From: Collinsella sp.
GTDB lineage: Bacteria > Actinomycetota > Coriobacteriia > Coriobacteriales > Coriobacteriaceae
Length of the DNA: 64,000 nucleotides
NCBI GenBank assembly: GCA_048500675.1
Contig: DBFSAO010000141.1
Location: 3,782 to 67,781 of the forward strand
Reading direction: 5' to 3'
A program made the translations under genes and the position numbers. The notes beneath the pieces are model-generated. The model ran no database searches. It was not told where the DNA came from and saw only the letters and a program-made list of their open reading frames with translations. Positions 1 through 64,000 of the stretch are shown here, piece by piece. The number at the start of each line of letters is the position of its first letter. Within the stretch, counting starts at the first letter, position 1.

Positions 1-434
1 TCGAGCACCATATGCGTACGGCGGTCGCTGGCGGCAGCCTGTGCCAAGGCGCGGCGCAGGGCCAACGCAATCGAGCTCGACACAAGCGAGACCACAAACA
101 TGATGAAGAACATGCCGGGATAGACGCGGTCGATAAACGACAGCGAGTAGCGCGGATCGACAAACAAGAAGTTGTAGAGCGCCGCGGCGGCAGCCGAGCT
201 CAGCAAGCAATACAGGCGGCTCCAGGTGAAAAAGGCACACAGCTGCACGGCAAGCACATAGACGATCATGATGCTCGGCGCGAGACCCGGATGGTCGAGT
301 AGCGCGCCCACAATCGTCGCCGCGACCAGCAGCCCCACCGATACGCAGGCGTCATACAGAGGGCTGCGGCGCGTCAGCGTTGTGCGCCGCCACCAAAAGT
401 TATCGGCAATATCGCCGTCCGCACGGACGTCCAT
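1..434 (-). CDS. Sensor-kinase-like membrane protein, N-terminal DUF4118/KdpD-type membrane domain (partial, continues past window start)
   Basis: Not in the ORF track because there is no stop in the window. Manual reverse translation from ATG at 434-432 gives MDVRADGDIADNFWWRR...ALYNFLFVDPRYSLSFIDRVYPGMFFIMFVV. It has hydrophobic helices plus the FxFVxPR[YF]S motif typical of KdpD-type membrane domains. Confidence 0.5.
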   Translation of the reverse strand, partial: MDVRADGDIADNFWWRRTTLTRRSPLYDACVSVGLLVAATIVGALLDHPGLAPSIMIVYVLAVQLCAFFTWSRLYCLLSSAAAAALYNFLFVDPRYSLSFIDRVYPGMFFIMFVVSLVSSSIALALRRALAQAAASDRRTHMVL

Positions 435-465
435 CAGCGCCCCGCCCCTCTCTCAAAAACAAAAA

Positions 466-498
466 CCACCACAAAGGGACAGGCACCTTTGTGGTGGT
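466..498 (-). terminator. Hairpin CCACCACAAAGG-N8-CCTTTGTGGTGG with a T-run on the minus strand; also repeat family T copy 1
   Basis: 12-bp stem. The minus strand continues GGTTTTTGTTTTTGAG. It lies just downstream of the kup/small-ORF unit, and a near-identical hairpin recurs at 50570-50602. Confidence 0.55.
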
Positions 499-547
499 TT
501 TCCCTCGTGGTGGTTCTAAGTGTAAAGCCTTCTACGACCGGCAGCCG

Positions 548-772
548 CTAGACAAACAGCACGTGCGCGAGCAGTGCGCACACGCACACCGCTCCAAATA
601 CCAGTGCCACGATCGAAATCACGCGATCGGCCATGTCCATGTTGGCACGATTCGTAAAGAACCGATCTTCGGCGGCGTCGGCACGTGCCTCACGCACCAT
701 CTCGGCAACCGCCTCGCGGCTATCAAGCATCTTTGCGTCCATGTTTGCCTCCTCGGTCTCAATCTTGTCCAT
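548..772 (-). CDS. Small hypothetical membrane protein (74 aa, C-terminal TM helix)
   Basis: ORF track. Composition is unbiased (not Arg/Ala-rich like the antisense artefacts), the C-terminus is hydrophobic (VISIVALVFGAVCVCALLAHVLFV), and a GGAG lies about 10 nt upstream. It sits directly downstream of kup. Confidence 0.35.
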   Translation of the reverse strand: MDKIETEEANMDAKMLDSREAVAEMVREARADAAEDRFFTNRANMDMADRVISIVALVFGAVCVCALLAHVLFV

Positions 773-803
773 CGAAAACCAACTCCGTGCAGCCTGTCGG
801 CGC

Positions 804-2831
804 CTACGGGCGCTCGTTGGGGGCCAGGCGCTGCATCTTGTTCACAGCCTTGAACTTGGTGAACAGCGGCACATACTCAAAGCTCACGTTGGAGTTCTCC
901 AGGCCATACCAGCGCGCCGGCGTACCGGCGGCGCGGCGGATGATGTACTTAAGCGTGATGGCCGTGCGCTCGCTCGGCTCCACGTCACTCTCGGGCGCCA
1001 GGAGCTTGCGGATCATGACGAACTTGAACGTGCCGATGTTGCCCGGATCCTTGTAGACCGAGTAGTCATGCGTCTGCGGCGGCAGCTCGCCAGTGGCAGC
1101 CAGGTCCTGAACAACCTGGCGCAGGTAGGCGTTCACGCGCTGGTTAACCTTGTAGCCCAGGTACAGATGCACGCGGAACACGTAGTCGGTGCCAAACGTC
1201 TCGACCGAATAGGCAAAGGTATGCGGTTCGTCCATGGTCTCGACGTTCACGAACCACCAGGCGCGGGCGCGCTTGGGATGCTTGTCCAGAATCGAATAGA
1301 CGATATCGCGGTCGATGTAGTCGGTATTGGTGTCCTTGGTCAGGTACACGATGTTGTCGCTCATGGGCTCGTAGCGATCGTCGTCGCGCAGGCGCTTGAG
1401 CTGCGGCAGATAGCTGCGCAGCGGCAGCAGCGTAAACTGACGCCGCTCGACCGCCGTACCGTTGTACCAGCACACCATAACGCCCATGATGAGCATGGCC
1501 ATAAGGATGGTGAAGTAGCCGCCGTGGAAGAACTTGGTGAGCGAGCTCACGAAGAAGAAGCCTTCGAGCAAAAGGAAGAAGGCCGCGAAGATCCACGGAG
1601 CAACCTTGAGCTTGCGCTCCTCGTGCAGGTAGAAGAAGAGCAGCAGCGTGGTGCACATCATAGTCAGCGTAATGGCAAGGCCGTAGGCGGCTTCCATATG
1701 CGCCGAGTTCTGGAACAGCAGCACCACGATGACGCAGCCGACAAGCATGACGTTGTTGACCATGGGGATGTAGAGCTGGCCCTTGGTCTCGGCAGGGTAG
1801 AAGACCTGCATGTGCGGCATAAGGTCCAGGCGGCTGGCCTCGGACACCAGCGAGAATGCGCCGGTGATGAGCGCCTGCGAGGCAATGATGGCCGCGACGG
1901 TGGAAAGGCCGACGGCAAAGGGACGCAGGCCCGGGGTGAGCATCTGGTAGAAGGGGTTGAGGTCGGCGATACCCATGAGCTCGGGGTTGGCGGCGTTGTT
2001 GATAAGCCAAGCGCCCTGGCCCATATAGGAAAGCAGCAGACAGCACTTAACGAACGGCCAGGTTGCGTAGATGTTGCCGCGGCCCACGTGACCCATGTCG
2101 GAATAGAGCGCCTCGGCACCGGTGGTGGCAAGGAAGCAGCTGCCCAGAATCATGATGCCCGCGTGGTTGTTGGGGCTTAGCAAAAAGGCGATGCCGCGCA
2201 CCGGGTTGAGGCACAGCAGCACGGCGGGGTGCTGGAAGACAAAGAACAGACCCGTGCCGCCCAAGAACAGGAACCACAGCGTCATGATGGGGCCAAAGGC
2301 GTGACCGATCTTGGCCGTACCGATACGTTGTACCAAGAAGAGCGCAATGATGATGGCAAGCGTGATGGCCACGACGCGGCCCTGATCGTCACCCAACACG
2401 GCATGGACCGCCGGGATGGTGCGCAGACCCTCGATGGCCGTGGTTACGGTAACGGCGGGCGTCAGGATGCCGTCAGCGAGCAATGCGGCGCCGCCCAGCA
2501 TGGCGGGGATGATGAGCCACTTGCCGCAACGCTTGACCAGGCTGTACAGGGCAAAGATACCGCCCTCGCCGTGGTTGTCGGCGCGCAGCGAGATCAGCAC
2601 GTACTTGACGGTCGTCAGCAGCGTGACCGTCCACACGACAAGGGAGAGCGCGCCGAGCACGAACTCCTCCGTCACGCTTCCGATGCCGCCGTTGCCGGCA
2701 ACGAGCGCCTTGGTTACATACATAGGGCTGGTGCCGATATCGCCGTACACCACGCCCAGCGTGACGAGCATCGCCGAGATGCTCACAGGAATCGCAGCGT
2801 GCGAGGCTGCCTCCTTGGCCTTTTGTTCCAT
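804..2831 (-). CDS. kup: KUP/HAK/KT family potassium uptake protein
   Basis: The translation has the family N-terminus LGVVYGDIGTSPMYV and about 12 TM segments plus a cytosolic C-domain. ATG at 2831 is preceded by GGGAGGA; the track start at 2849 is a less likely TTG. Confidence 0.9.
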   Translation of the reverse strand: MEQKAKEAASHAAIPVSISAMLVTLGVVYGDIGTSPMYVTKALVAGNGGIGSVTEEFVLGALSLVVWTVTLLTTVKYVLISLRADNHGEGGIFALYSLVKRCGKWLIIPAMLGGAALLADGILTPAVTVTTAIEGLRTIPAVHAVLGDDQGRVVAITLAIIIALFLVQRIGTAKIGHAFGPIMTLWFLFLGGTGLFFVFQHPAVLLCLNPVRGIAFLLSPNNHAGIMILGSCFLATTGAEALYSDMGHVGRGNIYATWPFVKCCLLLSYMGQGAWLINNAANPELMGIADLNPFYQMLTPGLRPFAVGLSTVAAIIASQALITGAFSLVSEASRLDLMPHMQVFYPAETKGQLYIPMVNNVMLVGCVIVVLLFQNSAHMEAAYGLAITLTMMCTTLLLFFYLHEERKLKVAPWIFAAFFLLLEGFFFVSSLTKFFHGGYFTILMAMLIMGVMVCWYNGTAVERRQFTLLPLRSYLPQLKRLRDDDRYEPMSDNIVYLTKDTNTDYIDRDIVYSILDKHPKRARAWWFVNVETMDEPHTFAYSVETFGTDYVFRVHLYLGYKVNQRVNAYLRQVVQDLAATGELPPQTHDYSVYKDPGNIGTFKFVMIRKLLAPESDVEPSERTAITLKYIIRRAAGTPARWYGLENSNVSFEYVPLFTKFKAVNKMQRLAPNERP

Positions 2832-2952
2832 AAGCCGGTTTCCTCCCAACTTTAATGTTCGAAGGAATTATAGGTAATCGGCCCATGTTTGAATGGCACT
2901 GTTTTCCCAGCTAGATAAAGATTTATACAGTCTTTAGGCTACCGCGGCGATA

Positions 2953-2988
2953 TGTGATGTGACAAAGGGACTATCCCCTTGTCACATT
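2953..2988. repeat. Repeat family S copy 1 (hairpin TGTGACAAAGGGA-N-TCCCCTTGTCACA)
   Basis: Abuts the stop codon of the nitroreductase gene. A near-identical 36-mer lies at 38600-38635, abutting the stop of an ABC gene. Confidence 0.6.
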
Positions 2989-2990
2989 CG

Positions 2991-3866
2991 TCATTTTCCA
3001 AGCCAGTTTTTGAACCACCACTCCATGGAGCGGCTCATCTCGGCCATAAAGGGACTGGTGTGCTTGCGGGTATAGATGTCCACGACGCGCTCCCCCACCT
3101 CGCGGGCGTGCGGACGGAACATCGTGTCCATCTCGGCCACCTGCGCATCCATGGTCGCGGCATCCGCACGGCAGTAGCGCTCCTCGTGCACCAGGTTCAC
3201 CACGGGGTGCGCGATCGCCGGGCGCTCCTTGCGGGGCGTGCCGATGATGAGCATCGACAGCGGCATGGTATAGGTAGGCAGATCGAGCAGCTCGGCGACT
3301 TCCTCGGCATTCTCGACGATGTCGCCAATGTAGCAGCTCCCCAGGCCTAGGGCCTCGGCGGCAACCACAGCGTTTTGCGCGGCGATCACGGCGTCCTGGG
3401 CCGCGATGGCAAAGTCGCCCAAACCCGGCGCGCGGCGGGGCACCTTGCCCGTGCGCTCGACAAACTCGGGCTCAAAGCAGCCCACGTGCTCAAACAGATC
3501 GATCCACTTTGCATAATCGACCACAAATATGAGTGCCCAGGGCGCCTTGGCAATCATGGGTTGGTGGTCGCACAGGTCGGCCAGACGGTCCAGCGTAGCC
3601 TGCTCGCGAATGCTCACGATGGAATACATCATCATGGCGCCTGCCGACGGCGCACGGCTCGCCGCGTGCAGAATCGCTGCCCGCTGCTCGTCGGTCACCG
3701 CCACGGGACGGTCATCGTCATCGCGCGCAAAGGCACGCGTGGACGAGCGGTGCTCCAAGATGTCCAGCACAGCGCTACCCGTAGTCTCGACCGGATAACC
3801 GTTCGCATCCACGCCCGCAGCTCCGCCGCAGTACCCGGCACCCGTCATACAAACCTGCTCGCCCAT
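2991..3866 (-). CDS. Nitroreductase family protein
   Basis: The motif LDILEHRSSTRAF and overall layout are typical of the NADH oxidase/flavin reductase (nitroreductase) fold. Confidence 0.8.
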   Translation of the reverse strand: MGEQVCMTGAGYCGGAAGVDANGYPVETTGSAVLDILEHRSSTRAFARDDDDRPVAVTDEQRAAILHAASRAPSAGAMMMYSIVSIREQATLDRLADLCDHQPMIAKAPWALIFVVDYAKWIDLFEHVGCFEPEFVERTGKVPRRAPGLGDFAIAAQDAVIAAQNAVVAAEALGLGSCYIGDIVENAEEVAELLDLPTYTMPLSMLIIGTPRKERPAIAHPVVNLVHEERYCRADAATMDAQVAEMDTMFRPHAREVGERVVDIYTRKHTSPFMAEMSRSMEWWFKNWLGK

Positions 3867-4080
3867 AGCTCTATCCTCGCCAATTCTTTAAGAAGCCTTT
3901 ACGTTTCCGTGTAATTCCCGTCCATTATCGCGCAGGCCGCCACTACATTGCGCCACACCGCCGCACATGCGCGTTAATATGGCTGGTTGTTGTGCGCAGC
4001 CCGCAAATGCAGCGCATATTTAGGTAACAATCGGGTAAACCCCCGCTTTCGTAGGTTTTAAGTTTGTGAGGAGTCTCAGC

Positions 4081-6381
4081 ATGTTCGCTGCCGCCATCTC
4101 GCTCGTCGGTCTTGCGGCGACCGTCTACCTTGTCTTGCGCGAGGCCAAGGCCATTCGCGCTCAGTCGGGCACCGTCACCAAGGGCGCCTTCGCCTGGAGC
4201 GTCGCCTTTGGCCTGTTCCAGCTCTTTTTGACCGTCTGGGGCGCTATTGGTCTCGTCGCGCAAAACGAGCCGCTCGCCTTTGTGATGCTCATCCTGACCA
4301 ATGCCATCCTCACCGGCTGCGCTTGGGCCAGCATCGCCCGCGACCGCATCGCCCCGCGCGTCTTTGCGTTCGCCAAGCCCGACGCCCCCGCCCCCACCGG
4401 CAAGCTCGCCCGCCTGCGCGGCGCCTTTGTGGGCAAACCGCTCGTCGCCGCCGTCCTGTGCCTGCTGCTCGCCGGCGTTTTTGCGCTGCTGGGCATGGAG
4501 GTTTCGTCCAACCACGACTTTACCTGGGTCTACCCCCTATGCATCCTGCTCGAGTGGGCCATCATCACCACGCTCATGGTCGGCCTGTTCTTCCTGTTCC
4601 AGCACCACGGCGCAGCTCCCGCGGTCCTGGCCTTTGCCCTCTTTGTCCTGGGCATTGCCGAGTTCTTCGTCATCACGTTTAAATCCATGCCCATCCAGCC
4701 GGGTGACCTTTCGGCCATCTCCACTGCCGCCGCGGTCGCCGGCACCGGCTACACCTTCTCCATCTCGCTGTTCTGCGTGCTGTCCATGGGCTTTACCGCC
4801 ATCGCCATGCTGCTGTGCGAGTACGCCGGCCTAGTCGCACCGCATCGCCAGAAGGGCGCCGCCAACGCCAAGCGCATGCTGCTCACCAACCTGCTCGTCG
4901 CCGTACTGTGCCTGGGCGGTGTGACCGCACACGTCACGCTCATCGACTACTACAACACCCTCGGCATCACCGTCTACACCTGGCGCCCGCTCGAGAGCTA
5001 CTGGCGCGAGGGCTACCTGCCCGCTTTCATTAGCGCAGCGCAGTCCATCAAGCCGCCCAAACCCGCCGACTACTCCGTCGACGATGCCAAGGCCACGCTC
5101 AAAAAGTACGCCAAGGCCTACGACAAGTCCGACGCGGCCAAAAGCGACGAGCGCGCCGCCGCAAAGGAGCAGTTCGACAGCGAGAAGCCCACGGTCATCG
5201 CCATCATGAACGAGACCTTCTCAGACCTTTCCATCTACCAGAACATGCGCGCCGGCTACGAAGGCCCGCAGTACTTTAAGAACCTGTCCAACTGCCTCAG
5301 CCGCGGCAAGCTCTACGTGAGCGCCTACGGCGGCGGCACCGCCAATACCGAGTTTGAGTTTATGACCGGCAACTCCATGGCCAACCTGGGCTCGGGCGTG
5401 TACCCCTACACCATCTACAACATGGAAACGACCGGGAATCTGGCAGAGCAGTTCAAGTCGCTCGGCTATTCCACCACCGCCATGCACCCCAACCACGCAA
5501 CCAACTGGAACCGCGAGAACGTCTACAAGGACTTTGGCTTTGACCAGTTCCTGTCCATCAACGACTTCCAGGGCGCCGATACCCTGCGCGGGATGGTGAC
5601 CGACCAGGCTACCTACGACAAGATTCTTGAGCTGCTCGACCAGAACGCCGATCCTCAGTTTATCTTCGACGTGACCATGCAGAACCACTCGGGCTACGAC
5701 ACGGGCCTGCTGCCGGTCGACAAGCAGATGCATCTGAATATCGACACGACCGACCTGGACGCCAAGACCGTCGAGGACGGCACGCTGTCCGATGTCGACG
5801 AGTATGTCTCGTGCATCGAGCAGTCCGACCAGGCACTGCGCTACTTCCTCAATGCTCTGAGCAAGCTCGACCGCAAGGTTGTCGTGGTGTTCTGGGGCGA
5901 CCACCAGCCGTTCTTCCCGTCCAAGTTCAACGATAAGTGGTTTACCGGCGAGGACGACGCCACCCACCAGGAGCGCTTGTGGCAGACCGACTACATCATC
6001 TGGGCCAACTACGACGTTGCCGGCTGCGACCAGACGAGTGAGACCGACGACCTGTCCACCAACTACTTGTCCACCCAGCTGATGCAACTGATCGGCGCAC
6101 CGCTGACCGACTACCAGAAAGCGCACATGACGCTGCGCGAGTCGCTGCCCGCCATCAACTCGGTCGGCTACGAGGACGCCAGCCTGCGCTGGGCGCTCTC
6201 CTCCAACGTCACCGGTGACGACGACGCCGCCGCTGCCGCCACCAAGGCACGCGAGGATTACGCCAAGATGCAGTACTACGAGATGTTCCGCGACGGCAAG
6301 AACGTCTATACGGAGCACTTCCAGACCGAGGCCAACGAGACCGATCCCAACCTGGCGCCGGGCACGACCAAGATCAAGTAG
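4081..6381 (+). CDS. LTA synthase family / sulfatase-like phosphoglycerol transferase (multi-TM N-terminus plus extracellular sulfatase-fold domain)
   Basis: About 5 or more N-terminal TM helices, then IAIMNETFSDLS and NTEFEFMTGNS motifs characteristic of LtaS/MdoB-type enzymes. ATG at 4081 is preceded by GAGGAG; the track start is GTG at 4066. Confidence 0.8.
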   Translation: MFAAAISLVGLAATVYLVLREAKAIRAQSGTVTKGAFAWSVAFGLFQLFLTVWGAIGLVAQNEPLAFVMLILTNAILTGCAWASIARDRIAPRVFAFAKPDAPAPTGKLARLRGAFVGKPLVAAVLCLLLAGVFALLGMEVSSNHDFTWVYPLCILLEWAIITTLMVGLFFLFQHHGAAPAVLAFALFVLGIAEFFVITFKSMPIQPGDLSAISTAAAVAGTGYTFSISLFCVLSMGFTAIAMLLCEYAGLVAPHRQKGAANAKRMLLTNLLVAVLCLGGVTAHVTLIDYYNTLGITVYTWRPLESYWREGYLPAFISAAQSIKPPKPADYSVDDAKATLKKYAKAYDKSDAAKSDERAAAKEQFDSEKPTVIAIMNETFSDLSIYQNMRAGYEGPQYFKNLSNCLSRGKLYVSAYGGGTANTEFEFMTGNSMANLGSGVYPYTIYNMETTGNLAEQFKSLGYSTTAMHPNHATNWNRENVYKDFGFDQFLSINDFQGADTLRGMVTDQATYDKILELLDQNADPQFIFDVTMQNHSGYDTGLLPVDKQMHLNIDTTDLDAKTVEDGTLSDVDEYVSCIEQSDQALRYFLNALSKLDRKVVVVFWGDHQPFFPSKFNDKWFTGEDDATHQERLWQTDYIIWANYDVAGCDQTSETDDLSTNYLSTQLMQLIGAPLTDYQKAHMTLRESLPAINSVGYEDASLRWALSSNVTGDDDAAAAATKAREDYAKMQYYEMFRDGKNVYTEHFQTEANETDPNLAPGTTKIK

Positions 6382-6400
6382 CGAGTCCTTCGACCTGGTT

Positions 6401-6531
6401 CGTCTGCCCGGCGGCGCGGAATGTTAGGTTCCCTGCTCGGGCAGTCCTGCTCGCACGGAGAGCACATTAAGTGCTCTCCGGCTCGTGCGGAACTCGCGAT
6501 GAACCTTACATTCCGCGCCGCCGGGCAGACG
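6401..6531 (+). repeat. Long imperfect palindrome, family P copy 1 (131 bp)
   Basis: The outer arms CGTCTGCCCGGCGGCGCGGAATGT... are self-complementary, with an apical hairpin GGAGAGCACATTAAGTGCTCTCC. It starts 20 bp after the ltaS-like stop. Its reverse complement aligns to 11479-11607. Confidence 0.8.
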
Positions 6532-6594
6532 CCTTGTTGTTGGGACGTGGCTTGTCTTGGGAGTATCTGCAACATATATAGATATAGATGAGTT

Positions 6595-6625
6595 GAAGGC
6601 CACGTTGTGTGGCCTTCTTTGTTTG
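6595..6625 (+). terminator. Intrinsic terminator GAAGGCCAC-N5-GTGGCCTTC plus TTTGTTTG
   Basis: 9-bp stem followed by a T-run on the plus strand, downstream of the ltaS-like gene. The same stem sequence forms the apical hairpin of P2 (11530-11552). Confidence 0.6.
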
Positions 6626-6736
6626 CGGAAAGCGCGTCCCGGAATCTGACGTTGGAATGGGATGTAGTTTCCGGTTGAGGGTCTGTTGGGAAAGTGCGTC
6701 CCACTTTGGGGGCTGATTCTGGGATGTAGTTTCCGG
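6626..6736. repeat. Partial array (about 2 units) of the 62-bp hairpin repeat
   Basis: TGGGATGTAGTTTCCGG-N12-TGGGAAAGTGCGTCCCA-CTTTGGGGGCTGATTC-TGGGATGTAGTTTCCGG. Same unit and same orientation as the array at 10940-11435. Confidence 0.75.
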
Positions 6737-6757
6737 TTGCCGAGTCTTTGCTCGATA

Positions 6758-6797
6758 GAAAACCCGGGTAGCCTGGTGGTTGGCTACCCGGGTTTTT
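6758..6797 (-). terminator. Hairpin AACCCGGGTAGCC-N8-GGCTACCCGGGTT flanked by A/T runs
   Basis: 13-bp perfect stem about 30 bp downstream of the 1373-aa gene stop, with runs on both sides (bidirectional). Confidence 0.65.
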
Positions 6798-6823
6798 GGT
6801 TTGCCGTTGCCCCCTGCTGATGG

Positions 6824-9800
6824 CTAGTGGTTCTTGCGGCGTTTAGCCAACATGACGAGGGCTATTGCCACTAGGATGATGCCTGCTGCTGCAGCGGTGG
6901 CGACCAGGGCGAATGTTTGGTCGCCGGTGTTTGCGAGGTTCTTCGCTGTGGTCGTAGTCTTGACCTTGGTGTCGGTCTTAGCTCCATTGTCGGACTTGGG
7001 CTTGTCCGGGTTCGTCGGGGTCTCAGGAGTCTCGGGGTCCTTTGAGCCTTCGGAATCAGTGGAGCCGGCGGTGTTCACCAACGTGTGATCCAGGAACTTC
7101 TTGGCACCCGCGCTTGCCCGCTTGAACAGGCGCGTGCGGATCGGGGTGGCGTTCACCGTTGTGGGCGCCGTCTCCTCGGCCTCGATATTCACGAGCGTCG
7201 TGCCGGTGTCGAGGCCCACGTCGTTGTATCCCACGTGGCAGTAATACTGCGCACCGTCATCGTCTGCGGTCAGGTCAATCTCGAGCTTTGAGGCCGTTCC
7301 AGCCGCGAGGTTGCCATCGGCACCCACGAGCTTAAACTCTGTCTCGCCGCGGCCCTTGCGGTACCACATATAGGTCGGTGCCAGCCCTGTTTCGCTATCG
7401 TCGGCACCGAGTTGCTTCACATGGCCAATCGCCGAGAGCGTCAGGTGGCTTCCCGCCGTGCGCTCAACCGAAGAGTCGTATCCAAGATCCGACCCCTCCG
7501 CAGCATCCGCCGCAGGTCCGCTCACGGTCATCGTCATGCCATCGGGCATGGTCTTGACCGTGATGATTGCCGAGCGAATACCTGTTTCGGTCGTGGATCC
7601 ATTCTTAACGGCGGCGATGGCGAATCGATACTCCGTATTGGGCTGCAGCCCATCCCACTTGAGCGAGGTCTGCGTGTTGTCGGCAATCTTCCAGCTATTG
7701 ACGACCGCATCCGCCGCATTGCTCTGCAGCATGCCAACGCCGTAGCTAAAGCCACTCTTGTTTGCAAGTACATCGTCCCAGCTAAACGTAACGCTGGTCG
7801 AATCGACGGCGTTTGCCGTAAAGCCCGTCACGGCCGGCGCGTCGGGCATCTCGACGTCCTTAACGTCATAGCCCACGATCCAGAACTGGTCGGTGTCCTT
7901 GGTGCCGAGCTTGTCGCCCGAGTCTGCCTCGAACTTGTCGACATCCACCGCGTTGACGCCCAGACGCCACACAAAACCGTACTTGCCCTGCGCGGCCTCG
8001 GGCAGGTTGTCGACGGTGCCGCCGTATTCGGTCGATTCACTCGAGGAGTTACCCGTAGTAAAGCCGGCGTTGGCACCAAAGCACAGGCCGCCAAACAACT
8101 CGTGCTTTGCGAGCTTCGCGCCCATGACAACGCTGCCGTTCAGCGTCAAGCCGAGCTCGAGCTCCTGCTCCTTGCCCTCCTCGACTTCGATGGTCTGCTC
8201 AATGCTCGCCCCCGACTGCGCGGCGGCGCCGTTAAACCCATCGTGCGTGTAGGCGCGCGTTACGCCAGGCTTGCCCAGGCCAAAGGAATCCCCAACGGGA
8301 GTCTCGCCGTTGAGCGTCGTTTGATAGGTTCCGGGTTCTCCCGACCGGTTGGTCAAAAAGTAGCTGAGCGGCGTCATATTGTGCTGTTTGGCAATGCGGT
8401 CATAGGCCTCGACATTAACGACCGAGGTATGCGCGCCGAGCGACACGGGCGCCGCCATCACGCCCTTGCCACCAGTTTCCTCATTTTCGATCTCATACTC
8501 GTAATAGACCATCGGAATCGTGTAGAGCACGGCCTTGTCACCCTCGCCGGCATGCGACTCATAGCTTACGCTTGCGCTGACCGTGCGCTCGCTCCGGTAG
8601 TCATAGCATCCCTCGGCGGCAAAATCGACTGAAGCATTCATCGCGACCAGGGGCGGACCGGTCTGCACCTCGACGGCAACGCCCAACTCGGCGCCAATGG
8701 TATAGCCCTGGGATGTCCCCGTGCCCTTTTCCTCTCCGTATGACGTGCCGCCCAACACCAGATAGCCGTATGCCTGCTCCAGATCCTCAACATAGGGCGC
8801 ATCCTGCAGCACGGCAAGCACGCGCGGGTTGGTATAGACCTTGTAGCGGTCCTTGTACGTGATCTTGACGCTGTCGTTGTCGACATCGGGCAGCGCGAGC
8901 GAGATAAATGTGCCGTAGGTAGTGCCGCGACGGTTGCTCTCGCTAATCACCTGCTCCTCGCCGCGGCGCACCTTTCCGTTCTCGTCGAGCGAAAAATGCG
9001 AGGCGGTCATCCAATAGTAGTCATCGTTCTTGCGCAGGTCCTCGTCGCGGTGCTTGCCCACCACGGCGATAAAGCTCTCGTTATAGCGGTCCGAACCCGA
9101 GACGCTGCCCGCCTTGACGTCGCTGATCCACACCTGCTCTATACCCTTGTGGTCATGCTTGTTGCTGCTGTTGTATTGCTGACCGCTCATGCTCATGGTT
9201 CCGACCATGGACCCCAAGCCCTGAGCCCCGCTCTGTGCCGTGTTGCAGGCAAAGTCGCGGAACACATCGCCGCCCACGAGCACCTCGTCGACCGCCAGCT
9301 GCTCGGACAGGCCGTCAAGGTTGGCAGTGGCAAGGGCAATAGGCGCCAAGGTGCACGGATAGCGCTTATCCTGAGCGCTATCCTTCCATGCGCTGTTGGG
9401 CGCATGCATCAGCCCATAGGAGGCGAGGAGCCCGTCTCTGTATTCCTTGCAATCGGAAAGCTTGAACTCGCCAGACTCCGAGTCAAAATACGCGTAGCGG
9501 TACAGCGCGCCGTACAGCCCCTTGCTGCCGTCAGAAGCGCCGTAATCAAAAGCGCTGCGTTGCCAGTCATAGCCCGCAAGAATAAGGCCCGTGACGGTTT
9601 CACCCGTCTTCTTTCCTTCTTCATCGTAGGCGGCAAACGTGCCGAACGTCGCATTCGCAGCGACCATGGTCTTGCCGTTCGCGGAGAGGGAGATTGCGCC
9701 CGCGTCGCCCAGAGCATCGACATGGACGAGCGCACCCTTGGATGCATCCCACGAAAACAGCTCGCAATGCGTCGACTTATCAATATTCTTCTTGCCGTAG

Positions 9801-10945
9801 GGTGCCGAGACCACGATGGCGAGGTCATCGCAAAAATCGCGATCGAGGTCGCCGGCCGCTAGCGAAACGACAGGAGCTGACTGAAGCTGCGTCCAGGAGT
9901 CGTTCCCGCCCTTGTTGTGCGTGGTGTAGTCCGCGGCGTTACCGGCATCGATCTTGACGACGCTTTGCTTCCAGTTGCCGCCCTCCAAGTCATACATGTC
10001 GACTACAGCCTTGCGCACGCCGTTCTCGTCGACATAGCAGCCCGCGTAGACAAAAAGCTCGTCGACGCCGTCGCCATCGACATCGCCCGCCTCGACATCA
10101 AAGACGGCGTCGTGCTCTTGCAGGTAACCGGCATCCAGGTACTTAAAACGGCCTTCGTACATCATATTAGTGTTGACCGTCACCGGCAGGTGTGTGTCGA
10201 GAGTGCGCGTACGCCCGTTGCTAAACGAGTAGAGGACCAGCTCAACCTTTCCGGCGTATGACTTGCCGTCAATCGTCGTGGAGGAACTGTCGCCGTAGGC
10301 ACGGAGCTCGGCAACGCGGCTCTTTTTGCCCGTGCTGGCGTCGCTGCAGAACTCAACACTCGTGGCGTGAATGCCCGAGAAACCGTTGTTGTCGTTGGCG
10401 AGTACTGTTGAGGACTCATTGTTGCTTAGGTACGACCAGGTGCCGCCACCGTAGTCGCTATGCTTGTAGAGATCGCTGTTCGTATCGAAGTTGTTGACGT
10501 TTTGCCAGAACTTTGCGGCGCCCCACACACTTCCATAGCCATCGGTGAGTTTGCTGCTGCCGCCAATGTCACCGCGCTCGACGTTCTCGAGCTTGTCGCG
10601 CAGAGTGTAGCGATTGCCATGGCTACCGTTAGCTGCCATATAGACCTCGCTGCGCGTGGCAAACGTCGTGGGGGTATCAGTGGAATAGGGGCCAACGGTA
10701 TCGGCCGGAATGTCCTCGCTCGTGCCCAGACCCAGGGCTTGATAATCCTGCTCGGTCATATCGGTGATTGCGGGCGCGTCTGCCGCCTGGGCAACCTGGG
10801 GCGTGGCCGTGAAGCAGGCGACGCTCGTGGCGATCAACGCAGCAAGCGCCGCCGTCCCAACAAGCGGGATTTTCGACAGCCTACGGATACGGGGGTGTGG
10901 AACGTACATGAGGGACCTCGCTTTACTCGAGTGGAGTGGACTCAT
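6824..10945 (-). CDS. Large cell-wall-anchored surface protein: signal peptide, FG-GAP/VCBS-like repeats, unassigned beta-rich module, FN3 and Ig-like domains, LANTG sorting signal
   Basis: N-terminal signal (LVGTAALAALIATSVACFTATPQVAQA). DVDGDGVDELFVY and AAGDLDRDFCDDLAIVV resemble FG-GAP-type Ca-binding loops. An FN3-like stretch ends in NTEYRFAIAAV. The C-terminus is LANTGD plus a hydrophobic helix plus KRRKNH. Confidence 0.85.
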   Translation of the reverse strand: MSPLHSSKARSLMYVPHPRIRRLSKIPLVGTAALAALIATSVACFTATPQVAQAADAPAITDMTEQDYQALGLGTSEDIPADTVGPYSTDTPTTFATRSEVYMAANGSHGNRYTLRDKLENVERGDIGGSSKLTDGYGSVWGAAKFWQNVNNFDTNSDLYKHSDYGGGTWSYLSNNESSTVLANDNNGFSGIHATSVEFCSDASTGKKSRVAELRAYGDSSSTTIDGKSYAGKVELVLYSFSNGRTRTLDTHLPVTVNTNMMYEGRFKYLDAGYLQEHDAVFDVEAGDVDGDGVDELFVYAGCYVDENGVRKAVVDMYDLEGGNWKQSVVKIDAGNAADYTTHNKGGNDSWTQLQSAPVVSLAAGDLDRDFCDDLAIVVSAPYGKKNIDKSTHCELFSWDASKGALVHVDALGDAGAISLSANGKTMVAANATFGTFAAYDEEGKKTGETVTGLILAGYDWQRSAFDYGASDGSKGLYGALYRYAYFDSESGEFKLSDCKEYRDGLLASYGLMHAPNSAWKDSAQDKRYPCTLAPIALATANLDGLSEQLAVDEVLVGGDVFRDFACNTAQSGAQGLGSMVGTMSMSGQQYNSSNKHDHKGIEQVWISDVKAGSVSGSDRYNESFIAVVGKHRDEDLRKNDDYYWMTASHFSLDENGKVRRGEEQVISESNRRGTTYGTFISLALPDVDNDSVKITYKDRYKVYTNPRVLAVLQDAPYVEDLEQAYGYLVLGGTSYGEEKGTGTSQGYTIGAELGVAVEVQTGPPLVAMNASVDFAAEGCYDYRSERTVSASVSYESHAGEGDKAVLYTIPMVYYEYEIENEETGGKGVMAAPVSLGAHTSVVNVEAYDRIAKQHNMTPLSYFLTNRSGEPGTYQTTLNGETPVGDSFGLGKPGVTRAYTHDGFNGAAAQSGASIEQTIEVEEGKEQELELGLTLNGSVVMGAKLAKHELFGGLCFGANAGFTTGNSSSESTEYGGTVDNLPEAAQGKYGFVWRLGVNAVDVDKFEADSGDKLGTKDTDQFWIVGYDVKDVEMPDAPAVTGFTANAVDSTSVTFSWDDVLANKSGFSYGVGMLQSNAADAVVNSWKIADNTQTSLKWDGLQPNTEYRFAIAAVKNGSTTETGIRSAIITVKTMPDGMTMTVSGPAADAAEGSDLGYDSSVERTAGSHLTLSAIGHVKQLGADDSETGLAPTYMWYRKGRGETEFKLVGADGNLAAGTASKLEIDLTADDDGAQYYCHVGYNDVGLDTGTTLVNIEAEETAPTTVNATPIRTRLFKRASAGAKKFLDHTLVNTAGSTDSEGSKDPETPETPTNPDKPKSDNGAKTDTKVKTTTTAKNLANTGDQTFALVATAAAAGIILVAIALVMLAKRRKNH

Positions 10946-11435
10946 TTTTGCAAATGATACGTCCGATGCCCGATATCACGTGTCTCATTTTCGCCAACGG
11001 CGTGTCTCATTTTTGAGAATCCGAGATGCCGCGGAAATCTTATCCCAGCTCAAAGGCCATTTCTGGGATGTATTTTCCGTCGAGTGCCTCATCGGGAAAC
11101 TGCATCCCATTTCAAGCGTCGATTCTTGGACGCACTTTCCCCTTAGACCCTCAACCGGAAACCGCATCCCACTTTGAGCGCAAATTCCGGGATGCATTTT
11201 CCGGTTTTGCTCTCATTGGGAAAATGCATCCCGTTTCTTGACCGAATAATGGGACGCAATTTCCCGTTGGAACGCCTTTGGGAAAGTGTGTCCCACTTCG
11301 AACGCCCAGAGTGGGATGCACTTTCCGCAAAGCACCTCAACGGGAAACTACGTCCCATTCCAAAGGCAAATTCCGGGACGCATTTTTCGAAAGCCTGCCC
11401 ATCCGGAAAGCCCGTCCCACTTTGGACGCATCCGG
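10940..11435. repeat. Tandem array of 62-bp hairpin units (6 conserved plus 2 decayed)
   Basis: Units start at 11064, 11126, 11188, 11250, 11312 and 11374, exactly 62 bp apart. Each has arms GGGAYGNNNTTTCC / GGAAANNNCRTCCC around a 12-14 nt loop plus a 16-nt conserved linker. Decayed units at 10940 and 11002 reach the adhesin start codon. Confidence 0.85.
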
Positions 11436-11478
11436 GCACGGAACCATCGACCTATCAGGCCTCCCATCAATAAAGAGG

Positions 11479-11607
11479 CGTCCTCCCGGACGGCGGGGCA
11501 CGAAGTTCATCGCGAGTTCCGCACGCAAAGAAGGCCACTTAATGTGGCCTTCGTCTTGCGCAGGACTGTAGAGCAGGGAACTTCGTGCCCCGACGCCCGG
11601 GAGGACG
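11479..11607 (-). repeat. Long imperfect palindrome, family P copy 2 (129 bp)
   Basis: Arms CGTCCTCCCGGACGGCGGGGCACGAAG / CTTCGTGCCCCGACGCCCGGGAGGACG and apical hairpin GAAGGCCACTTAATGTGGCCTTC. It lies 43 bp downstream of the flavodoxin-like stop. Confidence 0.8.
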
Positions 11608-11649
11608 TTTCATTTAGAAAGATGGACCGACCGCCGTCAGCGATGGGAG

Positions 11650-12207
11650 CTACTCCCCCAGCACGGCCTTCTTGGCCGCCGCCGCCATGTTGTCCAGATC
11701 TTCCTTGGTGGGGTGATCCTTTGCGGCAACCCAGTTGTCGAGCAGCAACTTAGCGCGCGCGTTGTCGGGATCTTGCTCGAGCATGGCCTCGTAGCGCTGC
11801 TTGACCGCAGGGCCCATCTTACCCTGGCACATCGCCCAGCCCGCAAGCTCGGCATCATCGGCCAAATTGGAAGTTACGCGGTCGATAATCTGCTGATAAT
11901 AGCTCTGGTCGGCGCCAAAACCGCAGGTACCAAACAGGAAGACGCGCTTACCGTGCAAGGCGGAGAGCAACGCCGCGACCGAAGGCGTGCACGCGCCCTT
12001 GTCGCACCAAAAACCGACGAGCACCGTGTCGGCCGCGCAGGCGCCCTGCGCCTCGAGCGCAACCTGATCTGCATCTGCATCGTCACTCAACGCCGCGGCA
12101 TGGACAAACTCAACGCCCGCAGCCTGCAAAGTGCGCTTGATCGCACCCGAAACCATCCTGGTATTACCGCTCTTGCTGTTAACCACCAAAGAGCACGTCA
12201 TAGTCAC
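11650..12207 (-). CDS. Flavodoxin-like family protein
   Basis: N-terminal LVVNSKSGNTRMV (flavodoxin phosphate-binding-type loop) and about 185 aa. Confidence 0.65.
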   Translation of the reverse strand: MTMTCSLVVNSKSGNTRMVSGAIKRTLQAAGVEFVHAAALSDDADADQVALEAQGACAADTVLVGFWCDKGACTPSVAALLSALHGKRVFLFGTCGFGADQSYYQQIIDRVTSNLADDAELAGWAMCQGKMGPAVKQRYEAMLEQDPDNARAKLLLDNWVAAKDHPTKEDLDNMAAAAKKAVLGE

Positions 12208-12328
12208 GTTGCCTCGTTTCCCCCAAAACTAAAGCCACTAATGCAATTAATTAGATGAATATCTTAGTACTAACGTGACAGATGTAAACCACCGTCTGTC
12301 GATTGATTAATTTGCCCCACGGGCTTGC

Positions 12329-14188
12329 TCACTGGGCGAACTGGCTGCGGTAGAGTTCGGCGTAGAAGCCACCTGCCGCTAGCAGCTCGTCGTGCGTGCC
12401 GCGCTCGATAATCTCGCCGTCGCGCATCACCAGAATGCAGTCGGCGTTGCGGATGGTGCTCAGGCGGTGCGCCACCACAAAGCTTGTGCGGCCAGCCATG
12501 AGCTCGTCGAATGCTGCCTGCACCTGCAGCTCGGTGCGGGTATCGATGCTCGACGTTGCCTCGTCCAGCAGCAAGATCGCCGGGTCGGTAAGCATGACGC
12601 GCGCGATGCACAGCAGCTGTTTTTGACCCTGGCTAAACGTGCCGCCGTCCTCGCCAATCACCGTGTCGTAGCCGCCTGGCAGCTGCACGATAAACTTGTG
12701 CGCATGCGCGCGTTTGGCCGCCTCGATAACCTGTTCGCGTGTGGCATCGGGACAACCGTAAGCGATGTTTTCCGCCACCGTGCCCTCAAACAGCCAAGTG
12801 TCCTGCAGTACCATGCCAAAGGCACGGCGCAGGCTTGCGCGCGTGTAGTCACGCGAGGAACGGCCATCGACCGCGATGCGACCGGCATCGATATCGTAAA
12901 AACGCAGCAGCAAATTGATGAGCGTTGTCTTGCCACAGCCCGTGGGGCCGACGAGGGCAAAGCGCGTGCCGGGCTTGGCATCGATGCAGATATCCTGCAG
13001 CAGTTTGCGGTCGGGCACGTAGCTAAAGTCCACATGCTCAAAGGCAACCTCGCCCTTCGGGGCGGCGAGCTCAATGGCATCCACAGCGTCGGGCTCCTGC
13101 TCGCGCGCATCGAGCAGCGCAAACATGCGGCGCGCCGAGGCGTACGCGGTCTGAATCTGCGTAATAACGTTGGTGACCTCGTTGAACGGCTTGGTGTACT
13201 GGTTGGCGTAGGACAGGAAGATCTGCACGCCGCCCACCGTAAGCGCCGCCGGCACACCCGTGATCACGCCCACGCAGCCGATCACGGCGACCACGGCGTA
13301 GATGATGTTGTTGATAAAACGCGTGCCGGGGTTGGAGAGCGAACCCATAAACTGCGCGCGCTCACCTGCCGTATAGAGCTCGGCGTTGAGGGCATCAAAG
13401 CGCAGCTGCGCGTTGGGGCCATAGGCAAACGCATCCACCAGCTTTTGCTCGCCCACATACTCCTCGATATGACCGCCGAGCTGCCCTTGAATACGCTGCT
13501 GAGCCGTAAAGCTTTTGTTGGAGAGCTTGGCGATGGCGCCAGCTGCAAAGATGGAAAGCGGCGTGACGAGCACCACCACGAGTGTCATGGTCAGGTTAAT
13601 GGAGAGCATAAACGCAAGCGTGCCCACGATGGTGATGACGCCGGTAAAGAGCTGGGTAAAGCCCTGCAGCAGACCGTCGCCCACCTGATCGACGTCGTTG
13701 ACCACGCGGCTCATAAGGTCGCCGTGGGCATGGCTGTCGACAAAGCTGAGCGGCATGCGGCTGAGCTTGTCGCTCGCCTCCACGCGCATGTCGCGCACCG
13801 TTTCGTAGGACAGGCGGTTGACGCAGTAGCCCTGCAGCCACTGAAAGGCCGCAGCACCCATCACGACAATCGCGAGTTTGGTAACGAGCGGCAGCAGCGC
13901 ATCGAAGTCCACCTGCCCGGTGGCGACGATCAGGTCGATGCCCTCACCAATGAGGATGGGCGTGTAGAGCTGCAGAATCACCGAGATGGCGGCGCTCACA
14001 AACGACGCCGTAAACGAAATACGGTGCGGGCGAACATAGCCCAGCAGGCGGCGCGTCACCGCGCCCACGGGATAGCGCTCGGGATCACCGGGTTGGCGCG
14101 GGCCGTCGCCCAGGTCGTTGAGCTTGTCGTTACCGGACACGTTGGCCGTCATCGTGGCGACCGAACCGGAAGAAGTATACGGATTCAT
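12329..14188 (-). CDS. ABC transporter, fused permease/ATP-binding subunit (type I exporter half-transporter)
   Basis: 6-TM domain followed by Walker A GPTGCGKTT, signature FSQGQKQ and Walker B LLLDEATS. Confidence 0.9.
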   Translation of the reverse strand: MNPYTSSGSVATMTANVSGNDKLNDLGDGPRQPGDPERYPVGAVTRRLLGYVRPHRISFTASFVSAAISVILQLYTPILIGEGIDLIVATGQVDFDALLPLVTKLAIVVMGAAAFQWLQGYCVNRLSYETVRDMRVEASDKLSRMPLSFVDSHAHGDLMSRVVNDVDQVGDGLLQGFTQLFTGVITIVGTLAFMLSINLTMTLVVVLVTPLSIFAAGAIAKLSNKSFTAQQRIQGQLGGHIEEYVGEQKLVDAFAYGPNAQLRFDALNAELYTAGERAQFMGSLSNPGTRFINNIIYAVVAVIGCVGVITGVPAALTVGGVQIFLSYANQYTKPFNEVTNVITQIQTAYASARRMFALLDAREQEPDAVDAIELAAPKGEVAFEHVDFSYVPDRKLLQDICIDAKPGTRFALVGPTGCGKTTLINLLLRFYDIDAGRIAVDGRSSRDYTRASLRRAFGMVLQDTWLFEGTVAENIAYGCPDATREQVIEAAKRAHAHKFIVQLPGGYDTVIGEDGGTFSQGQKQLLCIARVMLTDPAILLLDEATSSIDTRTELQVQAAFDELMAGRTSFVVAHRLSTIRNADCILVMRDGEIIERGTHDELLAAGGFYAELYRSQFAQ

Positions 14189-16045
14189 CTAGCAGCCCTC
14201 CTTTGCGCAGACGGATGCGGGGACGGTTGGGGCAGACGCGGGCGCCGCACTCCCCTGCTGGCCCTCGAGCTCCTCGCGGCGAAGCTGCGACTGGCAGATC
14301 TCTCGGTAGAGCTGGCAGCTTGCATACAGCTCGTCATGCGTGCCCAGGCCCGCAACCGAGCCGTGGTCGAGTACGCAGATCATGTCGGCATCGCGCACGG
14401 TCGAGACGCGCTGGCTCACGATGACGGTCGTGAGCGGCAGCCCGCCCTCGGCGGCACCGCGCACGCTACGCTCGCGGACGGCATGGCGAAGCGCCGCGTC
14501 GGTCTTAAAGTCGAGCGCCGAGGCAGAATCGTCCATGATCAGGACCTGTGGCGAGCCCACCAGGGCACGCGCGATGGTCAGGCGCTGGCGCTGGCCACCG
14601 CTAAAGTTCTTGCCGCCCGCCTCGACCGGGGCATCGAGCCCCTGCGACTTGTTGCGCACGAACTCGCTCGCCTGCGCCATATCGAGCGCTGCCCAGAGCT
14701 CCTCGTCGGTCGCCGACTCGTCACGCCAGGTCAGGTTGCTGCGGATGGTGCCGCTCACCAGCGACGCTCGCTGCGGAACGGTCGCGACCACGTGGCGCAG
14801 CTGGTCGAGCGGCCAAGTGCGCACGTCGGTACCCATCACGCTCACGCTGCCGGTGCCCGCATCGTACAGGCGCGGGATGAGCGAGACGAGCGTGGACTTG
14901 CCGCTGCCCGTGCCGCCGATAATGCCGAGCGTTTTGCCCAGCGGCAGCTCCAGGGTCACATCGTCGACGGCGTTGGCAGCGCCCGCGCCAAACGAAAAAC
15001 TCGCATGGTCAAAGCTCAGCGCGGGGACCAGAACAGCGCCACCCGCCAGGTCGCTCGGCTCGGGCAGTGTGACCGACTGGTTGTCCTCGTCGGTGATGCT
15101 CGGCACGCAATTGAGCACCTCGTTGATGCGCGACGCACTGGCGCTCGCCTTGGTAAAGACCACGACCAGGTTGGCGACATACACGATGGAGGTCAGGGTC
15201 TGCGTCATGTAGTTGACGAACGCCATGACCTGGCCCTGCGTAAGCTCGCCCACGTTGACCTGGATGCCGCCCACCCACAGGATGGCGCACACGCCCAGGT
15301 TCATCACCAAAAACGTGACGGGATTAAGGATTGACGAAAGCTTGCCCACCGCGATGGCGGTATGTGCCTGGTCATCGGCCGCTTGGGCAAAGCGCTCGCG
15401 CTCATGGTCCTCGCGCACAAAGGCGCGAACCACGCGGGCGCCCGAAAGCCCCTCGCGGCAAATGAGCGCGATGCGGTCGAGCTTTGCCTGCAGCTGCTTG
15501 TAGTACGGAATGCAGCGCGCCATAACAAACCAGAACACCAGGCCGATAGCGGGCGTGCAGATCAAAAAGATGATGCCGAGCTTAAGGTCGATGGCAAGGG
15601 CCGCGCACATAGAGCCCACCGCTAGGAAGGGCCAGCGGATGAGCATGCGCACGCCCAGCGCCACAGCGAGCTGCACCTGGTTGACGTCGTTGGTAATGCG
15701 CGTGATGAGCGACGGCGTGCCAAAACGGTCGAGTTCGGCATAGCTCAGCTTGTTGATGTGCTGGTAGAGCGCGCCGCGAATGTCGGTGCCCATGCCCTGC
15801 GAGGTGAGCGCCGCCATCTTTTGGCAGACGAGCGTAAACGAGATGCCGATCACAGCCATGGCGGCGAGCACCGCGCCGTAACGGACGACGGCGTTGACAT
15901 CGTGTGCGCCGATGCCCTTATCGATCATCTGGGCAATCACCAGTGGCGTAAGCAGGTCAAAGATCACTTCGATCAGCTTGCACGCAGGACCAATCACCAT
16001 ATAGCGGCGAAACTTACCGCCAAAACGCCTGAGCAGCTCAATCAT
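14189..16045 (-). CDS. ABC transporter, fused permease/ATP-binding subunit (partner half-transporter)
   Basis: Walker A GGTGSGKST, signature FSGGQRQ and Walker B LIMDDSAS. Its stop abuts the start of the downstream partner. ATG at 16045 (MIELLRRFGG) is preferred over the track start at 16102. Confidence 0.9.
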   Translation of the reverse strand: MIELLRRFGGKFRRYMVIGPACKLIEVIFDLLTPLVIAQMIDKGIGAHDVNAVVRYGAVLAAMAVIGISFTLVCQKMAALTSQGMGTDIRGALYQHINKLSYAELDRFGTPSLITRITNDVNQVQLAVALGVRMLIRWPFLAVGSMCAALAIDLKLGIIFLICTPAIGLVFWFVMARCIPYYKQLQAKLDRIALICREGLSGARVVRAFVREDHERERFAQAADDQAHTAIAVGKLSSILNPVTFLVMNLGVCAILWVGGIQVNVGELTQGQVMAFVNYMTQTLTSIVYVANLVVVFTKASASASRINEVLNCVPSITDEDNQSVTLPEPSDLAGGAVLVPALSFDHASFSFGAGAANAVDDVTLELPLGKTLGIIGGTGSGKSTLVSLIPRLYDAGTGSVSVMGTDVRTWPLDQLRHVVATVPQRASLVSGTIRSNLTWRDESATDEELWAALDMAQASEFVRNKSQGLDAPVEAGGKNFSGGQRQRLTIARALVGSPQVLIMDDSASALDFKTDAALRHAVRERSVRGAAEGGLPLTTVIVSQRVSTVRDADMICVLDHGSVAGLGTHDELYASCQLYREICQSQLRREELEGQQGSAAPASAPTVPASVCAKEGC

Positions 16046-16260
16046 GTATAGGCGCTCCCTATCATCATCCACATTCAATTCGAACCATGATAGTACCGCC
16101 ACCCCAAAAGAAGCGTAAACAACTCGTCATTTCTAATGGGATTCGGTTTCCAAAGAAGCGGAAAGGCACGCGCACACCCAGCCAGTGTCGGGTCGACCGC
16201 TTGGTATACTTACATTAGTGCTACCAAGTTAGTCGCCAACCCTTGAAATGAGGTGCCGAG

Positions 16261-17328
16261 ATGAACGACATTCTCGCAAGAAGTGCAAGACGCGCAACCG
16301 TGGGCATCGCCCTTTCCGCGGCACTTGTCGCAGGAATCGCCCCCGCAACGGCGATAGCGGCGGAAACCAGTTCCCCCACCGGTGCGGCCGTTTCGCAGAC
16401 GAGCGCCGCCAACGGCAATTCGGGCGCCCCGCAGACAGAAGACGCGGCCGCCGCAAAAGAAAAAGCGTATGCAGCCATGCAGGAAGCGCTCAAAAACCTC
16501 GAGGCCGCAAAAGACGCCGCAAGTCCCGAGAAAATTGCGAGATTCAATGATGACATTGCCCGTTTTCAAGAGCTCCGCGACAAGATGGCGGCGCAAGCCG
16601 TCGAAGAGAGGGAACTCCTTCCCACCATGCAAGCGGACATCGATGCAGCCCAAGCCAAATACGACGGGGCCATCAACCGGGTAAGCGAGCTCCAAGCAGA
16701 ATTAGACAAGAAACTTGAGGTGCTTAAGGCACTCGAAGCGCTCGGCGACGAGGAGCTTGTCGAAACTGTTAAACAGCAAATAAAGCAGTTGCGCCAAGAG
16801 ATCGTAACGGCAAAAGCGCGAGTTGACTTTTGCGAAATGGAGCTCCGCGAGGTCAAGGGCCGCCTCGAAAGGCAGGAAAGACAAGTTAATGACTGTGAAC
16901 GTGCTGCAGAGAAGTATAAAGCCCATACCGACCAGTTCATAGCCTGGCGAGATGCGCTCCTCGACAATTTGAAAAAAGCGCAAACGGCCTATGACGACGC
17001 CTGCAAGGCATACGAAGAGGCAAAGGCCGCAGCAGACAAGGCCACCTCGCCCGAGATAACGCAACCGACCGAGACGACGCCTCCCTCCAACTCGGCGCAA
17101 CCGGCCGAGGCGACACAGCCCACCGGCTCGTCCGCGACCGGCAAAAATACCCCGCCAAGCTCCACCAAGCAGGCGAACTCGAGCAGCGGCAAGCAAGCAG
17201 ATACGACCGCCGGCAAGCTCGCGAACACGGGCGACGCAGCGCCGAGCGCAATCGCACTCGCAGGAATCGCCGCCGTAGGACTCGGAATAACCACCGCAGC
17301 CACACGCCGCATCAAGAACTCAAAATAG
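16261..17328 (+). CDS. Coiled-coil surface protein with signal peptide and LANTG cell-wall sorting signal (paralog A)
   Basis: Signal peptide ending ATAIAAE, a long Ala/Glu/Lys/Gln-rich helical core, a Pro/Thr/Ser stalk, and LANTGD plus hydrophobic helix plus RRIKNSK. GAGGTG lies upstream of the ATG. Confidence 0.8.
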   Translation: MNDILARSARRATVGIALSAALVAGIAPATAIAAETSSPTGAAVSQTSAANGNSGAPQTEDAAAAKEKAYAAMQEALKNLEAAKDAASPEKIARFNDDIARFQELRDKMAAQAVEERELLPTMQADIDAAQAKYDGAINRVSELQAELDKKLEVLKALEALGDEELVETVKQQIKQLRQEIVTAKARVDFCEMELREVKGRLERQERQVNDCERAAEKYKAHTDQFIAWRDALLDNLKKAQTAYDDACKAYEEAKAAADKATSPEITQPTETTPPSNSAQPAEATQPTGSSATGKNTPPSSTKQANSSSGKQADTTAGKLANTGDAAPSAIALAGIAAVGLGITTAATRRIKNSK

Positions 17329-17377
17329 CTGCCAGAGCATACTACCTTCGCCAATCCACAAACCCAGAGACAAAAGA

Positions 17378-17415
17378 GACCCGTTTCCCCAACCCAGGGA
17401 AACGGGCCTCTTTAC
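17378..17415 (+). terminator. Intrinsic terminator CCCGTTTCCC-N7-GGGAAACGGG
   Basis: 10-bp stem followed by CCTCTTTAC, about 50 bp after the paralog A stop. Confidence 0.6.
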
Positions 17416-17626
17416 TTGAAAAACAGATGGTAATGCCGCCGTCTCTTGAACCGCGCAGCCATCAATGCCCAGACAACACCAGCAAGCCGCGTTCCTTAAG
17501 GGATAGATTTAATGGCTGTTAATCAAGGGGTATACGCGCACGCCCGATCAATGGCGGGCAAACCGCCTGATATACTTACATTAGTGCTACCAAGTTAGTC
17601 GCCGACCCTTGAAATGAGGTGCCGAG

Positions 17627-18595
17627 ATGAACGACATTCTCGCAAGAAGTGCAAGACGCGCAACCGTGGGCATCGCCCTTTCCGCGGCACTTGTCGCAGG
17701 AATCGCCCCCGCAACGGCGATCGCGGCGGAAACCAGTTCCCCCACCGGTGCAGTTGCCTTGCAGGCGGAAGATGCGGCCACCGCAAAAGAAAAAGCGTAT
17801 GCAGCCATGCAGGAAGCGCTCAAAAACCTCGAGGCCGCAAAAGTTGCCGCAAGTCCCGAGAAACTTGCGGCAATCGATGATGACATTGCCGCATTTCAAG
17901 AACTCTACGACATGGTGGTGGCGGAAGCCGCCAAATGGAGGAAACCCCTTCCCGCCATGCAAGCGAACGTCGATGCAGCCCAAGCCAAATACGATGAGGC
18001 CCACAACCGGACAAGCGGCCTTCAGGCAGAATTAAATAAGGCAATCGGCGACGGAGCTTCTAACGAAACTATTAAGCAGTTGCGAAGTGAGATCATGTCG
18101 GCAGAAAGGCGAGAAAAATCTTGTGAAGATGATCTTCACTCCTACCAACGCCAGCTCGAAAGCCAGGAAAGACAGGTTCAGCGTTTCGAAAGTGAGGCGG
18201 AGGAAGCTAAAGCCCACATCGACGAGGACATAACCAAGCAAAACGCGCTCCTCGACGATTTGGAAAAGGCGCAAGCGGCCTATGACGATGCCTGCAAAGC
18301 ATACGAAGAGGCAAAAGCCGCGGCAGACAAGGCCACCTCACCCGAGATAACGAAACCCGCCGAGACGACAAAACCCTCCAGCTCAGCGCAGCCGGCCGAA
18401 ACGGCACAGCCCGCCAGCTCGCCCGCGACCGGCAAATACGCTCCATCGAGCTCCACCAAGCAAGCAAATACGACCACCGGCAAGCTCGCGAACACAGGCG
18501 ACACAGCGCCGAGCGCAATCACACTCGCAGGAATCGCCGCCGCAGGCCTCGGAATAACCGCCACAGCCACACGCCGCATCAAGAACTCAAAATAG
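17627..18595 (+). CDS. Coiled-coil surface protein with signal peptide and LANTG sorting signal (paralog B)
   Basis: The first 42 aa are identical to paralog A and the same C-terminal stalk/anchor is present, but the central coiled coil has diverged. The promoter/leader is also duplicated. Confidence 0.8.
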   Translation: MNDILARSARRATVGIALSAALVAGIAPATAIAAETSSPTGAVALQAEDAATAKEKAYAAMQEALKNLEAAKVAASPEKLAAIDDDIAAFQELYDMVVAEAAKWRKPLPAMQANVDAAQAKYDEAHNRTSGLQAELNKAIGDGASNETIKQLRSEIMSAERREKSCEDDLHSYQRQLESQERQVQRFESEAEEAKAHIDEDITKQNALLDDLEKAQAAYDDACKAYEEAKAAADKATSPEITKPAETTKPSSSAQPAETAQPASSPATGKYAPSSSTKQANTTTGKLANTGDTAPSAITLAGIAAAGLGITATATRRIKNSK

Positions 18596-18646
18596 CTGCC
18601 AGCGGCTATTGTCTTTGCCAATCCACAAGCCCAGAGACAAAAAGAG

Positions 18647-18682
18647 GTCCGTTTCCCCAACCCAGGGAAACGGACCTTTTTA
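18647..18682 (+). terminator. Intrinsic terminator GGTCCGTTTCCC-N6-GGGAAACGGACC plus TTTTTA
   Basis: 12-bp stem plus T-run; homologous to the terminator after paralog A. Confidence 0.7.
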
Positions 18683-18801
18683 ACTGCAAAATCCAAGCAA
18701 CAGCACCGCCGCCTCCTGAACCACATAGCCACCGCGTTCCAGACAACGCCAGCGAGCAGCAAAAGGCACGGGATTAAATTATTCAGATAAATGTGACCCT
18801 T

Positions 18802-18941
18802 CAGGCGGTTTTGGTCGGCTACCCGCGAGTGCCGGCAGGGCGCTTGGTAGTCGAGCGATCCCGCAGGCGAAGCCGAGGACCAGCGAGACACCAAGCGCCC
18901 TGCCGGCACTCGCGGGTAGCCGCGGCACCAAAAAACGCCTG
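18802..18941 (-). repeat. Long palindrome, tentative family P copy 4 (140 bp)
   Basis: 32-bp perfect inner stem GGCTACCCGCGAGTGCCGGCAGGGCGCTTGGT / complement, extended by CAGGCGGTTTTGGTC / GCACCAAAAAACGCCTG. The loop carries CCGCAGG and CCGAGGAC motifs also seen in P3. Confidence 0.7.
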
Positions 18942-19133
18942 CGCACTCGATGGATTCGGATGCCCGACAGAGGCTCCTTATGGCTGCTTCCTTCCGGACC
19001 TGACCAGATTCGGAACATGTCGTCATCCGAACCCATCGAACGCGCTAGGCGCTCGGTATATCTTACCTGCTCCCGCCCGCCACGGCAAGTGGGGCGAACC
19101 CATCGGATGGATTCGCCCCACTCGTCCATATCG

Positions 19134-22100
19134 CTAGCGGCGCCTGCGGTACAGGACCGCGCCGCCCGCGACGGCCAGCGCGCCGATGCCGGCCATGGCG
19201 CCGAGCGCCTCGACCGGCAGGCTGCGGTCGCCGGTGTCGGGCATACCGCCCTTGGAGCCGTCACCGCTAGCGCCGCTGCCGGAGCCGTTATCTGAACCGC
19301 CGCCCGAGCCGCCGCCCGGCGTGCCGGGGTTCTCGGGGGTGCCGGGGGTCCCGGGCTCCTCGGCATAGCTGTTGGTGAAGACCGGCGGCATGTTGGCGTC
19401 GCCCTCGTAGGAGACCTTCGCCGACAGATAGCCCGTCTTGGTGCCGTCTGCCGCCTCGTCGCTCACCGTGACGACGATCTTGTGCACCGCCTTGTCGTAG
19501 GTCACGTGCGCCTGGCCGTCGTCGACCTCGCTCACCGTGAAGGTGTAGGTGCCGGCCTGCTTGAAGGTCAGCGCATCGAACGTGACGCTGCCGTCCGCGG
19601 CATTCTTGGCGGTCGACATGACCTTGCCGTCCCGGCTCTTGAGCTCAAAGCTAAACTGGCCCGCCTTGAGCTCGGCGCCCTTGAGCACCTTGGCGGCGCC
19701 CAGCTTGAGGGTGACGGGTGCGGCCTCGTAGCCGTTGGTAAAGGTCACCGAGGTGTCGCCCACGGCATTGCCCTCGGCATCCGCCAGCTCGTGCCTGACG
19801 GTGAGCGTGCCGTTTCCGGCGTCGGCAACCGTCGTGCGCACGCGGTACGCCGCCCTGTCGTACGTCACGCCGCCCGCCGTGCCGGCGATCTCGCGCAGCT
19901 CGTAGCCGTGCGTACCGGGCGCGGTGTAGGTAACGGGGCTGAGCGCGACCGTGCCGTCGGCGGCGTTCTTGCCCGTCGCCGCGACGCTCTCACTGCCGTC
20001 GGCGGCAATCTCGACCAGCTGGAACTCGAACTCGCCCTCGGCCAGGTCGCGGCCCTTGAGCTTCTTGTTCACCTTGATCTGGTCGGTGACGGAGCTCGGC
20101 GTCGGGTTCACGCCGTAGGTGTTGGTGAACTCGAACGCGCCCTTGCCCTCGGGCGTACCCTCTGCGGGCAGGACCTCCGCGACGAGCGTGCCCGCGTTGG
20201 TGTCCTCGACCACCTTGACCGCGAAGGTCCTCGTCGCCGTCGCGTCGTTGACCACGCCGTCGACCGAACCGGACTCGCTCACCCGGTAGGCGAACGTCTT
20301 GGTGCGCAGGCCGCCGCCGTCGATCTTGACGTCATCGAGGTCGCTCGGCTGCCTGAACGTGACGTGGCCCAGCTCGACGTTGCCGGCGGCGTCGTTGGTC
20401 GCCTCGGTCACCGTCTTACCGGAGGCGTCGACCGGCGCGGGCGCGCCGTCCAACGGCGTGATCTTAAAGGTGTACTTGCCCGCAATGTCGGCCTGCGTGA
20501 GGCCGAGTCCGGCCTGGCCGAGCGCCAGCGTCTTGGTGCCCGCAAGGTCGACCGTCGCCTCGTTGGTGCCGTAGCCGTTCACAAACGACAGCGTGCCGTC
20601 GGAGCCCTCGGGGTAGACCACGGCCACATCCAGCCCGCCCTTGCCGTTATCGGTCACCTTGACCGTGATATCGAAGCTCGAGGCGGTCGCCGTCACGCCC
20701 GCGGACAGCCGGTCCGTGCCGTCCTCGGATACGGTATAGGGAATGACCCAGGAGCCGTCGGCGGCCCTGGTGGCGATGCCGTCCGCCACCATCCGCTCGA
20801 GAGCGTCGGTGGTGTAGGCAATGGGCGAGAACGCAAGTCCCGCGGCCTCGCCGTCGCCGGAGGCCTGGTTGGTCGCGGTCGCGACCGCGTTACCCTGGGC
20901 ATCGCGTACGGAGAACGAGAACTCGCCCGCCGCCGCGGCGCGACCCGTCAGCGTCTTGGTGGCGTTAATTGCCACGTTGCCCTCGCCGCCGAGCGTTCCG
21001 GTGGCCTCGTAGGAGTTCTCGAACGCGACCGTCACGGGCGCAGGCGTCGCCATGGCGTCATCTGCCGTGGAGACCTCGCTGCGGGTAACCTCGACACCGT
21101 CCTTGGCAACCGTGGTCGTGACTATGAGCTTGCCCGTCGCGGTATCGTAGGCGGGCGCGATGGTCACCGTGCGCGGCGCGGTGTCGTTGGCGTAGCCCTC
21201 GCCGCCGAGCTTGGTCTCGGCGACGGTGAAGCGGTAGACCTTGCCCGCATCGGCATCGGTGAACTTCACGTCGCCCTCCGCGGCACCGCCGATGAGGTCG
21301 ACCAGGTCGGCCGCGCCGTCATCGGCCGCGGCCACGGCGTAGGCGTCCTTGTCGGTCTTAAGGCCGAGCTTGGCGGCCGTCTCGGCGTCCGCGGTCACGG
21401 TGAAGGCGAACTGCCCCGCCTCCATGGCGCGACCACAGAGCGTCTTGGACAGGCGCACGCCCGCGCGGGCCGAGTAGTCGAGCTCGGTCGTGTAGGTGTT
21501 GACGAAGTCGCCGCCGCTCACCTCCGCGATCGCGGGCGTCGTGACCGCGAGGTTGCCGGAGCCGTCATCGGTCACGGTCACCGTCATCGTGGCGACGTGG
21601 CCGTCGTAGGCCACGCCGGCGATGGCAGAGCCGTCATCGGGCCTGACCTCGCGCACCGTGTAGGTGAGGGTCTTGGCGCGCACGCGCTTGCCGCCGACCT
21701 CGGCGAACTCGGCATCCTTGATGTCATCGAGCGTGTAGCGGATGGAGCCGAAGTCGAAGGCGACCTTAGCGCCCGCCCTGGTGCCGGCGGCGGCCGTCAC
21801 ACTGACGGTCTTGGAGCCGTCGGCAGATCCCTCGGGCATGGGGGCGCCGTCCTCGCCCGCAAGCGCGAACTGGAAGCTGTCGCCCTCCGCCCAGTCGCGA
21901 CCCTTGAGCGTCTTGGTGAAGAGCCCCGCGGTGGAGACGTCCCTGCCCTCGGCAGCCGTTCCGTACGTATTGGTGAACGCGACGGTCGAGCCGTCCTCGG
22001 TCACGGCGCCTTCGGCCTTGGAGCCGTCAGCCCCGTTGACCGTGGTCGTATAGCCCTCGGCGGCGTCCTCGGCCACGGTGTAGCGCGCGCCCACGGGCAG

Positions 22101-25100
22101 GCCGGTGATGGCCTTCTCCTCACCGTCCTTAAGCTTGAAGGTCGCCTTACCGTCCATGAAGGTCACGGCGTTCTTGCCCTTGCCGAAGGTGCCGGAGACG
22201 GGCTCGCCGTCCCCGTCGGTCAACGTGACCGCAAAGCCGAACTCGCGCTGGCTGTCGCCGACGACGACCGTCTTCTTGACGGTGAGGCTGCCAGTCTTGG
22301 CGGTGTTGGTAAAGACCGCCGCCTCGACCGTGCGCTCAGCAGCGTCGCCCGCATCGTCGGTCAGCTGTGCAATCTTGGTCTTGGCAGACAGCTTACCGGC
22401 ACCCTCGTCGGTCACCGTAACGGTGGCACGATAGGTGGCCTTCGAAAACGTGAGTGCCGCCTCGTCACCCGACTGCTCGGTAATCACATAGGTATAGGTA
22501 CCGGGCTTGGTGTACTCGATGGTACCGAAGTTGCCGACCTGGGCATCCTTGTGCAGCTCAATCGTCGACACGCCGTCTTTGACGCCCTTGGGCATAGGTG
22601 CCTCGCCCTGGGCAGTCAGCGTCATGGTAAAGGCATCCGATGTCATCCAGTTGCGTCCGGAGATCTTCTTTTGCACCTTAAAAGCGTTTTCCACCTTCGT
22701 GGACTCCACGCTGTAGACGTTGGTGAAGCCCACCTGCGTCGCCTGCCCAACGGTACCTTTCTGGGGATTCGCCTTATCGGCAACCGTAAAGCCGTCCTCA
22801 CTCGTCATGAGCTCACCCTTGGAGTCGAGCTCCTGCACCTCGTAGTGCGCACCCGCAGGCAAGGTAACCGTGACGGAGCCACCGGCCTTAAGCGCGATGG
22901 TGTCACCGCTCTTGATCTGCCCACTTACATAGGTACCATTGGTGCCACTGGGGCGACCGGCGTACGCAAAAGTGCCGGCCAGAGGCGTTGTGCCATCGGC
23001 CTGGTAGAGCAGCACCTTAAAGGTAAATGCCTTGTTGGGCGCGGTGATGCCTTCGGCGGCCGTGACCGTCTTGCTCAACGTCAGGCGCCCGTCAGAGACC
23101 TCATCGGTGGTGGTGTTGGTCTTGACGGCAGGGTTGTTGCCGACCGCCACCGACGCCTGGTTGGAGATGTCGCCCGAAGCGCCGCCGCTCTTGAACGCGT
23201 CCTCGGTCACGCGAACCTTAAACTGAACCGTGCCCTCCTTGCCGGCGGGAACGTCCGCCAGCGTCCAGGTGAGGTTGCCGTCGTTGTCCTTGGAGCCGGC
23301 ATCCTTGTGATCGCCCGCGAACTCCACGAACTTGGTCCCCACGGGAACGGTATCGGTAATCGTCACCGTGGCAGGTGCGCCCTCGGTGTTCTTGTAGCCG
23401 ATGGTGTAGGTGAGCTCATCGCCCAACTTAACGCCCGACCCCTTCGAATCCTGAGCATCGCTCTCGGACTTCTTGGGCACGTAATTGGTCGTGGTGCCGG
23501 TATAGCTCTTGTTGTCAACCGTTACGGTAGCTTTGTTCTCAACGGTGCCGACCGCGCCCTGGGCGTCCTTCACAGCGTCCCCGGTAATCTTGACGCGCAC
23601 GCGCACCGAACCGTGGCTGCTCGCAGGCTGCTCACCCAGGTTCCAAGTAAGCGACTGACCGCTCGCAGCGCCCTTATCGGCATGCTTGCCCTCAAAGGCC
23701 TCGAACACAACGCCGGCAGGAAGCTCGTCGGTCACGGTCACGTTGGACGGAACCAGATTACCGTTGGCATCGGCCTCGGTATTGACCCAGTTGATGGTAT
23801 AGACGTAGGAGTCGCCCACAGAAAGCAGCTGCCCGTCGATGTCCACATTAGGCTTCGCGACCGTGCCGGTCGTCTTGACCTTATCGCGCGTATTGTGGAA
23901 GACAATCTTGCCGTTCTCGGTACCATCGCGATAGGTCACCCTGGGCGTCAGCGTGCCATCGTTGTTGTCGGTCACCTCGAGCAGCACGCGACACGTCGCG
24001 GATGTATCCACGGGGCGGACGCCCTCGGGCAGGTTGGCCAAGCGCTCCTTTGCCACCAGGTTAAAGCTGTAGGTGGTGGTGTGGTCGGCATTGTGCCGCT
24101 TGGTGGCAACGCCATCGTTGACGGCGCGGGCAAGGTCAATCGTCTGCTCATCAGTTCCGCTGGTGGCATCGCCAAGCTTAAAGTAAACCTTACCAAAGTC
24201 GACCTTTGCTTTGCCGTTCTCACCCGTCTTGGTCTTACCCTCATCCATCTTTTCGAGCGAGCCATCGGCCTTCTCGGCATACAGGTAAAACGTATACTGG
24301 CCAGCCTCGATCTTGTCGCCGGAGTCCATTACCTTTTGGGCATGGAGGCCGTCGAATGTTCCAGTCGCAGCGTAGCTGTTGGTAAAGAATACCTGAGCCT
24401 TGGCAGCACCGTTCTCGGAGCTAAAGGTCTTCGTATCGCGGGGCTCTTCAACGTCGTTGGCGTCATAGTGCTTGACCGTGGTCACGGTATAGAGCGAACC
24501 GTCGTCGCGCTTCTTAACCGCAATCTCTACCTTCCAAGAGGTTGAGTCGTATGTATAGCCGCCCTTGCCGCCGCCATTCTCGACAACCTTGTAGGTGAAC
24601 GTCTTGTCTGCATCTTCCGTCGCGAAGGTCAGGCCGTCCAAAATACCGGTGTGGGACGTGCCATCGGCCTGCGGCTCATCGTTTGTAACGACAAGCTCTC
24701 CCTTATCCTTGTCCGCACGCAACAACTCCTTAAGCTTTTCGGTTGAGACGGTGTCTTCGCCCGTTACCGTAAAGCCAAACATGCCGGCATGCAGGTCGTG
24801 CCCGTTAAGCGTCTTGACGATCTCAAGACCGCCCTGGAGCTCGTAGCTCGTTGAAGTTTGGTAACTATTGGTGAAGATGAAGCCTTCCGAGCCGGTCGCA
24901 CCATCGGCGCGGGCCACAAGCTTGCCGCCCTCATCGGTTACAGTGATGGTCAGGTTATAGGTGTGCGCATCATACGTCCACTCGCCGAGACCGCCATTCG
25001 GGACCAGCTCGTTAATAGCAAACTTATACGTGCCCGGCTTGTTAAAGGTGAGCTTCGAGAAGTTAACCTGATAGTGCTCCCCGTCCTTGAGGCCCTCCTT

Positions 25101-28100
25101 CGTTTGCTTCTTCTCGGCATAGCCGTTGTCCACGCTCATCGAAGAGCCGGTGATGAGCTTGCCGTTGATGGCAGTCTTGGTAGCATCGTCAGCCGCGGTC
25201 ATGGCAAAGGTGAACTTGTCCGGAGCATTGGCACCGACAACCACCTTCGTCACAGACGGAGTATAGGTTGCCGCCTCGGTGACCGTATAGGTGTTCTTGA
25301 ATTTGACCGTCGCGACACCGGTGGACGTCGCACCCGACGGGTAGATCCACTGGCCCTCAAGCTCATCCTTGCCATCGACCTGCTTGCTTACCGCTGTCGT
25401 GACTCTAAGCGTACCGTCGCCGTTATCCGCCACGACAGCCCTAACCGTATGGACCGTATTGTCGTACGTATAGCCCGTCGCTTTGTCGTCAATCTCGCTC
25501 ACCGTATAGGTGAACGTCTTGCCGGCATCATCCTGAGTGAAGATCAGCCCGCCCGCAGGTACCAAACTCACGGTCTTGGGAGCATCGGCCTCGACACTTG
25601 CAGTCTCAAAGACCTTGCCATTCGTGGAAATGCCAACCTTGCTGGCAGATGTCTCATCGGCAGGCTTGACGATATAACGGAACGTGCTCTTGGGCGAGCC
25701 AAAAATGGTCGCGTCCTTGGGATACGTCAACGTCTTCTCGATCTGCAAACCGCCAGCGGCGCTATAGTCGAGGCTTGCCGCATAGTGGTTCACAAACGAG
25801 ACGGTGGGCGTCGTGGCGCCGGCCTCGCTTGCGTCGTACTGCTGCACGTAAGTATTCGGTTTTTGCTTGAGCTCGACGATCTTTTCGTCCGTCAGCGCGC
25901 TCGCATCGGCGCCGTCGCCCAGCAGCTCCGTCACACCCGCGCCCTTGAGCACGGTCGTCACGGTATAGAGCTTAGCGGGGTCGTTCTCGCGTGCAAGAAC
26001 CTTGACGAGCACGATAGCGTCACCAGCGTAGCCGGTGTCATAGGTGTAGCCGGCAGCCGCAGGCTGGTTCTCGTGGATGCGATAGGCAAACGTACGCCCC
26101 AGGTCCTGTTCCGTGAGCTTGCGGGCAAAGAGCTTCTCTTGCCCGCTTGCGCCCACCACGGCACCGGACACGCCAGTCCCCGCAGCCTTATTGGACAGGC
26201 TAGCCTCGGCGCCGTCGACCGATGTCTGAGCGCCGTTGTACCAAAGGCCCGTCACGGCAAAGGTAAACTGTCCCGCGGCAGAAGCGCGACCCTCAAGGGT
26301 CTTGCTGACCGTCACGCCACCAAAGGTGCCCGATGCATGGTACGCGTTGGTAAAGGCAGCCTTGTCGGTTACGACCTTGTCCGCATCGGAGGCACCGGTG
26401 TTGGCGTAGGTCACGCTCGACACGCGCAGCATGCCCGTGTGGTTGTTGCCCGACTCGTCCAGATCGGTCACCACAACGGTCGCGCGTGCGGTGTGCTTGT
26501 CCATGGACATGCCCGCCTGGCCATCCTGCGCAGCTTTCTCGGTGATGTTGAAGCTAAAGGTGCCTGCGCGGTTGAACGTCACGGTCGGGGCGGCTTCGGT
26601 GCCAACAAAGGAGAACGAGGCCACGCGTCCCGACTCGGGCGTGCTGGCGACTGCCTGGTTGGCGTTAACGGCAACAACCCCATCCTTCACCGCCTGTGCA
26701 GTGGTTTTGCTCAAACCAGTTGCGTTGGCATCGTCCGCAGCAGCGGTGAGGTTAAAGGTATAGCGTTCGCCCTGGTTCCAGTCGCGACCGCTCACAGTCT
26801 TTTGGCCCTGCAGGGTCACGCTCGTGGGCTCCACGCTATATATATTGGTAAAGGAAGGTGTGGCATCCTTGTCCAGCTGCTTTACCGAGCCGTCCTCTGC
26901 AACCTTGTAGTACTCGATCGAAGTCTGGATGCCGGCACCCTTCTTGGCGTTGCGCACCAAGGCATAATAGACCGACCCGTCGTAGGTCATGCCCGTAATG
27001 CTACCGAGATTCTCAGCGAACTTGTACACGTAGGCGCGTCCCGCATCCGCCTTGGCGGTATAGGAGATCGCCGGCCATGCCACCGTACCGTCAGCGTTGT
27101 TGCCCACGGTCACGGTATTGTCCTCGGCACCCTCGGGCATGGGAGCCGTCACGCTCGCATCGACCGTATTGGGACTGAACACAGCGTTGACGTCCGCATA
27201 GCCGCCAACGCCCTCGAGCGTAAAGCTAAAGGCGTTCTGGGAAAGCGGGAAACTCCCGGCGTTGTCGGTCAGGATCTTTTGAGCATGGATGGTGATCTTC
27301 GCTTCGTGTGTATCGTAGTGGTTGGTGAAGGTTGCAACCTTACCGGCAACATCCGTCTTGGTGTCGGCACCCGCGTCGTCGCACTCCTGCACCACCTTCA
27401 CGCTCGCAACGGCCAGAGCACCGGCATGGTTATCCTCCACCACGACTGTCGCGGTATAGACGGCAGCAGAATAGCTTATGCCGTCCGCACCGGCATCGGA
27501 GCCGGGGATAACCTCCTTGATGGTATAGGTGTACATGCCGGGCTTGGTATAGGTAATATCGCCAAACGTCGCCGGCTGGTCGTTGGTGAGCTCGACCGTC
27601 GCCACCTTGCTCTTGGCACCGCCGGGCATAGGAACGCCGTCGTCGGCTGTAAGCTGCGCGGTAAAGGAATCGCCATCGGCCCAATCGCGACCTTCGAGCA
27701 CCTTCTTGGCGCTCAGACCGTTTTTGGCCTCAAGTGTTACGCGGTTGGCGCTGTAGTTGTTGGTGAACTCAAGCGTGTTTTCAGCGGGAATCTGTCCGCC
27801 CGCAAGCGCGACAATCTTGCCCTCGATGGTGTTGCCAGTTCCCGACTGCTCCTCGCCACCGACCTTACGTTTCACGAGGCTAAAGCCGGCCGGAAGCACC
27901 GACTCGTCAGCAGAGCCGGTAACAGTGTTAACGATGCTCGCCAGCACGTTGCCGCTGGACTCCTCGCCCTTGGTGGTGAGCTCGCTCACGCTATACTTGT
28001 CGCCCTGCTTAAGGTCGTATACGCGGATGGTCTCGCCGGCCTTGATGGAATGGGTGTCGCCGTTCTTGAGCGTGAAAGATTTGCCCACAGCTTTGCCATT

Positions 28101-31100
28101 CGCATCGAACACGTGCGCCTCGTAGCCCTTCTGGGACTCCGGCAGGGTGAACTTAAACGTAAACGTCAGATCGCTGCCGTTCGCATCCTTGGTGGGCGCG
28201 GTAAGGCCACTGTCCGCCGTCACGGTCTTAGTCACTTGCAGGCGTGCCACGCGACGATCGGTATACTGCACGGCCGTTGCCGTAGTAAAGAGATGATTGA
28301 GCTGAAGCGTGCCCAGATCGGTGCCATTGGTGGCATCATCGTCTTGATAAAGAGCCATGCGGTTGATGCCCGTATCGGCAAAGATCGTCGCCAGCTTACC
28401 GTTGCGCTCGCCACCGTCCTCGACATAGCGCAGGATGGTCTTGGCGCCTTGCATCGTCTTGTCATAGCGCATATGCATCAAGTTGTCCGCAAGAGAAGGC
28501 GTCACACCCTTGGCGGTACTTGTCTGGCCCCATGTTAGGTTTTCGCTGGCATCTGAGCCAGTTGCACTCTGCAGCTTGCCCTTAATGTGCGTAAGCGTGT
28601 TGTCGATGGAATCGGGAGAGCCAAACTGCGCCAGAGAAGCAATCAGCGAACCCGGACCGCTCATACTGAGCACGCCGTCGCCTTCCTCGCCGGCATCCAC
28701 ATACACACCCGAATCGTCCACGATTACCTTGGTGATGGTGTTGTTGATCTCATGGCCATCTGGACTTACAGACTCACGCAGGTAGTACGTGCCCTTGATA
28801 AGGGGCGCATGCTTTGCCGAATCGAGCGGGAAGCATGCAGCACCCTCAATGTCATACGGATAGGTCATGCCGTTTGCCTGCACGGTGTCATACGGCGTGG
28901 CGCCGGCTTCAATGGCATACGTGCTGGGGCTATCGCCGGTAACATCCTCGGCCTTGTACAGCTCAAACGTCGCGTCGTTCACGGGCTTGCCCAGGTCGTC
29001 GACCTTCTGCACAAACAGGCGGTTCTGGACGTTAGTGAGGTGGATCACCGTAGAGAACTGCCTGTTTGTCGTTTGATATGGGACCATGGAGGTGTTGTCG
29101 GTGGTTGCCTCCGCCAGAGATGATGCCGTGGTGTGATACACCGCCACGGTATATTCGGACTGGGACTTGTCTTGCAACATGACGGCATACGTCTCGATAT
29201 CGCCGGGCAGCGACCTGACCGTCACCTCGTAGTCACCCTTGGTGTTGACGCCAAAGACGCTCGTGTCCGCCGATTTGGCAGCCTCGACCGCACCGGCAAT
29301 GCCGTGCGCGGAGCACAGCTTATAGCCATTGAGCGGGTTGCCCGTGACCGCCGTCCACGCTATTTCGTCCGTGTCTTTCTTAGTTTCATCGGTGCGCTTG
29401 AGCACCACGGCAAACGTCGTACCCGAGCTAATGGGGTTATTCTTATTGTCTCTTGTTTCTTTATTAAGAGAAATGGTCTCCTTGGCAGCCAGATAGCCAC
29501 CGTTCAGCCACATGCGGCTGCCCGTCCATTGCGTTGTGCCGTCGGCCATGGTGACCGTCGTCTGCGGTGCAACCACCACACCACCCGAGCCACTCGCCGC
29601 AGCTTGCTTGTACTGCAGGTGTAGCTCACCCGGCGTTGCAGTGGTCGACGAGGTCAGGCTCGAGCGGTATCCCTCGGGCAGGTCTGTCTCTTTGAGTACA
29701 AAGTAGTCGTGCCCATCAGCATGCTGGCTATCGAATGAAAGAACGGAGCCGTCCGACTTCAGAAACACCAGCTGGCCCTTATCGTCCGTCGTGCCCTGAG
29801 CGATGGGATCGCCCTGCGTCTTCCAGTTGGCATCCGACTGATACAGCGCAAACTTGGCGCCCTGGACTGCCTCACCGTTCTGATTGACCTTCTCGACCTC
29901 GGACGACGGCAGGGTGGTGAGGTTGAACTTAAGCGACATGTTCGATGCGCCCGCGCCACGCTCCAGATAGAAGAAGCTCAGCGTGTGCTTAGTGCTGTCG
30001 CGGAAGGTGTTGCCGCGGAAGTTGGTGGTATCTGCGCCGGCGGCTTTGAACATTGCTTTGATGGTAGTATCCGGAAAATACTTTGGTGAACCATTTGCGC
30101 CATCAATATGTCCAACGCGCACCACACCAGTAGCGAAGTTAATATCAAGCGTCGCCTTCTCGTGGATGCCACCCAGATCGCCCACGAGCACGCCGTCGAT
30201 ATAGACCCAGACGTCGTCGTCACCCGAGAACTTAAAGACCATGTCATTGTTATCGGTGGTCTTGCCACCCGCAGGCTGGACGAACTCCGTGGTCATGGAC
30301 ATGCCAAAGTGGTGGTTGAGCTTATCGTTCGTTCCGTCCGTTATTCCTATAGGAGAGAGCCGGCCGTTCCTCTCTTCAAAAACCTTGTCAGCCGAGTCAA
30401 AGGGGAAGAACTGACCCCGATTCGCATCCGACACGCTGTCCTTATATACGCCCGCCTTATCGTAGACGTCAAAGGAGTTAGTCGTGAAGTTATACACAGC
30501 ATAGTTGCCGTCAGAGCCGTACGAATCGTAAACGTAATAGCCATCCTTGAGCTGGAAAAGGCCTTGTACGTTGTTGTGAACGGCCTTGCCGTCCTGCTTG
30601 CCATTTGCCTGGCTGTCGTTATTAAAGAGATAATCGAGCGACTCGTCTTTGTACGTACCGTGCGTGTTATACGAGGTGTAGGTGCCAGCATTGATCGACG
30701 GATAGCCCTTTACCAGTGTGTTCTTCACAAACGAAAGACGTCCAAAGCCGCCAATAACACTTTTTCCCGTCCATTTATTAATGCCCGATCCGGCGCCGCC
30801 ATTGAACTTGAGCTGATGGTCTTTATTGATGCCGGTGTTGTCATTCTTGTTGTCGTTGTTTATGTTCTTCGAGCTGTCGTTGTCGCCGTTCACGACCCAG
30901 TAGTCGAACAGATTGACCGTAGTGCCGGTGGGATTCACCGTCTGCACGGTATGGTTGCTAAAAGGAACCGCTTGATCGGCCGACGCACTCGTCGCACCAA
31001 ACATGAGCGCACACGCCGCCAGCGGGACGGCCAAAACCCTCAGGGCACGCTTGGCGGTATCGGTTTTCTTGCCAAAAGGCTTTAGCATTTCTCGAGCTCT

Positions 31101-31118
31101 CGCACACACGCGATTCAT
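19134..31118 (-). CDS. Giant cell-wall-anchored adhesin (about 3994 aa from ATG 31118): signal peptide, PA14/fibro-slime-like domain, CnaB-type and DUF11-type repeats, about 18 pilin-isopeptide (Spy0128/FctA-like) modules, Gly/Pro/Ser stalk, MPDTG sorting signal
   Basis: Single 12-kb ORF. The signal peptide is [46 protein letters not shown] and [19 protein letters not shown] match fibro-slime/PA14-type motifs. Repeated K-x-L-x-GR ... Y-x-Y-x-I-x-E ... F-[TV]-N-x-Y module boundaries occur 18 times. The C-terminus is MPDTGD plus TM plus RRRR. ATG at 31118 is preceded by GGGGAGGG; the track start at 31271 would bury the signal peptide. Confidence 0.9.
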   Translation of the reverse strand: [3994 protein letters not shown]

Positions 31119-31154
31119 GAAGGCCCTCCCCAAATCCATGAGGACGGCAAGCAG

Positions 31155-31192
31155 CGGCTCGCTATATATGTGTGTCGTCCCCATCGATGCAA
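31155..31192 (-). promoter_or_regulatory. Candidate sigma-70-type promoter of the giant adhesin gene (TTGCAT-N17/18-TATATA)
   Basis: The minus strand reads TTGCAT CGATGGGGACGACACAC ATATATA. It lies about 40-70 nt upstream of ATG 31118 in a locally AT-rich stretch. Confidence 0.3.
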
Positions 31193-31199
31193 ATATACG

Positions 31200-31208
31200 C
31201 CCCCCCCC
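31200..31208. repeat. Homopolymeric C9 (G9 on the coding strand of the adhesin)
   Basis: Nine consecutive C residues, 8 nt upstream of the putative -35 hexamer and 82-90 nt upstream of ATG 31118. Confidence 0.95.
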
Positions 31209-31387
31209 GCGCAGAAACGCAAGGCGGGACATCGCAATATACTTAAAATTGTAGCAATTTAAACGACCCACTATTCCGCGTCAGGTTGCCACTCGGTCGT
31301 CAAATCGAACCATTCGCGCCATCAAAGGGGTTCGGCGGGATAAAACCGTCGGCAATCTTTATCCCCACAGCCCCACAAGGTAGCTAA

Positions 31388-31457
31388 TTTGGGACGGGGC
31401 TTTTTTGACTACTTGGGCAATCAGATCGGCATGTAGTCAAAATAGCCCCGACCCAAA
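31388..31457. repeat. 25-bp-arm hairpin; left arm belongs to repeat family V
   Basis: TTTGGGACGGGGCTTTTTTGACTAC-N20-GTAGTCAAAATAGCCCCGACCCAAA. The 25-mer AGCTAATTTGGGACGGGGCTTTTTT (31382-31406) recurs inverted at 44332-44356. Confidence 0.7.
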
Positions 31458-31477
31458 AAGACCGGTCTGACGCTGCA

Positions 31478-31635
31478 CCACGAAAAGGTCCTATCTACTA
31501 CGTTTAGGCCGCAGGGGTCAACCATAGCCGGCTTTTTCGAAAATCGGCAAGCCGTTTACCTGCAGTTTTAATTTCACATAATCCGGGATGGTCGAGGTAG
31601 CTCGGTTAAACGTAGTAGATGGCCGCATTTCGTGG
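31478..31635. repeat. Inverted repeats (about 29 nt, 14-nt perfect core ATCTACTACGTTTA) flanking a 100-bp segment with a promoter-like motif
   Basis: The left arm is 31478-31506 and the right arm 31607-31635. Inside, TTTACC-N16-CATAAT (31555-31582) points away from the adhesin gene. Confidence 0.6.
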
Positions 31636-31689
31636 CAAACGGTCCGACCCAAGGCCCAAGGCGGCCAGCCTCGGATGACCATTCACGAA

Positions 31690-31757
31690 GTTGCGGTGGA
31701 ATACGGACTGAATTGGCGCCTTAAAGGCAAAAACACTCCGTATTTCACCGCAACTTA
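31690..31757 (-). terminator. Long hairpin AAGTTGCGGTGGAATACGGA-N28-TCCGTATTTCACCGCAACTT downstream of the tadA-glxK fusion
   Basis: 20-bp stem starting 16 nt after the stop at 31773. There is no clear T-run, so its function as a terminator is uncertain. Confidence 0.4.
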
Positions 31758-31772
31758 TCGAGGGGATGGGTT

Positions 31773-33554
31773 TTAGATACGGCCAAGGTCGTAGGATCGA
31801 GCGGCCGCTTCGCCGGCGCAGATAAGGTTGGCTGTGGCTTCTTGCGGATCGAGTGCCTGCTCCAGGTCCATGGGCTTGCGGCAGATCGGAAGCACCAAGT
31901 CAATGCCCTGCTCATACACCGCATCCAGGTTGACGGCGCGACCACCCACGACGGCGGCTACCGGCTTGCCATATCGCTTCGCGCGACGGGCCACACCCAC
32001 CGGCGCCTTACCGGCAGCGGATTGGTCGTCCATATTGCCCTCGCCTGTAATGACCAGGTCGGCATCGCGCACGCACTCGTCAAACCCCACGAGGTCAAGC
32101 ACGGTTTCTACGCCTGAGCGCAGCTCGGCGCCGAGCGCCAACAGTGCTGCTCCCAGACCACCGGCGGCACCGGCACCGGGCACACCGAGCACCGAGCCAA
32201 ATGTCCGTGCACCCTCGGGCACGCGCAGCAACCCCTGAGCCCGCGCCCTAGCAATCGCCGTATCGAGCAGGCGACCGTAGCCGACCATCCAGCCGTCGTA
32301 CCCGCCCAGCGCCTCGGTATCATCCGCCGGCAGACCCTTCTGTCCGCCGAACACCGCAAGCGCGCCGCGACGCCCTACGAGCGGATTCTCGACATCCGAA
32401 AGCACAACGATACGAGCGCCGCGCAGCACCTCAAGCGCCGGTGTCAAATCAACGTTCGCCACCTGCTCAAGCCCCGCGAGACCGGGAGCGATATCGCAGC
32501 CCTGATCATCGACCACACGCGCGCCCAGCGCCTGCAGCATGCCGGCGCCGCCGTCGTTGGTGGCACTACCGCCCAAGCCAATATAGATAGTCTTTGCACC
32601 CGCGCGAACCGCACGAAGCATCAGTTCGCCCACGCCATAGGTTGTGGCCGCCAACGCTGCCGATTCCGTGCAAGGCGAATACCCAATACCCGCCGTCTCG
32701 GCCATCTCAATGACCGCGGACTCGCGCTCGGCATCTACCAGCATCCGGGCAGACACGGGTTCACCAAAGGGACCTGCCACCTCGCAGGTCGAGAGCTCGC
32801 CACCACGCGCGGCAACGGCGTCGAGCGTTCCCTCGCCACCATCTGCCAGCGGCAATGTGCGAACCTCGGCATCGGGCCACACACGGCGCACGCCTTCGGC
32901 AACGGCCGCCTCCGCCTGTGCACTCGAAACGCTGCCCTTAAAGGAGTCGATCGCCAGCAGCACACGGCGGGGCCGGCGACACACGGGGCCAAAATCAACC
33001 GTTTCAACGGCGACATCTCCAGCACACGCGAGCACCTCGGCATGAGCGGTATGCGCCTCAAGATCAGATCCACAGCCACAGCCAGCACCATCGGTACCAC
33101 GCAGCCCACCAAAATAGCCGCTCAACACCTCACGACACTCATCCGCCAGTACGCCGGCATGTACGTTAAACCGATGATTCAGGCGCGAATCGGCATTCAG
33201 GTCATACAACGAGCCCAGCGCACCCGCCTTGGCATCGGTCGCGCCATACACGCAACGCCCCACGCGCGCGTTAACCATAAGCCCCGCGCACATACAGCAG
33301 GGCTCGAGCGTCACGTAGACCGTGCAATCGGAAAGGCGCCAGCGCCCAAGCGCCTGAGCGGCAGCACACAGGGCCGAAAACTCGGCATGAGCCGAAGGAT
33401 CCTGGTCGAGCTCGCGGCGATTATGCGCCCTCGCGACGATCTCACCCGCGCGCACCACCACAGCGCCAATGGGCACTTCGCCCACCGCAGCGGCGGCGCG
33501 CGCCTCGGCCAACGCCTCGCGCATGAACTTCTCGTCGATTTCGGTGATCGTCAT
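31773..33554 (-). CDS. Fusion protein: tRNA-specific adenosine deaminase (TadA, CDA fold) N-terminal domain plus glycerate kinase (GlxK/GarK family) C-terminal domain
   Basis: The N-terminus has HAEFSAL ... TLEPCCMCAG zinc motifs. After a linker of about 45 aa come LLAIDSFKGS, LADGGEGT and GGSATNDGGAGML, typical of glycerate kinase. There is no stop between the domains. ATG at 33554 (MTITEIDEKF) is preceded by GGGAAGG. Confidence 0.8.
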   Translation of the reverse strand: MTITEIDEKFMREALAEARAAAAVGEVPIGAVVVRAGEIVARAHNRRELDQDPSAHAEFSALCAAAQALGRWRLSDCTVYVTLEPCCMCAGLMVNARVGRCVYGATDAKAGALGSLYDLNADSRLNHRFNVHAGVLADECREVLSGYFGGLRGTDGAGCGCGSDLEAHTAHAEVLACAGDVAVETVDFGPVCRRPRRVLLAIDSFKGSVSSAQAEAAVAEGVRRVWPDAEVRTLPLADGGEGTLDAVAARGGELSTCEVAGPFGEPVSARMLVDAERESAVIEMAETAGIGYSPCTESAALAATTYGVGELMLRAVRAGAKTIYIGLGGSATNDGGAGMLQALGARVVDDQGCDIAPGLAGLEQVANVDLTPALEVLRGARIVVLSDVENPLVGRRGALAVFGGQKGLPADDTEALGGYDGWMVGYGRLLDTAIARARAQGLLRVPEGARTFGSVLGVPGAGAAGGLGAALLALGAELRSGVETVLDLVGFDECVRDADLVITGEGNMDDQSAAGKAPVGVARRAKRYGKPVAAVVGGRAVNLDAVYEQGIDLVLPICRKPMDLEQALDPQEATANLICAGEAAARSYDLGRI

Positions 33555-33605
33555 CGTTCGCCTTCCCTGTTGCAAATTCAAAACGATGCTATCATTACGA
33601 CTCAC

Positions 33606-33695
33606 GGAGAGATGGCAGAGCGGTTGAATGCGGCGGTCTTGAAAACCGTTGAGCGCGAGAGCGTTCCGGGGGTTCGAATCCCCCTCTCTCCGCCA
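33606..33695 (+). tRNA. tRNA-Ser (anticodon UGA), CCA encoded
   Basis: Acceptor GGAGAGA/TCTCTCC, anticodon loop CTTGAAA, long variable arm, T-loop GGTTCGAATCC, discriminator G plus CCA. Confidence 0.9.
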
Positions 33696-33698
33696 CTT

Positions 33699-34295
33699 CT
33701 AGTGATGCACCGGCGTCATGGTTCGTTCGAACAGCGCATCGACCACGTCGGCCATCTCGGGTCGACGCTCGAGGTCGTGACCCGATTCCCACCATATCGT
33801 GAAAAGTCGAATAATACCGCCGGCGACAAACTCAGACGTCGTCTCGAGCGACACGGGGGCCAGGGCATCCTCGGCAAGCACGTTCATCACACGCTCGCGG
33901 ATAGAGCGGGCAATGCGGTCGCAAATAACGTTGGTCAACATGCCCGACATGCTGCTTGCCAAAATGTTATCCATGAGCTGCTCGTGCGCCAGAATCAAAT
34001 CCATGGCATCGTCCAAAATCGCGTGCCGAAGCGCGCGCACGTCCTCGGCAGACACTGTGCCGGCCTCATCGGGCTGTTTTTGCGGCAAGCTCGACATGAG
34101 CTCATCGATATAAAAGGCAAAGTAATCGTTCTTGTCGCGAAAGTGCTTGTAGAACGTCGTGCGGCGAATCATGGCGCGGTCGCACAGCATGGCAACCGTC
34201 AGGTCCTCAAAACGATGCTCCTCGAGAAGCTCGGTAAAGGCATCGAACAGGGCACGGTAGGTTTTCTTGATGCGAAGGTCCACTGGTATCGCCAT
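33699..34295 (-). CDS. TetR/AcrR family transcriptional regulator
   Basis: From ATG 34295 the sequence is MAIPVDLRIKKTYRALFDAFTELLEEHRFEDLTVAMLCDRAMIRRTTFYKHF, a canonical TetR HTH. The track's longer start overlaps lemA and is rejected. Confidence 0.8.
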   Translation of the reverse strand: MAIPVDLRIKKTYRALFDAFTELLEEHRFEDLTVAMLCDRAMIRRTTFYKHFRDKNDYFAFYIDELMSSLPQKQPDEAGTVSAEDVRALRHAILDDAMDLILAHEQLMDNILASSMSGMLTNVICDRIARSIRERVMNVLAEDALAPVSLETTSEFVAGGIIRLFTIWWESGHDLERRPEMADVVDALFERTMTPVHH

Positions 34296-34494
34296 CCTCA
34301 GGGCAAAGACAACACTCGTCAATCTGTCGCATATCTTACACCTGTACCTCGCGCGCTTTGCCCCGGTGCCAACCCCACCGAAAACATAACGCTTACCGGA
34401 AAGTTCGGCACGGCAAAACGTTGCGGGTATACTAGTAGCGTTATACCAACGGCAGCTGGCGCATGCCGCCGCGGCCATTCGAAACGGAGACATC

Positions 34495-35046
34495 ATGATT
34501 ACCGTCATCATCGGCATCGTTGTTGTCATTATGATTGTCTGCGCCATCGCCGGCATCTACAACAACATGGTCACCAAGCGTAACCGCATCGATAACGCCT
34601 GGCAGAACATCGATACGCAGCTGCAGCGCCGCAACGACCTAATCCCCAACCTGGTCGAGACCGTCAAGGGCTACGCCAAGCACGAGCAAGAGACGCTCTC
34701 CGCCGTGATCAGTGCGCGTAACACCGCCGTCAAGGCCACCACGCCCGAGGCCAAGATGGAAGCCGACAACGTGCTGACCGGTGCGCTGCGCCAGCTCTTC
34801 GCCGTAGCCGAGGCCTACCCCGATCTTAAGGCAAACACCAACTTTACGCAGCTGCAGGCATCGCTCGAGGATACCGAGAACAAGATTAGCTATGCACGCC
34901 AGAGCTACAACGATTGCGTGCTCAGCTACAACAACGCCATTCAGACGTTCCCGGCTGTCATCTTTGCCGGCATCTTCCAGTTTAAGGAGCGTCAGGGCTT
35001 CGAAGCAGCTGAGGCCGCCCACCAGGCACCGACCGTCAAGTTCTAG
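34495..35046 (+). CDS. lemA: LemA family protein
   Basis: N-terminal TM helix then YNNMVTKRNRIDNAWQNIDTQLQRRNDLIPNLVETVKGYAKHE, the LemA signature. Confidence 0.85.
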   Translation: MITVIIGIVVVIMIVCAIAGIYNNMVTKRNRIDNAWQNIDTQLQRRNDLIPNLVETVKGYAKHEQETLSAVISARNTAVKATTPEAKMEADNVLTGALRQLFAVAEAYPDLKANTNFTQLQASLEDTENKISYARQSYNDCVLSYNNAIQTFPAVIFAGIFQFKERQGFEAAEAAHQAPTVKF

Positions 35047-35084
35047 TAGTTTGGCAGCGCATCCTTAATCGGACAAATGTATAA

Positions 35085-35129
35085 ACCGCCCCGTCGAATG
35101 CATACTTCGACGGGGCGGTTTCCTTTTTC
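35085..35129 (+). terminator. Intrinsic terminator ACCGCCCCGTCGAA-N7-TTCGACGGGGCGGT plus TTCCTTTTTC
   Basis: 14-bp stem plus T-run, 40 nt after the lemA stop. Confidence 0.8.
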
Positions 35130-35160
35130 GCGAAGGTCCCCCTCTAAGCGTCGTGCATTT

Positions 35161-35451
35161 TTAGGAGTATTCAACATAACCAAGAGCTTCGGGCGCCACG
35201 ATAAATGCCAAAGACCGCGAATATCCCTGCAAATCAAACGCTGCCAGCCCATAACCCCGCCCATCATTCGTAGAAAACATCGAGAACTCCCGATTTTTTG
35301 CCCGAGGTCGGTATGCAGGGACCTTCGACTGCAGAATACTCGCAAAAATGCACGTCGCCACCGCCCCCACATGGCGCGAAGCAAAGCAAAAGCGCAGCCT
35401 AAAAGGCCGCGCACCATCTTTATTCAGATTAATCATTGCCCGTTGTGACAT
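35161..35451 (-). CDS. Hypothetical protein or gene remnant (96 aa) in a locally lower-GC patch
   Basis: Inner part of track ORF 35161-35649, starting MSQRAMINLNKDG. The composition is more natural than the flanking artefact ORFs, but no family was recognised and no clear RBS is present. Confidence 0.2.
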   Translation of the reverse strand: MSQRAMINLNKDGARPFRLRFCFASRHVGAVATCIFASILQSKVPAYRPRAKNREFSMFSTNDGRGYGLAAFDLQGYSRSLAFIVAPEALGYVEYS

Positions 35452-35464
35452 CGCCGAACCCGCA

Positions 35465-35589
35465 GGGCAGAGAACAAGTTCCCTCCCGGCGCACTCCGCA
35501 GGACGCAAGAAGCCCTCGCCGCACGAAGTGCGCAGCGAGGGCTTCTTGCATGTCCGAGGACGCGCCGGGAGGGAACTTGTTCTCTGCCC
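35465..35589 (-). repeat. Long palindrome, tentative family P copy 3 (125 bp)
   Basis: 28-bp outer stem GGGCAGAGAACAAGTTCCCTCCCGGCGC / complement and inner hairpin GCAAGAAGCCCTCGC / GCGAGGGCTTCTTGC. It lies 17 bp downstream of the ilvE stop. Confidence 0.75.
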
Positions 35590-35605
35590 GGATAGGTAAG
35601 ACAAA

Positions 35606-36658
35606 TTACGCGACGGTGTAAACCCAGTTGTGCTTGTCCTCGACAGCACCAGACTGGATACCAGTCAGGGTCTCGCGAAGCTTCTTCATCACAGGGCCGA
35701 TCTCGGTGTATCCAGCCGGGAAGGTCACGGTCTCGTCGGCGCCGTAAACCTTGTTGTCGATTTCGCCAACCGGAGAGATGACGGCAGCGGTGCCGCACAG
35801 GCCGCACTCCACAAAGGTGCCGGCCTTGACCTCGGCCCACTCGACGGGGCGCTGGTCAACGGTCATGCCCAGGTCCTGAGCAACCTGAACGAGCGAACGA
35901 CGGGTGATAGAGGGCAGGATGGAGTCGGTGTGCGACTGCGGAACGACGAGCGTGCCATCCTCTTTCACGAACAGGACGTTGGCGCCACCGGTCTCCTCGA
36001 CATAGGTGCGGGACTCGGAGTCGAGATACAGGTTCTCGGCATAGCCCTCGCGATGGGCCTCCATCGTGGGCTTAAGGGACATGGCGTAGTTCAGGCCGGC
36101 CTTGATGTTGCCGGTGCCGTGCGGTGCGGCACGGTCATACTCGGAAACGCGCAGCTTGACGGGCTTGAGGCCGCCCTTAAAGTACGGACCGACCGGGGTC
36201 ACGAGAATGCGGAACGTGTACTCAGGAGCGGGAGCCACGCCGATCACGTCACCGGAGCCGATCATAAACGGGCGCACGTACAGGGTCGCGCCGGAGCCGA
36301 AGGGCGGAACCCAGGCGGCGTTAGCAGAAACGACCTGCTTGACGGCCTCAACGAACTTGTCCTTGGGGAACGGGGGCATCTCGAGGCGCTGCGCAGAGTT
36401 GTACATACGCTCGGCGTTCATGTCGGGACGGAAGCAGACGATACTGCCGTCCTCGGCGGTGTAGGCCTTCAGGCCCTCAAAGACCTCCTGGCAGTAATGG
36501 AAGATGCCGCCGCACTCGGAGACATGCAGGGTGTGGTCGGTGGTCAGGCCGCCCTCGTCCCACTCGCCGTCCTTCCAATGGGCCTCGTAGCTGTAATCGG
36601 TCTTCATGTAGCCAAAGCCGAGGCTACCCCAATCGATATCCTTCTTCTCGACAGTCAT
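35606..36658 (-). CDS. ilvE: Branched-chain amino acid aminotransferase
   Basis: From ATG 36658: MTVEKKDIDWGSLGFGYMKTDY..., with a class IV aminotransferase layout of about 350 aa. The track's 5-prime extension is Arg-rich and rejected. Confidence 0.9.
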   Translation of the reverse strand: MTVEKKDIDWGSLGFGYMKTDYSYEAHWKDGEWDEGGLTTDHTLHVSECGGIFHYCQEVFEGLKAYTAEDGSIVCFRPDMNAERMYNSAQRLEMPPFPKDKFVEAVKQVVSANAAWVPPFGSGATLYVRPFMIGSGDVIGVAPAPEYTFRILVTPVGPYFKGGLKPVKLRVSEYDRAAPHGTGNIKAGLNYAMSLKPTMEAHREGYAENLYLDSESRTYVEETGGANVLFVKEDGTLVVPQSHTDSILPSITRRSLVQVAQDLGMTVDQRPVEWAEVKAGTFVECGLCGTAAVISPVGEIDNKVYGADETVTFPAGYTEIGPVMKKLRETLTGIQSGAVEDKHNWVYTVA

Positions 36659-36887
36659 ATGTCGCTCCTTACATACACAGTTGCAAACTCGCGAACCCGT
36701 ACGCAAGGACCGAGGCCGGCCGCGTCGCAACGTCGCACGCCCGGAGCGTAGAGCCGGACGGGACACGCGAACGGCATCAAAGCCGATGGCACGTCGATTC
36801 GCATGCACGAGATTGTACTCCCCGCACGCGTCTGATAAAACGCTTTTCTTTAACTAAGTAAAGTATTTTCATTTGACCGAAACTAAA

Positions 36888-36919
36888 GAGGCCCGCCACC
36901 GTAAGCGGTGACGGGCCTC
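36888..36919 (-). terminator. Hairpin GAGGCCCGCCACCG-TAA-GCGGTGACGGGCCTC
   Basis: Lies about 30 nt downstream of the dedA-like stop. The minus strand continues TTTAGTTTC. Confidence 0.6.
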
Positions 36920-36947
36920 AACTGCACAGTCTGCGCGCTGGCTCGAG

Positions 36948-37595
36948 CTACGCGTTCTTTTTACCCAGCTTAGCCTTAACCAAGCCGACCACGGTCGGGA
37001 TGATCGACACGGCGACGATGCCGATAATCAGCAGCTCAAAGTGCTCTTGCACAAAGGGAATGCCGCCAAAGAAGTAGCCCAGCAGCGTAAAGACCGTCGA
37101 CCAGGTAATGCCGCCCAACACGTTAAAGATGACAAAGTTGCGCCAGTGCATGCCGCCCATGCCGGCGATAAAGGGCACAAAGGTGCGGATAAACGGGAAG
37201 AAGCGGCCCAGGAAGATGGCCAGGTGGCCCCACTTGTCCAAGAAGTCCTCGGACTTTTTGATGCGCTCGGGCGTCATGGCCTTTACCTTGCCCGAGGCGA
37301 TGATCTTGCGGCCAAAGAAGTGGCCGATCATAAAGTTGCACTGATCGCCCAGGATGGCTGCGGCCCATGCGGTGGCCAGCAGGGCCACGATGTTAAAGCC
37401 ACCGTTGTGGGCAAAGAAGCCCGAAGCAAACAGCAGCGAATCGCCAGGGAGAAACGGGAAGAACACCACGCCTGTCTCGATAAAGATAATCAGGAACACG
37501 CAGCCGTAGGCCATAAGCGGGCCGGCGGCGATCCAGCTGGCAATCGCGGTGCGCGGGTCTTTGAGCAGCTCGGCGATAAAATTGATGAAACCCAT
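36948..37595 (-). CDS. DedA family membrane protein
   Basis: From ATG 37595: MGFINFIAELL... with the FPFLPGDSLLF and GRFFPFIRTFVPFIAG motifs of the DedA/SNARE-associated family. Confidence 0.85.
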   Translation of the reverse strand: MGFINFIAELLKDPRTAIASWIAAGPLMAYGCVFLIIFIETGVVFFPFLPGDSLLFASGFFAHNGGFNIVALLATAWAAAILGDQCNFMIGHFFGRKIIASGKVKAMTPERIKKSEDFLDKWGHLAIFLGRFFPFIRTFVPFIAGMGGMHWRNFVIFNVLGGITWSTVFTLLGYFFGGIPFVQEHFELLIIGIVAVSIIPTVVGLVKAKLGKKNA

Positions 37596-37818
37596 GAAGT
37601 AAAACCTCTCAGTTGTGGGCGCGGATACGTCCAAGTTGACCAGTATACGGTTGCGGTGCCCCCTCGTGCGCAACCCCACAAAAGCATGACTCCATTACCA
37701 GCAAGTTTGCATAACTGACACTTGTAGCGCAAAGCCGCCAAGATTGTCCTTTTTAATCCCTAGCGAATCGCTATACTTTATTGAATCGCATTGCCATGGC
37801 GCTAAGGGAGGGCGGCCG

Positions 37819-38523
37819 GTGAGCTTTATCAATACCATTCGCGAGGACATCAAGACCGTCCAGGCGCAGGACCCCGCCGCGCAAAACGGTCTGGTCATCT
37901 TTCTTTCCTATCCTGGCCTGCACGCCAAGTGGAACCACGTGCCCGAGCACTGGCTGTGGGAGCACGGTCATCGCTCGCTCGCCCGCGTGCTCTCGCAAAT
38001 CACCCGCCACATCACCGGCGTCGAGATTCACCCTGCCGCGCAGATTGGCAAGCACTTCTTTATCGACCACGCCATGGGCGTCGTCATCGGCGAGACCACC
38101 ATTGTGGGCGACAACTGTGTGCTCTACCAGGGCGTCACGCTCGGCGGCACCGGCAACGAGACCGGCAAGCGTCACCCCACCCTGGGCAACAATGTCACGG
38201 TGGGCACGGGCGCCAAGGTGCTCGGCAACATCCGCATCGGCAACAACGTCAAGATCGGCGGCAACTCGGTCGTCGTTAAGGACGTCCCCGACAACTGCAC
38301 CGTCGTGGGCGTGCCGGGACGCATCATCAAGCGCAACGGCTGCCGTGTGTTCGAGGAGAGTTTCGACGCCAAGCAGCATCGCGAGTACATGCCCGATGAC
38401 GCCGCCGAGCAGTCCGCCCTCAACCGCCAGGGCATCACCGAGAATGCCCGCCGCGTCAAGGAACTCGAGCGAGAGGTGGCCGAGCTCAAGGCCCTCGTCG
38501 CCAAGCTCGTGGACGAACGCTAG
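37819..38523 (+). CDS. cysE: Serine O-acetyltransferase
   Basis: Contains [46 protein letters not shown] (hexapeptide-repeat SAT core). GTG at 37819 is preceded by AAGGGAGG; the track start is TTG at 37744. Confidence 0.85.
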
Positions 38524-38563
38524 GAACGCAAGCGGCACAAAACGACATCGGCATCAACGCAAA

Positions 38564-38600
38564 GGCGCGCCAGGGAATTCATCCCCGGCGCGCCTTATTT
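38564..38600 (+). terminator. Intrinsic terminator GGCGCGCCAGGG-N7-CCCCGGCGCGCC plus TTATTTG
   Basis: GC-rich stem plus T-rich tail, 40 nt after the cysE stop. Confidence 0.7.
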
Positions 38601-38635
38601 GTGATGTGGCAAAGAGACTGTCCCTTTGTCACATT
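38600..38635. repeat. Repeat family S copy 2
   Basis: TGTGATGTGGCAAAGAGACTGTCCCTTTGTCACATT overlaps the stop codon of the ABC gene. Compare 2953-2988. Confidence 0.6.
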
Positions 38636-40637
38636 ATGCGAACTGGCTCAGATAGAGGTCGGCGTAGGCACCCTCGGCAGCCAGCAGCTCCTTATGCGTG
38701 CCCTGCTCGATAATGTTGCCGTGATCCATGACCAAGATCAGGTCGGCGTCCACGATCGTCGACAGGCGGTGCGCGATCACAAAGCTCGTGCGCCCGCGCA
38801 TGAGCGCGTCCATGGCACGACCGATGGCAAGCTCGGTACGCGTATCCACGCTTGAGGTCGCCTCGTCCAGGATGAGAATCGCCGGGTTATTGAGCAGCAC
38901 GCGTGCGATGGTCAGCAGCTGACGCTGGCCCTGGCTGATGCTTTCGGCATCGTTGGCCACGCGCGTGTCGTAGCCCTGCGGCATGGTGCGCACAAAGAAG
39001 TCGACCTGCGCGGCGCGCGCAGCCGCCACGATCTCCTCACGCGTCGCCTCGGGACAGCCGTAGGCGATGTTTTCGGCAATCGTGCCATCGAACAGCCAGG
39101 CGTCCTGCAGCACCATGCCAAACTGCTGCCGTAGCTCGCCGCGGTCCATGCGGCTCGTATCCACGCCGTCGAGCGTAATACGCCCGCCGTCAATCTCGTA
39201 GAAGCGCATGAGCAGGTTGATGAGCGTCGTCTTGCCCGCGCCCGTGGTTCCCACCACGGCAATCTTCTGGCCCGGCTCGGCGGTAAACGACACGTCGTGC
39301 ATAAGCGGCTTGTCGGGCGAATAACCAAAGCGCACGTGCTCAAAGGAGACGCGACCCTCAACGCGACCCGGCAGCTTGGCGGCCTCGTCCGGCAGCGGAT
39401 CGGCCTCCATCTCGGGCTCATCGAGCAGGTCGAACACGCGCTCCGCACTCGCCAACGCGCTCTGCAGCGAGTTGAAGGTAAACGACAGCTGCGTCATGGG
39501 CTCGGACGCCTCATAGATAAACTGGAAGAACGCCTGGAACACGCCGACGGTCATGTGACCGGCAACCAGCATGCTGCAGCCCACCAGCGCAATAACGATC
39601 TGCGCCAAACGGCCGATAAAGCGCACTGCGGGGCCGACAGCATTGATCATAAAGTCGGCCTTGGTGCTCACACGAGCCAGTTCCTTCGAAGCCTCGTGCA
39701 CCTCAGCGGAGCTCTGACGTTCGCGGTTAAACGCGCGGATCACCAGACGGCCCGAATAGCCTTCCTCGACCGCACTCGTAATCTTGGACACCCACTCCTG
39801 GCGCTCGCCCGTCACATCGTGTGTGCGGCGCGAGACGACCTTCGTCACCAGCAGCGACAGTGCCGTAAAGAACAGAAAGACGAGCGTAAGCTGCACGCTG
39901 AACACGAACATCACGCTCACAGCACCAACAACCGTGCCGATCGACACGAGCAGCTGCAGCAATCCGCGCTGCATGCTCTCGGACATCTTGTCCAGGTCGT
40001 TGGTCGCGCGGCTGACGACCTCGCCGGGACGATGCGCGTCAAAATAGGCGAGCGGCAGACGGTTGAGCTTTTGCGCGATGCGGTTGCGCAGGCACAGATT
40101 GAGGCGTTCGGCCACGCTCGACATCAAAAAGCTCTGGAGCGCGTAGAACGAAGCGGCGGCCGTCCAAATCAAAAAGTAGATGAAGATAGTCCTGCCGCAG
40201 TTCTCCCAGGTGATGCTGAAAGTGGTGTCGTTGGCAAACGCCACCTGAATGTGGCCCCACAGCTCATCGATCACGCGGGCGCTATATGCCGGCGCGGCGG
40301 TGTTAAAGATGACATAGAACACAATGCTCGCGAACACGATATAGAAGCGCCAATGGTCGCCGGCAGCCTCACTCCACAGGCGGCGCACCGTCGCCCAGGT
40401 ATCCCGAGGCGTCTCGTCCTCGTCTTCGTCGTCCACGTCGCGCATACGCTCTGCCTCGGCGCGGGCGCGCTCGTCCTCGGCACGTTCGTTTTCCTCGTAG
40501 AGCGCTTGGCGGCGAGCCTCGCGCTTGGCGGCGTCATCCAGCTCGGTCGACGCGGCAGCCGTTTCCTCGACCAGTCCCGCGGCAGCGGCGTCATCAACGC
40601 CGCCCTGCTTCTTGAGCTCCCCGGTCATGCTACTCAC
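38634..40637 (-). CDS. ABC transporter, fused permease/ATP-binding subunit with acidic N-terminal extension of about 90 aa
   Basis: Walker A GTTGAGKTT, signature ISQGQRQ and Walker B LILDEATS. The N-terminus is rich in E/D/A/R before the first TM. Confidence 0.9.
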   Translation of the reverse strand: MSSMTGELKKQGGVDDAAAAGLVEETAAASTELDDAAKREARRQALYEENERAEDERARAEAERMRDVDDEDEDETPRDTWATVRRLWSEAAGDHWRFYIVFASIVFYVIFNTAAPAYSARVIDELWGHIQVAFANDTTFSITWENCGRTIFIYFLIWTAAASFYALQSFLMSSVAERLNLCLRNRIAQKLNRLPLAYFDAHRPGEVVSRATNDLDKMSESMQRGLLQLLVSIGTVVGAVSVMFVFSVQLTLVFLFFTALSLLVTKVVSRRTHDVTGERQEWVSKITSAVEEGYSGRLVIRAFNRERQSSAEVHEASKELARVSTKADFMINAVGPAVRFIGRLAQIVIALVGCSMLVAGHMTVGVFQAFFQFIYEASEPMTQLSFTFNSLQSALASAERVFDLLDEPEMEADPLPDEAAKLPGRVEGRVSFEHVRFGYSPDKPLMHDVSFTAEPGQKIAVVGTTGAGKTTLINLLMRFYEIDGGRITLDGVDTSRMDRGELRQQFGMVLQDAWLFDGTIAENIAYGCPEATREEIVAAARAAQVDFFVRTMPQGYDTRVANDAESISQGQRQLLTIARVLLNNPAILILDEATSSVDTRTELAIGRAMDALMRGRTSFVIAHRLSTIVDADLILVMDHGNIIEQGTHKELLAAEGAYADLYLSQFA

Positions 40638-42366
40638 CTCCCTTCATTTGCGATTCCGCGATGGCGCGGTACACCTCGCAGGTTTCCATAAGCTCGCCAT
40701 GCGTGCCCAAGCCCACGACCTCGCCGTCCTTGAGCACAACGATCTGGTCGGCATGCAAAATAGTCGAGATGCGCTGCGCGATGATGAGCACCGCGGCGTC
40801 GCGCGTCTCGTCCTGCAGCGCATGGCGCAGGGCCGCATCGGTCTTAAAGTCCAGGGCCGAAAAACTATCGTCGAAGATATACAGGTCGGCGCGCTTCATG
40901 AGCGCGCGAGCAATGGCCAGGCGCTGGCGCTGGCCGCCCGAAAAGTTCGTACCGCCCTGGGCAACCGGGGTATCGAGCCCCTGCGGTTGGTCGAGTACAA
41001 AGGTGCTCTGGGCAACCTCAAGCGCGTGAAGCATGTCGCCCTCGGTCGCGCCTTCGTTACCAAAGCGAAGGTTGCTCGCCACCGTGCCCGAGAACAGCCA
41101 CGCCTTCTGCGGCACATAGGCAATGCGCCCGCGGATTTCATCTTGCGTAAGCTCGCGCAGGTCCACACCATTCAGGCGAATGGAGCCCTTGGTGGCATCG
41201 TGGAAGCGCAGCAGAAGCTTTGCCACCGTCGATTTGCCCGAGCCTGTCGAGCCAACGATCGCAGTCGTCTGACCGCGACGGCAGGCAAAGCTCAGGTCGC
41301 ACAGGGTGTCCTCGTCGGCATCGTCAAAGCGAAACGACATGTGGTCGAACACAGCCACCGCATCGGCTTCGTCTTGGGGCTCGCGCGCCCCGTCATCCAG
41401 CGTGCGCTCGCCATCGACGATGCTCGGCTCAATCTCCAACACCTGCTGCGCACGGTTCAGGCACGCGGCAGCACGCGGAAGCGTCAGCACCACCATCTGG
41501 GCCATCATCACAAAGAACAGGATCAGAATTGCATACTCCAGCACCGCCGAGATACTCGCAATCTGCATGGCGTGGGCGCCTACGCGGTTGCCGCCCACCC
41601 ACAGCACCGCCACCTCGGCGATGTTCATCAAAAAGAAGCTTGAGCTGTCGAGGCCCACAAACAGGTGGTTGACTTTGATGGCGTTGGCGGCGTATTCGCT
41701 AAACACCTCGTCCAGACGCCGTTCCTCGTGGCGCTCCTTGTTAAACGCACGGATGACGCGCACGCCCACAATATTCTCGCGCAGCACCACGTTCATGCGG
41801 TCGATAAAGCCCTGTAGGCGCATAAAAATCGGCGCCGCGTTGGCAACCGTAAAGACCGCCGCCACCAGCACAATCGCAACGACTACGCCCAGAAGCGTGC
41901 CCATGGCGGGATCGATAAACCAGGCGAAGATGATGCCCGCCACAGCCAAAAACGGCACGGGCAGCACCAGCTGAATCGTCTGCAGAATCGCCTGCTGAAT
42001 CACGTTGATGTCGTTGAGCGAGCGCGTGATCATCGATCCGGTGCCAAAGCGCTCAAAATCGCTGGCCGCGAGCTCGAGCGATTTGTCGTACACGGCATTG
42101 CGGATATCGCAAGCCACGTTGGCGGCCAGGCGTGCCGAAAGATAGCAGCCCAGCACCGTGCCGCCGCTAGCCATGCTGGTCGCGATAAACATGTATAGGC
42201 CGTTGCGTAAAATGTAGTCGATATCGCCCGTGGTAATACCGGTGTTGACCATGTTCGCCAGCATCGTGGGAACCAGCAGCGTACCGACGTTATCCACCAG
42301 CAGCACCAGCAGCGTCACTGCGACAAGCCCTCGATAGGGCTTCAAAAACCTCATTAACAGTCGCAC
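40630..42366 (-). CDS. ABC transporter, fused permease/ATP-binding subunit (partner)
   Basis: Walker A GSTGSGKST, signature FSGGQRQ and Walker B YIFDDSFS. It overlaps the downstream partner by 8 nt. Confidence 0.9.
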   Translation of the reverse strand: MRLLMRFLKPYRGLVAVTLLVLLVDNVGTLLVPTMLANMVNTGITTGDIDYILRNGLYMFIATSMASGGTVLGCYLSARLAANVACDIRNAVYDKSLELAASDFERFGTGSMITRSLNDINVIQQAILQTIQLVLPVPFLAVAGIIFAWFIDPAMGTLLGVVVAIVLVAAVFTVANAAPIFMRLQGFIDRMNVVLRENIVGVRVIRAFNKERHEERRLDEVFSEYAANAIKVNHLFVGLDSSSFFLMNIAEVAVLWVGGNRVGAHAMQIASISAVLEYAILILFFVMMAQMVVLTLPRAAACLNRAQQVLEIEPSIVDGERTLDDGAREPQDEADAVAVFDHMSFRFDDADEDTLCDLSFACRRGQTTAIVGSTGSGKSTVAKLLLRFHDATKGSIRLNGVDLRELTQDEIRGRIAYVPQKAWLFSGTVASNLRFGNEGATEGDMLHALEVAQSTFVLDQPQGLDTPVAQGGTNFSGGQRQRLAIARALMKRADLYIFDDSFSALDFKTDAALRHALQDETRDAAVLIIAQRISTILHADQIVVLKDGEVVGLGTHGELMETCEVYRAIAESQMKGGE

Positions 42367-42854
42367 GACTCCCCCTCACCTTGATTCTCGGCTTGGCTCT
42401 CGGCAGCGATATGCTGCTTAAAGGCATCGCACTCATCGCCGAGCACCTGAGAGAATTTGCCGATCAAGCGCATAATCTCGCGCTGCTCACATGGCTCAAG
42501 CGCGCCAAAGGCTCGCTGCTCGGCCTTGAGTGCCGGCAGCGCATAACGCTCGGCAAATCGCCTGCCCTCTTCGGTCAGGCTCACAACCTTGTTCTTACGA
42601 CTGCCTTCGGCAAACCCCAACGTTGCGAAGCCCCGCGCCGTCAAGGTTTTAATTGCCGAGTTGATGGTCTGCTTGCTGTAGAACCATTCGCTTGTCAGAC
42701 GGCTTACGGCAATACTGCCGCCCGCTGCACTCGTGTCGACGAGCATCCAGTAGGCGCAGTCCGAAAGGCCGCAGGCGCGCGAGAACTCCGAATAGATATG
42801 GTCGAGTCCATTGAGCAACCGATCGAAGTCGACCAGCGTAACCGCACTATTCAT
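42354..42854 (-). CDS. MarR family transcriptional regulator
   Basis: A winged-helix region of about 166 aa (SRLTSEWFYSKQTINSAIKTLTARGFA). It overlaps the first ABC gene by 13 nt, so it is likely co-transcribed. Confidence 0.75.
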   Translation of the reverse strand: MNSAVTLVDFDRLLNGLDHIYSEFSRACGLSDCAYWMLVDTSAAGGSIAVSRLTSEWFYSKQTINSAIKTLTARGFATLGFAEGSRKNKVVSLTEEGRRFAERYALPALKAEQRAFGALEPCEQREIMRLIGKFSQVLGDECDAFKQHIAAESQAENQGEGESCDC

Positions 42855-42872
42855 CTATCCCACCATTCAATT

Positions 42873-42930
42873 GTCCGATTTTTGACCAATTATGTGTCTC
42901 TAGATTAGTCCGAGTTTTGACTATCGTCAA
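42873..42930. promoter_or_regulatory. Candidate MarR operator boxes
   Basis: Direct repeat GTCCGATTTTTGAC (42873-42886) / GTCCGAGTTTTGAC (42908-42921), the second overlapping the palindrome TTGACTATCGTCAA (42917-42930). They lie 20-75 nt upstream of the marR start. Confidence 0.3.
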
Positions 42931-43035
42931 CAGGCTCTCCGCAAATGCGTGCATTTTTATGGCCTATCGGCAGAAAAAGACCGCCGGCGCGGGGGCGGCG
43001 CCAGCGGTCACGTGAAAATCGGGTTTTATTGCCTG

Positions 43036-43326
43036 TTAAGCGGCGACGGCCTCATAGACCGTAGCGCCCGAGAAGCTGTCATGCAGGCTCTTGCCGGCAA
43101 TCCACGGCAGCTCGACGACCTCGCAGACCGTGTTGACCAACTCAGAACAGTCAGTAAAGTGGCCCTTGTCGTTGAGGGCCTCGCAATCCTGAACACGCCA
43201 ATAGCCATCGGTGTGCGTGATGTAGTACTCGTGATCGTTGATCGACACGAAAGCGCGCGTCTTGGAACGCAGCAGCTTCAGAAATCCTTCGAAATCGGTC
43301 TCGACGACATCTCCAGCCTGGAACAT
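43036..43326 (-). CDS. Hypothetical protein (96 aa), no recognised family
   Basis: ATG at 43326 is preceded by AGGAGGT. The composition looks like a soluble protein. The track start at 43362 is rejected. Confidence 0.5.
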   Translation of the reverse strand: MFQAGDVVETDFEGFLKLLRSKTRAFVSINDHEYYITHTDGYWRVQDCEALNDKGHFTDCSELVNTVCEVVELPWIAGKSLHDSFSGATVYEAVAA

Positions 43327-43620
43327 GATGTTACCTCCTGGCCCGGCGCCACCACGGCGCATTGATAAACGTTGGTACTCCTTTAGTAAAACCTTTATCA
43401 GAGGTTATGCGTTCGTCATTTAGGCAAGTGGTAAAAAACCGCAGGGTAGACGGGATAAAACGTTTAACCATCCCATTTGTTTGTCACATTCTGAAGGTAC
43501 TTTTATGCAAACCTACTTTCCCAATTGGAATCTATCCTTTTGGCCGGGCAATTGACCGTCTATCGTTTGAGCCCGACGGGTATGAACGGGGCATCTGCAA
43601 CGCCACCGCAAGGAGACACC

Positions 43621-44142
43621 ATGGAGACTATCGAAGCACTCATTCACCGCCGCAGCTGCCGCAACTACAGCGATCGTCCCGTCGAGGCCGAAAAGCTTGC
43701 ACGTATTATCGAAGCCGGCCAATATGCACCGAGCGGCATGGGCCGCCAGCCGGTGACGTTTGTCGCCGTCACCGACCCCGCGACCGTCGAGCGTCTCTCG
43801 CAGCTCAACGCGCAAGTCATGGGCAGCAACAGCGACCCCTTCTATGGCGCCAAGACCGTTGTGGTGGTGCTGGTTGACCGCAGCGTGCCCACACATCTGG
43901 AAGACGGCTCGCTCGCCATGGGCAACCTGCTCAACGCTGCCTATGCGCTGGGCGTTGATTCGTGCTGGATTCATCGCGCCCACGAGGTTTTCGATTCGCC
44001 CGAGGGCCTGGAGCTACTGGCCAGTTGGGGTCTACCCGCCGACGGCAGCCTGCGCGGTGTCGGTCACTGCATTCTGGGCTATGCCGAGGACACGCTGCCC
44101 GAGCCCAAACCCCGCCGCGACAACGTGGTCTACGTAAGGTAA
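43621..44142 (+). CDS. Nitroreductase family protein
   Basis: From ATG 43621 (AAGGAGA upstream): METIEALIHRRSCRNYSDRPV..., a typical nitroreductase N-terminus; about 173 aa. Confidence 0.8.
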   Translation: METIEALIHRRSCRNYSDRPVEAEKLARIIEAGQYAPSGMGRQPVTFVAVTDPATVERLSQLNAQVMGSNSDPFYGAKTVVVVLVDRSVPTHLEDGSLAMGNLLNAAYALGVDSCWIHRAHEVFDSPEGLELLASWGLPADGSLRGVGHCILGYAEDTLPEPKPRRDNVVYVR

Positions 44143-44171
44143 TTAGTTCCGCCATTCTACCGAACGGCGGG

Positions 44172-44292
44172 CTCGTTGACGCTGCGCGGGCCGCATTCAC
44201 GCCAATCTGACGTTCAATTTCGAGGGCGCGACCAGAAGGTCAGCGCCCTCTCATTTCACGTCACCTTGGCGCAAATGCGGCTCGCTCGCTTT
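44172..44292 (+). repeat. Intergenic element family Q copy 1 (about 120 bp)
   Basis: GACGCTGCGCGGGC...CAATCTGACGTTCAA...GGGCGCGACC-AGAA-GGTCAGCGCCC...TTTCACGTCACCTTGGCGC...GGCTCGCTCGCT. It aligns with 53678-53795 and the reverse complement of 57497-57615. Confidence 0.75.
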
Positions 44293-44331
44293 TGGCGACT
44301 GACATCGAATGAGCCACTGTCTTGGGCAGCT

Positions 44332-44356
44332 AAAAAAGCCCCGTCCCAAATTAGCT
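44332..44356. repeat. Repeat family V copy 2 (inverted relative to 31382-31406), inside hairpin GGGCAGCTAA / TTAGCTGCCC
   Basis: 25-nt identity AAAAAAGCCCCGTCCCAAATTAGCT. It sits directly downstream of the 44371-44946 gene. Confidence 0.65.
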
Positions 44357-44370
44357 GCCCCACTCGCAAC

Positions 44371-44946
44371 TTATCCCGCCGATGGAGTTATTGCCGTTTC
44401 GCTCGTCTGATTCGCATCGACGTCGTCGCCTTGCTTGTCTTCGTCCTTTTGCGCATCGGCGATGGTGGAGGCCGCCGCGACGATGCCGCGCTGGGGCGCG
44501 ACGCCCGTCTGGGCCTGAGCGCCCTCGACAACTTCTGTACCTACATGCGCGAGCTCGGGCGATTTAAACATTGTGTCCAAGTTGGCGCCACCGCCGGCGT
44601 AGCCAAGCGCAGCGAGTGCGATGACGATCACTGCAACGGCGGCCACGATCGGCACGTAGCGATGCCAGCCGGCGGGATTGAGCCCGCTGCGGCGAGCCGC
44701 CCCGCGGCTGATGTAGCCGAGCGTTCCGTCGTGCTTGAGCTTTGAGCCCACCACGCGTTTGCGGCCCCACAGCGAGGACTCTGCCTGCATGGCCAAGCGG
44801 GCGCTTGCCGAAGGATAGCCGTATTTAGTGCGCTTGAACGAGCCATCAAACCCCGAGGCGTGTTTGCCCCACGTCACCGATGTCGTGCGTCGGTTAACCG
44901 GCGCGGCGCTCCGCCTTCTGCGGCTCGGTTTTGAAGTCTCAGCCAT
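44371..44946 (-). CDS. Hypothetical single-pass membrane protein (Arg-rich cytoplasmic N-terminus, one TM, acidic C-terminus)
   Basis: From ATG 44946: MAETSKPSRRRRSAAP..., with TM helix YVPIVAAVAVIVIALAALGYA. No family recognised. Confidence 0.5.
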   Translation of the reverse strand: MAETSKPSRRRRSAAPVNRRTTSVTWGKHASGFDGSFKRTKYGYPSASARLAMQAESSLWGRKRVVGSKLKHDGTLGYISRGAARRSGLNPAGWHRYVPIVAAVAVIVIALAALGYAGGGANLDTMFKSPELAHVGTEVVEGAQAQTGVAPQRGIVAAASTIADAQKDEDKQGDDVDANQTSETAITPSAG

Positions 44947-45030
44947 ATGCCCTCGCACGCCGTAACCAAATCGAAACAATAACGCTTTGGACTGTAGCAC
45001 ACGCGTCGCGCGCGGTCACGGGCGCCTCGC

Positions 45031-46248
45031 TCAACGGTCATCGTCCTTCAGCAAGCGCCACAGCGTTGTACGGCTTATGCCCAGCACCTCCGCCGCACGG
45101 GTTCGGTTGCCGTGGAGATGGTCTACAACCAGACGCGCGATATCTCGCTCGGTATCGGCCAGCGGTCGTAGGATATACAGGTCACTTTCGAGTGTCGGGG
45201 CGCCAAAGGTTGCGGTCTTAATCACGTCCTCTTGGGCGAGCACTTCCTCCGCTATAGCGCTGTACGCCGTGCCCGCCCCCACCAATATATACAGTCGTTC
45301 CGAGACCTCGCGAAGCTGCAGATAATTGCGCGGCCAGCGGTAAGCATCGAGCGTCTTCGTCGCCGCGGCAGACAGCGTGGGTGCTGCTGTCTCAAATGCA
45401 TCAGCGAGATATTCCAAATAGCGCGCAACCTTCGTCGACGCGGCTCCCTGCTCGGCGATTGCCGGCGCCACGCTCACCGCGCAGGCAAAGCGCTCGGTCA
45501 CAAACGCGGCTTGATCACTTTCGCCGCCGCCCGGCATGTCATTCGCTGTCAGCACCACATGGCAGCGCGTCGCCAACGCGGTGTCGGTCATCGTGGAGAC
45601 CAGCTCGCGGAGGCGCTGGGGGCCAACCGCGTTCCAGCCCTCAATGCAAAGGGTCAGCCCCGTTTGGAACAACGGCGATTCGGCGCTTTTGAGCACATAG
45701 CGCCAACCGCGCTCGGTGAGCTCATCGAGCGCAACGGAAACAAAGGGCTGACCGGCAAAAGGACCGTCCAGATAGAGGCGCTTGGCGATCTCGACCTGAC
45801 CCGCTCCCAGCTCGCCCTCGAGCATAAGGGGCACACCGCGCGCGTAACTCTCTGCAACCGGCGCAGCCACCGAGGCCGCCCCCTCAACGATGCCGTACGC
45901 GCTCGATTCGTAGCGGGCCTCAACCTCGTCGGCGTTGAGCCACTCGATGCCCGCGTGCGCCGCGGCGCCGCGCACCTCGCGGACCACGACGACCCAAAGG
46001 CCCCCGCCCTCTTTGTCGGTGGGGCGAACGGTCAGGTTCAGGCGCGCACCCGCACGTCCCATAACCAGACGCGCGCCGTCTCCTATACGGTCGAGGCGCT
46101 CAGCGACAAAAGCCGCCACATCCCGCTCGAGCGCCGCGTCATTCATGGTCGAGATCGCGACGTCCCCACGCGCATCGATTGCCAATGCCGAGGCCCCGGC
46201 AGCAGCCAGGGCCTCGGTCAAGATGTTCAGCTTGGCATCGCTATCCAT
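45031..46248 (-). CDS. bEBP-like transcriptional regulator with degenerate AAA+ core and C-terminal Fis-type HTH
   Basis: The C-terminus NRTRAAEVLGISRTTLWRLLK is an HTH_8 motif. YRWPRNYLQLREV resembles the Y-x-WPGNVREL motif. The Walker A position reads GELGAGQVE and Walker B reads LCIEGW. ATG at 46248 is preferred. Confidence 0.65.
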   Translation of the reverse strand: MDSDAKLNILTEALAAAGASALAIDARGDVAISTMNDAALERDVAAFVAERLDRIGDGARLVMGRAGARLNLTVRPTDKEGGGLWVVVVREVRGAAAHAGIEWLNADEVEARYESSAYGIVEGAASVAAPVAESYARGVPLMLEGELGAGQVEIAKRLYLDGPFAGQPFVSVALDELTERGWRYVLKSAESPLFQTGLTLCIEGWNAVGPQRLRELVSTMTDTALATRCHVVLTANDMPGGGESDQAAFVTERFACAVSVAPAIAEQGAASTKVARYLEYLADAFETAAPTLSAAATKTLDAYRWPRNYLQLREVSERLYILVGAGTAYSAIAEEVLAQEDVIKTATFGAPTLESDLYILRPLADTERDIARLVVDHLHGNRTRAAEVLGISRTTLWRLLKDDDR

Positions 46249-46514
46249 TATTTGCCCCTGTCCGCAGCGACGTGCAACCGCCGACGGTCGCACGACCGAG
46301 TGTTTCAAAATTGAACGATATTGCTCACCAAACACTATAGGGCAGAAAGCGCCGTCCTGCGAGTATAGGTGTTGCCCCGCATCGCCATCCTGGCGGGGCG
46401 ATAAGAGCTCTTCGGGACTTATAAACCTGCGGACAAGCCATACCCGCAAGAGCTCCTATCGCTCCACCGTGAGAATGCGCTCACCAGCACGCAGCACGAA
46501 AATAAGCTACTTCT

Positions 46515-47549
46515 CTACCAGATTCCCAGCACGTGCTGCATTCCCAAACTCATGCACGCGATGCCAATCCAGCAGCAAAAGCCCAGCGCGATGGGCTTGC
46601 CGCCCTTTTTGACCAGCTCGACGATATCGGTATTAAAACCAATAGCCGCCATGGCCATCACAATAAAGAACTTCGATAGCTCCTTGATGGGCGCCGTAAT
46701 GGGCGCGGGAAGCTGAAGCACCGTGGTGATTACGCTCGCCAGCACAAAGAACAGCACAAACATGGGAAACGCGCGTTTGAGGGAGAACGTGCTTTTGGCG
46801 TCGCCGCCGGCCTTGCGCGCCAGATGCATCTGCCAGCATGCGAGGACCAACGTGATGGGGATAATGGCCAGCGTTCTGGTGAGCTTGACCACCGTGGCGC
46901 TCTCGAGCGCATTGGCGCCGGGATGCATGCTGTCCCAGGCGCTCGCCGCAGCCGTTACGGACGAGGTGTCGTTGATGGCGGTACCGGCAAACAGGCCAAA
47001 GCCCTCGTTGGTCAGCCCGAGCATGCCGCCGAGCGTCGGAAACACGAGCGCCGCGATAACGTTAAACAGGAAGATGACCGAAATGGCCTGGGCAATCTCG
47101 CGATCGTCGGCATCGATGACGGGCGCGGTCGCAGCAATGGCCGAACCGCCGCAAATCGACGAACCCACACCTACAAGCGTCGCGATCTTGCCCGGCACGT
47201 TCATAACGCGGCAGAGCACAAAGGCGACGACAAGCGATGTCGAGATCGTTGCCACGATAATCGGTAGCGACTGGGCGCCCTTGGACAGAATCTGGGAGAG
47301 GTTCATGCCAAAGCCAAGCAGGATAACCGCGTACTGCAAGACTTTTTTGGACGTATAGGTAACGCCGGCGGTGAGCTGTTCGCGACGATTCTTGGGAAAG
47401 ACGAGCGCCAGGACCATGCCAAAAAGGATGGCAAATACCGGCCCGCCGACCACCTCAATCTGTTTGCCGAGCAACGTCGCGGGGATAGCGATGATCAGGC
47501 AGAACAAGACGCCTTTCCAGCGCTCGCGTACGATGTTTGCCAGTTGCAT
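46515..47549 (-). CDS. YeiH/UPF0324 family membrane protein (putative sulfate exporter family)
   Basis: A polytopic protein of about 344 aa with the family-like motif GSSICGGSAIAATAP. Confidence 0.75.
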   Translation of the reverse strand: MQLANIVRERWKGVLFCLIIAIPATLLGKQIEVVGGPVFAILFGMVLALVFPKNRREQLTAGVTYTSKKVLQYAVILLGFGMNLSQILSKGAQSLPIIVATISTSLVVAFVLCRVMNVPGKIATLVGVGSSICGGSAIAATAPVIDADDREIAQAISVIFLFNVIAALVFPTLGGMLGLTNEGFGLFAGTAINDTSSVTAAASAWDSMHPGANALESATVVKLTRTLAIIPITLVLACWQMHLARKAGGDAKSTFSLKRAFPMFVLFFVLASVITTVLQLPAPITAPIKELSKFFIVMAMAAIGFNTDIVELVKKGGKPIALGFCCWIGIACMSLGMQHVLGIW

Positions 47550-47712
47550 ATGGGATTCCTTCTTTCTATTTCACGTTTGCGACGGCATATGATACGGCAA
47601 CATTGAGCGCAGCCTTGCGCAAACACAGACTAAGATGCCGCAATAGTTCTCAGGCAACAGCCGAATTACCCACCGCGGAGAGCTGATTCGCGGCATAATT
47701 AACAACTGACAT

Positions 47713-48444
47713 ATGAGTTTGATAGAACAGTTGCGAGGCGCTATGGAAGAATCGATGCACGTCGGCGAGCAGGAAACGAGCCTACAGGACCAGTCCTATC
47801 ACACCATTCGACGCAAAATCGTCTACCTGGACTACAAGCCGGGCGAAAAGCTGGGCGTCAAGCAGCTTTGCGACGACCTAGATATGGGTCGCACGCCCGT
47901 GCGCGAGGCTTTGGTTCGCTTGGCGCAGGAAGGCCTGGTGCGCACCGTGCCCCAGAGCGGCACCTACGTCTCACCCATCAACCTCACCCTTGCCGAGAGT
48001 GCCTGTTACATCCGCGAGCATCTGGAAAAGCAGGTGATTGTGGAGTGCTGTGCGCGCGCCACGTCGGCCGGCATCGAGCAGCTCGACCGCGCCATCGTGC
48101 TGCAGGAAAAGGCCATGGCCGAGGAGGATCGCATCGGCTTCTTTTTGAGCGACAACCTCATGCATCACATGATTTTTAGCATCGCATGTCGCAGCACCGT
48201 GTGGTCGTGGCTCGAAGAGACCAATGCCGACCTTGAGCGCTTCCGCTGGCTGCGCGCCGCCACGCAGGTTCTCGACAATCAGGACATCGTGAACGAGCAC
48301 AAGCAGATTCGCCGCGCTATCGCCGGTCGCGACCCCATCGAAGCGAGCTTTTTGGTCAGCAAGCACCTGCACATGATGTTCCGCAACCAAACCGAGGTTC
48401 TGGACCAGTTCCCCGAGTACTTCGAGACCAGCAAGCTCCGCTAA
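47713..48444 (+). CDS. GntR family transcriptional regulator (FadR/FCD-type C-terminal domain)
   Basis: N-terminal wHTH YHTIRRKIVYLDYKPGEKLGVKQLCDDLDMGRTPVREALVRLAQEGLV plus a helical C-domain. Confidence 0.8.
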   Translation: MSLIEQLRGAMEESMHVGEQETSLQDQSYHTIRRKIVYLDYKPGEKLGVKQLCDDLDMGRTPVREALVRLAQEGLVRTVPQSGTYVSPINLTLAESACYIREHLEKQVIVECCARATSAGIEQLDRAIVLQEKAMAEEDRIGFFLSDNLMHHMIFSIACRSTVWSWLEETNADLERFRWLRAATQVLDNQDIVNEHKQIRRAIAGRDPIEASFLVSKHLHMMFRNQTEVLDQFPEYFETSKLR

Positions 48445-48495
48445 CCTGCCAAAAAGGGACAGGTTCATTTTGGCAGATTTTATCCGGGCAAACGC
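48445..48495 (+). repeat. Repeat family R copy 1 (terminator-like CCTGCCAAAA-N13-TTTTGGCAG plus TTTTAT)
   Basis: Starts 1 nt after the gntR stop. The same ~48-mer recurs at 50620-50667 (inverted), 53825-53872 and 54320-54370. Confidence 0.8.
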
Positions 48496-48558
48496 AGAAA
48501 AGGCCCGGCTCCGTCTTGATGCGGAGCCGGGCCTTAGTCGCTAGAACGGCGGAACCAA

Positions 48559-50406
<1,848 letters not shown>

Positions 50407-50506
50407 AGGATAAATCCCTTCGTTCGCGTGACTGCAAGACGTCCACGCACAGGGGGCGCTGAGACGTATAACGTTCGAGTATTGTACTCACGCAAGCGCA
50501 AGCTGA

Positions 50507-50540
50507 TATACCAGAAGTGGTATCTCAACTTAGATACCAC
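50507..50540. promoter_or_regulatory. Candidate operator: three TGGTAT/ATACCA half-sites including the palindrome GTGGTATCT-N6-AGATACCAC
   Basis: ATACCA (50507-12), TGGTAT (50518-23) and ATACCA (50533-38), lying 100-135 nt upstream of the glmS start. Confidence 0.3.
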
Positions 50541-50569
50541 CCGATGCACACATGCCCAGCCGGTCCAAA

Positions 50570-50602
50570 CCACCGCAAAGGTGCCTGTCCCCTTCGTGGT
50601 GG
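50570..50602. repeat. Repeat family T copy 2 (inverted relative to 466-498)
   Basis: CCACCGCAAAGGTGCCTGTCCCCTTCGTGGTGG. Its reverse complement matches 466-498 at all but about 3 positions. Confidence 0.75.
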
Positions 50603-50619
50603 TCGCGCTGGCAACGGCG

Positions 50620-50667
50620 TTTCCCCAGATAAAACCTGCCAAAATAAACCTGTCCCTTTTTGGAAGG
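50620..50667 (-). repeat. Repeat family R copy 2 (inverted)
   Basis: TTTCCCCAGATAAAACCTGCCAAAATAAACCTGTCCCTTTTTGGAAGG, in the divergent glmS / lacI-family promoter region. Confidence 0.8.
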
Positions 50668-50718
50668 TTTGGGATGCTACAATCTGGCTTGTACTTGAAA
50701 CGCATCAAAGGGGCCGCT

Positions 50719-51831
50719 ATGGCAAAGGTAAAAATCAGCGACGTCGCGCGCGAGGCCGGGGTTTCGCTGGGCACGGTTTCCAACGCGCTCAACCACCCCG
50801 AAAAGCTGCGCCCCGAGACCCTCAAGCTCATCAACGAGACCATCAATCGCCTTGGCTACCTGCCCAACCAAAGCGCTCGTCAGCTCGCGGGCGGCGCCAC
50901 CAAGTCCTTTGGCCTGGTGCTCCCCCGTCTCGATCACGGCTTTTCGCTCCAAATCGCCAGCGGCGCCCACAACGAGGCTCGCAAGCACGGCTATGACTTG
51001 CTCATCGCCAACGCCGATAACGACGATATTCTCCAGGACCATTACCTGCGCTACTTTATGGGCACCCAGATGTCCGGCGTCATGGTTCAGCCCATGGCAT
51101 CCCCCGACTGGCACCCCGCCATGGCCAAGATGCCCGTGCCGATCGTCCATCTGGACATCCATTGCTCCGAGCCCGGCTACTACGTAGCGGCCGACAACGA
51201 GGCCCAGGGTCGCATCATTGCCGAACTTGCCATCGCCCGCGGTGCACGCCATATCACCGTTGTGGGTAGAGCAGCATTTATGCAACTCACCCTGCGCGTC
51301 CTTGGCATTCATAAGGCACTCGCCCTACACCCCGATATCAAGATCGAAGTCATCGACGCCGGCGAATGGAATACCGCCGCCGACGGCTACGGCATCGGCG
51401 CCCAAATCGCCGAGCGCCCCGCGGACGAACGTCCCGATTTTGTCGTCGGCCTGACCGACGTGTTGGCCTCGGGCGTTATCTCGGCGCTGGTCGACAAGGG
51501 CATCTCTGTCCCCGGGCAAGTACGCGTAGCAGGCTGCGATGGCAACCCGCTCGCTTGGAGTGGATCGGTCCCGCTCACTACGGTAGCGCCCCCGGGCTAC
51601 GAGATTGGCCGCAAGGGCGTTCAATTGCTCATGGAGCAAATCGAGAACAAGGTCCCGACAAAGACCAAGCATATCCACGTCAGCTCTGCCGCGCGCACCG
51701 TCACCGCGGTCACGGCCATCGAGGACATCAACCGCCAAGAACTCGTGCGGCCGTTCCTGCTGGAACGCGCCAGCACCCAGGCAAGCAGCCAGACCGACGC
51801 CACGGCCATCAACCTCGGTGCGTATCTATAG
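50719..51831 (+). CDS. LacI family transcriptional regulator
   Basis: From ATG 50719: MAKVKISDVAREAGVSLGTVSNALNHPEKL (LacI HTH) plus a periplasmic-binding-fold domain. The upstream part of the track ORF (49474-) is antisense to glmS and rejected. Confidence 0.85.
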   Translation: MAKVKISDVAREAGVSLGTVSNALNHPEKLRPETLKLINETINRLGYLPNQSARQLAGGATKSFGLVLPRLDHGFSLQIASGAHNEARKHGYDLLIANADNDDILQDHYLRYFMGTQMSGVMVQPMASPDWHPAMAKMPVPIVHLDIHCSEPGYYVAADNEAQGRIIAELAIARGARHITVVGRAAFMQLTLRVLGIHKALALHPDIKIEVIDAGEWNTAADGYGIGAQIAERPADERPDFVVGLTDVLASGVISALVDKGISVPGQVRVAGCDGNPLAWSGSVPLTTVAPPGYEIGRKGVQLLMEQIENKVPTKTKHIHVSSAARTVTAVTAIEDINRQELVRPFLLERASTQASSQTDATAINLGAYL

Positions 51832-51857
51832 CACGCCCGCGAGTATGCCAAGTCGCC

Positions 51858-51905
51858 GCTTAAGCAAAAGGGGCCCGACCATTGCCGGACCCCTTTTGCT
51901 TAAGC
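51858..51905. terminator. Bidirectional terminator GCTTAAGCAAAAGGGG-N16-CCCCTTTTGCTTAAGC
   Basis: 16-bp stem between the convergent lacI-family and HAD genes. Confidence 0.7.
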
Positions 51906-51944
51906 GCAAACGTGAGCAATCGCTCGTTTCAACGCCGCAATTTT

Positions 51945-52595
51945 CTAGCGCACGGCCTTGATTGCCGCCGCCAGGTCGAACAACGTATCGAGCACGGCCT
52001 CGCAGCCATCCACCACGTCCTGCGGCAGCGGCACGATATCGGGGACGGCGAAGACATGGCATCCGGCCGTGATGCCCGAGACGCAGCCGTTGCGCGAATC
52101 CTCGACCACGGCACATTCCTCGGGAGCAAAGCCCGCGCGCTCGCAGGCGAGCAGATACATCTCGGGGTCGGGCTTGCCGTGCACGACGTCCTCGCCACAC
52201 GTTACCGTTTCAAACTTGTCAAAAAGACCGACCATCTTAAGGTTGCGCTCGGCCGTAACGAGGCGCGACGACGTCGCTAGGCCCACGTGATAGCCCGCAG
52301 CCAGCAGCTCGTCTAGGCACTCGGCGGCGCCGGCCTTAAGTTCCAGTTCGGTCTTGACCATCTCGTCGCGAATCTCCTTGTGGTGACGATAGATCGCCTC
52401 GGTGGTTTCATGGCTGCCGTAATGCTTATCGAGGATGTCCATAACATCGGGCAGCGTGCGACCGATAAACTGATGGATCAGCGCTTCATCAATCGCGAGC
52501 CCCAGCTCAGCGGCGCCTGCCTTCCAGGCCTTAATCCCCAAACGCTCGGTATCGACCAGCGTTCCATCCATGTCAAAAATAACAGCCTTGATCAT
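51945..52595 (-). CDS. HAD-IA family hydrolase (beta-phosphoglucomutase-like)
   Basis: From ATG 52595: MIKAVIFDMDGTLVDTE (DxDGT motif I), later GLATSS and VVEDSRNG motifs. Confidence 0.8.
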   Translation of the reverse strand: MIKAVIFDMDGTLVDTERLGIKAWKAGAAELGLAIDEALIHQFIGRTLPDVMDILDKHYGSHETTEAIYRHHKEIRDEMVKTELELKAGAAECLDELLAAGYHVGLATSSRLVTAERNLKMVGLFDKFETVTCGEDVVHGKPDPEMYLLACERAGFAPEECAVVEDSRNGCVSGITAGCHVFAVPDIVPLPQDVVDGCEAVLDTLFDLAAAIKAVR

Positions 52596-52768
52596 ATCGG
52601 TCCCCCATCGACTCTCGCTGTCGCGTTGCTGCAACTCTACCGCATTTGGCAACTTGTATATAACGTATATGCCATATTGCACTTTCGTTACACAGATAGA
52701 AGTCTTATGGCAAGTAACGCATTAGGATTATAGTTTTCGATCGAGTACTCAACGATAAGGAACGTTTC

Positions 52769-53647
52769 ATGATTTTAGACACCACGGCACCCGCAGAGGA
52801 GCTTCAAGACAAGCTATCGGCGCTCGAACAGCTGCTTTTGGCATACGGGCGCGTGGCTATCGGGTTTTCCGGCGGCGTTGACAGCAGCTTTTTGGCCGCC
52901 GTATGCGCCCGCATCATGCCTACCAATACCCTCCTCGTCCATCTCACCACGCCGCTCATCGGCACGCCCGAGCAGGCCTCGTTTGAGCGGTCCGTTGATG
53001 GACAAGCCAATGAAGGGGCACATTTTAAGCTCCCCGTGCTCAATCTTTCGGTCGATCAGCTGCAGCTCCCCCAAGTAGCCTGCAACGATGCTAATCGCTG
53101 CTACCACTGCAAGCACGCCGGCTTTACCGCCATCGTCAACCACGCCAAGTCGCTCGGCTTTCCCACCGTCATCGATGGCAGTAATGCAAGCGATCGCGGT
53201 GACTACCGCCCCGGCATGCGTGCGGCAGAAGAGCTCGGCGTACGCTCACCCCTTATGGAGGTCGGCTTTACCAAGGACGAAGAGCGCGAGCTGCTGCGTG
53301 CATGGGGCTATCCCGTTTGGAACCTGCCGGCGGGAGCATGTCTTGCCACGCGCGTCCCCACGGGCGAGGAGCTTACGTTCGAGAAGGTCGATTTAATCCG
53401 CGCCTGCGAGGATTACCTGCACAATCTTGATCTGGCACAGGTACGCGCGCGCTTGATCGGCGGCTGCATGCATATCGAGGCCGCACCCGCAGATGTCGCC
53501 AAGATTGCTGCCCTCGGTGGCAACGCTGTCGATGCCGAGGGCAAAACCCCGCTGCCCGCCGCCATCGAGTCCGCGCTGCGCGAGCTGGGCTGCGACCATA
53601 TCTCCCCCGAGGTCACCCCCTACATTCACGGCAACATGAACCTTTAG
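52769..53647 (+). CDS. PP-loop ATP pyrophosphatase of the LarE / TIGR00268 type
   Basis: PP-loop GFSGGVDSS, CYHCK (CxxC) and GACLATR motifs, and RPGMRAAEELGVRSPL. Confidence 0.65.
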   Translation: MILDTTAPAEELQDKLSALEQLLLAYGRVAIGFSGGVDSSFLAAVCARIMPTNTLLVHLTTPLIGTPEQASFERSVDGQANEGAHFKLPVLNLSVDQLQLPQVACNDANRCYHCKHAGFTAIVNHAKSLGFPTVIDGSNASDRGDYRPGMRAAEELGVRSPLMEVGFTKDEERELLRAWGYPVWNLPAGACLATRVPTGEELTFEKVDLIRACEDYLHNLDLAQVRARLIGGCMHIEAAPADVAKIAALGGNAVDAEGKTPLPAAIESALRELGCDHISPEVTPYIHGNMNL

Positions 53648-53674
53648 GTTACGCCGTTTTACAAACGGCGTAAC
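53648..53674 (+). terminator. Hairpin GTTACGCCGTT-TTACA-AACGGCGTAAC
   Basis: 11-bp stem starting 1 nt after the larE-like stop, with no T-run. It is followed directly by Q2. Confidence 0.5.
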
Positions 53675-53677
53675 TGC

Positions 53678-53795
53678 TCGGCGCTGCGCGGGCCCCGGGC
53701 ACGGCAATCTGACGTTCAACTTCACGGGCGCGACCAAAAGGTCAGCGCCCGCTTGTTTCACGTCACCTTACCGCACCCGGAGCCCGCTCGCTCGC
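53678..53795 (+). repeat. Intergenic element family Q copy 2
   Basis: GCGCTGCGCGGGCC...GCAATCTGACGTTCAACTTCACGGGCGCGACCAAAAGGTCAGCGCCC...TTTCACGTCACCTTACCGC...GCCCGCTCGCTCGC. Confidence 0.75.
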
Positions 53796-53824
53796 ATATG
53801 CTCAACCTGCACTGCGTTAACTGA

Positions 53825-53872
53825 CCTGCCAATAAGGGACAGGTTTATTTTGGCAGGTTTTATCTGGGGAAA
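53825..53872 (+). repeat. Repeat family R copy 3
   Basis: CCTGCCAATAAGGGACAGGTTTATTTTGGCAGGTTTTATCTGGGGAAAT, nearly identical to copy 4 at 54320-54370 and in direct orientation to it. Confidence 0.85.
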
Positions 53873-53943
53873 TATCGCGAGGCAGTCGCCCCCCTAGCAC
53901 CCATCTCACTTCGAGAGACACAAGAGGGGCGACTCGCCTGCAT

Positions 53944-54075
53944 CTACTTCTTCCGATAGCGGCGGTTGCGGCTCGTCGACGAACCCATTACTTCGATGAG
54001 TCCTTTATCCTCCATTTTTGGCAGATGGTAGCGGACGGACGAATTTTGGCATTCCGTCTCTCTAAAACAATAGAT
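53944..54075 (-). pseudogene. Fragment (about 43 codons) of a winged-helix DNA-binding protein C-terminus
   Basis: Manual reverse translation gives ...ETECQNSSVRYHLPKMEDKGLIEVMGSSTSRNRRYRKK*, which resembles the recognition helix plus wing of wHTH regulators. The frame is closed by a stop at 54076-78 and no plausible N-terminal part exists. Confidence 0.4.
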
Positions 54076-54228
54076 TTATCTCTCTAACGTTTCGTATATC
54101 TCTCTAACTTTAGAGAGATAAGCGCCTTGTTTTAGAGAGACATTTAGAGAGATGTATCGAATTAACTGTTAGATTGCCCAATGTTATCTCTTTAACTAGC
54201 TTTCTCTTTAGAGAGACATTTAGAGAGA
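54057..54228. repeat. Cluster of 9 copies of the 9-mer TCTCTCTAA / TTAGAGAGA in a low-GC island (iteron- or operator-like)
   Basis: Forward copies lie at 54057, 54079, 54099 and 54187 (the last with 1 mismatch). Reverse copies lie at 54110, 54132, 54144, 54208 and 54220. Spacings are 22, 20, 11, 22, 12 and 12 bp. The cluster includes the perfect palindrome ATCTCTCTAACTTTAGAGAGAT and the 15-bp inverted repeat GTCTCTCTAAAACAA / TTGTTTTAGAGAGAC. Confidence 0.85.
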
Positions 54229-54319
54229 CGAGCGCAATCTCACTAATCAAGGGCTCCACTCTTTAAGGTGCACACTTCCTAACCGTGCCCTAAGTTGCGG
54301 TGAAATAACTCACGATTAG

Positions 54320-54370
54320 CCTGCCAAAAAGCGACAGGTTTATTTTGGCAGGTTTTATCTGGGGAAACGC
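54320..54370 (+). repeat. Repeat family R copy 4
   Basis: CCTGCCAAAAAGCGACAGGTTTATTTTGGCAGGTTTTATCTGGGGAAACGC. Confidence 0.85.
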
Positions 54371-54449
54371 AAATAGGGCCGTGACACCCATACGGCGTCG
54401 CGGCCCTTTTCCTTGGAGAAGGATCAATTGATTGAACGGGATGACCGTT

Positions 54450-54902
54450 CTAGTCTTCGAGTCCGCTATTGATGAGCTCCGCAATCTCAACGGGATCGGT
54501 GCTCGCGCGCACCTTGTCACGGAAGCCGGCGTCCATCAGCATCACGGCAGCCTTGGAGAGCAGACGCAGGTGCGTAGTTCCGGCCTCGCCGGCGGGCACG
54601 TACAGCGCGAGCGCAACATCGACGGGCACCCCATCGAAGCTCGGCCATTCAACGGGCTCGGTCAGTTTAAGCACGGCAACGCCCGGCGTGTGGATCGCGT
54701 CGCTTTTGGCATGCGGAACGGCAAAACCGGCGACAAGGCCGGTCTCGGCCTCGTTCTCGCGAGCAATGAAGGCGGCCTCTACGGCAGATGCGTCATCGGC
54801 AAAGCCGAGCTCGATGGCCTGCTCGGACAAATAATGTAGGGCGTCCTCGCGCGAGGCGGCGGTATACCCGATTGTCACTTGGTTGGCAGATACAAATCCC
54901 AT
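54450..54902 (-). CDS. PTS EIIA component, fructose/mannitol (type 2) family
   Basis: About 150 aa with GFAVPHAKS (phosphorylatable His context) and the PtsN/FruA-IIA layout. Confidence 0.8.
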   Translation of the reverse strand: MGFVSANQVTIGYTAASREDALHYLSEQAIELGFADDASAVEAAFIARENEAETGLVAGFAVPHAKSDAIHTPGVAVLKLTEPVEWPSFDGVPVDVALALYVPAGEAGTTHLRLLSKAAVMLMDAGFRDKVRASTDPVEIAELINSGLED

Positions 54903-54913
54903 GGAAACCTTCC

Positions 54914-55852
54914 TTACAACACGGACCTGACCGCAGCTTCGATGCCGTCGGCGTCCAAACCGTACTTGTGCAGCAAATCGACCGCAGGGCCGGACTCACC
55001 ATACACATCGCGCACGCCGACGCGTCGCATCGGCACCGGACGCTGCTCTGCGAGCACCGAGGCCACGGCCTCGCCAAGACCACCGATAATCGAATGCTCC
55101 TCGGCGGTGACCACGCGACCAGTCTTCTTGGCGCTGGCAACTACCAGGCGCTCATCAAGCGGCTTAATCGTGTGCATGTTGATGACCTCGGCATCGATAC
55201 CATCGGCAGCGAGCGCCTCGGCAGCCTCAAGCGCCTCGGCGACCATAAGGCCACAAGCGATGATGGTCACATCGGACCCCTCGCGCACGACCACGCCGCG
55301 ACCAATCTTGAACTCATAGTCCTCGTGATCGTTGATGACCGGTGTTGCCAGGCGGCCGAAGCGCATGTAAACCGGGCCCTCAAACTCATAGGCGGCGCGC
55401 ACGCAAGCGCGAGCCTCGATGTCATCGGCGGGAACGATTACCGTCATACCCGGGATCGTACGCATGAGCGCGATGTCCTCGCAGCACTGATGCGTGGCGC
55501 CGTCTTCACCGACCGAGATACCCGCATGCGTGGCACCGATTTTGACGTTGAGGTGCGGATAGCCAATGGAATTACGCACTTGTTCGTACGCGCGACCGGC
55601 GGCAAACATCGCAAAGGTGCTCGCAAAGGCGACGTGGCCCGTGGTCGCGATGCCGGCGGCGAGCCCCATCAGGTTGCTCTCGGCAATGCCGGCGTCGTAG
55701 AAGCGCTCAGGGTGCGCAGCCTTAAACTTACCGGTCTGCGTGGCGGCGGCCAGGTCGGCATCGAGCACTACAAAGTCATCGTGCTCATTGCCCAGCTCGA
55801 CGAGCGCCTCGCCGTAGCTTACGCGCGTGGCGACTTTTTTGACCTCTGCCAT
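54914..55852 (-). CDS. Transketolase, C-terminal (pyrimidine-binding plus C-terminal domain) subunit
   Basis: About 312 aa, split-type transketolase with the motifs GIAESNLMGLAAG and GATHQCCEDIALMR. Its start overlaps the stop of the N-terminal subunit (ATG/TAA overlap). Confidence 0.85.
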   Translation of the reverse strand: MAEVKKVATRVSYGEALVELGNEHDDFVVLDADLAAATQTGKFKAAHPERFYDAGIAESNLMGLAAGIATTGHVAFASTFAMFAAGRAYEQVRNSIGYPHLNVKIGATHAGISVGEDGATHQCCEDIALMRTIPGMTVIVPADDIEARACVRAAYEFEGPVYMRFGRLATPVINDHEDYEFKIGRGVVVREGSDVTIIACGLMVAEALEAAEALAADGIDAEVINMHTIKPLDERLVVASAKKTGRVVTAEEHSIIGGLGEAVASVLAEQRPVPMRRVGVRDVYGESGPAVDLLHKYGLDADGIEAAVRSVL

Positions 55853-56682
55853 TAGAGCTCCTCTCCTGCTGCCGCAAGCTCGGCCATGGCCTGCTCAAAC
55901 TGTTCATCGTTGGGCGCCTTGCCATGCCAGCCAACCTGGTTCTCCATAAAGGAGACGCCTTTGCCCTTCACCGTCTCGGCGATGATAGCGACGGGCACGC
56001 CGGTCACCTCACGAGCCTCGGCGAAAGCCGCCTCAATCTGTGTCATGTCGTTGCCATCGGCTAGCTCGATCACATGCCACTTAAAGGCGCGGAACTTGTC
56101 AGCGAGCGGCATGGCCGAGTTGACCTCATCGATCGTGCCGTCAATCTGCAAGCCGTTGTGGTCGACGACGGCAACAAGATTGTCGAGCGCATGGTTGCCG
56201 GCAAACATGGCCGCCTCCCACACCTGGCCCTCCTCGCACTCGCCGTCGCCCAGCAACGTGTAGACGCGGTAGCTGTCACCCCAGTGCTTTGCGGCGAGTG
56301 CCATTCCAACCGCGGCGGAGATGCCCTGACCGAGCGATCCGGTGGACATATCGATGCCAGGGGCGTCGTTCATGTTGGGATGGCCCTGCAGTCGGCTGCC
56401 AATATGACGCAGCGTCTCGAGCTCTTCGACGGGAAAATAGCCGCGATTTGCCAACACCGAATACAGGCCCGGCGCCGCGTGACCCTTGGAGAGCACAAAG
56501 CGATCGCGATCGGCCTTGTGAGGGTCGGCAGGATCGATATTCATTTCCTCAAAGTACAGATACGCCATGATGTCGGCAGCACCGAGCGATCCACCCGGGT
56601 GTCCCGACTTGGCCGCGTGAACCGCAGTCACGACACCCTTCCTGACCTCATTGGCGACCTTCGCCAGCTCCTGGTTGGTCAT
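55852..56682 (-). CDS. Transketolase, N-terminal (TPP-binding) subunit
   Basis: From ATG 56682: MTNQELAKVANEVRKGVVTAVHAAKSGHPGGSLG, later GDGECEEGQVWEA (TPP motif). Confidence 0.85.
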   Translation of the reverse strand: MTNQELAKVANEVRKGVVTAVHAAKSGHPGGSLGAADIMAYLYFEEMNIDPADPHKADRDRFVLSKGHAAPGLYSVLANRGYFPVEELETLRHIGSRLQGHPNMNDAPGIDMSTGSLGQGISAAVGMALAAKHWGDSYRVYTLLGDGECEEGQVWEAAMFAGNHALDNLVAVVDHNGLQIDGTIDEVNSAMPLADKFRAFKWHVIELADGNDMTQIEAAFAEAREVTGVPVAIIAETVKGKGVSFMENQVGWHGKAPNDEQFEQAMAELAAAGEEL

Positions 56683-56745
56683 ACGAATTCCTCTCTTGAG
56701 AACAACCCCGGCACCGGATGACGCGATGCCGGGGCAATCCACTCG

Positions 56746-57429
56746 TTAAGCCTGAGCGACGACCTTCTGCCAGTCAGCCTCAAAAGAGGCGAGGCCCTGG
56801 TCGGTCAGCGGATGATGCAGGCACTTCTTGAGAGCGGCCATGGGCACGGTCGCAATATCGGCACCGAGTAGCGCGGCCTGGGTCACGTGGTTGGGCGTAC
56901 GAACCGAGGCGGTGATGATCTCGACGGTGTCGTCGACGTTCTTGCCCGTCCAGTCGTAGTTCTTAATGCAGGTCACGACGTTGTCGAGCTGCGAGATACC
57001 GTCCTCGGCGATGTCATCGAAACGACCGACAAACGGGCTGATGTAGCGAGCACCGGCATTGGCGGCCATAAGGGCCTGCGTCGGCGAGAAGACGAGCGTC
57101 ATGTTGACGCGCACGCCAGCATCGGCCAGCGCACGGCAGGCGGCAAGGCCGGCCTCGCACACGGGAAGCTTAACCACGATGTTGGGGGCGAGGGCGGCAA
57201 GGCGCTTGCCCTCCTCGATCATACCCTCGGCAGTGGTAGCGGTAGACTCGGCGGAAACGGGCAGGCCCTCGCAAAGCTCGGCAATCTTGAGCATATGGGG
57301 CTCAAAGTCGGCAAGCTTGCCGCCGGTCTTGGCGTACAGGGACGGGTTGGTGGTAACACCGGCCAGGCAGCCCCAGCTCTTGGCCTCGGCGATCTCGTCC
57401 AGATTGGCGGTATCGATAAAGAACTTCAT
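56746..57429 (-). CDS. Transaldolase type 3B / fructose-6-phosphate aldolase (TalC/Fsa/MipB family)
   Basis: From ATG 57429: MKFFIDTANLDEI...GVTTNPSL...VVKLP (Schiff-base Lys context); about 227 aa. Confidence 0.85.
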   Translation of the reverse strand: MKFFIDTANLDEIAEAKSWGCLAGVTTNPSLYAKTGGKLADFEPHMLKIAELCEGLPVSAESTATTAEGMIEEGKRLAALAPNIVVKLPVCEAGLAACRALADAGVRVNMTLVFSPTQALMAANAGARYISPFVGRFDDIAEDGISQLDNVVTCIKNYDWTGKNVDDTVEIITASVRTPNHVTQAALLGADIATVPMAALKKCLHHPLTDQGLASFEADWQKVVAQA

Positions 57430-57496
57430 GGTGCAAACTCCTTCAAATGAATTGCTAGTAATCCTAAGGACAGCGGCCCGATCGTCGGTCAATCCA

Positions 57497-57615
57497 ACGT
57501 CAGCGAGCGGGCAGCTGCCGTGGCAAGGTGGTGCGAAAGAGGAGCGAAGCGTACTTTGGTACGCGAGCGACGGCTTGAGCGCCAGATTGCCCGGCAGATG
57601 CCCGCGCAGCGTCGA
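57497..57615 (-). repeat. Intergenic element family Q copy 3 (inverted)
   Basis: The reverse complement reads GACGCTGCGCGGGC...GGCAATCTGGCGCTCAAGCC...GCGTACCAAAGTACGC...TTTCGCACCACCTTGCCAC...GCCCGCTCGCTGACG. It lies inside the PTS/GatZ-like/Fsa operon. Confidence 0.7.
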
Positions 57616-57620
57616 CCGGT

Positions 57621-57642
57621 CCGGCGTTTGTCAAAACGCCGG
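57621..57642 (-). terminator. Hairpin CCGGCGTTT-GTCA-AAACGCCGG immediately after the gatZ-like stop
   Basis: 9-bp stem 7 nt downstream of the stop, followed on the minus strand by Q3. Confidence 0.45.
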
Positions 57643-57648
57643 AACTAC

Positions 57649-58923
57649 CTAGTCCTCGAGAGCCTTCTCGATGCGGCTCGTGACGCCCTTGAGGTTAAGA
57701 CCGACGACGTACTGCTTGATCGGGCGCTTGATGTGCTCGATCACAAAGCGCTTGCCGTCGATGTCCTGGGCAGCGAGGTTGCGATAGAGCTTCTCGACCT
57801 GCTCCTTGACCTCAGGATCGTTGAACGCATAGTGGCCGGAGACATCCAGGATCTTCAGACTGAGCTCATCGTCGGCAAGGATGTCATCGACCTGCAGGTT
57901 GACGTCGTCGCCAGTCATCCACTTGCGCCAGCGCTCGGTCTTGATGGCCTTGACCAGCAGGGTGTGATACAGGTCGGAGGGGTCATCGCACAGACCGTTG
58001 TCGACCAGGATCTGCTCGGTAGCGCAGAGCTTGAGGTAAGCGCGGGTCTCCTCGGTGCCGTACTGAGGGGCGACATTGGAAGCGGTCACGTGAGCCGGGA
58101 TGTGCTCGAGCAGCGTCGCGTCATCCAGGTAGTCGGCGTTGTGCTCCTTCAGACCCACGCCGTAGCGCTTGGCCATATCGGCAAGCTCGCGAGCGTTCTT
58201 GAAGTTGTAATGGCCGACCTGCTCGGTCCAACGGGTAAGCGTGCCGGTCTGACCGACGATAAAGGTGGGCATGGGGCAGCCGCGCTTCTCGAGCTCGGGC
58301 TGCAGCTGAGAAATGAACTCCTCGTACTTATCGGTGGAGGTCAGGCCGCCATTGGTCTCCTCGGTACCGACCTCATAGGCGACCTCGGGCAGGTTATGCT
58401 CGCGACGGTACTGCTCAAGGTAGTCGATAAGATCGATCGTACGGCGAAGCACCACGTCGAGCGGAATAACCTTGCCGATCTGATAGGGGTCCTTGGTGGG
58501 GTCGACCATCAGCAGGTCAAAGCCCGCCTCCATGTCGGCGACAAAGGACTTGCGGGCGAGCTCCATGGCCTCGTCCTCGGGCAGGTGGGCGTTACGCTCC
58601 TCGTCGCGCTGCCACGGACCGCCGTGATCGCGGCACAGGTAGTACGGACCGGTGTAACCCACCTCATCGGCAACCTTCTTGATGTCGGCGGCAAAGCGCG
58701 TCTGGTCCCAACCGTTAACGTAGCCGGCGCCCATCTCGTCCATATCGACCTGGTTGCGGCTGGCGATAAACATGGGCGGGAAATCCTCGTCCTTGGCAAG
58801 CTCGAACACGGCCTGAATCAGGTTGGGGCTCATGGGGCCAATGCCGACCATGGTTGCGTGATCGCCGCTATCCTGCAGTTTGAGCATGCCCTGAACGGCC
58901 TGGCGGATGGTGAGGTTGGACAT
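57649..58923 (-). CDS. GatZ/KbaZ family protein (class II tagatose-bisphosphate aldolase accessory / ketose-phosphate epimerase-like)
   Basis: The layout matches GatZ: SRNQVD (compare SNQV), CRDHGGPW (compare GGDHLGP), VGTEETNGG (compare IGTEVP) and KEHNADY (compare EAHSTDY). About 424 aa. Confidence 0.75.
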   Translation of the reverse strand: MSNLTIRQAVQGMLKLQDSGDHATMVGIGPMSPNLIQAVFELAKDEDFPPMFIASRNQVDMDEMGAGYVNGWDQTRFAADIKKVADEVGYTGPYYLCRDHGGPWQRDEERNAHLPEDEAMELARKSFVADMEAGFDLLMVDPTKDPYQIGKVIPLDVVLRRTIDLIDYLEQYRREHNLPEVAYEVGTEETNGGLTSTDKYEEFISQLQPELEKRGCPMPTFIVGQTGTLTRWTEQVGHYNFKNARELADMAKRYGVGLKEHNADYLDDATLLEHIPAHVTASNVAPQYGTEETRAYLKLCATEQILVDNGLCDDPSDLYHTLLVKAIKTERWRKWMTGDDVNLQVDDILADDELSLKILDVSGHYAFNDPEVKEQVEKLYRNLAAQDIDGKRFVIEHIKRPIKQYVVGLNLKGVTSRIEKALED

Positions 58924-58992
58924 TTTGTTCTCCTTCTCCAGAGGATTTTTGACAAAAGTTCCCTGGGACCCAGATGCGGGCCCTATCAGTAC

Positions 58993-59052
58993 GGATGGAT
59001 TTTGTTGTGTAGGGGCGGTTGTGCGGAGTCAAATCCATCCCTCCGCACAACC
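58993..59052 (-). other. Interleaved stems (pseudoknot-like or alternative hairpins) between the PTS IIBC and gatZ-like genes
   Basis: GGATGGATTT (58993-59002) pairs with AAATCCATCC (59031-59040). GGTTGTGCGGAG (59017-59028) pairs with CTCCGCACAACC (59041-59052). The two helices interleave. Confidence 0.5.
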
Positions 59053-59067
59053 GGAGTCCTTAAAGGT

Positions 59068-60540
59068 TTACTTGGCCTGCTTGTCGAGCGTGGGCTTCAT
59101 GGCAATCAGGATTGCAGCGGCGACCACGGCGCCAATCACGATGTCCAGGCAGAACAGCGCGACGTTGTTGGTGGCAAGGGCGACGATAAAGCCACCGTGC
59201 GGGACGTAGCAGTCGATACCCTGGAAGGCGGCGAGCGCCGCGCCCACGGCAGAGCCGATGCAGATGCCGGGAAGGGTGTGACCGAGGTCCTTGACCGCAA
59301 AGGGGATAGCGCCCTCGGTAATACCGATGCAGCCCATGAACAGCGCGGAGATGCCCATCTGGCGGTCGGCGTCATCGAACTTGTTCTTGGCGATGAGCGC
59401 AGCGAGACCACAGGCGATCGGGGGAACGGCGACGGCGACGCGGAACATACCGTTAGGACCGTAGATACCGGAGGCCATGATGGCCATGGTGAAGGTCGAG
59501 GCGGTCTTGTTGATGGGGCCACCCATATCGAAGGCGGTCATAACGCCAATGACCAGACCCAGGACAACTGCGGAACCGCCCTGCAGGCTGCCGAGCACGC
59601 CGGTGAGCCAGTCCATCACAAAGCCAAGCGGCGTGGCCAGGATGTAGATATAGGCCATGCCCAGGACAAGCGAGGTCAGAATCGGGATGATCAGGATGGG
59701 CATGATGGTCTGGATGGTGTTGTTGACCTTCCAGGTCTTCATCCAGCGGACAAAGTAGCCGCAGATGACCGCCATGATCATGGCGCCCAAGAAGCCGGTC
59801 GAAACGCTGTTGCCGTTAGGGGTAACGACTGCGTTGTTGACCAGGTAGCCCAGGACAAAACCGGGGGCGAGCGCGGGCTTGCCAGCCATCGAGTAGGCGA
59901 TGTATGCCGCAAGCACCGGAATCATCATGGAGATGCCGGCCATGCCGATGGTGTTAAGACTCACCATCAGCGGGTTCGTAACCTCCATGCCGTTGGCGCC
60001 GGCGGTACCGGATGCCAGCGAGAAGGCGAGGAACACGCCGCCGATAACGACGATGGGGATAAAATAGGAAACGCCGGTATTGAATGCATTGAGCAGCGTC
60101 TTACCCGGATCGGCAAAGATAGACTGCTTGGACGCCGGTGTCGGGGCCTGCGGGGCAGCGGAGACGGCCTTCTTCTCTGCCTTGGCCTCGGCCTTGGGCG
60201 CGTCAACGGCGCCACCCGTCGCCTTGATGATCTCAATGGCCTGGTCGATGATCTTTACCGGATCGGCGATTACATCCGAGGTGCCGACCTTCAGGAACTT
60301 GCCCTCGGCCATCTTCTGCTCAAAACGGTCCTCGTTCTCGACACCCACGTCGACGGACTCCAGGACCAGGTCGGCGGAGTCCACGTCTTCCTGCGTGAGC
60401 TCATTCTCGATACCCAGGCCACCCTGAGCCTCGACCTTGCACTCGATGCCACGGGCGGCGCATTCATCCTGAATCGCCTTCTGGGCCATATACGTGTGGG
60501 CGATACCCACAGTACAGGCGGCAACGCCTACGATCTTCAT
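59068..60540 (-). CDS. PTS fructose-family EIIBC component
   Basis: From ATG 60540: MKIVGVAACTVGIAHTYMAQKA (IIB-Fru Cys motif), a linker, then a polytopic IIC domain. Confidence 0.85.
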   Translation of the reverse strand: MKIVGVAACTVGIAHTYMAQKAIQDECAARGIECKVEAQGGLGIENELTQEDVDSADLVLESVDVGVENEDRFEQKMAEGKFLKVGTSDVIADPVKIIDQAIEIIKATGGAVDAPKAEAKAEKKAVSAAPQAPTPASKQSIFADPGKTLLNAFNTGVSYFIPIVVIGGVFLAFSLASGTAGANGMEVTNPLMVSLNTIGMAGISMMIPVLAAYIAYSMAGKPALAPGFVLGYLVNNAVVTPNGNSVSTGFLGAMIMAVICGYFVRWMKTWKVNNTIQTIMPILIIPILTSLVLGMAYIYILATPLGFVMDWLTGVLGSLQGGSAVVLGLVIGVMTAFDMGGPINKTASTFTMAIMASGIYGPNGMFRVAVAVPPIACGLAALIAKNKFDDADRQMGISALFMGCIGITEGAIPFAVKDLGHTLPGICIGSAVGAALAAFQGIDCYVPHGGFIVALATNNVALFCLDIVIGAVVAAAILIAMKPTLDKQAK

Positions 60541-60955
60541 TGCTTCCCTCTTTTCATAGAGTTGCGTGCGCAAGACACCGTTTGCGGAGGCCTCCGGAGC
60601 ATCCCCTGCCGTTTGGACTTGCTGTCTTTTCGACAAGAACAATATAGGTGCTCGTTTTTCTTAATGCCAGCTTATTTCGGTAAACGCGCAGGTCAGAGCG
60701 TTGGTTATGCGATTTAGTTATGCGTTTAACCAAAAATGAATCCTGCGATTTTGCCCTCGATTTCAAAAGTCAAGAAGTATTTGATTTTCTCGGTAGACGG
60801 CAGATGCGCATGCCGGTCACAAATTTCGACCCCACCCGTATGCCGCATTTGTTGCATACTCATATGAAAGGAAAAAGCCGCTCACCGAAGCGTATCCTTC
60901 ACCAAGACTCAAAGTCATCATGTTGGAAAATGCTCATCTGTCGGAAGGAGTCGCT

Positions 60956-61966
60956 GTGGCAAAACAGCGCGTTACGATCGCAGACGTCGCTCGAGAGGCG
61001 GGAACCTCGACGGCAAGCGTCTCGTATTACCTCAACGACAAACGAGAAAAGCTTAGCGAGAAGACGCAGAACAAAATCGCGCGCGTCATTAAGGAACTCG
61101 GATACGTTCCCAACGCCCAAGCGCAGACGCTCACCGGCAAGCAAACCCACGTCATTGCCATCATCATTTTGGATAACACCAACAAATGGGCGGGGCTCGT
61201 TCTCAATGGCATGGAGCAGGTCATGCTCCCCGCGGGCTACCAGACGGTCGTTTGCACGAGCAACTTTAACCCCGAGACCGAGCTCATGTACGTCGACAAG
61301 ATGCTCTCGCTGGGCGTCGATGGCTTTATCATCCAGCCCACGGCAAACTTCAAAGCCGTGCATGACCGCATTAGACGCGCCGGCAAGCCGGTCGTCTTTT
61401 TCGATGCGGCCATCTATAGCCCAGGTACCAGCTGGATCAAAACCAACCTTTACGACGGCGTGTACAACGCCACACAGGCACTCCTCGACGCCGGCTACGA
61501 AGATTTCTTTTCCATTGCCGCCAACATGACCGAAATGCGCACCCGCATGGAGCGTTTTCAGGGGTATGCCGAGGCGCTGGCAGCGAACGGGCAGCTCTAC
61601 AAAGCGATTCCCATCGATCACAACAAGCCGTCAATCAACGAGCTCACTGAATACTTTAAATTCAAGTTCAATCCCGCCAAGCGAACCCTTATCTTCGTGC
61701 AAAATCAGTGGGCACTTCCCCGTGTCTACAAGGCCCTCCAGCCAATGGCCCATCTGCTTCCGCAGCAAATCGGCCTTTTGGGACTCAACTGCGAAGACTG
61801 GACTAATCTCACCACACCGACCGTCTCCACCATCATCGAGCCCGTCGACCAAGAAGGTCGCGAAGCAGCCGAGATGCTGCTCGCCCTACTTGACGGAAGC
61901 AGCGAACCCGGCGAGCAGCGCATTCTCGAGTGCAAGCTCAACTGGCTCGACTCCACCTCGATCTAG
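60956..61966 (+). CDS. LacI family transcriptional regulator (divergent from the PTS operon)
   Basis: VAKQRVTIADVAREAGTSTASVSYYLN is a LacI HTH. GTG at 60956 is preceded by GGAAGGAG; the track start at 60920 is also possible. Confidence 0.8.
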   Translation: MAKQRVTIADVAREAGTSTASVSYYLNDKREKLSEKTQNKIARVIKELGYVPNAQAQTLTGKQTHVIAIIILDNTNKWAGLVLNGMEQVMLPAGYQTVVCTSNFNPETELMYVDKMLSLGVDGFIIQPTANFKAVHDRIRRAGKPVVFFDAAIYSPGTSWIKTNLYDGVYNATQALLDAGYEDFFSIAANMTEMRTRMERFQGYAEALAANGQLYKAIPIDHNKPSINELTEYFKFKFNPAKRTLIFVQNQWALPRVYKALQPMAHLLPQQIGLLGLNCEDWTNLTTPTVSTIIEPVDQEGREAAEMLLALLDGSSEPGEQRILECKLNWLDSTSI

Positions 61967-62085
61967 ACCGCGGGACAAATGAATCAGTAGCGTTTGTCTC
62001 AAATCTTAAGTATTTGTTCGACAGAACGGCCCTTGCCGGCTCCTGCTAGACTGGTAGATTCCCAACCGTCCATCCAGGAGCCTCA

Positions 62086-63069
62086 ATGTCGCGCAAGCCC
62101 GCCTACAAGCAAGCACTTTCCATCGGCACCGCCGTGGTGCTGGGGTTTGCGCTGTTTACGGGATCGCTCGACGGAGCGCCCAAGTTGCTGTCGCCGCAAG
62201 GCGATGAGCAGGCGGCGGCTCTGGCCGAAAAACAAAACGAGAGTCCCAGCCGCACCGACGACGAGGCAGACCTGGTCGCTCGGCTCGAATCGGGAACGGC
62301 GAGCGCGGCGGACCCTCAAAACAGCCAGGACTCCGGCGATGGCTCCGATTCCGCCGCGACCGACACCGATGACGACGTTTCCGCGGGCAGTGCCGCCACC
62401 CCCATCGACGAGGTCGAAAACCCCGACCTCAACCGCGCCCGCGGTGTTTATCTCAGCAGCATTCCCGACTACGCCGGCAACCCCTACGTTGCCCTTCGCG
62501 CCGACAGCACGCACCCGCTCGGCACGCCGTCATTCACACTCGATGAATACGATCGCGCCACCGAAGAGGGCTGCTTTAAGAAATTCTCCAAGCTCGACAG
62601 CCTGGGTCGCACTCGCAAGGCGCTCGCCTGTGTAGGCCCCGAGTCGCTCGGACAGGGAAAGCGCGGCGATATCTCGCGCATCCATCCTGCCGGTTGGCAC
62701 CAGCAGCGCTACGACTTTATTCCGGGCCAGAGCCTCTACAACCGCTGCCACCTTATCGCCTGGTCGCTCTGCGGCGAAAACGCCAACCGCAAGAATCTCC
62801 TCACCGGCACGCGCTATCTCAACGAGACGGGCATGCTGCCGTTTGAAGAGCAGATTCTCAACTATATTCGCGATACGGGCAACCATGTGCTCTACCGCGT
62901 CACGCCTATGTATAACGAAGAGGAACTTGTCTGCCGCGGTGTGCGCCTTGAGGCGCAATCGGTCGAGGACCACGGCAAGGCCCTCTGCTTCCACGTGTAC
63001 TGCTACAACCTGCAGCCGCACGTGCAGATCGACTACGCCACCGGCCGCAATCAGGCCTCGGGAGACTAG
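62086..63069 (+). CDS. Secreted or membrane-anchored DNA/RNA non-specific endonuclease (EndA/NucA-like DNA-entry nuclease family)
   Basis: N-terminal TM/signal and a D/S/A-rich linker. The catalytic region has YNRCHLIAWSLCGENANRKNLLTGTRYLN and LYRVTPMY. Confidence 0.75.
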   Translation: MSRKPAYKQALSIGTAVVLGFALFTGSLDGAPKLLSPQGDEQAAALAEKQNESPSRTDDEADLVARLESGTASAADPQNSQDSGDGSDSAATDTDDDVSAGSAATPIDEVENPDLNRARGVYLSSIPDYAGNPYVALRADSTHPLGTPSFTLDEYDRATEEGCFKKFSKLDSLGRTRKALACVGPESLGQGKRGDISRIHPAGWHQQRYDFIPGQSLYNRCHLIAWSLCGENANRKNLLTGTRYLNETGMLPFEEQILNYIRDTGNHVLYRVTPMYNEEELVCRGVRLEAQSVEDHGKALCFHVYCYNLQPHVQIDYATGRNQASGD

Positions 63070-63129
63070 GGCCGACCAAGCTGCCCAAAACCTATAATGA
63101 TCCGTTTTCCTCCGTCCCCCGGGGATCAA

Positions 63130-63162
63130 AAGGGCCGCCCTGGATTGCCCAGAGCGGCCCTT
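63130..63162. terminator. Bidirectional hairpin AAGGGCCGC-N15-GCGGCCCTT
   Basis: Lies between the convergent nuclease and EF-G-like genes. Confidence 0.5.
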
Positions 63163-63196
63163 GCACCGGCATGTATGTTGCAGGCAACGCCACACG

Positions 63197-64000
63197 CTAC
63201 TTGGCGCGGCCCTCCTCATAGCGCTCCACGAGCTTGGCCTGAACGTCATAAGGCACCTGCTCGTAGCCAGCGGGCTTCATGGTAAAGTCGCCCGTGCCGC
63301 GCGTGATAGAGCGTAGGCGCGTCGAATAATCCGTCAGTTCTGCCAGCGGCGCCTGGGCAATGACCACGGTATCGCCGCGCTCATCGGTCTCCATACCCGT
63401 CACGCGACCGCGCGAGGCCGAGATGTCGCCCATCACGGCGCCGGCGTAGCTCTCGGGAATAGTCACCGTGATTTCCTCGATGGGCTCCAGCACCACCGGG
63501 TCGGCATCGGCACATGCCTTGCGCAGGCCGATGCGAGCCGCCGCGCGGAACGCCATCTCGTTGGAGTCGACGCTGTGATACGAGCCGTCGTACACAGCCA
63601 CGCGAATGCCCGTGAGCGGATAGCCGGCAATAATACCGTCCTTCATGGTCTCCTGGACGCCCTTGTCCACGGCGGGGATGAGCGAGCGCGGGATGCGGCC
63701 ACCCACGACCTCGTCAACAAACTCATAGCCGTCGCTCGTACCGTCGGGCCCAATGAGCGGCTCAACGCGCAGCCAGCAGTCGCCATACTGACCGGCACCG
63801 CCAGTCTGCTTCTTGTGGCGGCCCTGGGCACTCGCCGTGCGGCGAATGGTCTCGCGATACGGGATGCGAATCGGCACGCTTTTGGCCACGACCTTGGTGC
63901 GATCCTCAAGGCGATTGAGCAACACCGAAACCTGCGCCTCGCCCACGGCGGAGATGATGGTCTGGCCGGTCTCCTCGTCGCGGTCGATGCTCATAGTCGG
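63197..64000 (-). CDS. Elongation factor G-like GTPase, C-terminal part (domains III-V; gene continues past window end)
   Basis: YRETIRRTASAQGRHKKQTGGAGQYGDCWLRVEPL and AFRAAARIGLRKA are typical of EF-G domains IV/V. The reading frame is open to the window edge. Confidence 0.75.
   Translation of the reverse strand, partial: PTMSIDRDEETGQTIISAVGEAQVSVLLNRLEDRTKVVAKSVPIRIPYRETIRRTASAQGRHKKQTGGAGQYGDCWLRVEPLIGPDGTSDGYEFVDEVVGGRIPRSLIPAVDKGVQETMKDGIIAGYPLTGIRVAVYDGSYHSVDSNEMAFRAAARIGLRKACADADPVVLEPIEEITVTIPESYAGAVMGDISASRGRVTGMETDERGDTVVIAQAPLAELTDYSTRLRSITRGTGDFTMKPAGYEQVPYDVQAKLVERYEEGRAK

Follow-up and report, generated by a model that had tools for sequence, protein, structure and literature searches.

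The Locus and Its Neighborhood

The DNA analyzed here, referred to as the window, is a stretch of 64,000 nt from Collinsella sp. (assembly GCA_048500675.1, contig DBFSAO010000141.1, positions 3,782–67,781, forward strand). Two palindromic elements lie in it at the 3' ends of two genes. The first, P1 (6401–6531, plus strand), starts 19 nt past the TAG stop codon (6379–6381) of a plus-strand gene (4066–6381) whose product is an LtaS-like membrane protein of 771 aa carrying a Sulfatase domain, and the second, P2 (11479–11607, minus strand), starts 43 nt past the stop codon (11650–11652) of a minus-strand gene (11650–12207) encoding a flavodoxin of 185 aa. P1 and P2 lie in opposite orientations on the chromosome and hence share one polarity relative to the gene running into each. 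These two positions will be called site 1 and site 2, respectively.

The interval between them contains the gene of a 1373-aa fn3 surface protein (adhesin) and arrays of a separate 62-bp repeat (6627–6740 and 11032–11430), each unit of which has an inverted GGAAAnnGCnTCCCA/TGGGAnGCAnTTTCC pair. About two units lie downstream of the adhesin gene and 6–7 upstream, and in genomes without this gene the same 62-bp repeats occupy the sulfatase-flavodoxin interval. Behind P1 there is also a solitary terminator-like hairpin with a T-run (GAAGGCCACGTTGTGTGGCCTTC TTTGTTTG; 6595–6625, plus strand), which is a partial copy of the core of the palindromes comprising the apical hairpin and the 3' block (83% identical to P2 over 42 nt). 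It occurs ~60–80 nt downstream of the site 1 element and is conserved in 59 of 73 loci.

Some other features of the window are worth recording. A second palindrome family, represented at 18816–18922 and also found in loci L030, L047, and L119, adjoins the SRP RNA gene (18944–19039); its 41-nt center is near-identical across genomes and its perfect arms of 27–33 bp differ strongly at the same site, so that it repeats the pattern of conserved center and variable paired arms seen in the P1/P2 family. The SRP RNA gene and this palindrome adjoin a single ORF of 4045 aa (19134–31271, minus strand), presumably encoding a giant surface protein. Finally, nested inverted repeats of TCTCTCTAA-type 9-mers at 54056–54146 have the appearance of an iteron- or operator-like cluster.

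Structure of P1 and P2

P1 and the reverse complement of P2 are homologous palindromes of ~130 nt that align from end to end, as had been claimed in an earlier reading of the sequence alone, and the window contains exactly two occurrences of the 21-mer GTTCATCGCGAGTTCCGCACG (6484–6504, minus strand, and 11505–11525, plus strand), where none is expected by chance. The elements consist of an asymmetric conserved core of ~75 nt, made up of a GTTC/GAAC clamp, two blocks that are mostly unpaired and an apical hairpin whose AUUAA loop is invariant, placed between arms of 26–37 bp which vary from site to site.

In P1 the arms (6401–6431 and 6501–6531) are 31 nt long, 97% complementary and 69 nt apart. 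The parts of P1, all on the plus strand, are a 5' arm of type A (CGTCTGCCCGGCGGCGCGGAATGTTAGG; 6401–6428), a 3' arm (6504–6531) and the components of the core: the conserved 5' block TTCCCTGCTCGGGCAGTCCTGC (6429–6450), which is mostly unpaired or bulged, the apical hairpin GGAGAGCAC-ATTAA-GTGCTCTCC (6457–6479) of the alpha core subtype, with a covarying stem and an invariant loop, and the conserved 3' block GTGCGGAACTCGCGATGAA (6485–6503) recognized in the alignment. P2, read on the minus strand, comprises a 5' arm of type C (11581–11607), a core of the beta subtype (11506–11580) with its apical hairpin at 11530–11552, and a 3' arm (11479–11505). The core arms of P2 are 27 nt long with two mismatches (one G·U and one U·C), lie 69 nt apart and can be extended to 37 nt at 86%. 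As RNA, P1 folds with a minimum free energy of −100.3 kcal/mol (z = −11.7) and P2 with −94.1 kcal/mol (z = −11.0), values equaled by none of 200 shuffles in either case.

The stems differ between P1 and P2, each copy nonetheless remains paired, and the unpaired blocks are conserved. The apical stem is GGAGAGCAC/GTGCTCTCC in P1 versus GAAGGCCAC/GTGGCCTTC in P2, and the ATTAA loop and its closing C-G pair are invariant. The differing but paired stems, including the apical ones, and the conserved blocks had been described in the sequence-only reading and are confirmed here, with two amendments. The sequence quoted there for the P1 arm (..GGAATGTAAGG) was obtained by reverse-complementing the 3' arm; the actual 5' arm is ..GGAATGTTAGG, which gives one mismatch in P1. 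Similarly, the two halves of the conserved block given as GCAGGACTG..GAGCAGGGAAC hold, but the 2–3 nt between them differ between copies.

A Palindrome Family of Collinsella

P1 and P2 belong, as paralogs, to a dispersed family of ~130-bp palindromic repeats confined to Collinsella. A scan for the 21-mer over one genome per species gave at least 120 loci, and all of the matches listed lie on contigs of Collinsella or Coriobacteriaceae, a few of which come from mislabelled bins. Nearly all of the matches listed represent one locus, with the order sulfatase gene, element (site 1), variable interval, element (site 2) and flavodoxin gene, and among these matches both sites are stable across more than 100 Collinsella genomes. 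An element is present at site 1 in all of 73 loci. In the loci examined the element has the orientation of the preceding gene in every instance, namely 75 of 75 behind the sulfatase gene and 34 of 34 behind the flavodoxin gene.

No 21-mer match was found in viral contigs, nor was the element found in phage records. In the plasmid collection it occurs only in a replicon of 900 kb (NZ_OY725717.1; L123–L131) labelled "plasmid 6" of C. aerofaciens TSDC17.2-1.1. This replicon carries dnaE, recA, rho, groEL, rpsB, pnp, and ftsK, and since these are core chromosomal genes the record most likely represents chromosomal DNA mislabelled as a plasmid. A metagenome scan with the pattern GTGCGGAACTCGCGATGAAD returned two chance matches only; the true base after the core is always C, as part of the GAAC clamp. 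The Rfam search gave no family at gathering score, in agreement with the earlier failure to recognize a described RNA family in the element, and at E ≤ 10 only chance-level microRNA-like matches appeared. In the papers that could be searched no such Collinsella element is described.

Further members were sought with a covariance model built from 31 copies and run over the 64-kb window and ~406 kb of the C. aerofaciens replicon (8 of its 18 chunks of 50 kb, i.e., 400 kb, plus 6 kb around a BLAST match). This model scores P1 at 135.7 bits and P2 at 151.6 bits. The family is sparse, with three copies in the window and three in the ~406 kb of the C. aerofaciens record, of which a stretch of 300 kb has none. 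BLAST reported 13 places on the latter record, probably counting both strands of each palindrome, and three elements were located. The third copy of the window, P3 (35465–35589, minus strand), is a distant member with perfect 28-bp arms and a 69-nt center located 17 nt past the stop codon of a gene of 400 aa (35606–36808, minus strand), and its covariance score is slightly better in the orientation of that gene (40.5 bits on the minus strand vs. 36.2 on the plus strand). The copies of C. aerofaciens recognized by the model lie 55 nt after the stop codon of pnp, co-oriented with it; 195 nt upstream of rnj, antisense and facing the pnp copy; and 176 nt upstream of groES, antisense. A pilin-like gene also has a family copy behind its stop codon.

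The antisense copies upstream of groES and rnj indicate that the family is not strictly a 3'-UTR element. The sequence-only reading had regarded a lack of orientation bias as a mark of a known mobile repeat; on this point the family is divided, since the orthologous copies are strictly co-oriented whereas at least two paralogous sites are antisense. Apart from an AT-rich inner end (..WWAAG), the arms of one site show no relation to those of another. U-rich tails are lacking behind P3 and behind the copies at pnp and rnj, and in one copy (L073) the arms are decaying.

Alleles, Recombinants, and the Surface-Protein Cassette

Each site is polymorphic for whole-element types. Site 1 has an alpha allele, to which P1 belongs, with type A arms and the GGAGAGCAC apical stem, and a beta allele with type B arms and a GRAGGCCAC apical stem; site 2 has arm types C (that of P2), D, and E. 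Much of the difference between P1 and P2 is one between whole-element types that also segregate as alleles and recombine, and does not stem from stepwise compensation between the two copies. The presence of both core subtypes at both sites implies exchange between sites 1 and 2. Arm-chimeric recombinants with breakpoints inside the element and mismatched arms were found in at least 10 genomes, 6 of 73 site 1 copies are without the 3' block and right arm, and in ~30 of 33 genomes type C retains an identical pair of mismatches, one G·U and one U·C. The persistence of these mismatches and of chimeric and truncated copies shows that neither pairing nor its correction is strictly enforced.

In one site 2 element (L041:4584–4658) the left arm has been exchanged for unrelated sequence and in another (L042:7242–7315) for the arm of another family member; the cores appear to act as rearrangement breakpoints. 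Inversion between the inverted cores was considered as a source of the chimeras and rejected, as the adhesin gene is never inverted in the loci examined and recombination between alpha and beta alleles explains them.

The sulfatase-flavodoxin interval (L020:1–4011 and its equivalents) is a hotspot for surface-protein cassettes. It contains the fn3 adhesin, a pilus-type cluster ending in a protein with an LPXTG-like tail (..LAATGD..SRRDKR*), or nothing. It might be supposed that P1 and P2 are functional borders of the adhesin cassette, for instance recombination sites, given that inverted copies bracket the 1373-aa adhesin gene, that the content of the interval varies among genomes and that the two sites have evidently exchanged core subtypes. 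However, all combinations of element and cassette exist: the adhesin occurs without a site 2 element (L114), two elements occur without a cassette (L045, L009) and single elements occur as well (L001, L004, and others). In addition, the cassette is never inverted in the loci examined and family copies lie at unrelated loci. The idea of cassette borders is thus largely refuted and we consider it very improbable.

Probable Role at Gene Ends

The position and orientation of P1 and P2 recall those of transcription terminators. A U-rich tail follows P1 (CCTTGTTGTTGG; 6532–6543, plus strand) as judged by reading the sequence, since the terminator scan cannot score stems with long loops, and another follows P2 (CCTCTTTATTGA in sense orientation; 11467–11478, minus strand), where the scan flags the tail CCTCTTTATT on the minus strand. 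The junctions of stem and tail are CC+UUGUUGUU in P1 and CC+UCUUUAUU in P2, and the U-rich tails read CCUUGUUGUU and CCUCUUUAUU, respectively.

Behind the flavodoxin gene the element alternates with a canonical terminator. Thirty-four loci have the element and no canonical terminator, 19 have a canonical terminator (GCCTCGA..TCGAGGCTTTTTT) and no element, and no locus has both or neither. The alleles without the element carry a different segment of ~205 nt rather than an empty site, and as element and terminator alleles are whole alternative segments the 34:19:0:0 distribution represents two haplotypes and not 53 independent events. No other recognizable terminator was found in the element-bearing flavodoxin haplotype.

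Stranded RNA-seq data from a related C. aerofaciens strain (not that of the window, and obtained by a method other than 3'-end sequencing) show that sense depth at the sulfatase gene is ~800 over the gene, ~60 over the element and ~100 beyond it, a fall of ~86%, and at the flavodoxin gene ~300 over the gene and 30–60 within and beyond the element, a fall of ~80%. The dip inside the stem probably has a technical component (hairpin bias), and 14–20% of the depth persists downstream of the elements. The elements are thus transcribed with the upstream gene and most of the signal is lost across them. P3 has different arms and flank in the strain used for RNA-seq, so that reads across it are uninformative. 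On the basis of the exchange with a canonical terminator behind the flavodoxin gene and the fall in RNA depth, P1 and P2 most likely act as 3'-end or terminator hairpins of the preceding gene. A plain terminator, however, gives no reason for the conserved core.

Maintenance of the Paired Arms

The pairing of the arms was studied in an alignment of 31 non-chimeric copies from many genomes, in which 98% of cells are paired, a figure inflated by the omission of the chimeras, and 26 of 48 pairs have changed on both sides. None of 500 shuffles reached this covariation, and sliding the partners cut pairing to 35–43%. These data support the earlier judgment that the element is a maintained hairpin and not a decaying inverted repeat. 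Nucleotide diversity (pi) differs sharply along the element: it is 0.14–0.16 in the arms, i.e., approximately the silent-site rate (0.12 at third codon positions of the sulfatase gene and 0.14 in the downstream spacer), and 0.0185 in the 22-nt 5' core block across 63 orthologs, which is several-fold (about six-fold) below silent sites in a block that played no part in ascertainment. Variation so far below the silent level points to purifying selection on the core, to which homogenization between copies may contribute.

The sequence-only reading had taken compensated changes next to conserved unpaired blocks as the signature of a selected structure. Along these lines the element could be a dedicated structured RNA module of 3' UTRs in which an RNA-binding protein or RNase would read the loop and bulges and set the fate of the mRNA, the stems being kept by compensatory selection on RNA. 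Such a module would account for the strict orientation to the upstream gene at orthologous sites, for the transcription of the elements, for the invariance of the AUUAA loop and unpaired blocks, for the strong overall covariation and for a compensatory change of G-C to A-U in the inner helix (L111). The signature is undercut, though, by the pattern of change itself. G·U (14 cells) and A·C (~11 cells, by a hand tally of pair-type columns) are about equally frequent, so that there is no wobble bias; the core folds as well on the antisense as on the sense strand (−38.4 vs. −39.0 kcal/mol); and the arms evolve at the silent rate. Moreover, arms of 24, 26, 27, 28, and 29 nt exist among 51 haplotypes, in each of which left and right arms have the same length without a bulge, which means that single-base indels are mirrored in both arms. 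Since a lone bulge would destabilize a 28-bp stem only slightly, copying from arm to arm accounts better for the mirrored indels, which, together with arms of neutral rate, would be hard to obtain by selection on the stem. The antisense copies upstream of groES and rnj and the persistence of chimeric and truncated copies also speak against an RNA module, and a perfect duplex of ~28 bp is expected to be a substrate of RNase III rather than a stable module. On balance such a module seems possible but unlikely. Strong covariation is in this case not diagnostic of RNA, and arm-to-arm copying at the DNA level fits at least as well.

The explanation that we favor, with a probability of roughly 55%, is a Collinsella-specific palindromic repeat which serves as a 3'-end or terminator hairpin at both genes, whose arms are most likely kept paired largely by DNA-level copying and whose conserved core would bind a putative ligand. 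According to this explanation, the element forms part of the 3' UTR of the gene before it, with which it is transcribed, and the long GC-rich stem followed by the U-rich tail would end the transcript. A change arising in one arm would be either removed or copied into the other, most likely through intramolecular template switching at the quasipalindrome during replication, a mechanism described elsewhere (PMC7202029) that we would extend to the present case. Selection for a stable hairpin probably acts too, and the core would be held by purifying selection (or homogenization) for its putative ligand, either a protein or a nucleic acid.

Mobile-Element Readings

A dispersed family with an asymmetric conserved core, found in both orientations at some sites and including chimeras that join arms of different sites (L042), also suggests a selfish element, mobile but non-autonomous and comparable with a REPIN or with the ends of IS200/IS605, whose folded core would be copied by a Y1 (HUH) transposase with termination as a side effect. 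A candidate enzyme is encoded in the C. aerofaciens record (NZ_OY725717.1 220955–221767, minus strand; L128:20955–21767), a RAYT-like protein of 270 aa with an IS200-like Y1_Tnp domain and a C-terminal HTH. It scores 34.8 bits with Pfam PF01797 (cut-off 23), and its best NCBIfam match, "REP-associated tyrosine transposase" (REP_Tyr_transpos), gives 37 bits, far below the cut-off of 80. Transposases of this kind usually carry a His-x-His (HUH) motif at the position where this protein has GNHVRLV, and neither hairpin repeats nor family copies were found on the flanks of its gene. As a link to the family the protein is a lead only.

Other properties of the family are difficult to reconcile with mobility. 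The copy number is low in the window and in the ~406 kb covered of C. aerofaciens, in more than 100 genomes among the matches listed sites 1 and 2 have remained stable, and a clean empty site was not encountered. Paralogous sites have unrelated arms, which makes the copies look old. Direct repeats indicative of target-site duplication flank none of the eight copies inspected, the pnp and rnj palindromes simply extending outward, and no conserved terminal inverted repeats were found among copies. A selfish element of this sort is accordingly rather doubtful, and the earlier failure to recognize a MITE in the element is borne out by its unconserved terminal repeats and the lack of target-site duplications. 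An attC (integron) site was rejected by inspection, given that attC has conserved ends and a variable center, which is the opposite of the element.

A related proposal, which we regard as improbable, is a self-maintaining DNA hairpin in which a dedicated enzyme, for example the RAYT-like Y1/HUH protein, would recognize the folded single-stranded core and either re-template one arm from the other or install the core next to gene ends, building site-specific arms. If this were true, the family would be a repeat that conserves its center and not its ends, the inverse of every described REPIN and MITE.

Significance

The family holds a caution for RNA discovery, as compensatory changes and conserved loops may arise in a DNA palindrome without RNA-specific selection, and covariation screens such as R-scape would label the element a structured RNA. 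It constitutes a natural test case for the length of time over which perfect palindromes persist in a bacterial genome and bears on how repeats turn into terminators in the Actinomycetota, a phylum with poorly defined termination signals. Strong conservation of the core implies a binding partner in an abundant genus of the human gut. In practical terms, assemblies break at the elements, which also serve as points of recombination in a hotspot of surface adhesins.

Comparison with Known Systems

The elements are REP/MITE-like intergenic palindromes that differ from both classes by their conserved center and variable ends. REPINs have conserved ends (REP 16-mers) and a variable, compensated spacer (PMC3116915, PMC3337134). 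Like REP/REPIN sequences and their RAYTs, the present family consists of extragenic hairpins of ~100 nt that are dispersed and vertically inherited, in which compensatory changes preserve the hairpin and ~70 nt separate the paired conserved parts, and a RAYT-like gene is present in one C. aerofaciens record. The architecture is inverted, however, with arms unrelated between sites in place of conserved end sequences; copy number, as judged from the stretches covered, appears far lower than the tens to hundreds per genome of REP/REPIN; RAYT genes are typically flanked by copies of the element whereas the RAYT-like gene of C. aerofaciens is not; and the host belongs to the Actinomycetota, class Coriobacteriia.

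In bacterial MITEs the terminal inverted repeats are conserved and the target site is duplicated (TA in Correia) (PMC10969869). Those that fold in mRNA, such as Correia/NEMIS and ERIC, resemble the family in size (100–155 bp), intergenic location, co-transcription with neighboring genes and long hairpins able to terminate or destabilize transcripts (PMC10969869), but the element described here has neither the conserved terminal repeats nor the duplications.

With intrinsic (Rho-independent) terminators P1 and P2 share the location just past stop codons, the GC-rich stem and U-rich tail, mutual exclusion with a canonical terminator behind the flavodoxin gene and the fall in RNA depth, and the apical hairpin and 3' block of the core also stand alone in terminator-like form at 6595–6625. 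In contrast to such terminators, the stem has 3–4 times their length, a conserved and structured insert of 69 nt stands in place of the "loop", the sequence of the element is conserved across unrelated genes and some copies have no U-tail or lie upstream of genes.

Template switching at quasipalindromes, finally, makes imperfect inverted repeats perfect in E. coli reporters (PMC7202029). This process can transfer substitutions and indels from arm to arm, as the mirrored indels require, but it has been described as a mutational hotspot in laboratory reporters and not as the long-term keeper of a family of repeats (PMC7202029), the role that it would have in Collinsella.

Follow-up and report, generated by a model that had tools for sequence, protein, structure and literature searches.

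Phased arrays of alternating 14-nt boxes around an adhesin gene and their probable place in a Collinsella-specific, BIME-like repeat family

Introduction

In a 64-kb stretch of Collinsella sp. DNA (hereafter the window), a row of 62-bp repeat units lies upstream of the gene of a large surface adhesin, which raises the question of what such an array is and whether it belongs to this gene at all. The initial annotation had offered three roles: a multi-hairpin 5' leader, a protein-binding scaffold controlling the adhesin, or a BIME-like REP cluster. The last of these came closest, while the framing around the adhesin found no support. The array (array 1) is very probably one member of an interspersed intergenic repeat family specific for Collinsella and resembling BIMEs, i.e., regularly spaced REPs of alternating orientation that bind proteins (PMC2817692). 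The best overall explanation, to which we assign a probability of roughly 0.6, is a new, genus-specific BIME-like family whose boxes act as phased protein sites.

Architecture of the array and of its locus

The 62-bp register of array 1 holds throughout, with zero indels within the window, and the six well-kept units reported earlier were recovered at 11064, 11126, 11188, 11250, 11312, and 11374, in steps of exactly 62 bp. Self-identity of the array (11033-11435) reaches 0.613, 0.624, and 0.590 at lags of 62, 124, and 186, against a mean of 0.245 and a maximum of 0.367 at other lags and 0.383 as the highest value in 1000 shuffles. Pairwise identity between units is 50-74%, and because it is this low (below 70%), array 1 was not reported by Tandem Repeats Finder run on the window.

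The left and right arms of the unit are indeed inverted copies of one 14-nt box (a perfect 14/14 match in unit 3), yet the dimensions first given, a 12-14-nt loop and a 16-nt linker, had to be corrected to a 16-nt loop and an 18-nt linker between 14-nt arms. The box reads GGGA-YGYRN-TTTCC and is paired with its own reverse complement in each unit; its core, the five bases Y-R-Y-R-N between GGGA and TTTCC, varies almost only by transitions. Boxes follow every 30/32 nt in strictly alternating orientation (+ - + -), thus placing their centres 31 bp, or three helical turns, apart, with half-site centres about 9.5-10 bp from each other. The 18-nt linker is polar (consensus AtTcTGAGCGc..ATTCc) and alternates with looser linkers of 16/15 nt, hence a period of 62 bp and sometimes of 61 bp. 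In turn, the 16-nt linker has a weak polarity uncorrelated with that of the 18-nt linker, the only one that is clearly polar, and orienting entire 62-nt units by nhmmer failed, giving mixed orientation in 79 of 137 arrays. The window has 19 exact matches to GGGA-N5-TTTCC against 0.29 expected, and 15 of the 19 lie inside arrays. A box such as GGGAYGYRNTTTCC has only weak internal symmetry (GG.A....T.CC), and pairing is possible only between a box and a neighbouring box.

The view that the array is neither CRISPR, nor coding, nor a simple terminator was upheld. It is non-coding, since 62 is no multiple of 3, and in place of direct repeats of 21-48 nt with unique spacers it has alternating boxes with conserved 16/18-nt "spacers." At its gathering score, Rfam, Collinsella-1 included, returned no match to the window array; a limit of E up to 10 brought only chance miRNA-like matches. 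Of two further candidates, a sigma-54 promoter (TGGGACG-N4-TTCC compared with TGGCACG-N4-TTGC) was discarded on inspection, as the -12 GC is missing; a Type I restriction-modification target (bipartite 4-N5-5 format) would leave both the Y-R-Y-R core and the periodicity unaccounted for.

Array 1 does not fill the whole upstream region of the adhesin gene but begins at 11033 (Table 1), because the sequence taken for decayed units at 10940 and, in its left part, at 11002 lies outside it. The former shows 0.31 identity to the unit consensus, compared with 0.19-0.27 for unrelated flanking frames; of the latter, only the right half (the box at 11033-11046 and an 18-nt linker) is genuine. The DNA at 10910-11032 is unique and accompanies the adhesin gene in orthologues, and three direct TCATTTTYG-type repeats at 10938-11019 account for the supposed units. 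Read from the sequence, the probable start codon is the ATG at 10909-10907 (complement), preceded by GAGG, instead of 10945, which gives a protein of about 1361 aa in place of 1373 aa.

Table 1. Features of the adhesin locus in the window (positions are those of the window)
Feature	Position	Strand	Description
Left anchor gene	4066..6381	+	771 aa, Pfam Sulfatase domain, membrane N-terminus; conserved at hot spot
Palindrome P1	6389..6544	.	Reverse-complement copy of P2
Intrinsic-terminator-like hairpin and T-run	6595..6617	+	Behind 771-aa gene
Array 2	6627..6734	.	4 boxes (2 units), same repeat family as array 1
Perfect hairpin, U-runs on both strands	6759..6796	-	Between adhesin stop codon and array 2
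Adhesin gene	6824..10909	-	Surface protein with fn3 domain, anchored by sortase (LANTG)
Adhesin promoter/leader	10910..11032	-	Unique DNA outside array
Array 1	11033..11435	.	13 boxes (6.5 units), 62-bp repeat
Array 1 box starts, first seven	11033, 11065, 11095, 11127, 11157, 11189, 11219	-, +, -, +, -, +, -	
Array 1 box starts, last six	11251, 11281, 11313, 11343, 11375, 11405	+, -, +, -, +, -	
Array 1 tail	after final listed box		18-nt linker-like stretch and decayed last box
Palindrome P2	11466..11619	.	Central hairpin, then TTTG on minus strand
Right anchor gene	11650..12207	-	Flavodoxin_3, 185 aa; conserved at hot spot

The window contains two arrays in total, one on either side of the adhesin gene. 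Array 2, overlooked initially, is placed between the terminator of the upstream 771-aa gene and that of the adhesin; it begins 10 nt past the hairpin and T-run of the former, and the perfect hairpin on its other side is probably the adhesin terminator. As for array 1, it sits between the flavodoxin 3' end, with P2, and the adhesin promoter, and the hairpin of P2 with its TTTG on the minus strand looks terminator-like for the flavodoxin gene. P2 is missing from the adhesin-less version of this hot spot, and the P palindromes were ruled out as general partners of arrays, being restricted to the adhesin hot spot. A promoter scan detected no consensus promoter in, near, or beyond array 1.

Distribution across Collinsella genomes

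Searching a public genome collection with the two-arm pattern yielded matches, as 8-kb tiles, in at least 120 stretches. The unit is not confined to the adhesin: boxes and spacing recur in at least 120 Collinsella loci. Among the matches listed, nearly all stretches are titled Collinsella or Coriobacteriaceae, the exceptions being a few metagenome-assembled genomes named "uncultured bacterium" and one "uncultured Ruminococcus sp."; a scan of a viral collection gave one match only. One of the listed arrays belongs to C. aerofaciens ATCC 25986 (L079 6562-6974, contig NZ_CAXVJM010000001.1). No published description of the repeat family was found in the searchable literature.

The listed matches contain 958 boxes with at most one mismatch in 950 kb (about 10 expected by chance), only 4 of them solitary, and arrays of 2.5-10 units with a maximum of 20 boxes. 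The distance from box to box is 32 nt in 450 of 456 cases and 30 or 29 nt in 403 of 406, which bears out the earlier preference for a constraint on spacing over recent duplication; it is kept in about 120 listed loci of different Collinsella species, though the linkers are just about half identical. The opposing thought, that the unit might be a generic REP scattered without phasing or association, thus proved half right: an association is lacking, yet the phasing is kept everywhere.

Genes in the scanned loci were called by a crude GC3-based caller. Among the matches listed, the arrays are extragenic (3 of 130 overlap a called ORF) and occupy about 58 distinct flanking-gene contexts, across which no specific association with the adhesin or with a gene class was seen. 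The neighbours include patatin, flavodoxin, ATPase/DUF234, and PTS-like membrane protein genes, a gene for a 925-aa protein resembling, by appearance and not by domain scan, a xanthine-dehydrogenase-type molybdoenzyme, and others. In the same set, 158 array sides face gene 3' ends and 69 face 5' ends; with each distinct context counted once, 18 are convergent, 19 co-directional, and 6 divergent. REPs of the RAYT-associated kind typically flank a RAYT (Y1 transposase) gene; the flanking-gene families checked here comprise no transposase-like or other mobilising genes.

The same sites in different strains

In three genomes (L021, L072, and L101), the same anchor genes enclose a single uninterrupted array and no adhesin gene, which contradicts an adhesin-specific array; units 3-6 of the window have their orthologues in the right-hand units of the L021 array. 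The hot spot was found in empty, filled, and alternative states, and the adhesin gene is a variable cargo inside a pre-existing array region, not the client of the array. A gene for a 332-aa protein of no known family is likewise flanked by arrays on both sides. A DUF559-type endonuclease, suggested by its C-terminus, was considered and dropped, as Pfam and NCBIfam gave no confirmation of that assignment. The 232-aa gene that seems to replace it in L087 is a gene-caller artefact, the loci being collinear, and the idea that cargo resides where a bipolar array changes its polarity failed across loci.

The number of units differs at one locus between strains, as in minisatellites (VNTRs). Upstream of the adhesin gene, 7 genomes have an orthologous array of 15 boxes. 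In the window there are 13, array 1 being short of precisely one 61-nt unit with identical GGGATGCATTTTCC boxes at its borders, and the downstream array has 4 boxes in the window compared with 8-12 in orthologues. Between L087 and L030, two arrays differ by +1 and -1 unit. The L012 contig terminates in arrays at both sides.

Conservation of boxes and linkers

The unit had been presented as a hairpin, but its arms vary independently: 85.0% of cells are paired compared with 84.6% in shuffles, 73 of 500 shuffles being as high, and no covariation was detected for either possible hairpin on either strand. Given this lack of covariation, the hairpins arise incidentally from the conservation of the boxes. 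Divergence between orthologues is 0.005 per site in half-sites, 0.050 in the core, and 0.028-0.036 in linkers, with 0.029 in other intergenic DNA and 0.087 at codon third positions for comparison; arrays overall diverge by 0.038. The GGGA and TTTCC half-sites are the only exceptionally conserved parts, 6-10 times more than the rest, an estimate biased upward because boxes were defined by motif similarity. A special constraint on the linkers was ruled out, their divergence being like that of other intergenic DNA. As far as sequence comparison can tell, the constrained object is the boxes, not the stems.

Proposed mechanism and alternatives

For the reading of the boxes as phased protein sites we propose the following mechanism, tentatively and at a little less than even odds. 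A sequence-specific protein is predicted to read the invariant GGGA/TTTCC half-sites. With boxes 31 bp and half-sites about 9.5-10 bp apart, all contacts would lie on a single face of the duplex, so that the array would load a phased row or wrap of protein. Such a structure may mark the ends of transcription units or insulate them, and hairpins or cruciforms may also be extruded where inverted boxes lie next to each other. Slippage, or unequal exchange, at identical boxes would lengthen and shorten the arrays, a process that would also delete or capture genes lying between two of them. In a more far-reaching form, which we regard as distinctly unlikely, the arrays would be platforms for a dedicated Collinsella protein that reads GGGA-N5-TTTCC every three turns, builds a polar nucleoprotein boundary at transcription-unit ends, and makes them preferred breakpoints for swapping cassettes (surface-protein and other single genes) between strains. 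Two observations sit uneasily with protein sites: the transition-only Y-R-Y-R core is equally expected of an RNA stem in which G-U pairs are tolerated, and the orientation of the 18-nt linker is mostly opposite to incoming transcription. In addition, no transposase was seen beside the arrays that would account for their spread to dozens of loci.

An unlikely competitor is an RNA-level element, in which 3' trailers or read-through transcripts fold into rows of hairpins that block 3'-5' exonucleases or aid termination, as in E. coli REP mRNAs. Among the matches listed, a recognisable terminator precedes the array in 15 of 43 3'-facing genes and none in the other 28, and often just 20-60 nt lie between stop codon and array, which makes transcription of many arrays probable. 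The strand opposite the linker consensus tends to be the one transcribed from the adjacent upstream gene (40.8 vs. 13.8 modules in co-directional contexts; 26 of 36 end modules in convergent ones), and on this strand G-U pairs outnumber A-C mismatches (307 vs. 204). Array 1 folds at -194 kcal/mol on the gene-transcribed strand and at -171 on the other, both with z below -8. Linker polarity, G-U excess, terminator-less 3' ends, and the almost exclusively transitional changes of the core thus favour or allow a role in RNA. Yet neither hairpin covaries on any strand, loops of 16-18 nt are long for stabiliser hairpins, each box can pair with either neighbour, and the sense strand is more stable in just 12 of 19 contexts. 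Moreover, good terminators stand ahead of arrays in the window, L001, L079, and L021, hairpins do not call for linkers of such uniform length (32 nt in 99%), and the G-U excess could stem from transcription-associated C-to-T mutation.

We consider it improbable that the arrays are selfish or neutral minisatellites of no host function, with boxes kept only for their own spread or slippage. Such an origin would suit the copy number varying between strains, the whole-array divergence close to that of other intergenic DNA (0.038 vs. 0.029 per site), a location behind genes, where insertion is least harmful, and the broken assemblies exemplified by the L012 contig ends. Old inert copies should decay, however, whereas half-sites at orthologous positions are 6-10 times more conserved, solitary or degenerate boxes are almost absent, and no mobilising gene was seen beside arrays. 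Furthermore, both members carry an array in 246 of 280 locus pairs with the same flanking genes, a figure biased by the choice of loci for arrays, at least one member of each pair being array-bearing.

A very poor chance is given to the arrays being recombination or cassette boundaries, i.e., places where strains gain, lose, or swap single genes such as the adhesin. The bracketing of the adhesin and 332-aa genes and the three states of the hot spot agree with it, as do a same neighbour across the array in 0.71 of locus pairs (0.89 elsewhere) and 2.64 different neighbours of array-adjacent anchor genes compared with 1.40. But this synteny effect is modest and depends on a crude gene caller, most arrays stand alone and keep one pair of flanking genes, no gene for a recombinase adjoins them, cassette junctions are not placeable at a fixed nucleotide, and array-to-array deletion requires no dedicated system. 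Finally, control specific to the adhesin, by a 5' leader of hairpins or a protein scaffold, is almost certainly wrong: array 1 does lie upstream of the gene and its size difference between strains (13 vs. 15 boxes) could tune expression, but about 58 unrelated contexts are known among the matches listed, most array sides face 3' ends, the array remains where the adhesin gene is absent, between it and the start codon lie 120 nt of unique sequence that has direct repeats of its own, and no promoter-like site lies within or beyond it.

Comparison with known systems

In Gram-positive or actinobacterial genomes, intergenic tandem arrays with units of 40-100 bp are known as MIRU-type minisatellites in mycobacteria, BOX in pneumococcus, and STAR in S. 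aureus; their strain-dependent copy number makes them usable for typing, and MIRUs often contain small overlapping reading frames. The Collinsella arrays are equally intergenic, tandem, and strain-variable, yet units of the former are repeated directly and lack a bipartite box in strict alternation. Plasmid centromeres, such as sopC of F (12 x 43 bp with an inverted repeat in each) and parC of R1, share head-to-tail units of exact period, with a protein site per unit forming a phased nucleoprotein complex. These are, however, single-copy plasmid loci adjoining partition genes, whereas the Collinsella arrays are chromosomal, present at many loci, and have no par genes alongside.

The closest likeness is with BIME clusters (E. 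coli BIME-2, Xanthomonas REP clusters), which also consist of alternating short elements with fixed linker lengths, are tandemly amplified to variable copy number, and lie extragenically, mainly behind genes, with lineage-specific sequence (PMC2817692, PMC3333891). The same cluster architecture is seen in Collinsella, where more than 98% of about 860 intervals among the matches listed measure 30/29 or 32 nt. A REP, in contrast, measures 20-40 nt, forms a GC-rich imperfect palindrome by itself, and has a GT(A/G)G head (PMC2817692), while the Collinsella box has 14 nt, is not itself palindromic, and shows no GTAG/GTGG in position-wise frequencies of box and linkers. In further contrast to REPs, single boxes and lone doublets are almost absent, and the host is an actinobacterium. 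E. coli REP325, a six-repeat cluster that acts with HU in nucleoid organisation and has a documented architectural role at the DNA and RNA level, similarly has about six units able to form cruciforms (PMC4550694); there is no sequence relation, and the likeness is architectural only. REPINs of Pseudomonas share two inverted short repeats around a spacer and tandem clusters (PMC3116915, PMC3337134), but are mostly dispersed single doublets in hundreds of copies mobilised by RAYT, whereas the Collinsella arrays have no lone doublets and much shorter spacers.

Significance

The genus Collinsella is abundant in the human gut and has a very fine species structure. As their position is conserved while unit number varies, the arrays could serve as strain-typing markers, and they are the probable cause of many assembly breaks in metagenome-assembled genomes of Collinsella. 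For annotation, the lesson is that a neighbouring array should not be taken as the regulatory region of a gene. Invariant half-sites of 4-5 bp, exact three-turn phasing, and no covariation of stems make these arrays a clean test case, suited to deciding between the reading of BIME-like clusters as DNA bound by protein and that as RNA. Should a dedicated protein indeed read the boxes, they would represent a chromosome-wide "punctuation" system unrelated in sequence and protein to REP/RAYT.

Structure of the arrays in the window

Set out in 62-nt rows, the region 10700-11800 contains the six well-kept units initially annotated with starts at 11064, 11126, 11188, 11250, 11312 and 11374. Self-identity of 11033-11435 (array 1) is 0.613 at lag 62, 0.624 at lag 124 and 0.590 at lag 186; other lags average 0.245, and the highest value across all lags in 1000 shuffles is 0.383. 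Array 1 is missed by Tandem Repeats Finder because its units are just 50-74% identical; a seed-and-extend repeat finder detected it as family D1 (spacing 62 x4). The two decayed units proposed to continue it towards the adhesin gene fared less well: that at 10940 matches the unit consensus at 0.31 (vs. 0.19-0.27 in unrelated frames) and was discarded, while from that at 11002 only the right half (box 11033-11046) belongs to the array.

Each unit holds a 14-nt box, GGGAYGYRNTTTCC, and its reverse complement 30 nt on; the next box comes 32 nt further, so that the arms lie 16 nt and 18 nt apart and orientation alternates every ~31 bp. The window holds 17 boxes with ≤2 mismatches (3.1 expected) and 19 bare bipartite GGGA-N5-TTTCC elements (0.29 expected). 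Array 2, directly downstream of the adhesin gene, has four boxes spaced 32/30/32 as in array 1.

Features of the window from left to right; the array locus extends from the membrane protein gene to the flavodoxin gene
Feature	Position	Strand	Remarks
771-aa membrane protein gene		+	Pfam Sulfatase domain
Palindrome P1	6389-6544
Terminator	6595-6617
Array 2	6627-6734
Hairpin terminator	6759-6796
Adhesin gene	6824-10909	-	fn3 domain; LPXTG-type anchor with LANTG
Adhesin promoter/leader DNA	10910-11032		Unique; own short direct repeats (family D3)
Array 1	11033-11435
Palindrome P2	11466-11619
Flavodoxin gene		-
Solitary box-like GGGATTCGGTTTCC	16138-16151		Divergent region upstream of the next gene
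Sortase-anchored protein gene	16261-17328		LANTG-anchored, coiled-coil
Its tandem paralogue	17627-18595		LANTG-anchored, coiled-coil
Bacterial small SRP RNA	18944-19039	-	Rfam, gathering score
4045-aa surface protein gene	19134-31271
tRNA	33606-33692	+	Rfam, gathering score

P1 and P2 (each ~150 nt) are mutual reverse-complement copies. A 9-10-nt block differs between them compensatorily on both arms (ggaatgtaagg / cctaacattcc vs. ggggcacgaag / cttcgtgcccc), which suggests that selection or conversion has kept them palindromic. In other genomes these palindromes occur almost solely at this hot spot, sometimes on both array sides (L041, L061; L numbers denote public-genome loci returned by our scan). 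The window is rich in surface proteins, and the two tandem paralogues have near-identical promoters and first ~40 codons. Exact GGGA-N5-TTTCC sequences at 16362, 17728 and 17940 all lie within their coding sequences; the solitary GGGATTCGGTTTCC is kept at the orthologous site in L047 (7323) and L080 (2884). The SRP RNA and the tRNA were the only Rfam matches in the window at gathering score.

A Collinsella repeat family

The search of this and related genomes proposed in the initial annotation was run by box pattern ('+' box, 15-17 nt, '-' box) over one genome per prokaryotic species and returned at least 120 stretches with the phasing retained. Among the matches listed, nearly all titles are Collinsella or Coriobacteriaceae; the exceptions are a few MAGs, one named 'uncultured Ruminococcus sp.' and the others 'uncultured bacterium'. 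The window can thus be assigned to a Collinsella in the aerofaciens group, and its locus has near-identical orthologues in L036, L039, L104 and L115. The 950 kb of DNA around the matches listed contains 958 boxes with ≤1 mismatch (~10 by chance), almost all in clusters of 5-16 and only four solitary. In these matches the '- to +' distance is 32 nt in 450 of 456 cases, the '+ to -' distance is mostly 30 nt (336 cases; 29 nt in a further 67 and 31 nt in three), and arrays comprise ~2.5 to 10 units. Period and alternation thus belong to a genus-wide family.

The sole match in a viral collection, a 7-box array at L121 95-294, lies at the end of a 32.9-kb contig (IMGVR_UViG_3300045988_143567) and may be host DNA beside a prophage. 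Short contigs start or stop within arrays (L012, L048, L074, L010), and L012 (4874 nt, the whole contig) is the adhesin gene alone with an array at either end; evidently, arrays break short-read Collinsella assemblies.

Genes were called by a basic criterion, GC3 exceeding GC1, that had been calibrated on the window. Among the matches listed, array sides face 158 gene 3' ends and 69 5' ends, and only three of 130 arrays overlap a called ORF. Clustering of flanking proteins gave ~58 distinct contexts with unrelated genes: patatin, flavodoxin, ATPase/DUF234, a PTS-like membrane protein, a methyltransferase-like protein, sortase substrates and a 925-aa protein which, by its sequence, looks like a xanthine-dehydrogenase-type molybdoenzyme. 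Counted once per context, 18 are convergent, 19 co-directional and 6 divergent; against 1:2:1, convergent contexts are in excess and divergent ones in deficit. In C. aerofaciens ATCC 25986 (L079), two convergent genes flank the array, each separated from it by a terminator. REP/BIME elements are known to be distributed in this way, unlike promoter elements. We are about 90% confident that the window array belongs to a BIME-like family of intergenic repeats specific to Collinsella, and that it lies next to the adhesin gene only incidentally.

The conserved object is the box

Array 1 folds strongly compared with shuffles (plus strand -171 kcal/mol, z -10.8; minus strand -194 kcal/mol, z -8.8), but alternating inverted boxes make this inevitable, and it is no evidence of selected structure. 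The idea of a hairpin unit was not borne out, as the stem arms do not change together. Cores (the five bases between the half-sites GGGA and TTTCC) match at 0.53 in adjacent inverted boxes, 0.48-0.53 in non-adjacent boxes of the same array and 0.51 between boxes of different loci. Across 128 distinct 46-nt modules, the arms pair in 85.0% of cells vs. 84.6% with shuffled partners (73 of 500 shuffles as high), with a covariation score of 0.128 vs. 0.121 shuffled; covariation is absent for both possible hairpins (16-nt and 18-nt loop) on both strands. It is the box itself that is conserved: GGGA and TTTCC hardly vary, changes at core positions 5-8 are nearly all transitions (Y, R, Y, R) and position 9 is free. 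Between orthologous arrays of different species, half-sites alone stand out, with a divergence of 0.005 per site that is somewhat favoured by the box definition, compared with 0.050 in the core, 0.028 and 0.036 in the 18-nt and 16-nt linkers, 0.029 in neighbouring non-array intergenic DNA and 0.087 at codon third positions of flanking genes.

Half-site centres are ~9.5-10 bp apart and box centres 31 bp, a geometry that would place all predicted contacts on one face of B-DNA. Our tentative preference, held at slightly less than even odds, is that the bipartite boxes are recognised by a putative protein. Bound boxes would form a phased nucleoprotein structure at transcription-unit boundaries, and unit number would be altered via slippage or unequal exchange between boxes.

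Linker polarity and transcription

The 18-nt linker is directional (consensus AtTcTGAGCGc..ATTCc, median preference 24-bit). Adjacent modules share its direction in 252 of 321 cases; flips are common. Single linkers are flipped relative to their neighbours with flanking boxes unmoved in L001, L079 and many other arrays. Small hairpin-loop inversions occur in chloroplast DNA, and by this analogy the flips suggest that inverted boxes may pair as DNA at least occasionally.

We observed that the linker tends to point against incoming transcription (40.8 vs. 13.8 modules in co-directional contexts; in convergent ones, leftmost module leftward 14:4 and rightmost rightward 12:6). G-U pairs exceed A-C mismatches 307:204 on the strand complementary to the linker consensus; given this bias, that strand tends to be transcribed. 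Among 43 different genes with their 3' end towards an array, only 15 have a recognisable terminator ahead of it, and many of the gaps measure 20-60 nt, so many arrays are probably transcribed. These effects, modest in size, give some room to an RNA trailer of hairpins, the foremost alternative. Yet the sense strand is more stable in only 12 of 19 contexts, and these effects can also arise from transcription-associated mutation bias; we regard an RNA role as unlikely.

Unit number, gene order and the adhesin

In seven genomes the upstream array comprises 15 boxes; the window has 13 there, short of exactly one 61-nt unit that is flanked by identical GGGATGCATTTTCC boxes. Downstream, 4 boxes in the window compare with 8-12 elsewhere. 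Between L087 and L030, two arrays each differ by one unit. A selfish minisatellite without function seems less probable still than the RNA trailer.

Synteny is somewhat weaker across arrays than at other sites (same neighbour gene in 0.71 vs. 0.89 of locus pairs; 2.64 different neighbours per anchor gene vs. 1.40). We rate a dedicated recombination boundary as improbable.

In L021, L072 and L101, a single continuous array lies between the same two anchor genes (Sulfatase-domain and flavodoxin), without the adhesin gene and P2. Window units 3-6 correspond, linker by linker, to the right-hand units of the L021 array, whose left-hand unit corresponds to the outer one of the L014 downstream array; in L041 and L061 the order is P1, unbroken array, P2. 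As there is one array elsewhere, the window adhesin cassette (6735-11032) splits it between a '+' and a '-' box, and on this alignment the adhesin is best read as a passenger at the array site. A 332-aa gene, whose product has no Pfam or NCBIfam match, is likewise array-bracketed in six loci (L030 2086-3084, L038 6457-7455, L052, L057, L068 and L084); it lies between the molybdoenzyme-like and ATPase/DUF234 genes. The suggested adhesin control region can be set aside as highly improbable, since arrays occupy unrelated contexts, mostly 3' ends, and are present without the adhesin.

The unique promoter/leader DNA goes along with the adhesin gene in orthologous loci; the start codon is probably the ATG at 10909, preceded by GAGG. 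In this leader a TCATTTT(T/C)G-type motif is directly repeated three times (10938-11019) and may be an operator, separate from the array, for an adhesin regulator; there is also a 22-bp duplication relative to L036.

Relation to known clustered repeats

The arrays share cluster architecture and genomic distribution with REP/BIME elements. Most Xanthomonas REPs lie within such clusters; E. coli REP325, a six-repeat cluster, contributes to nucleoid condensation together with HU and an RNA (PMC4550694), and REPINs, which are pairs of inverted REPs, are mobilised by RAYT transposases (PMC3116915, PMC3337134). However, the Collinsella box is not itself palindromic, has no GTAG head and is almost never found singly, which places the arrays outside the REP definition. 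We found no description of them in the searchable literature and no match to the Rfam Collinsella-1 RNA motif. They belong to a known kind, clustered intergenic repeats, as a previously undescribed family. Its bipartite box, exact three-turn phasing and lack of stem covariation are unusual, and suit it well to the question of what reads such clusters.
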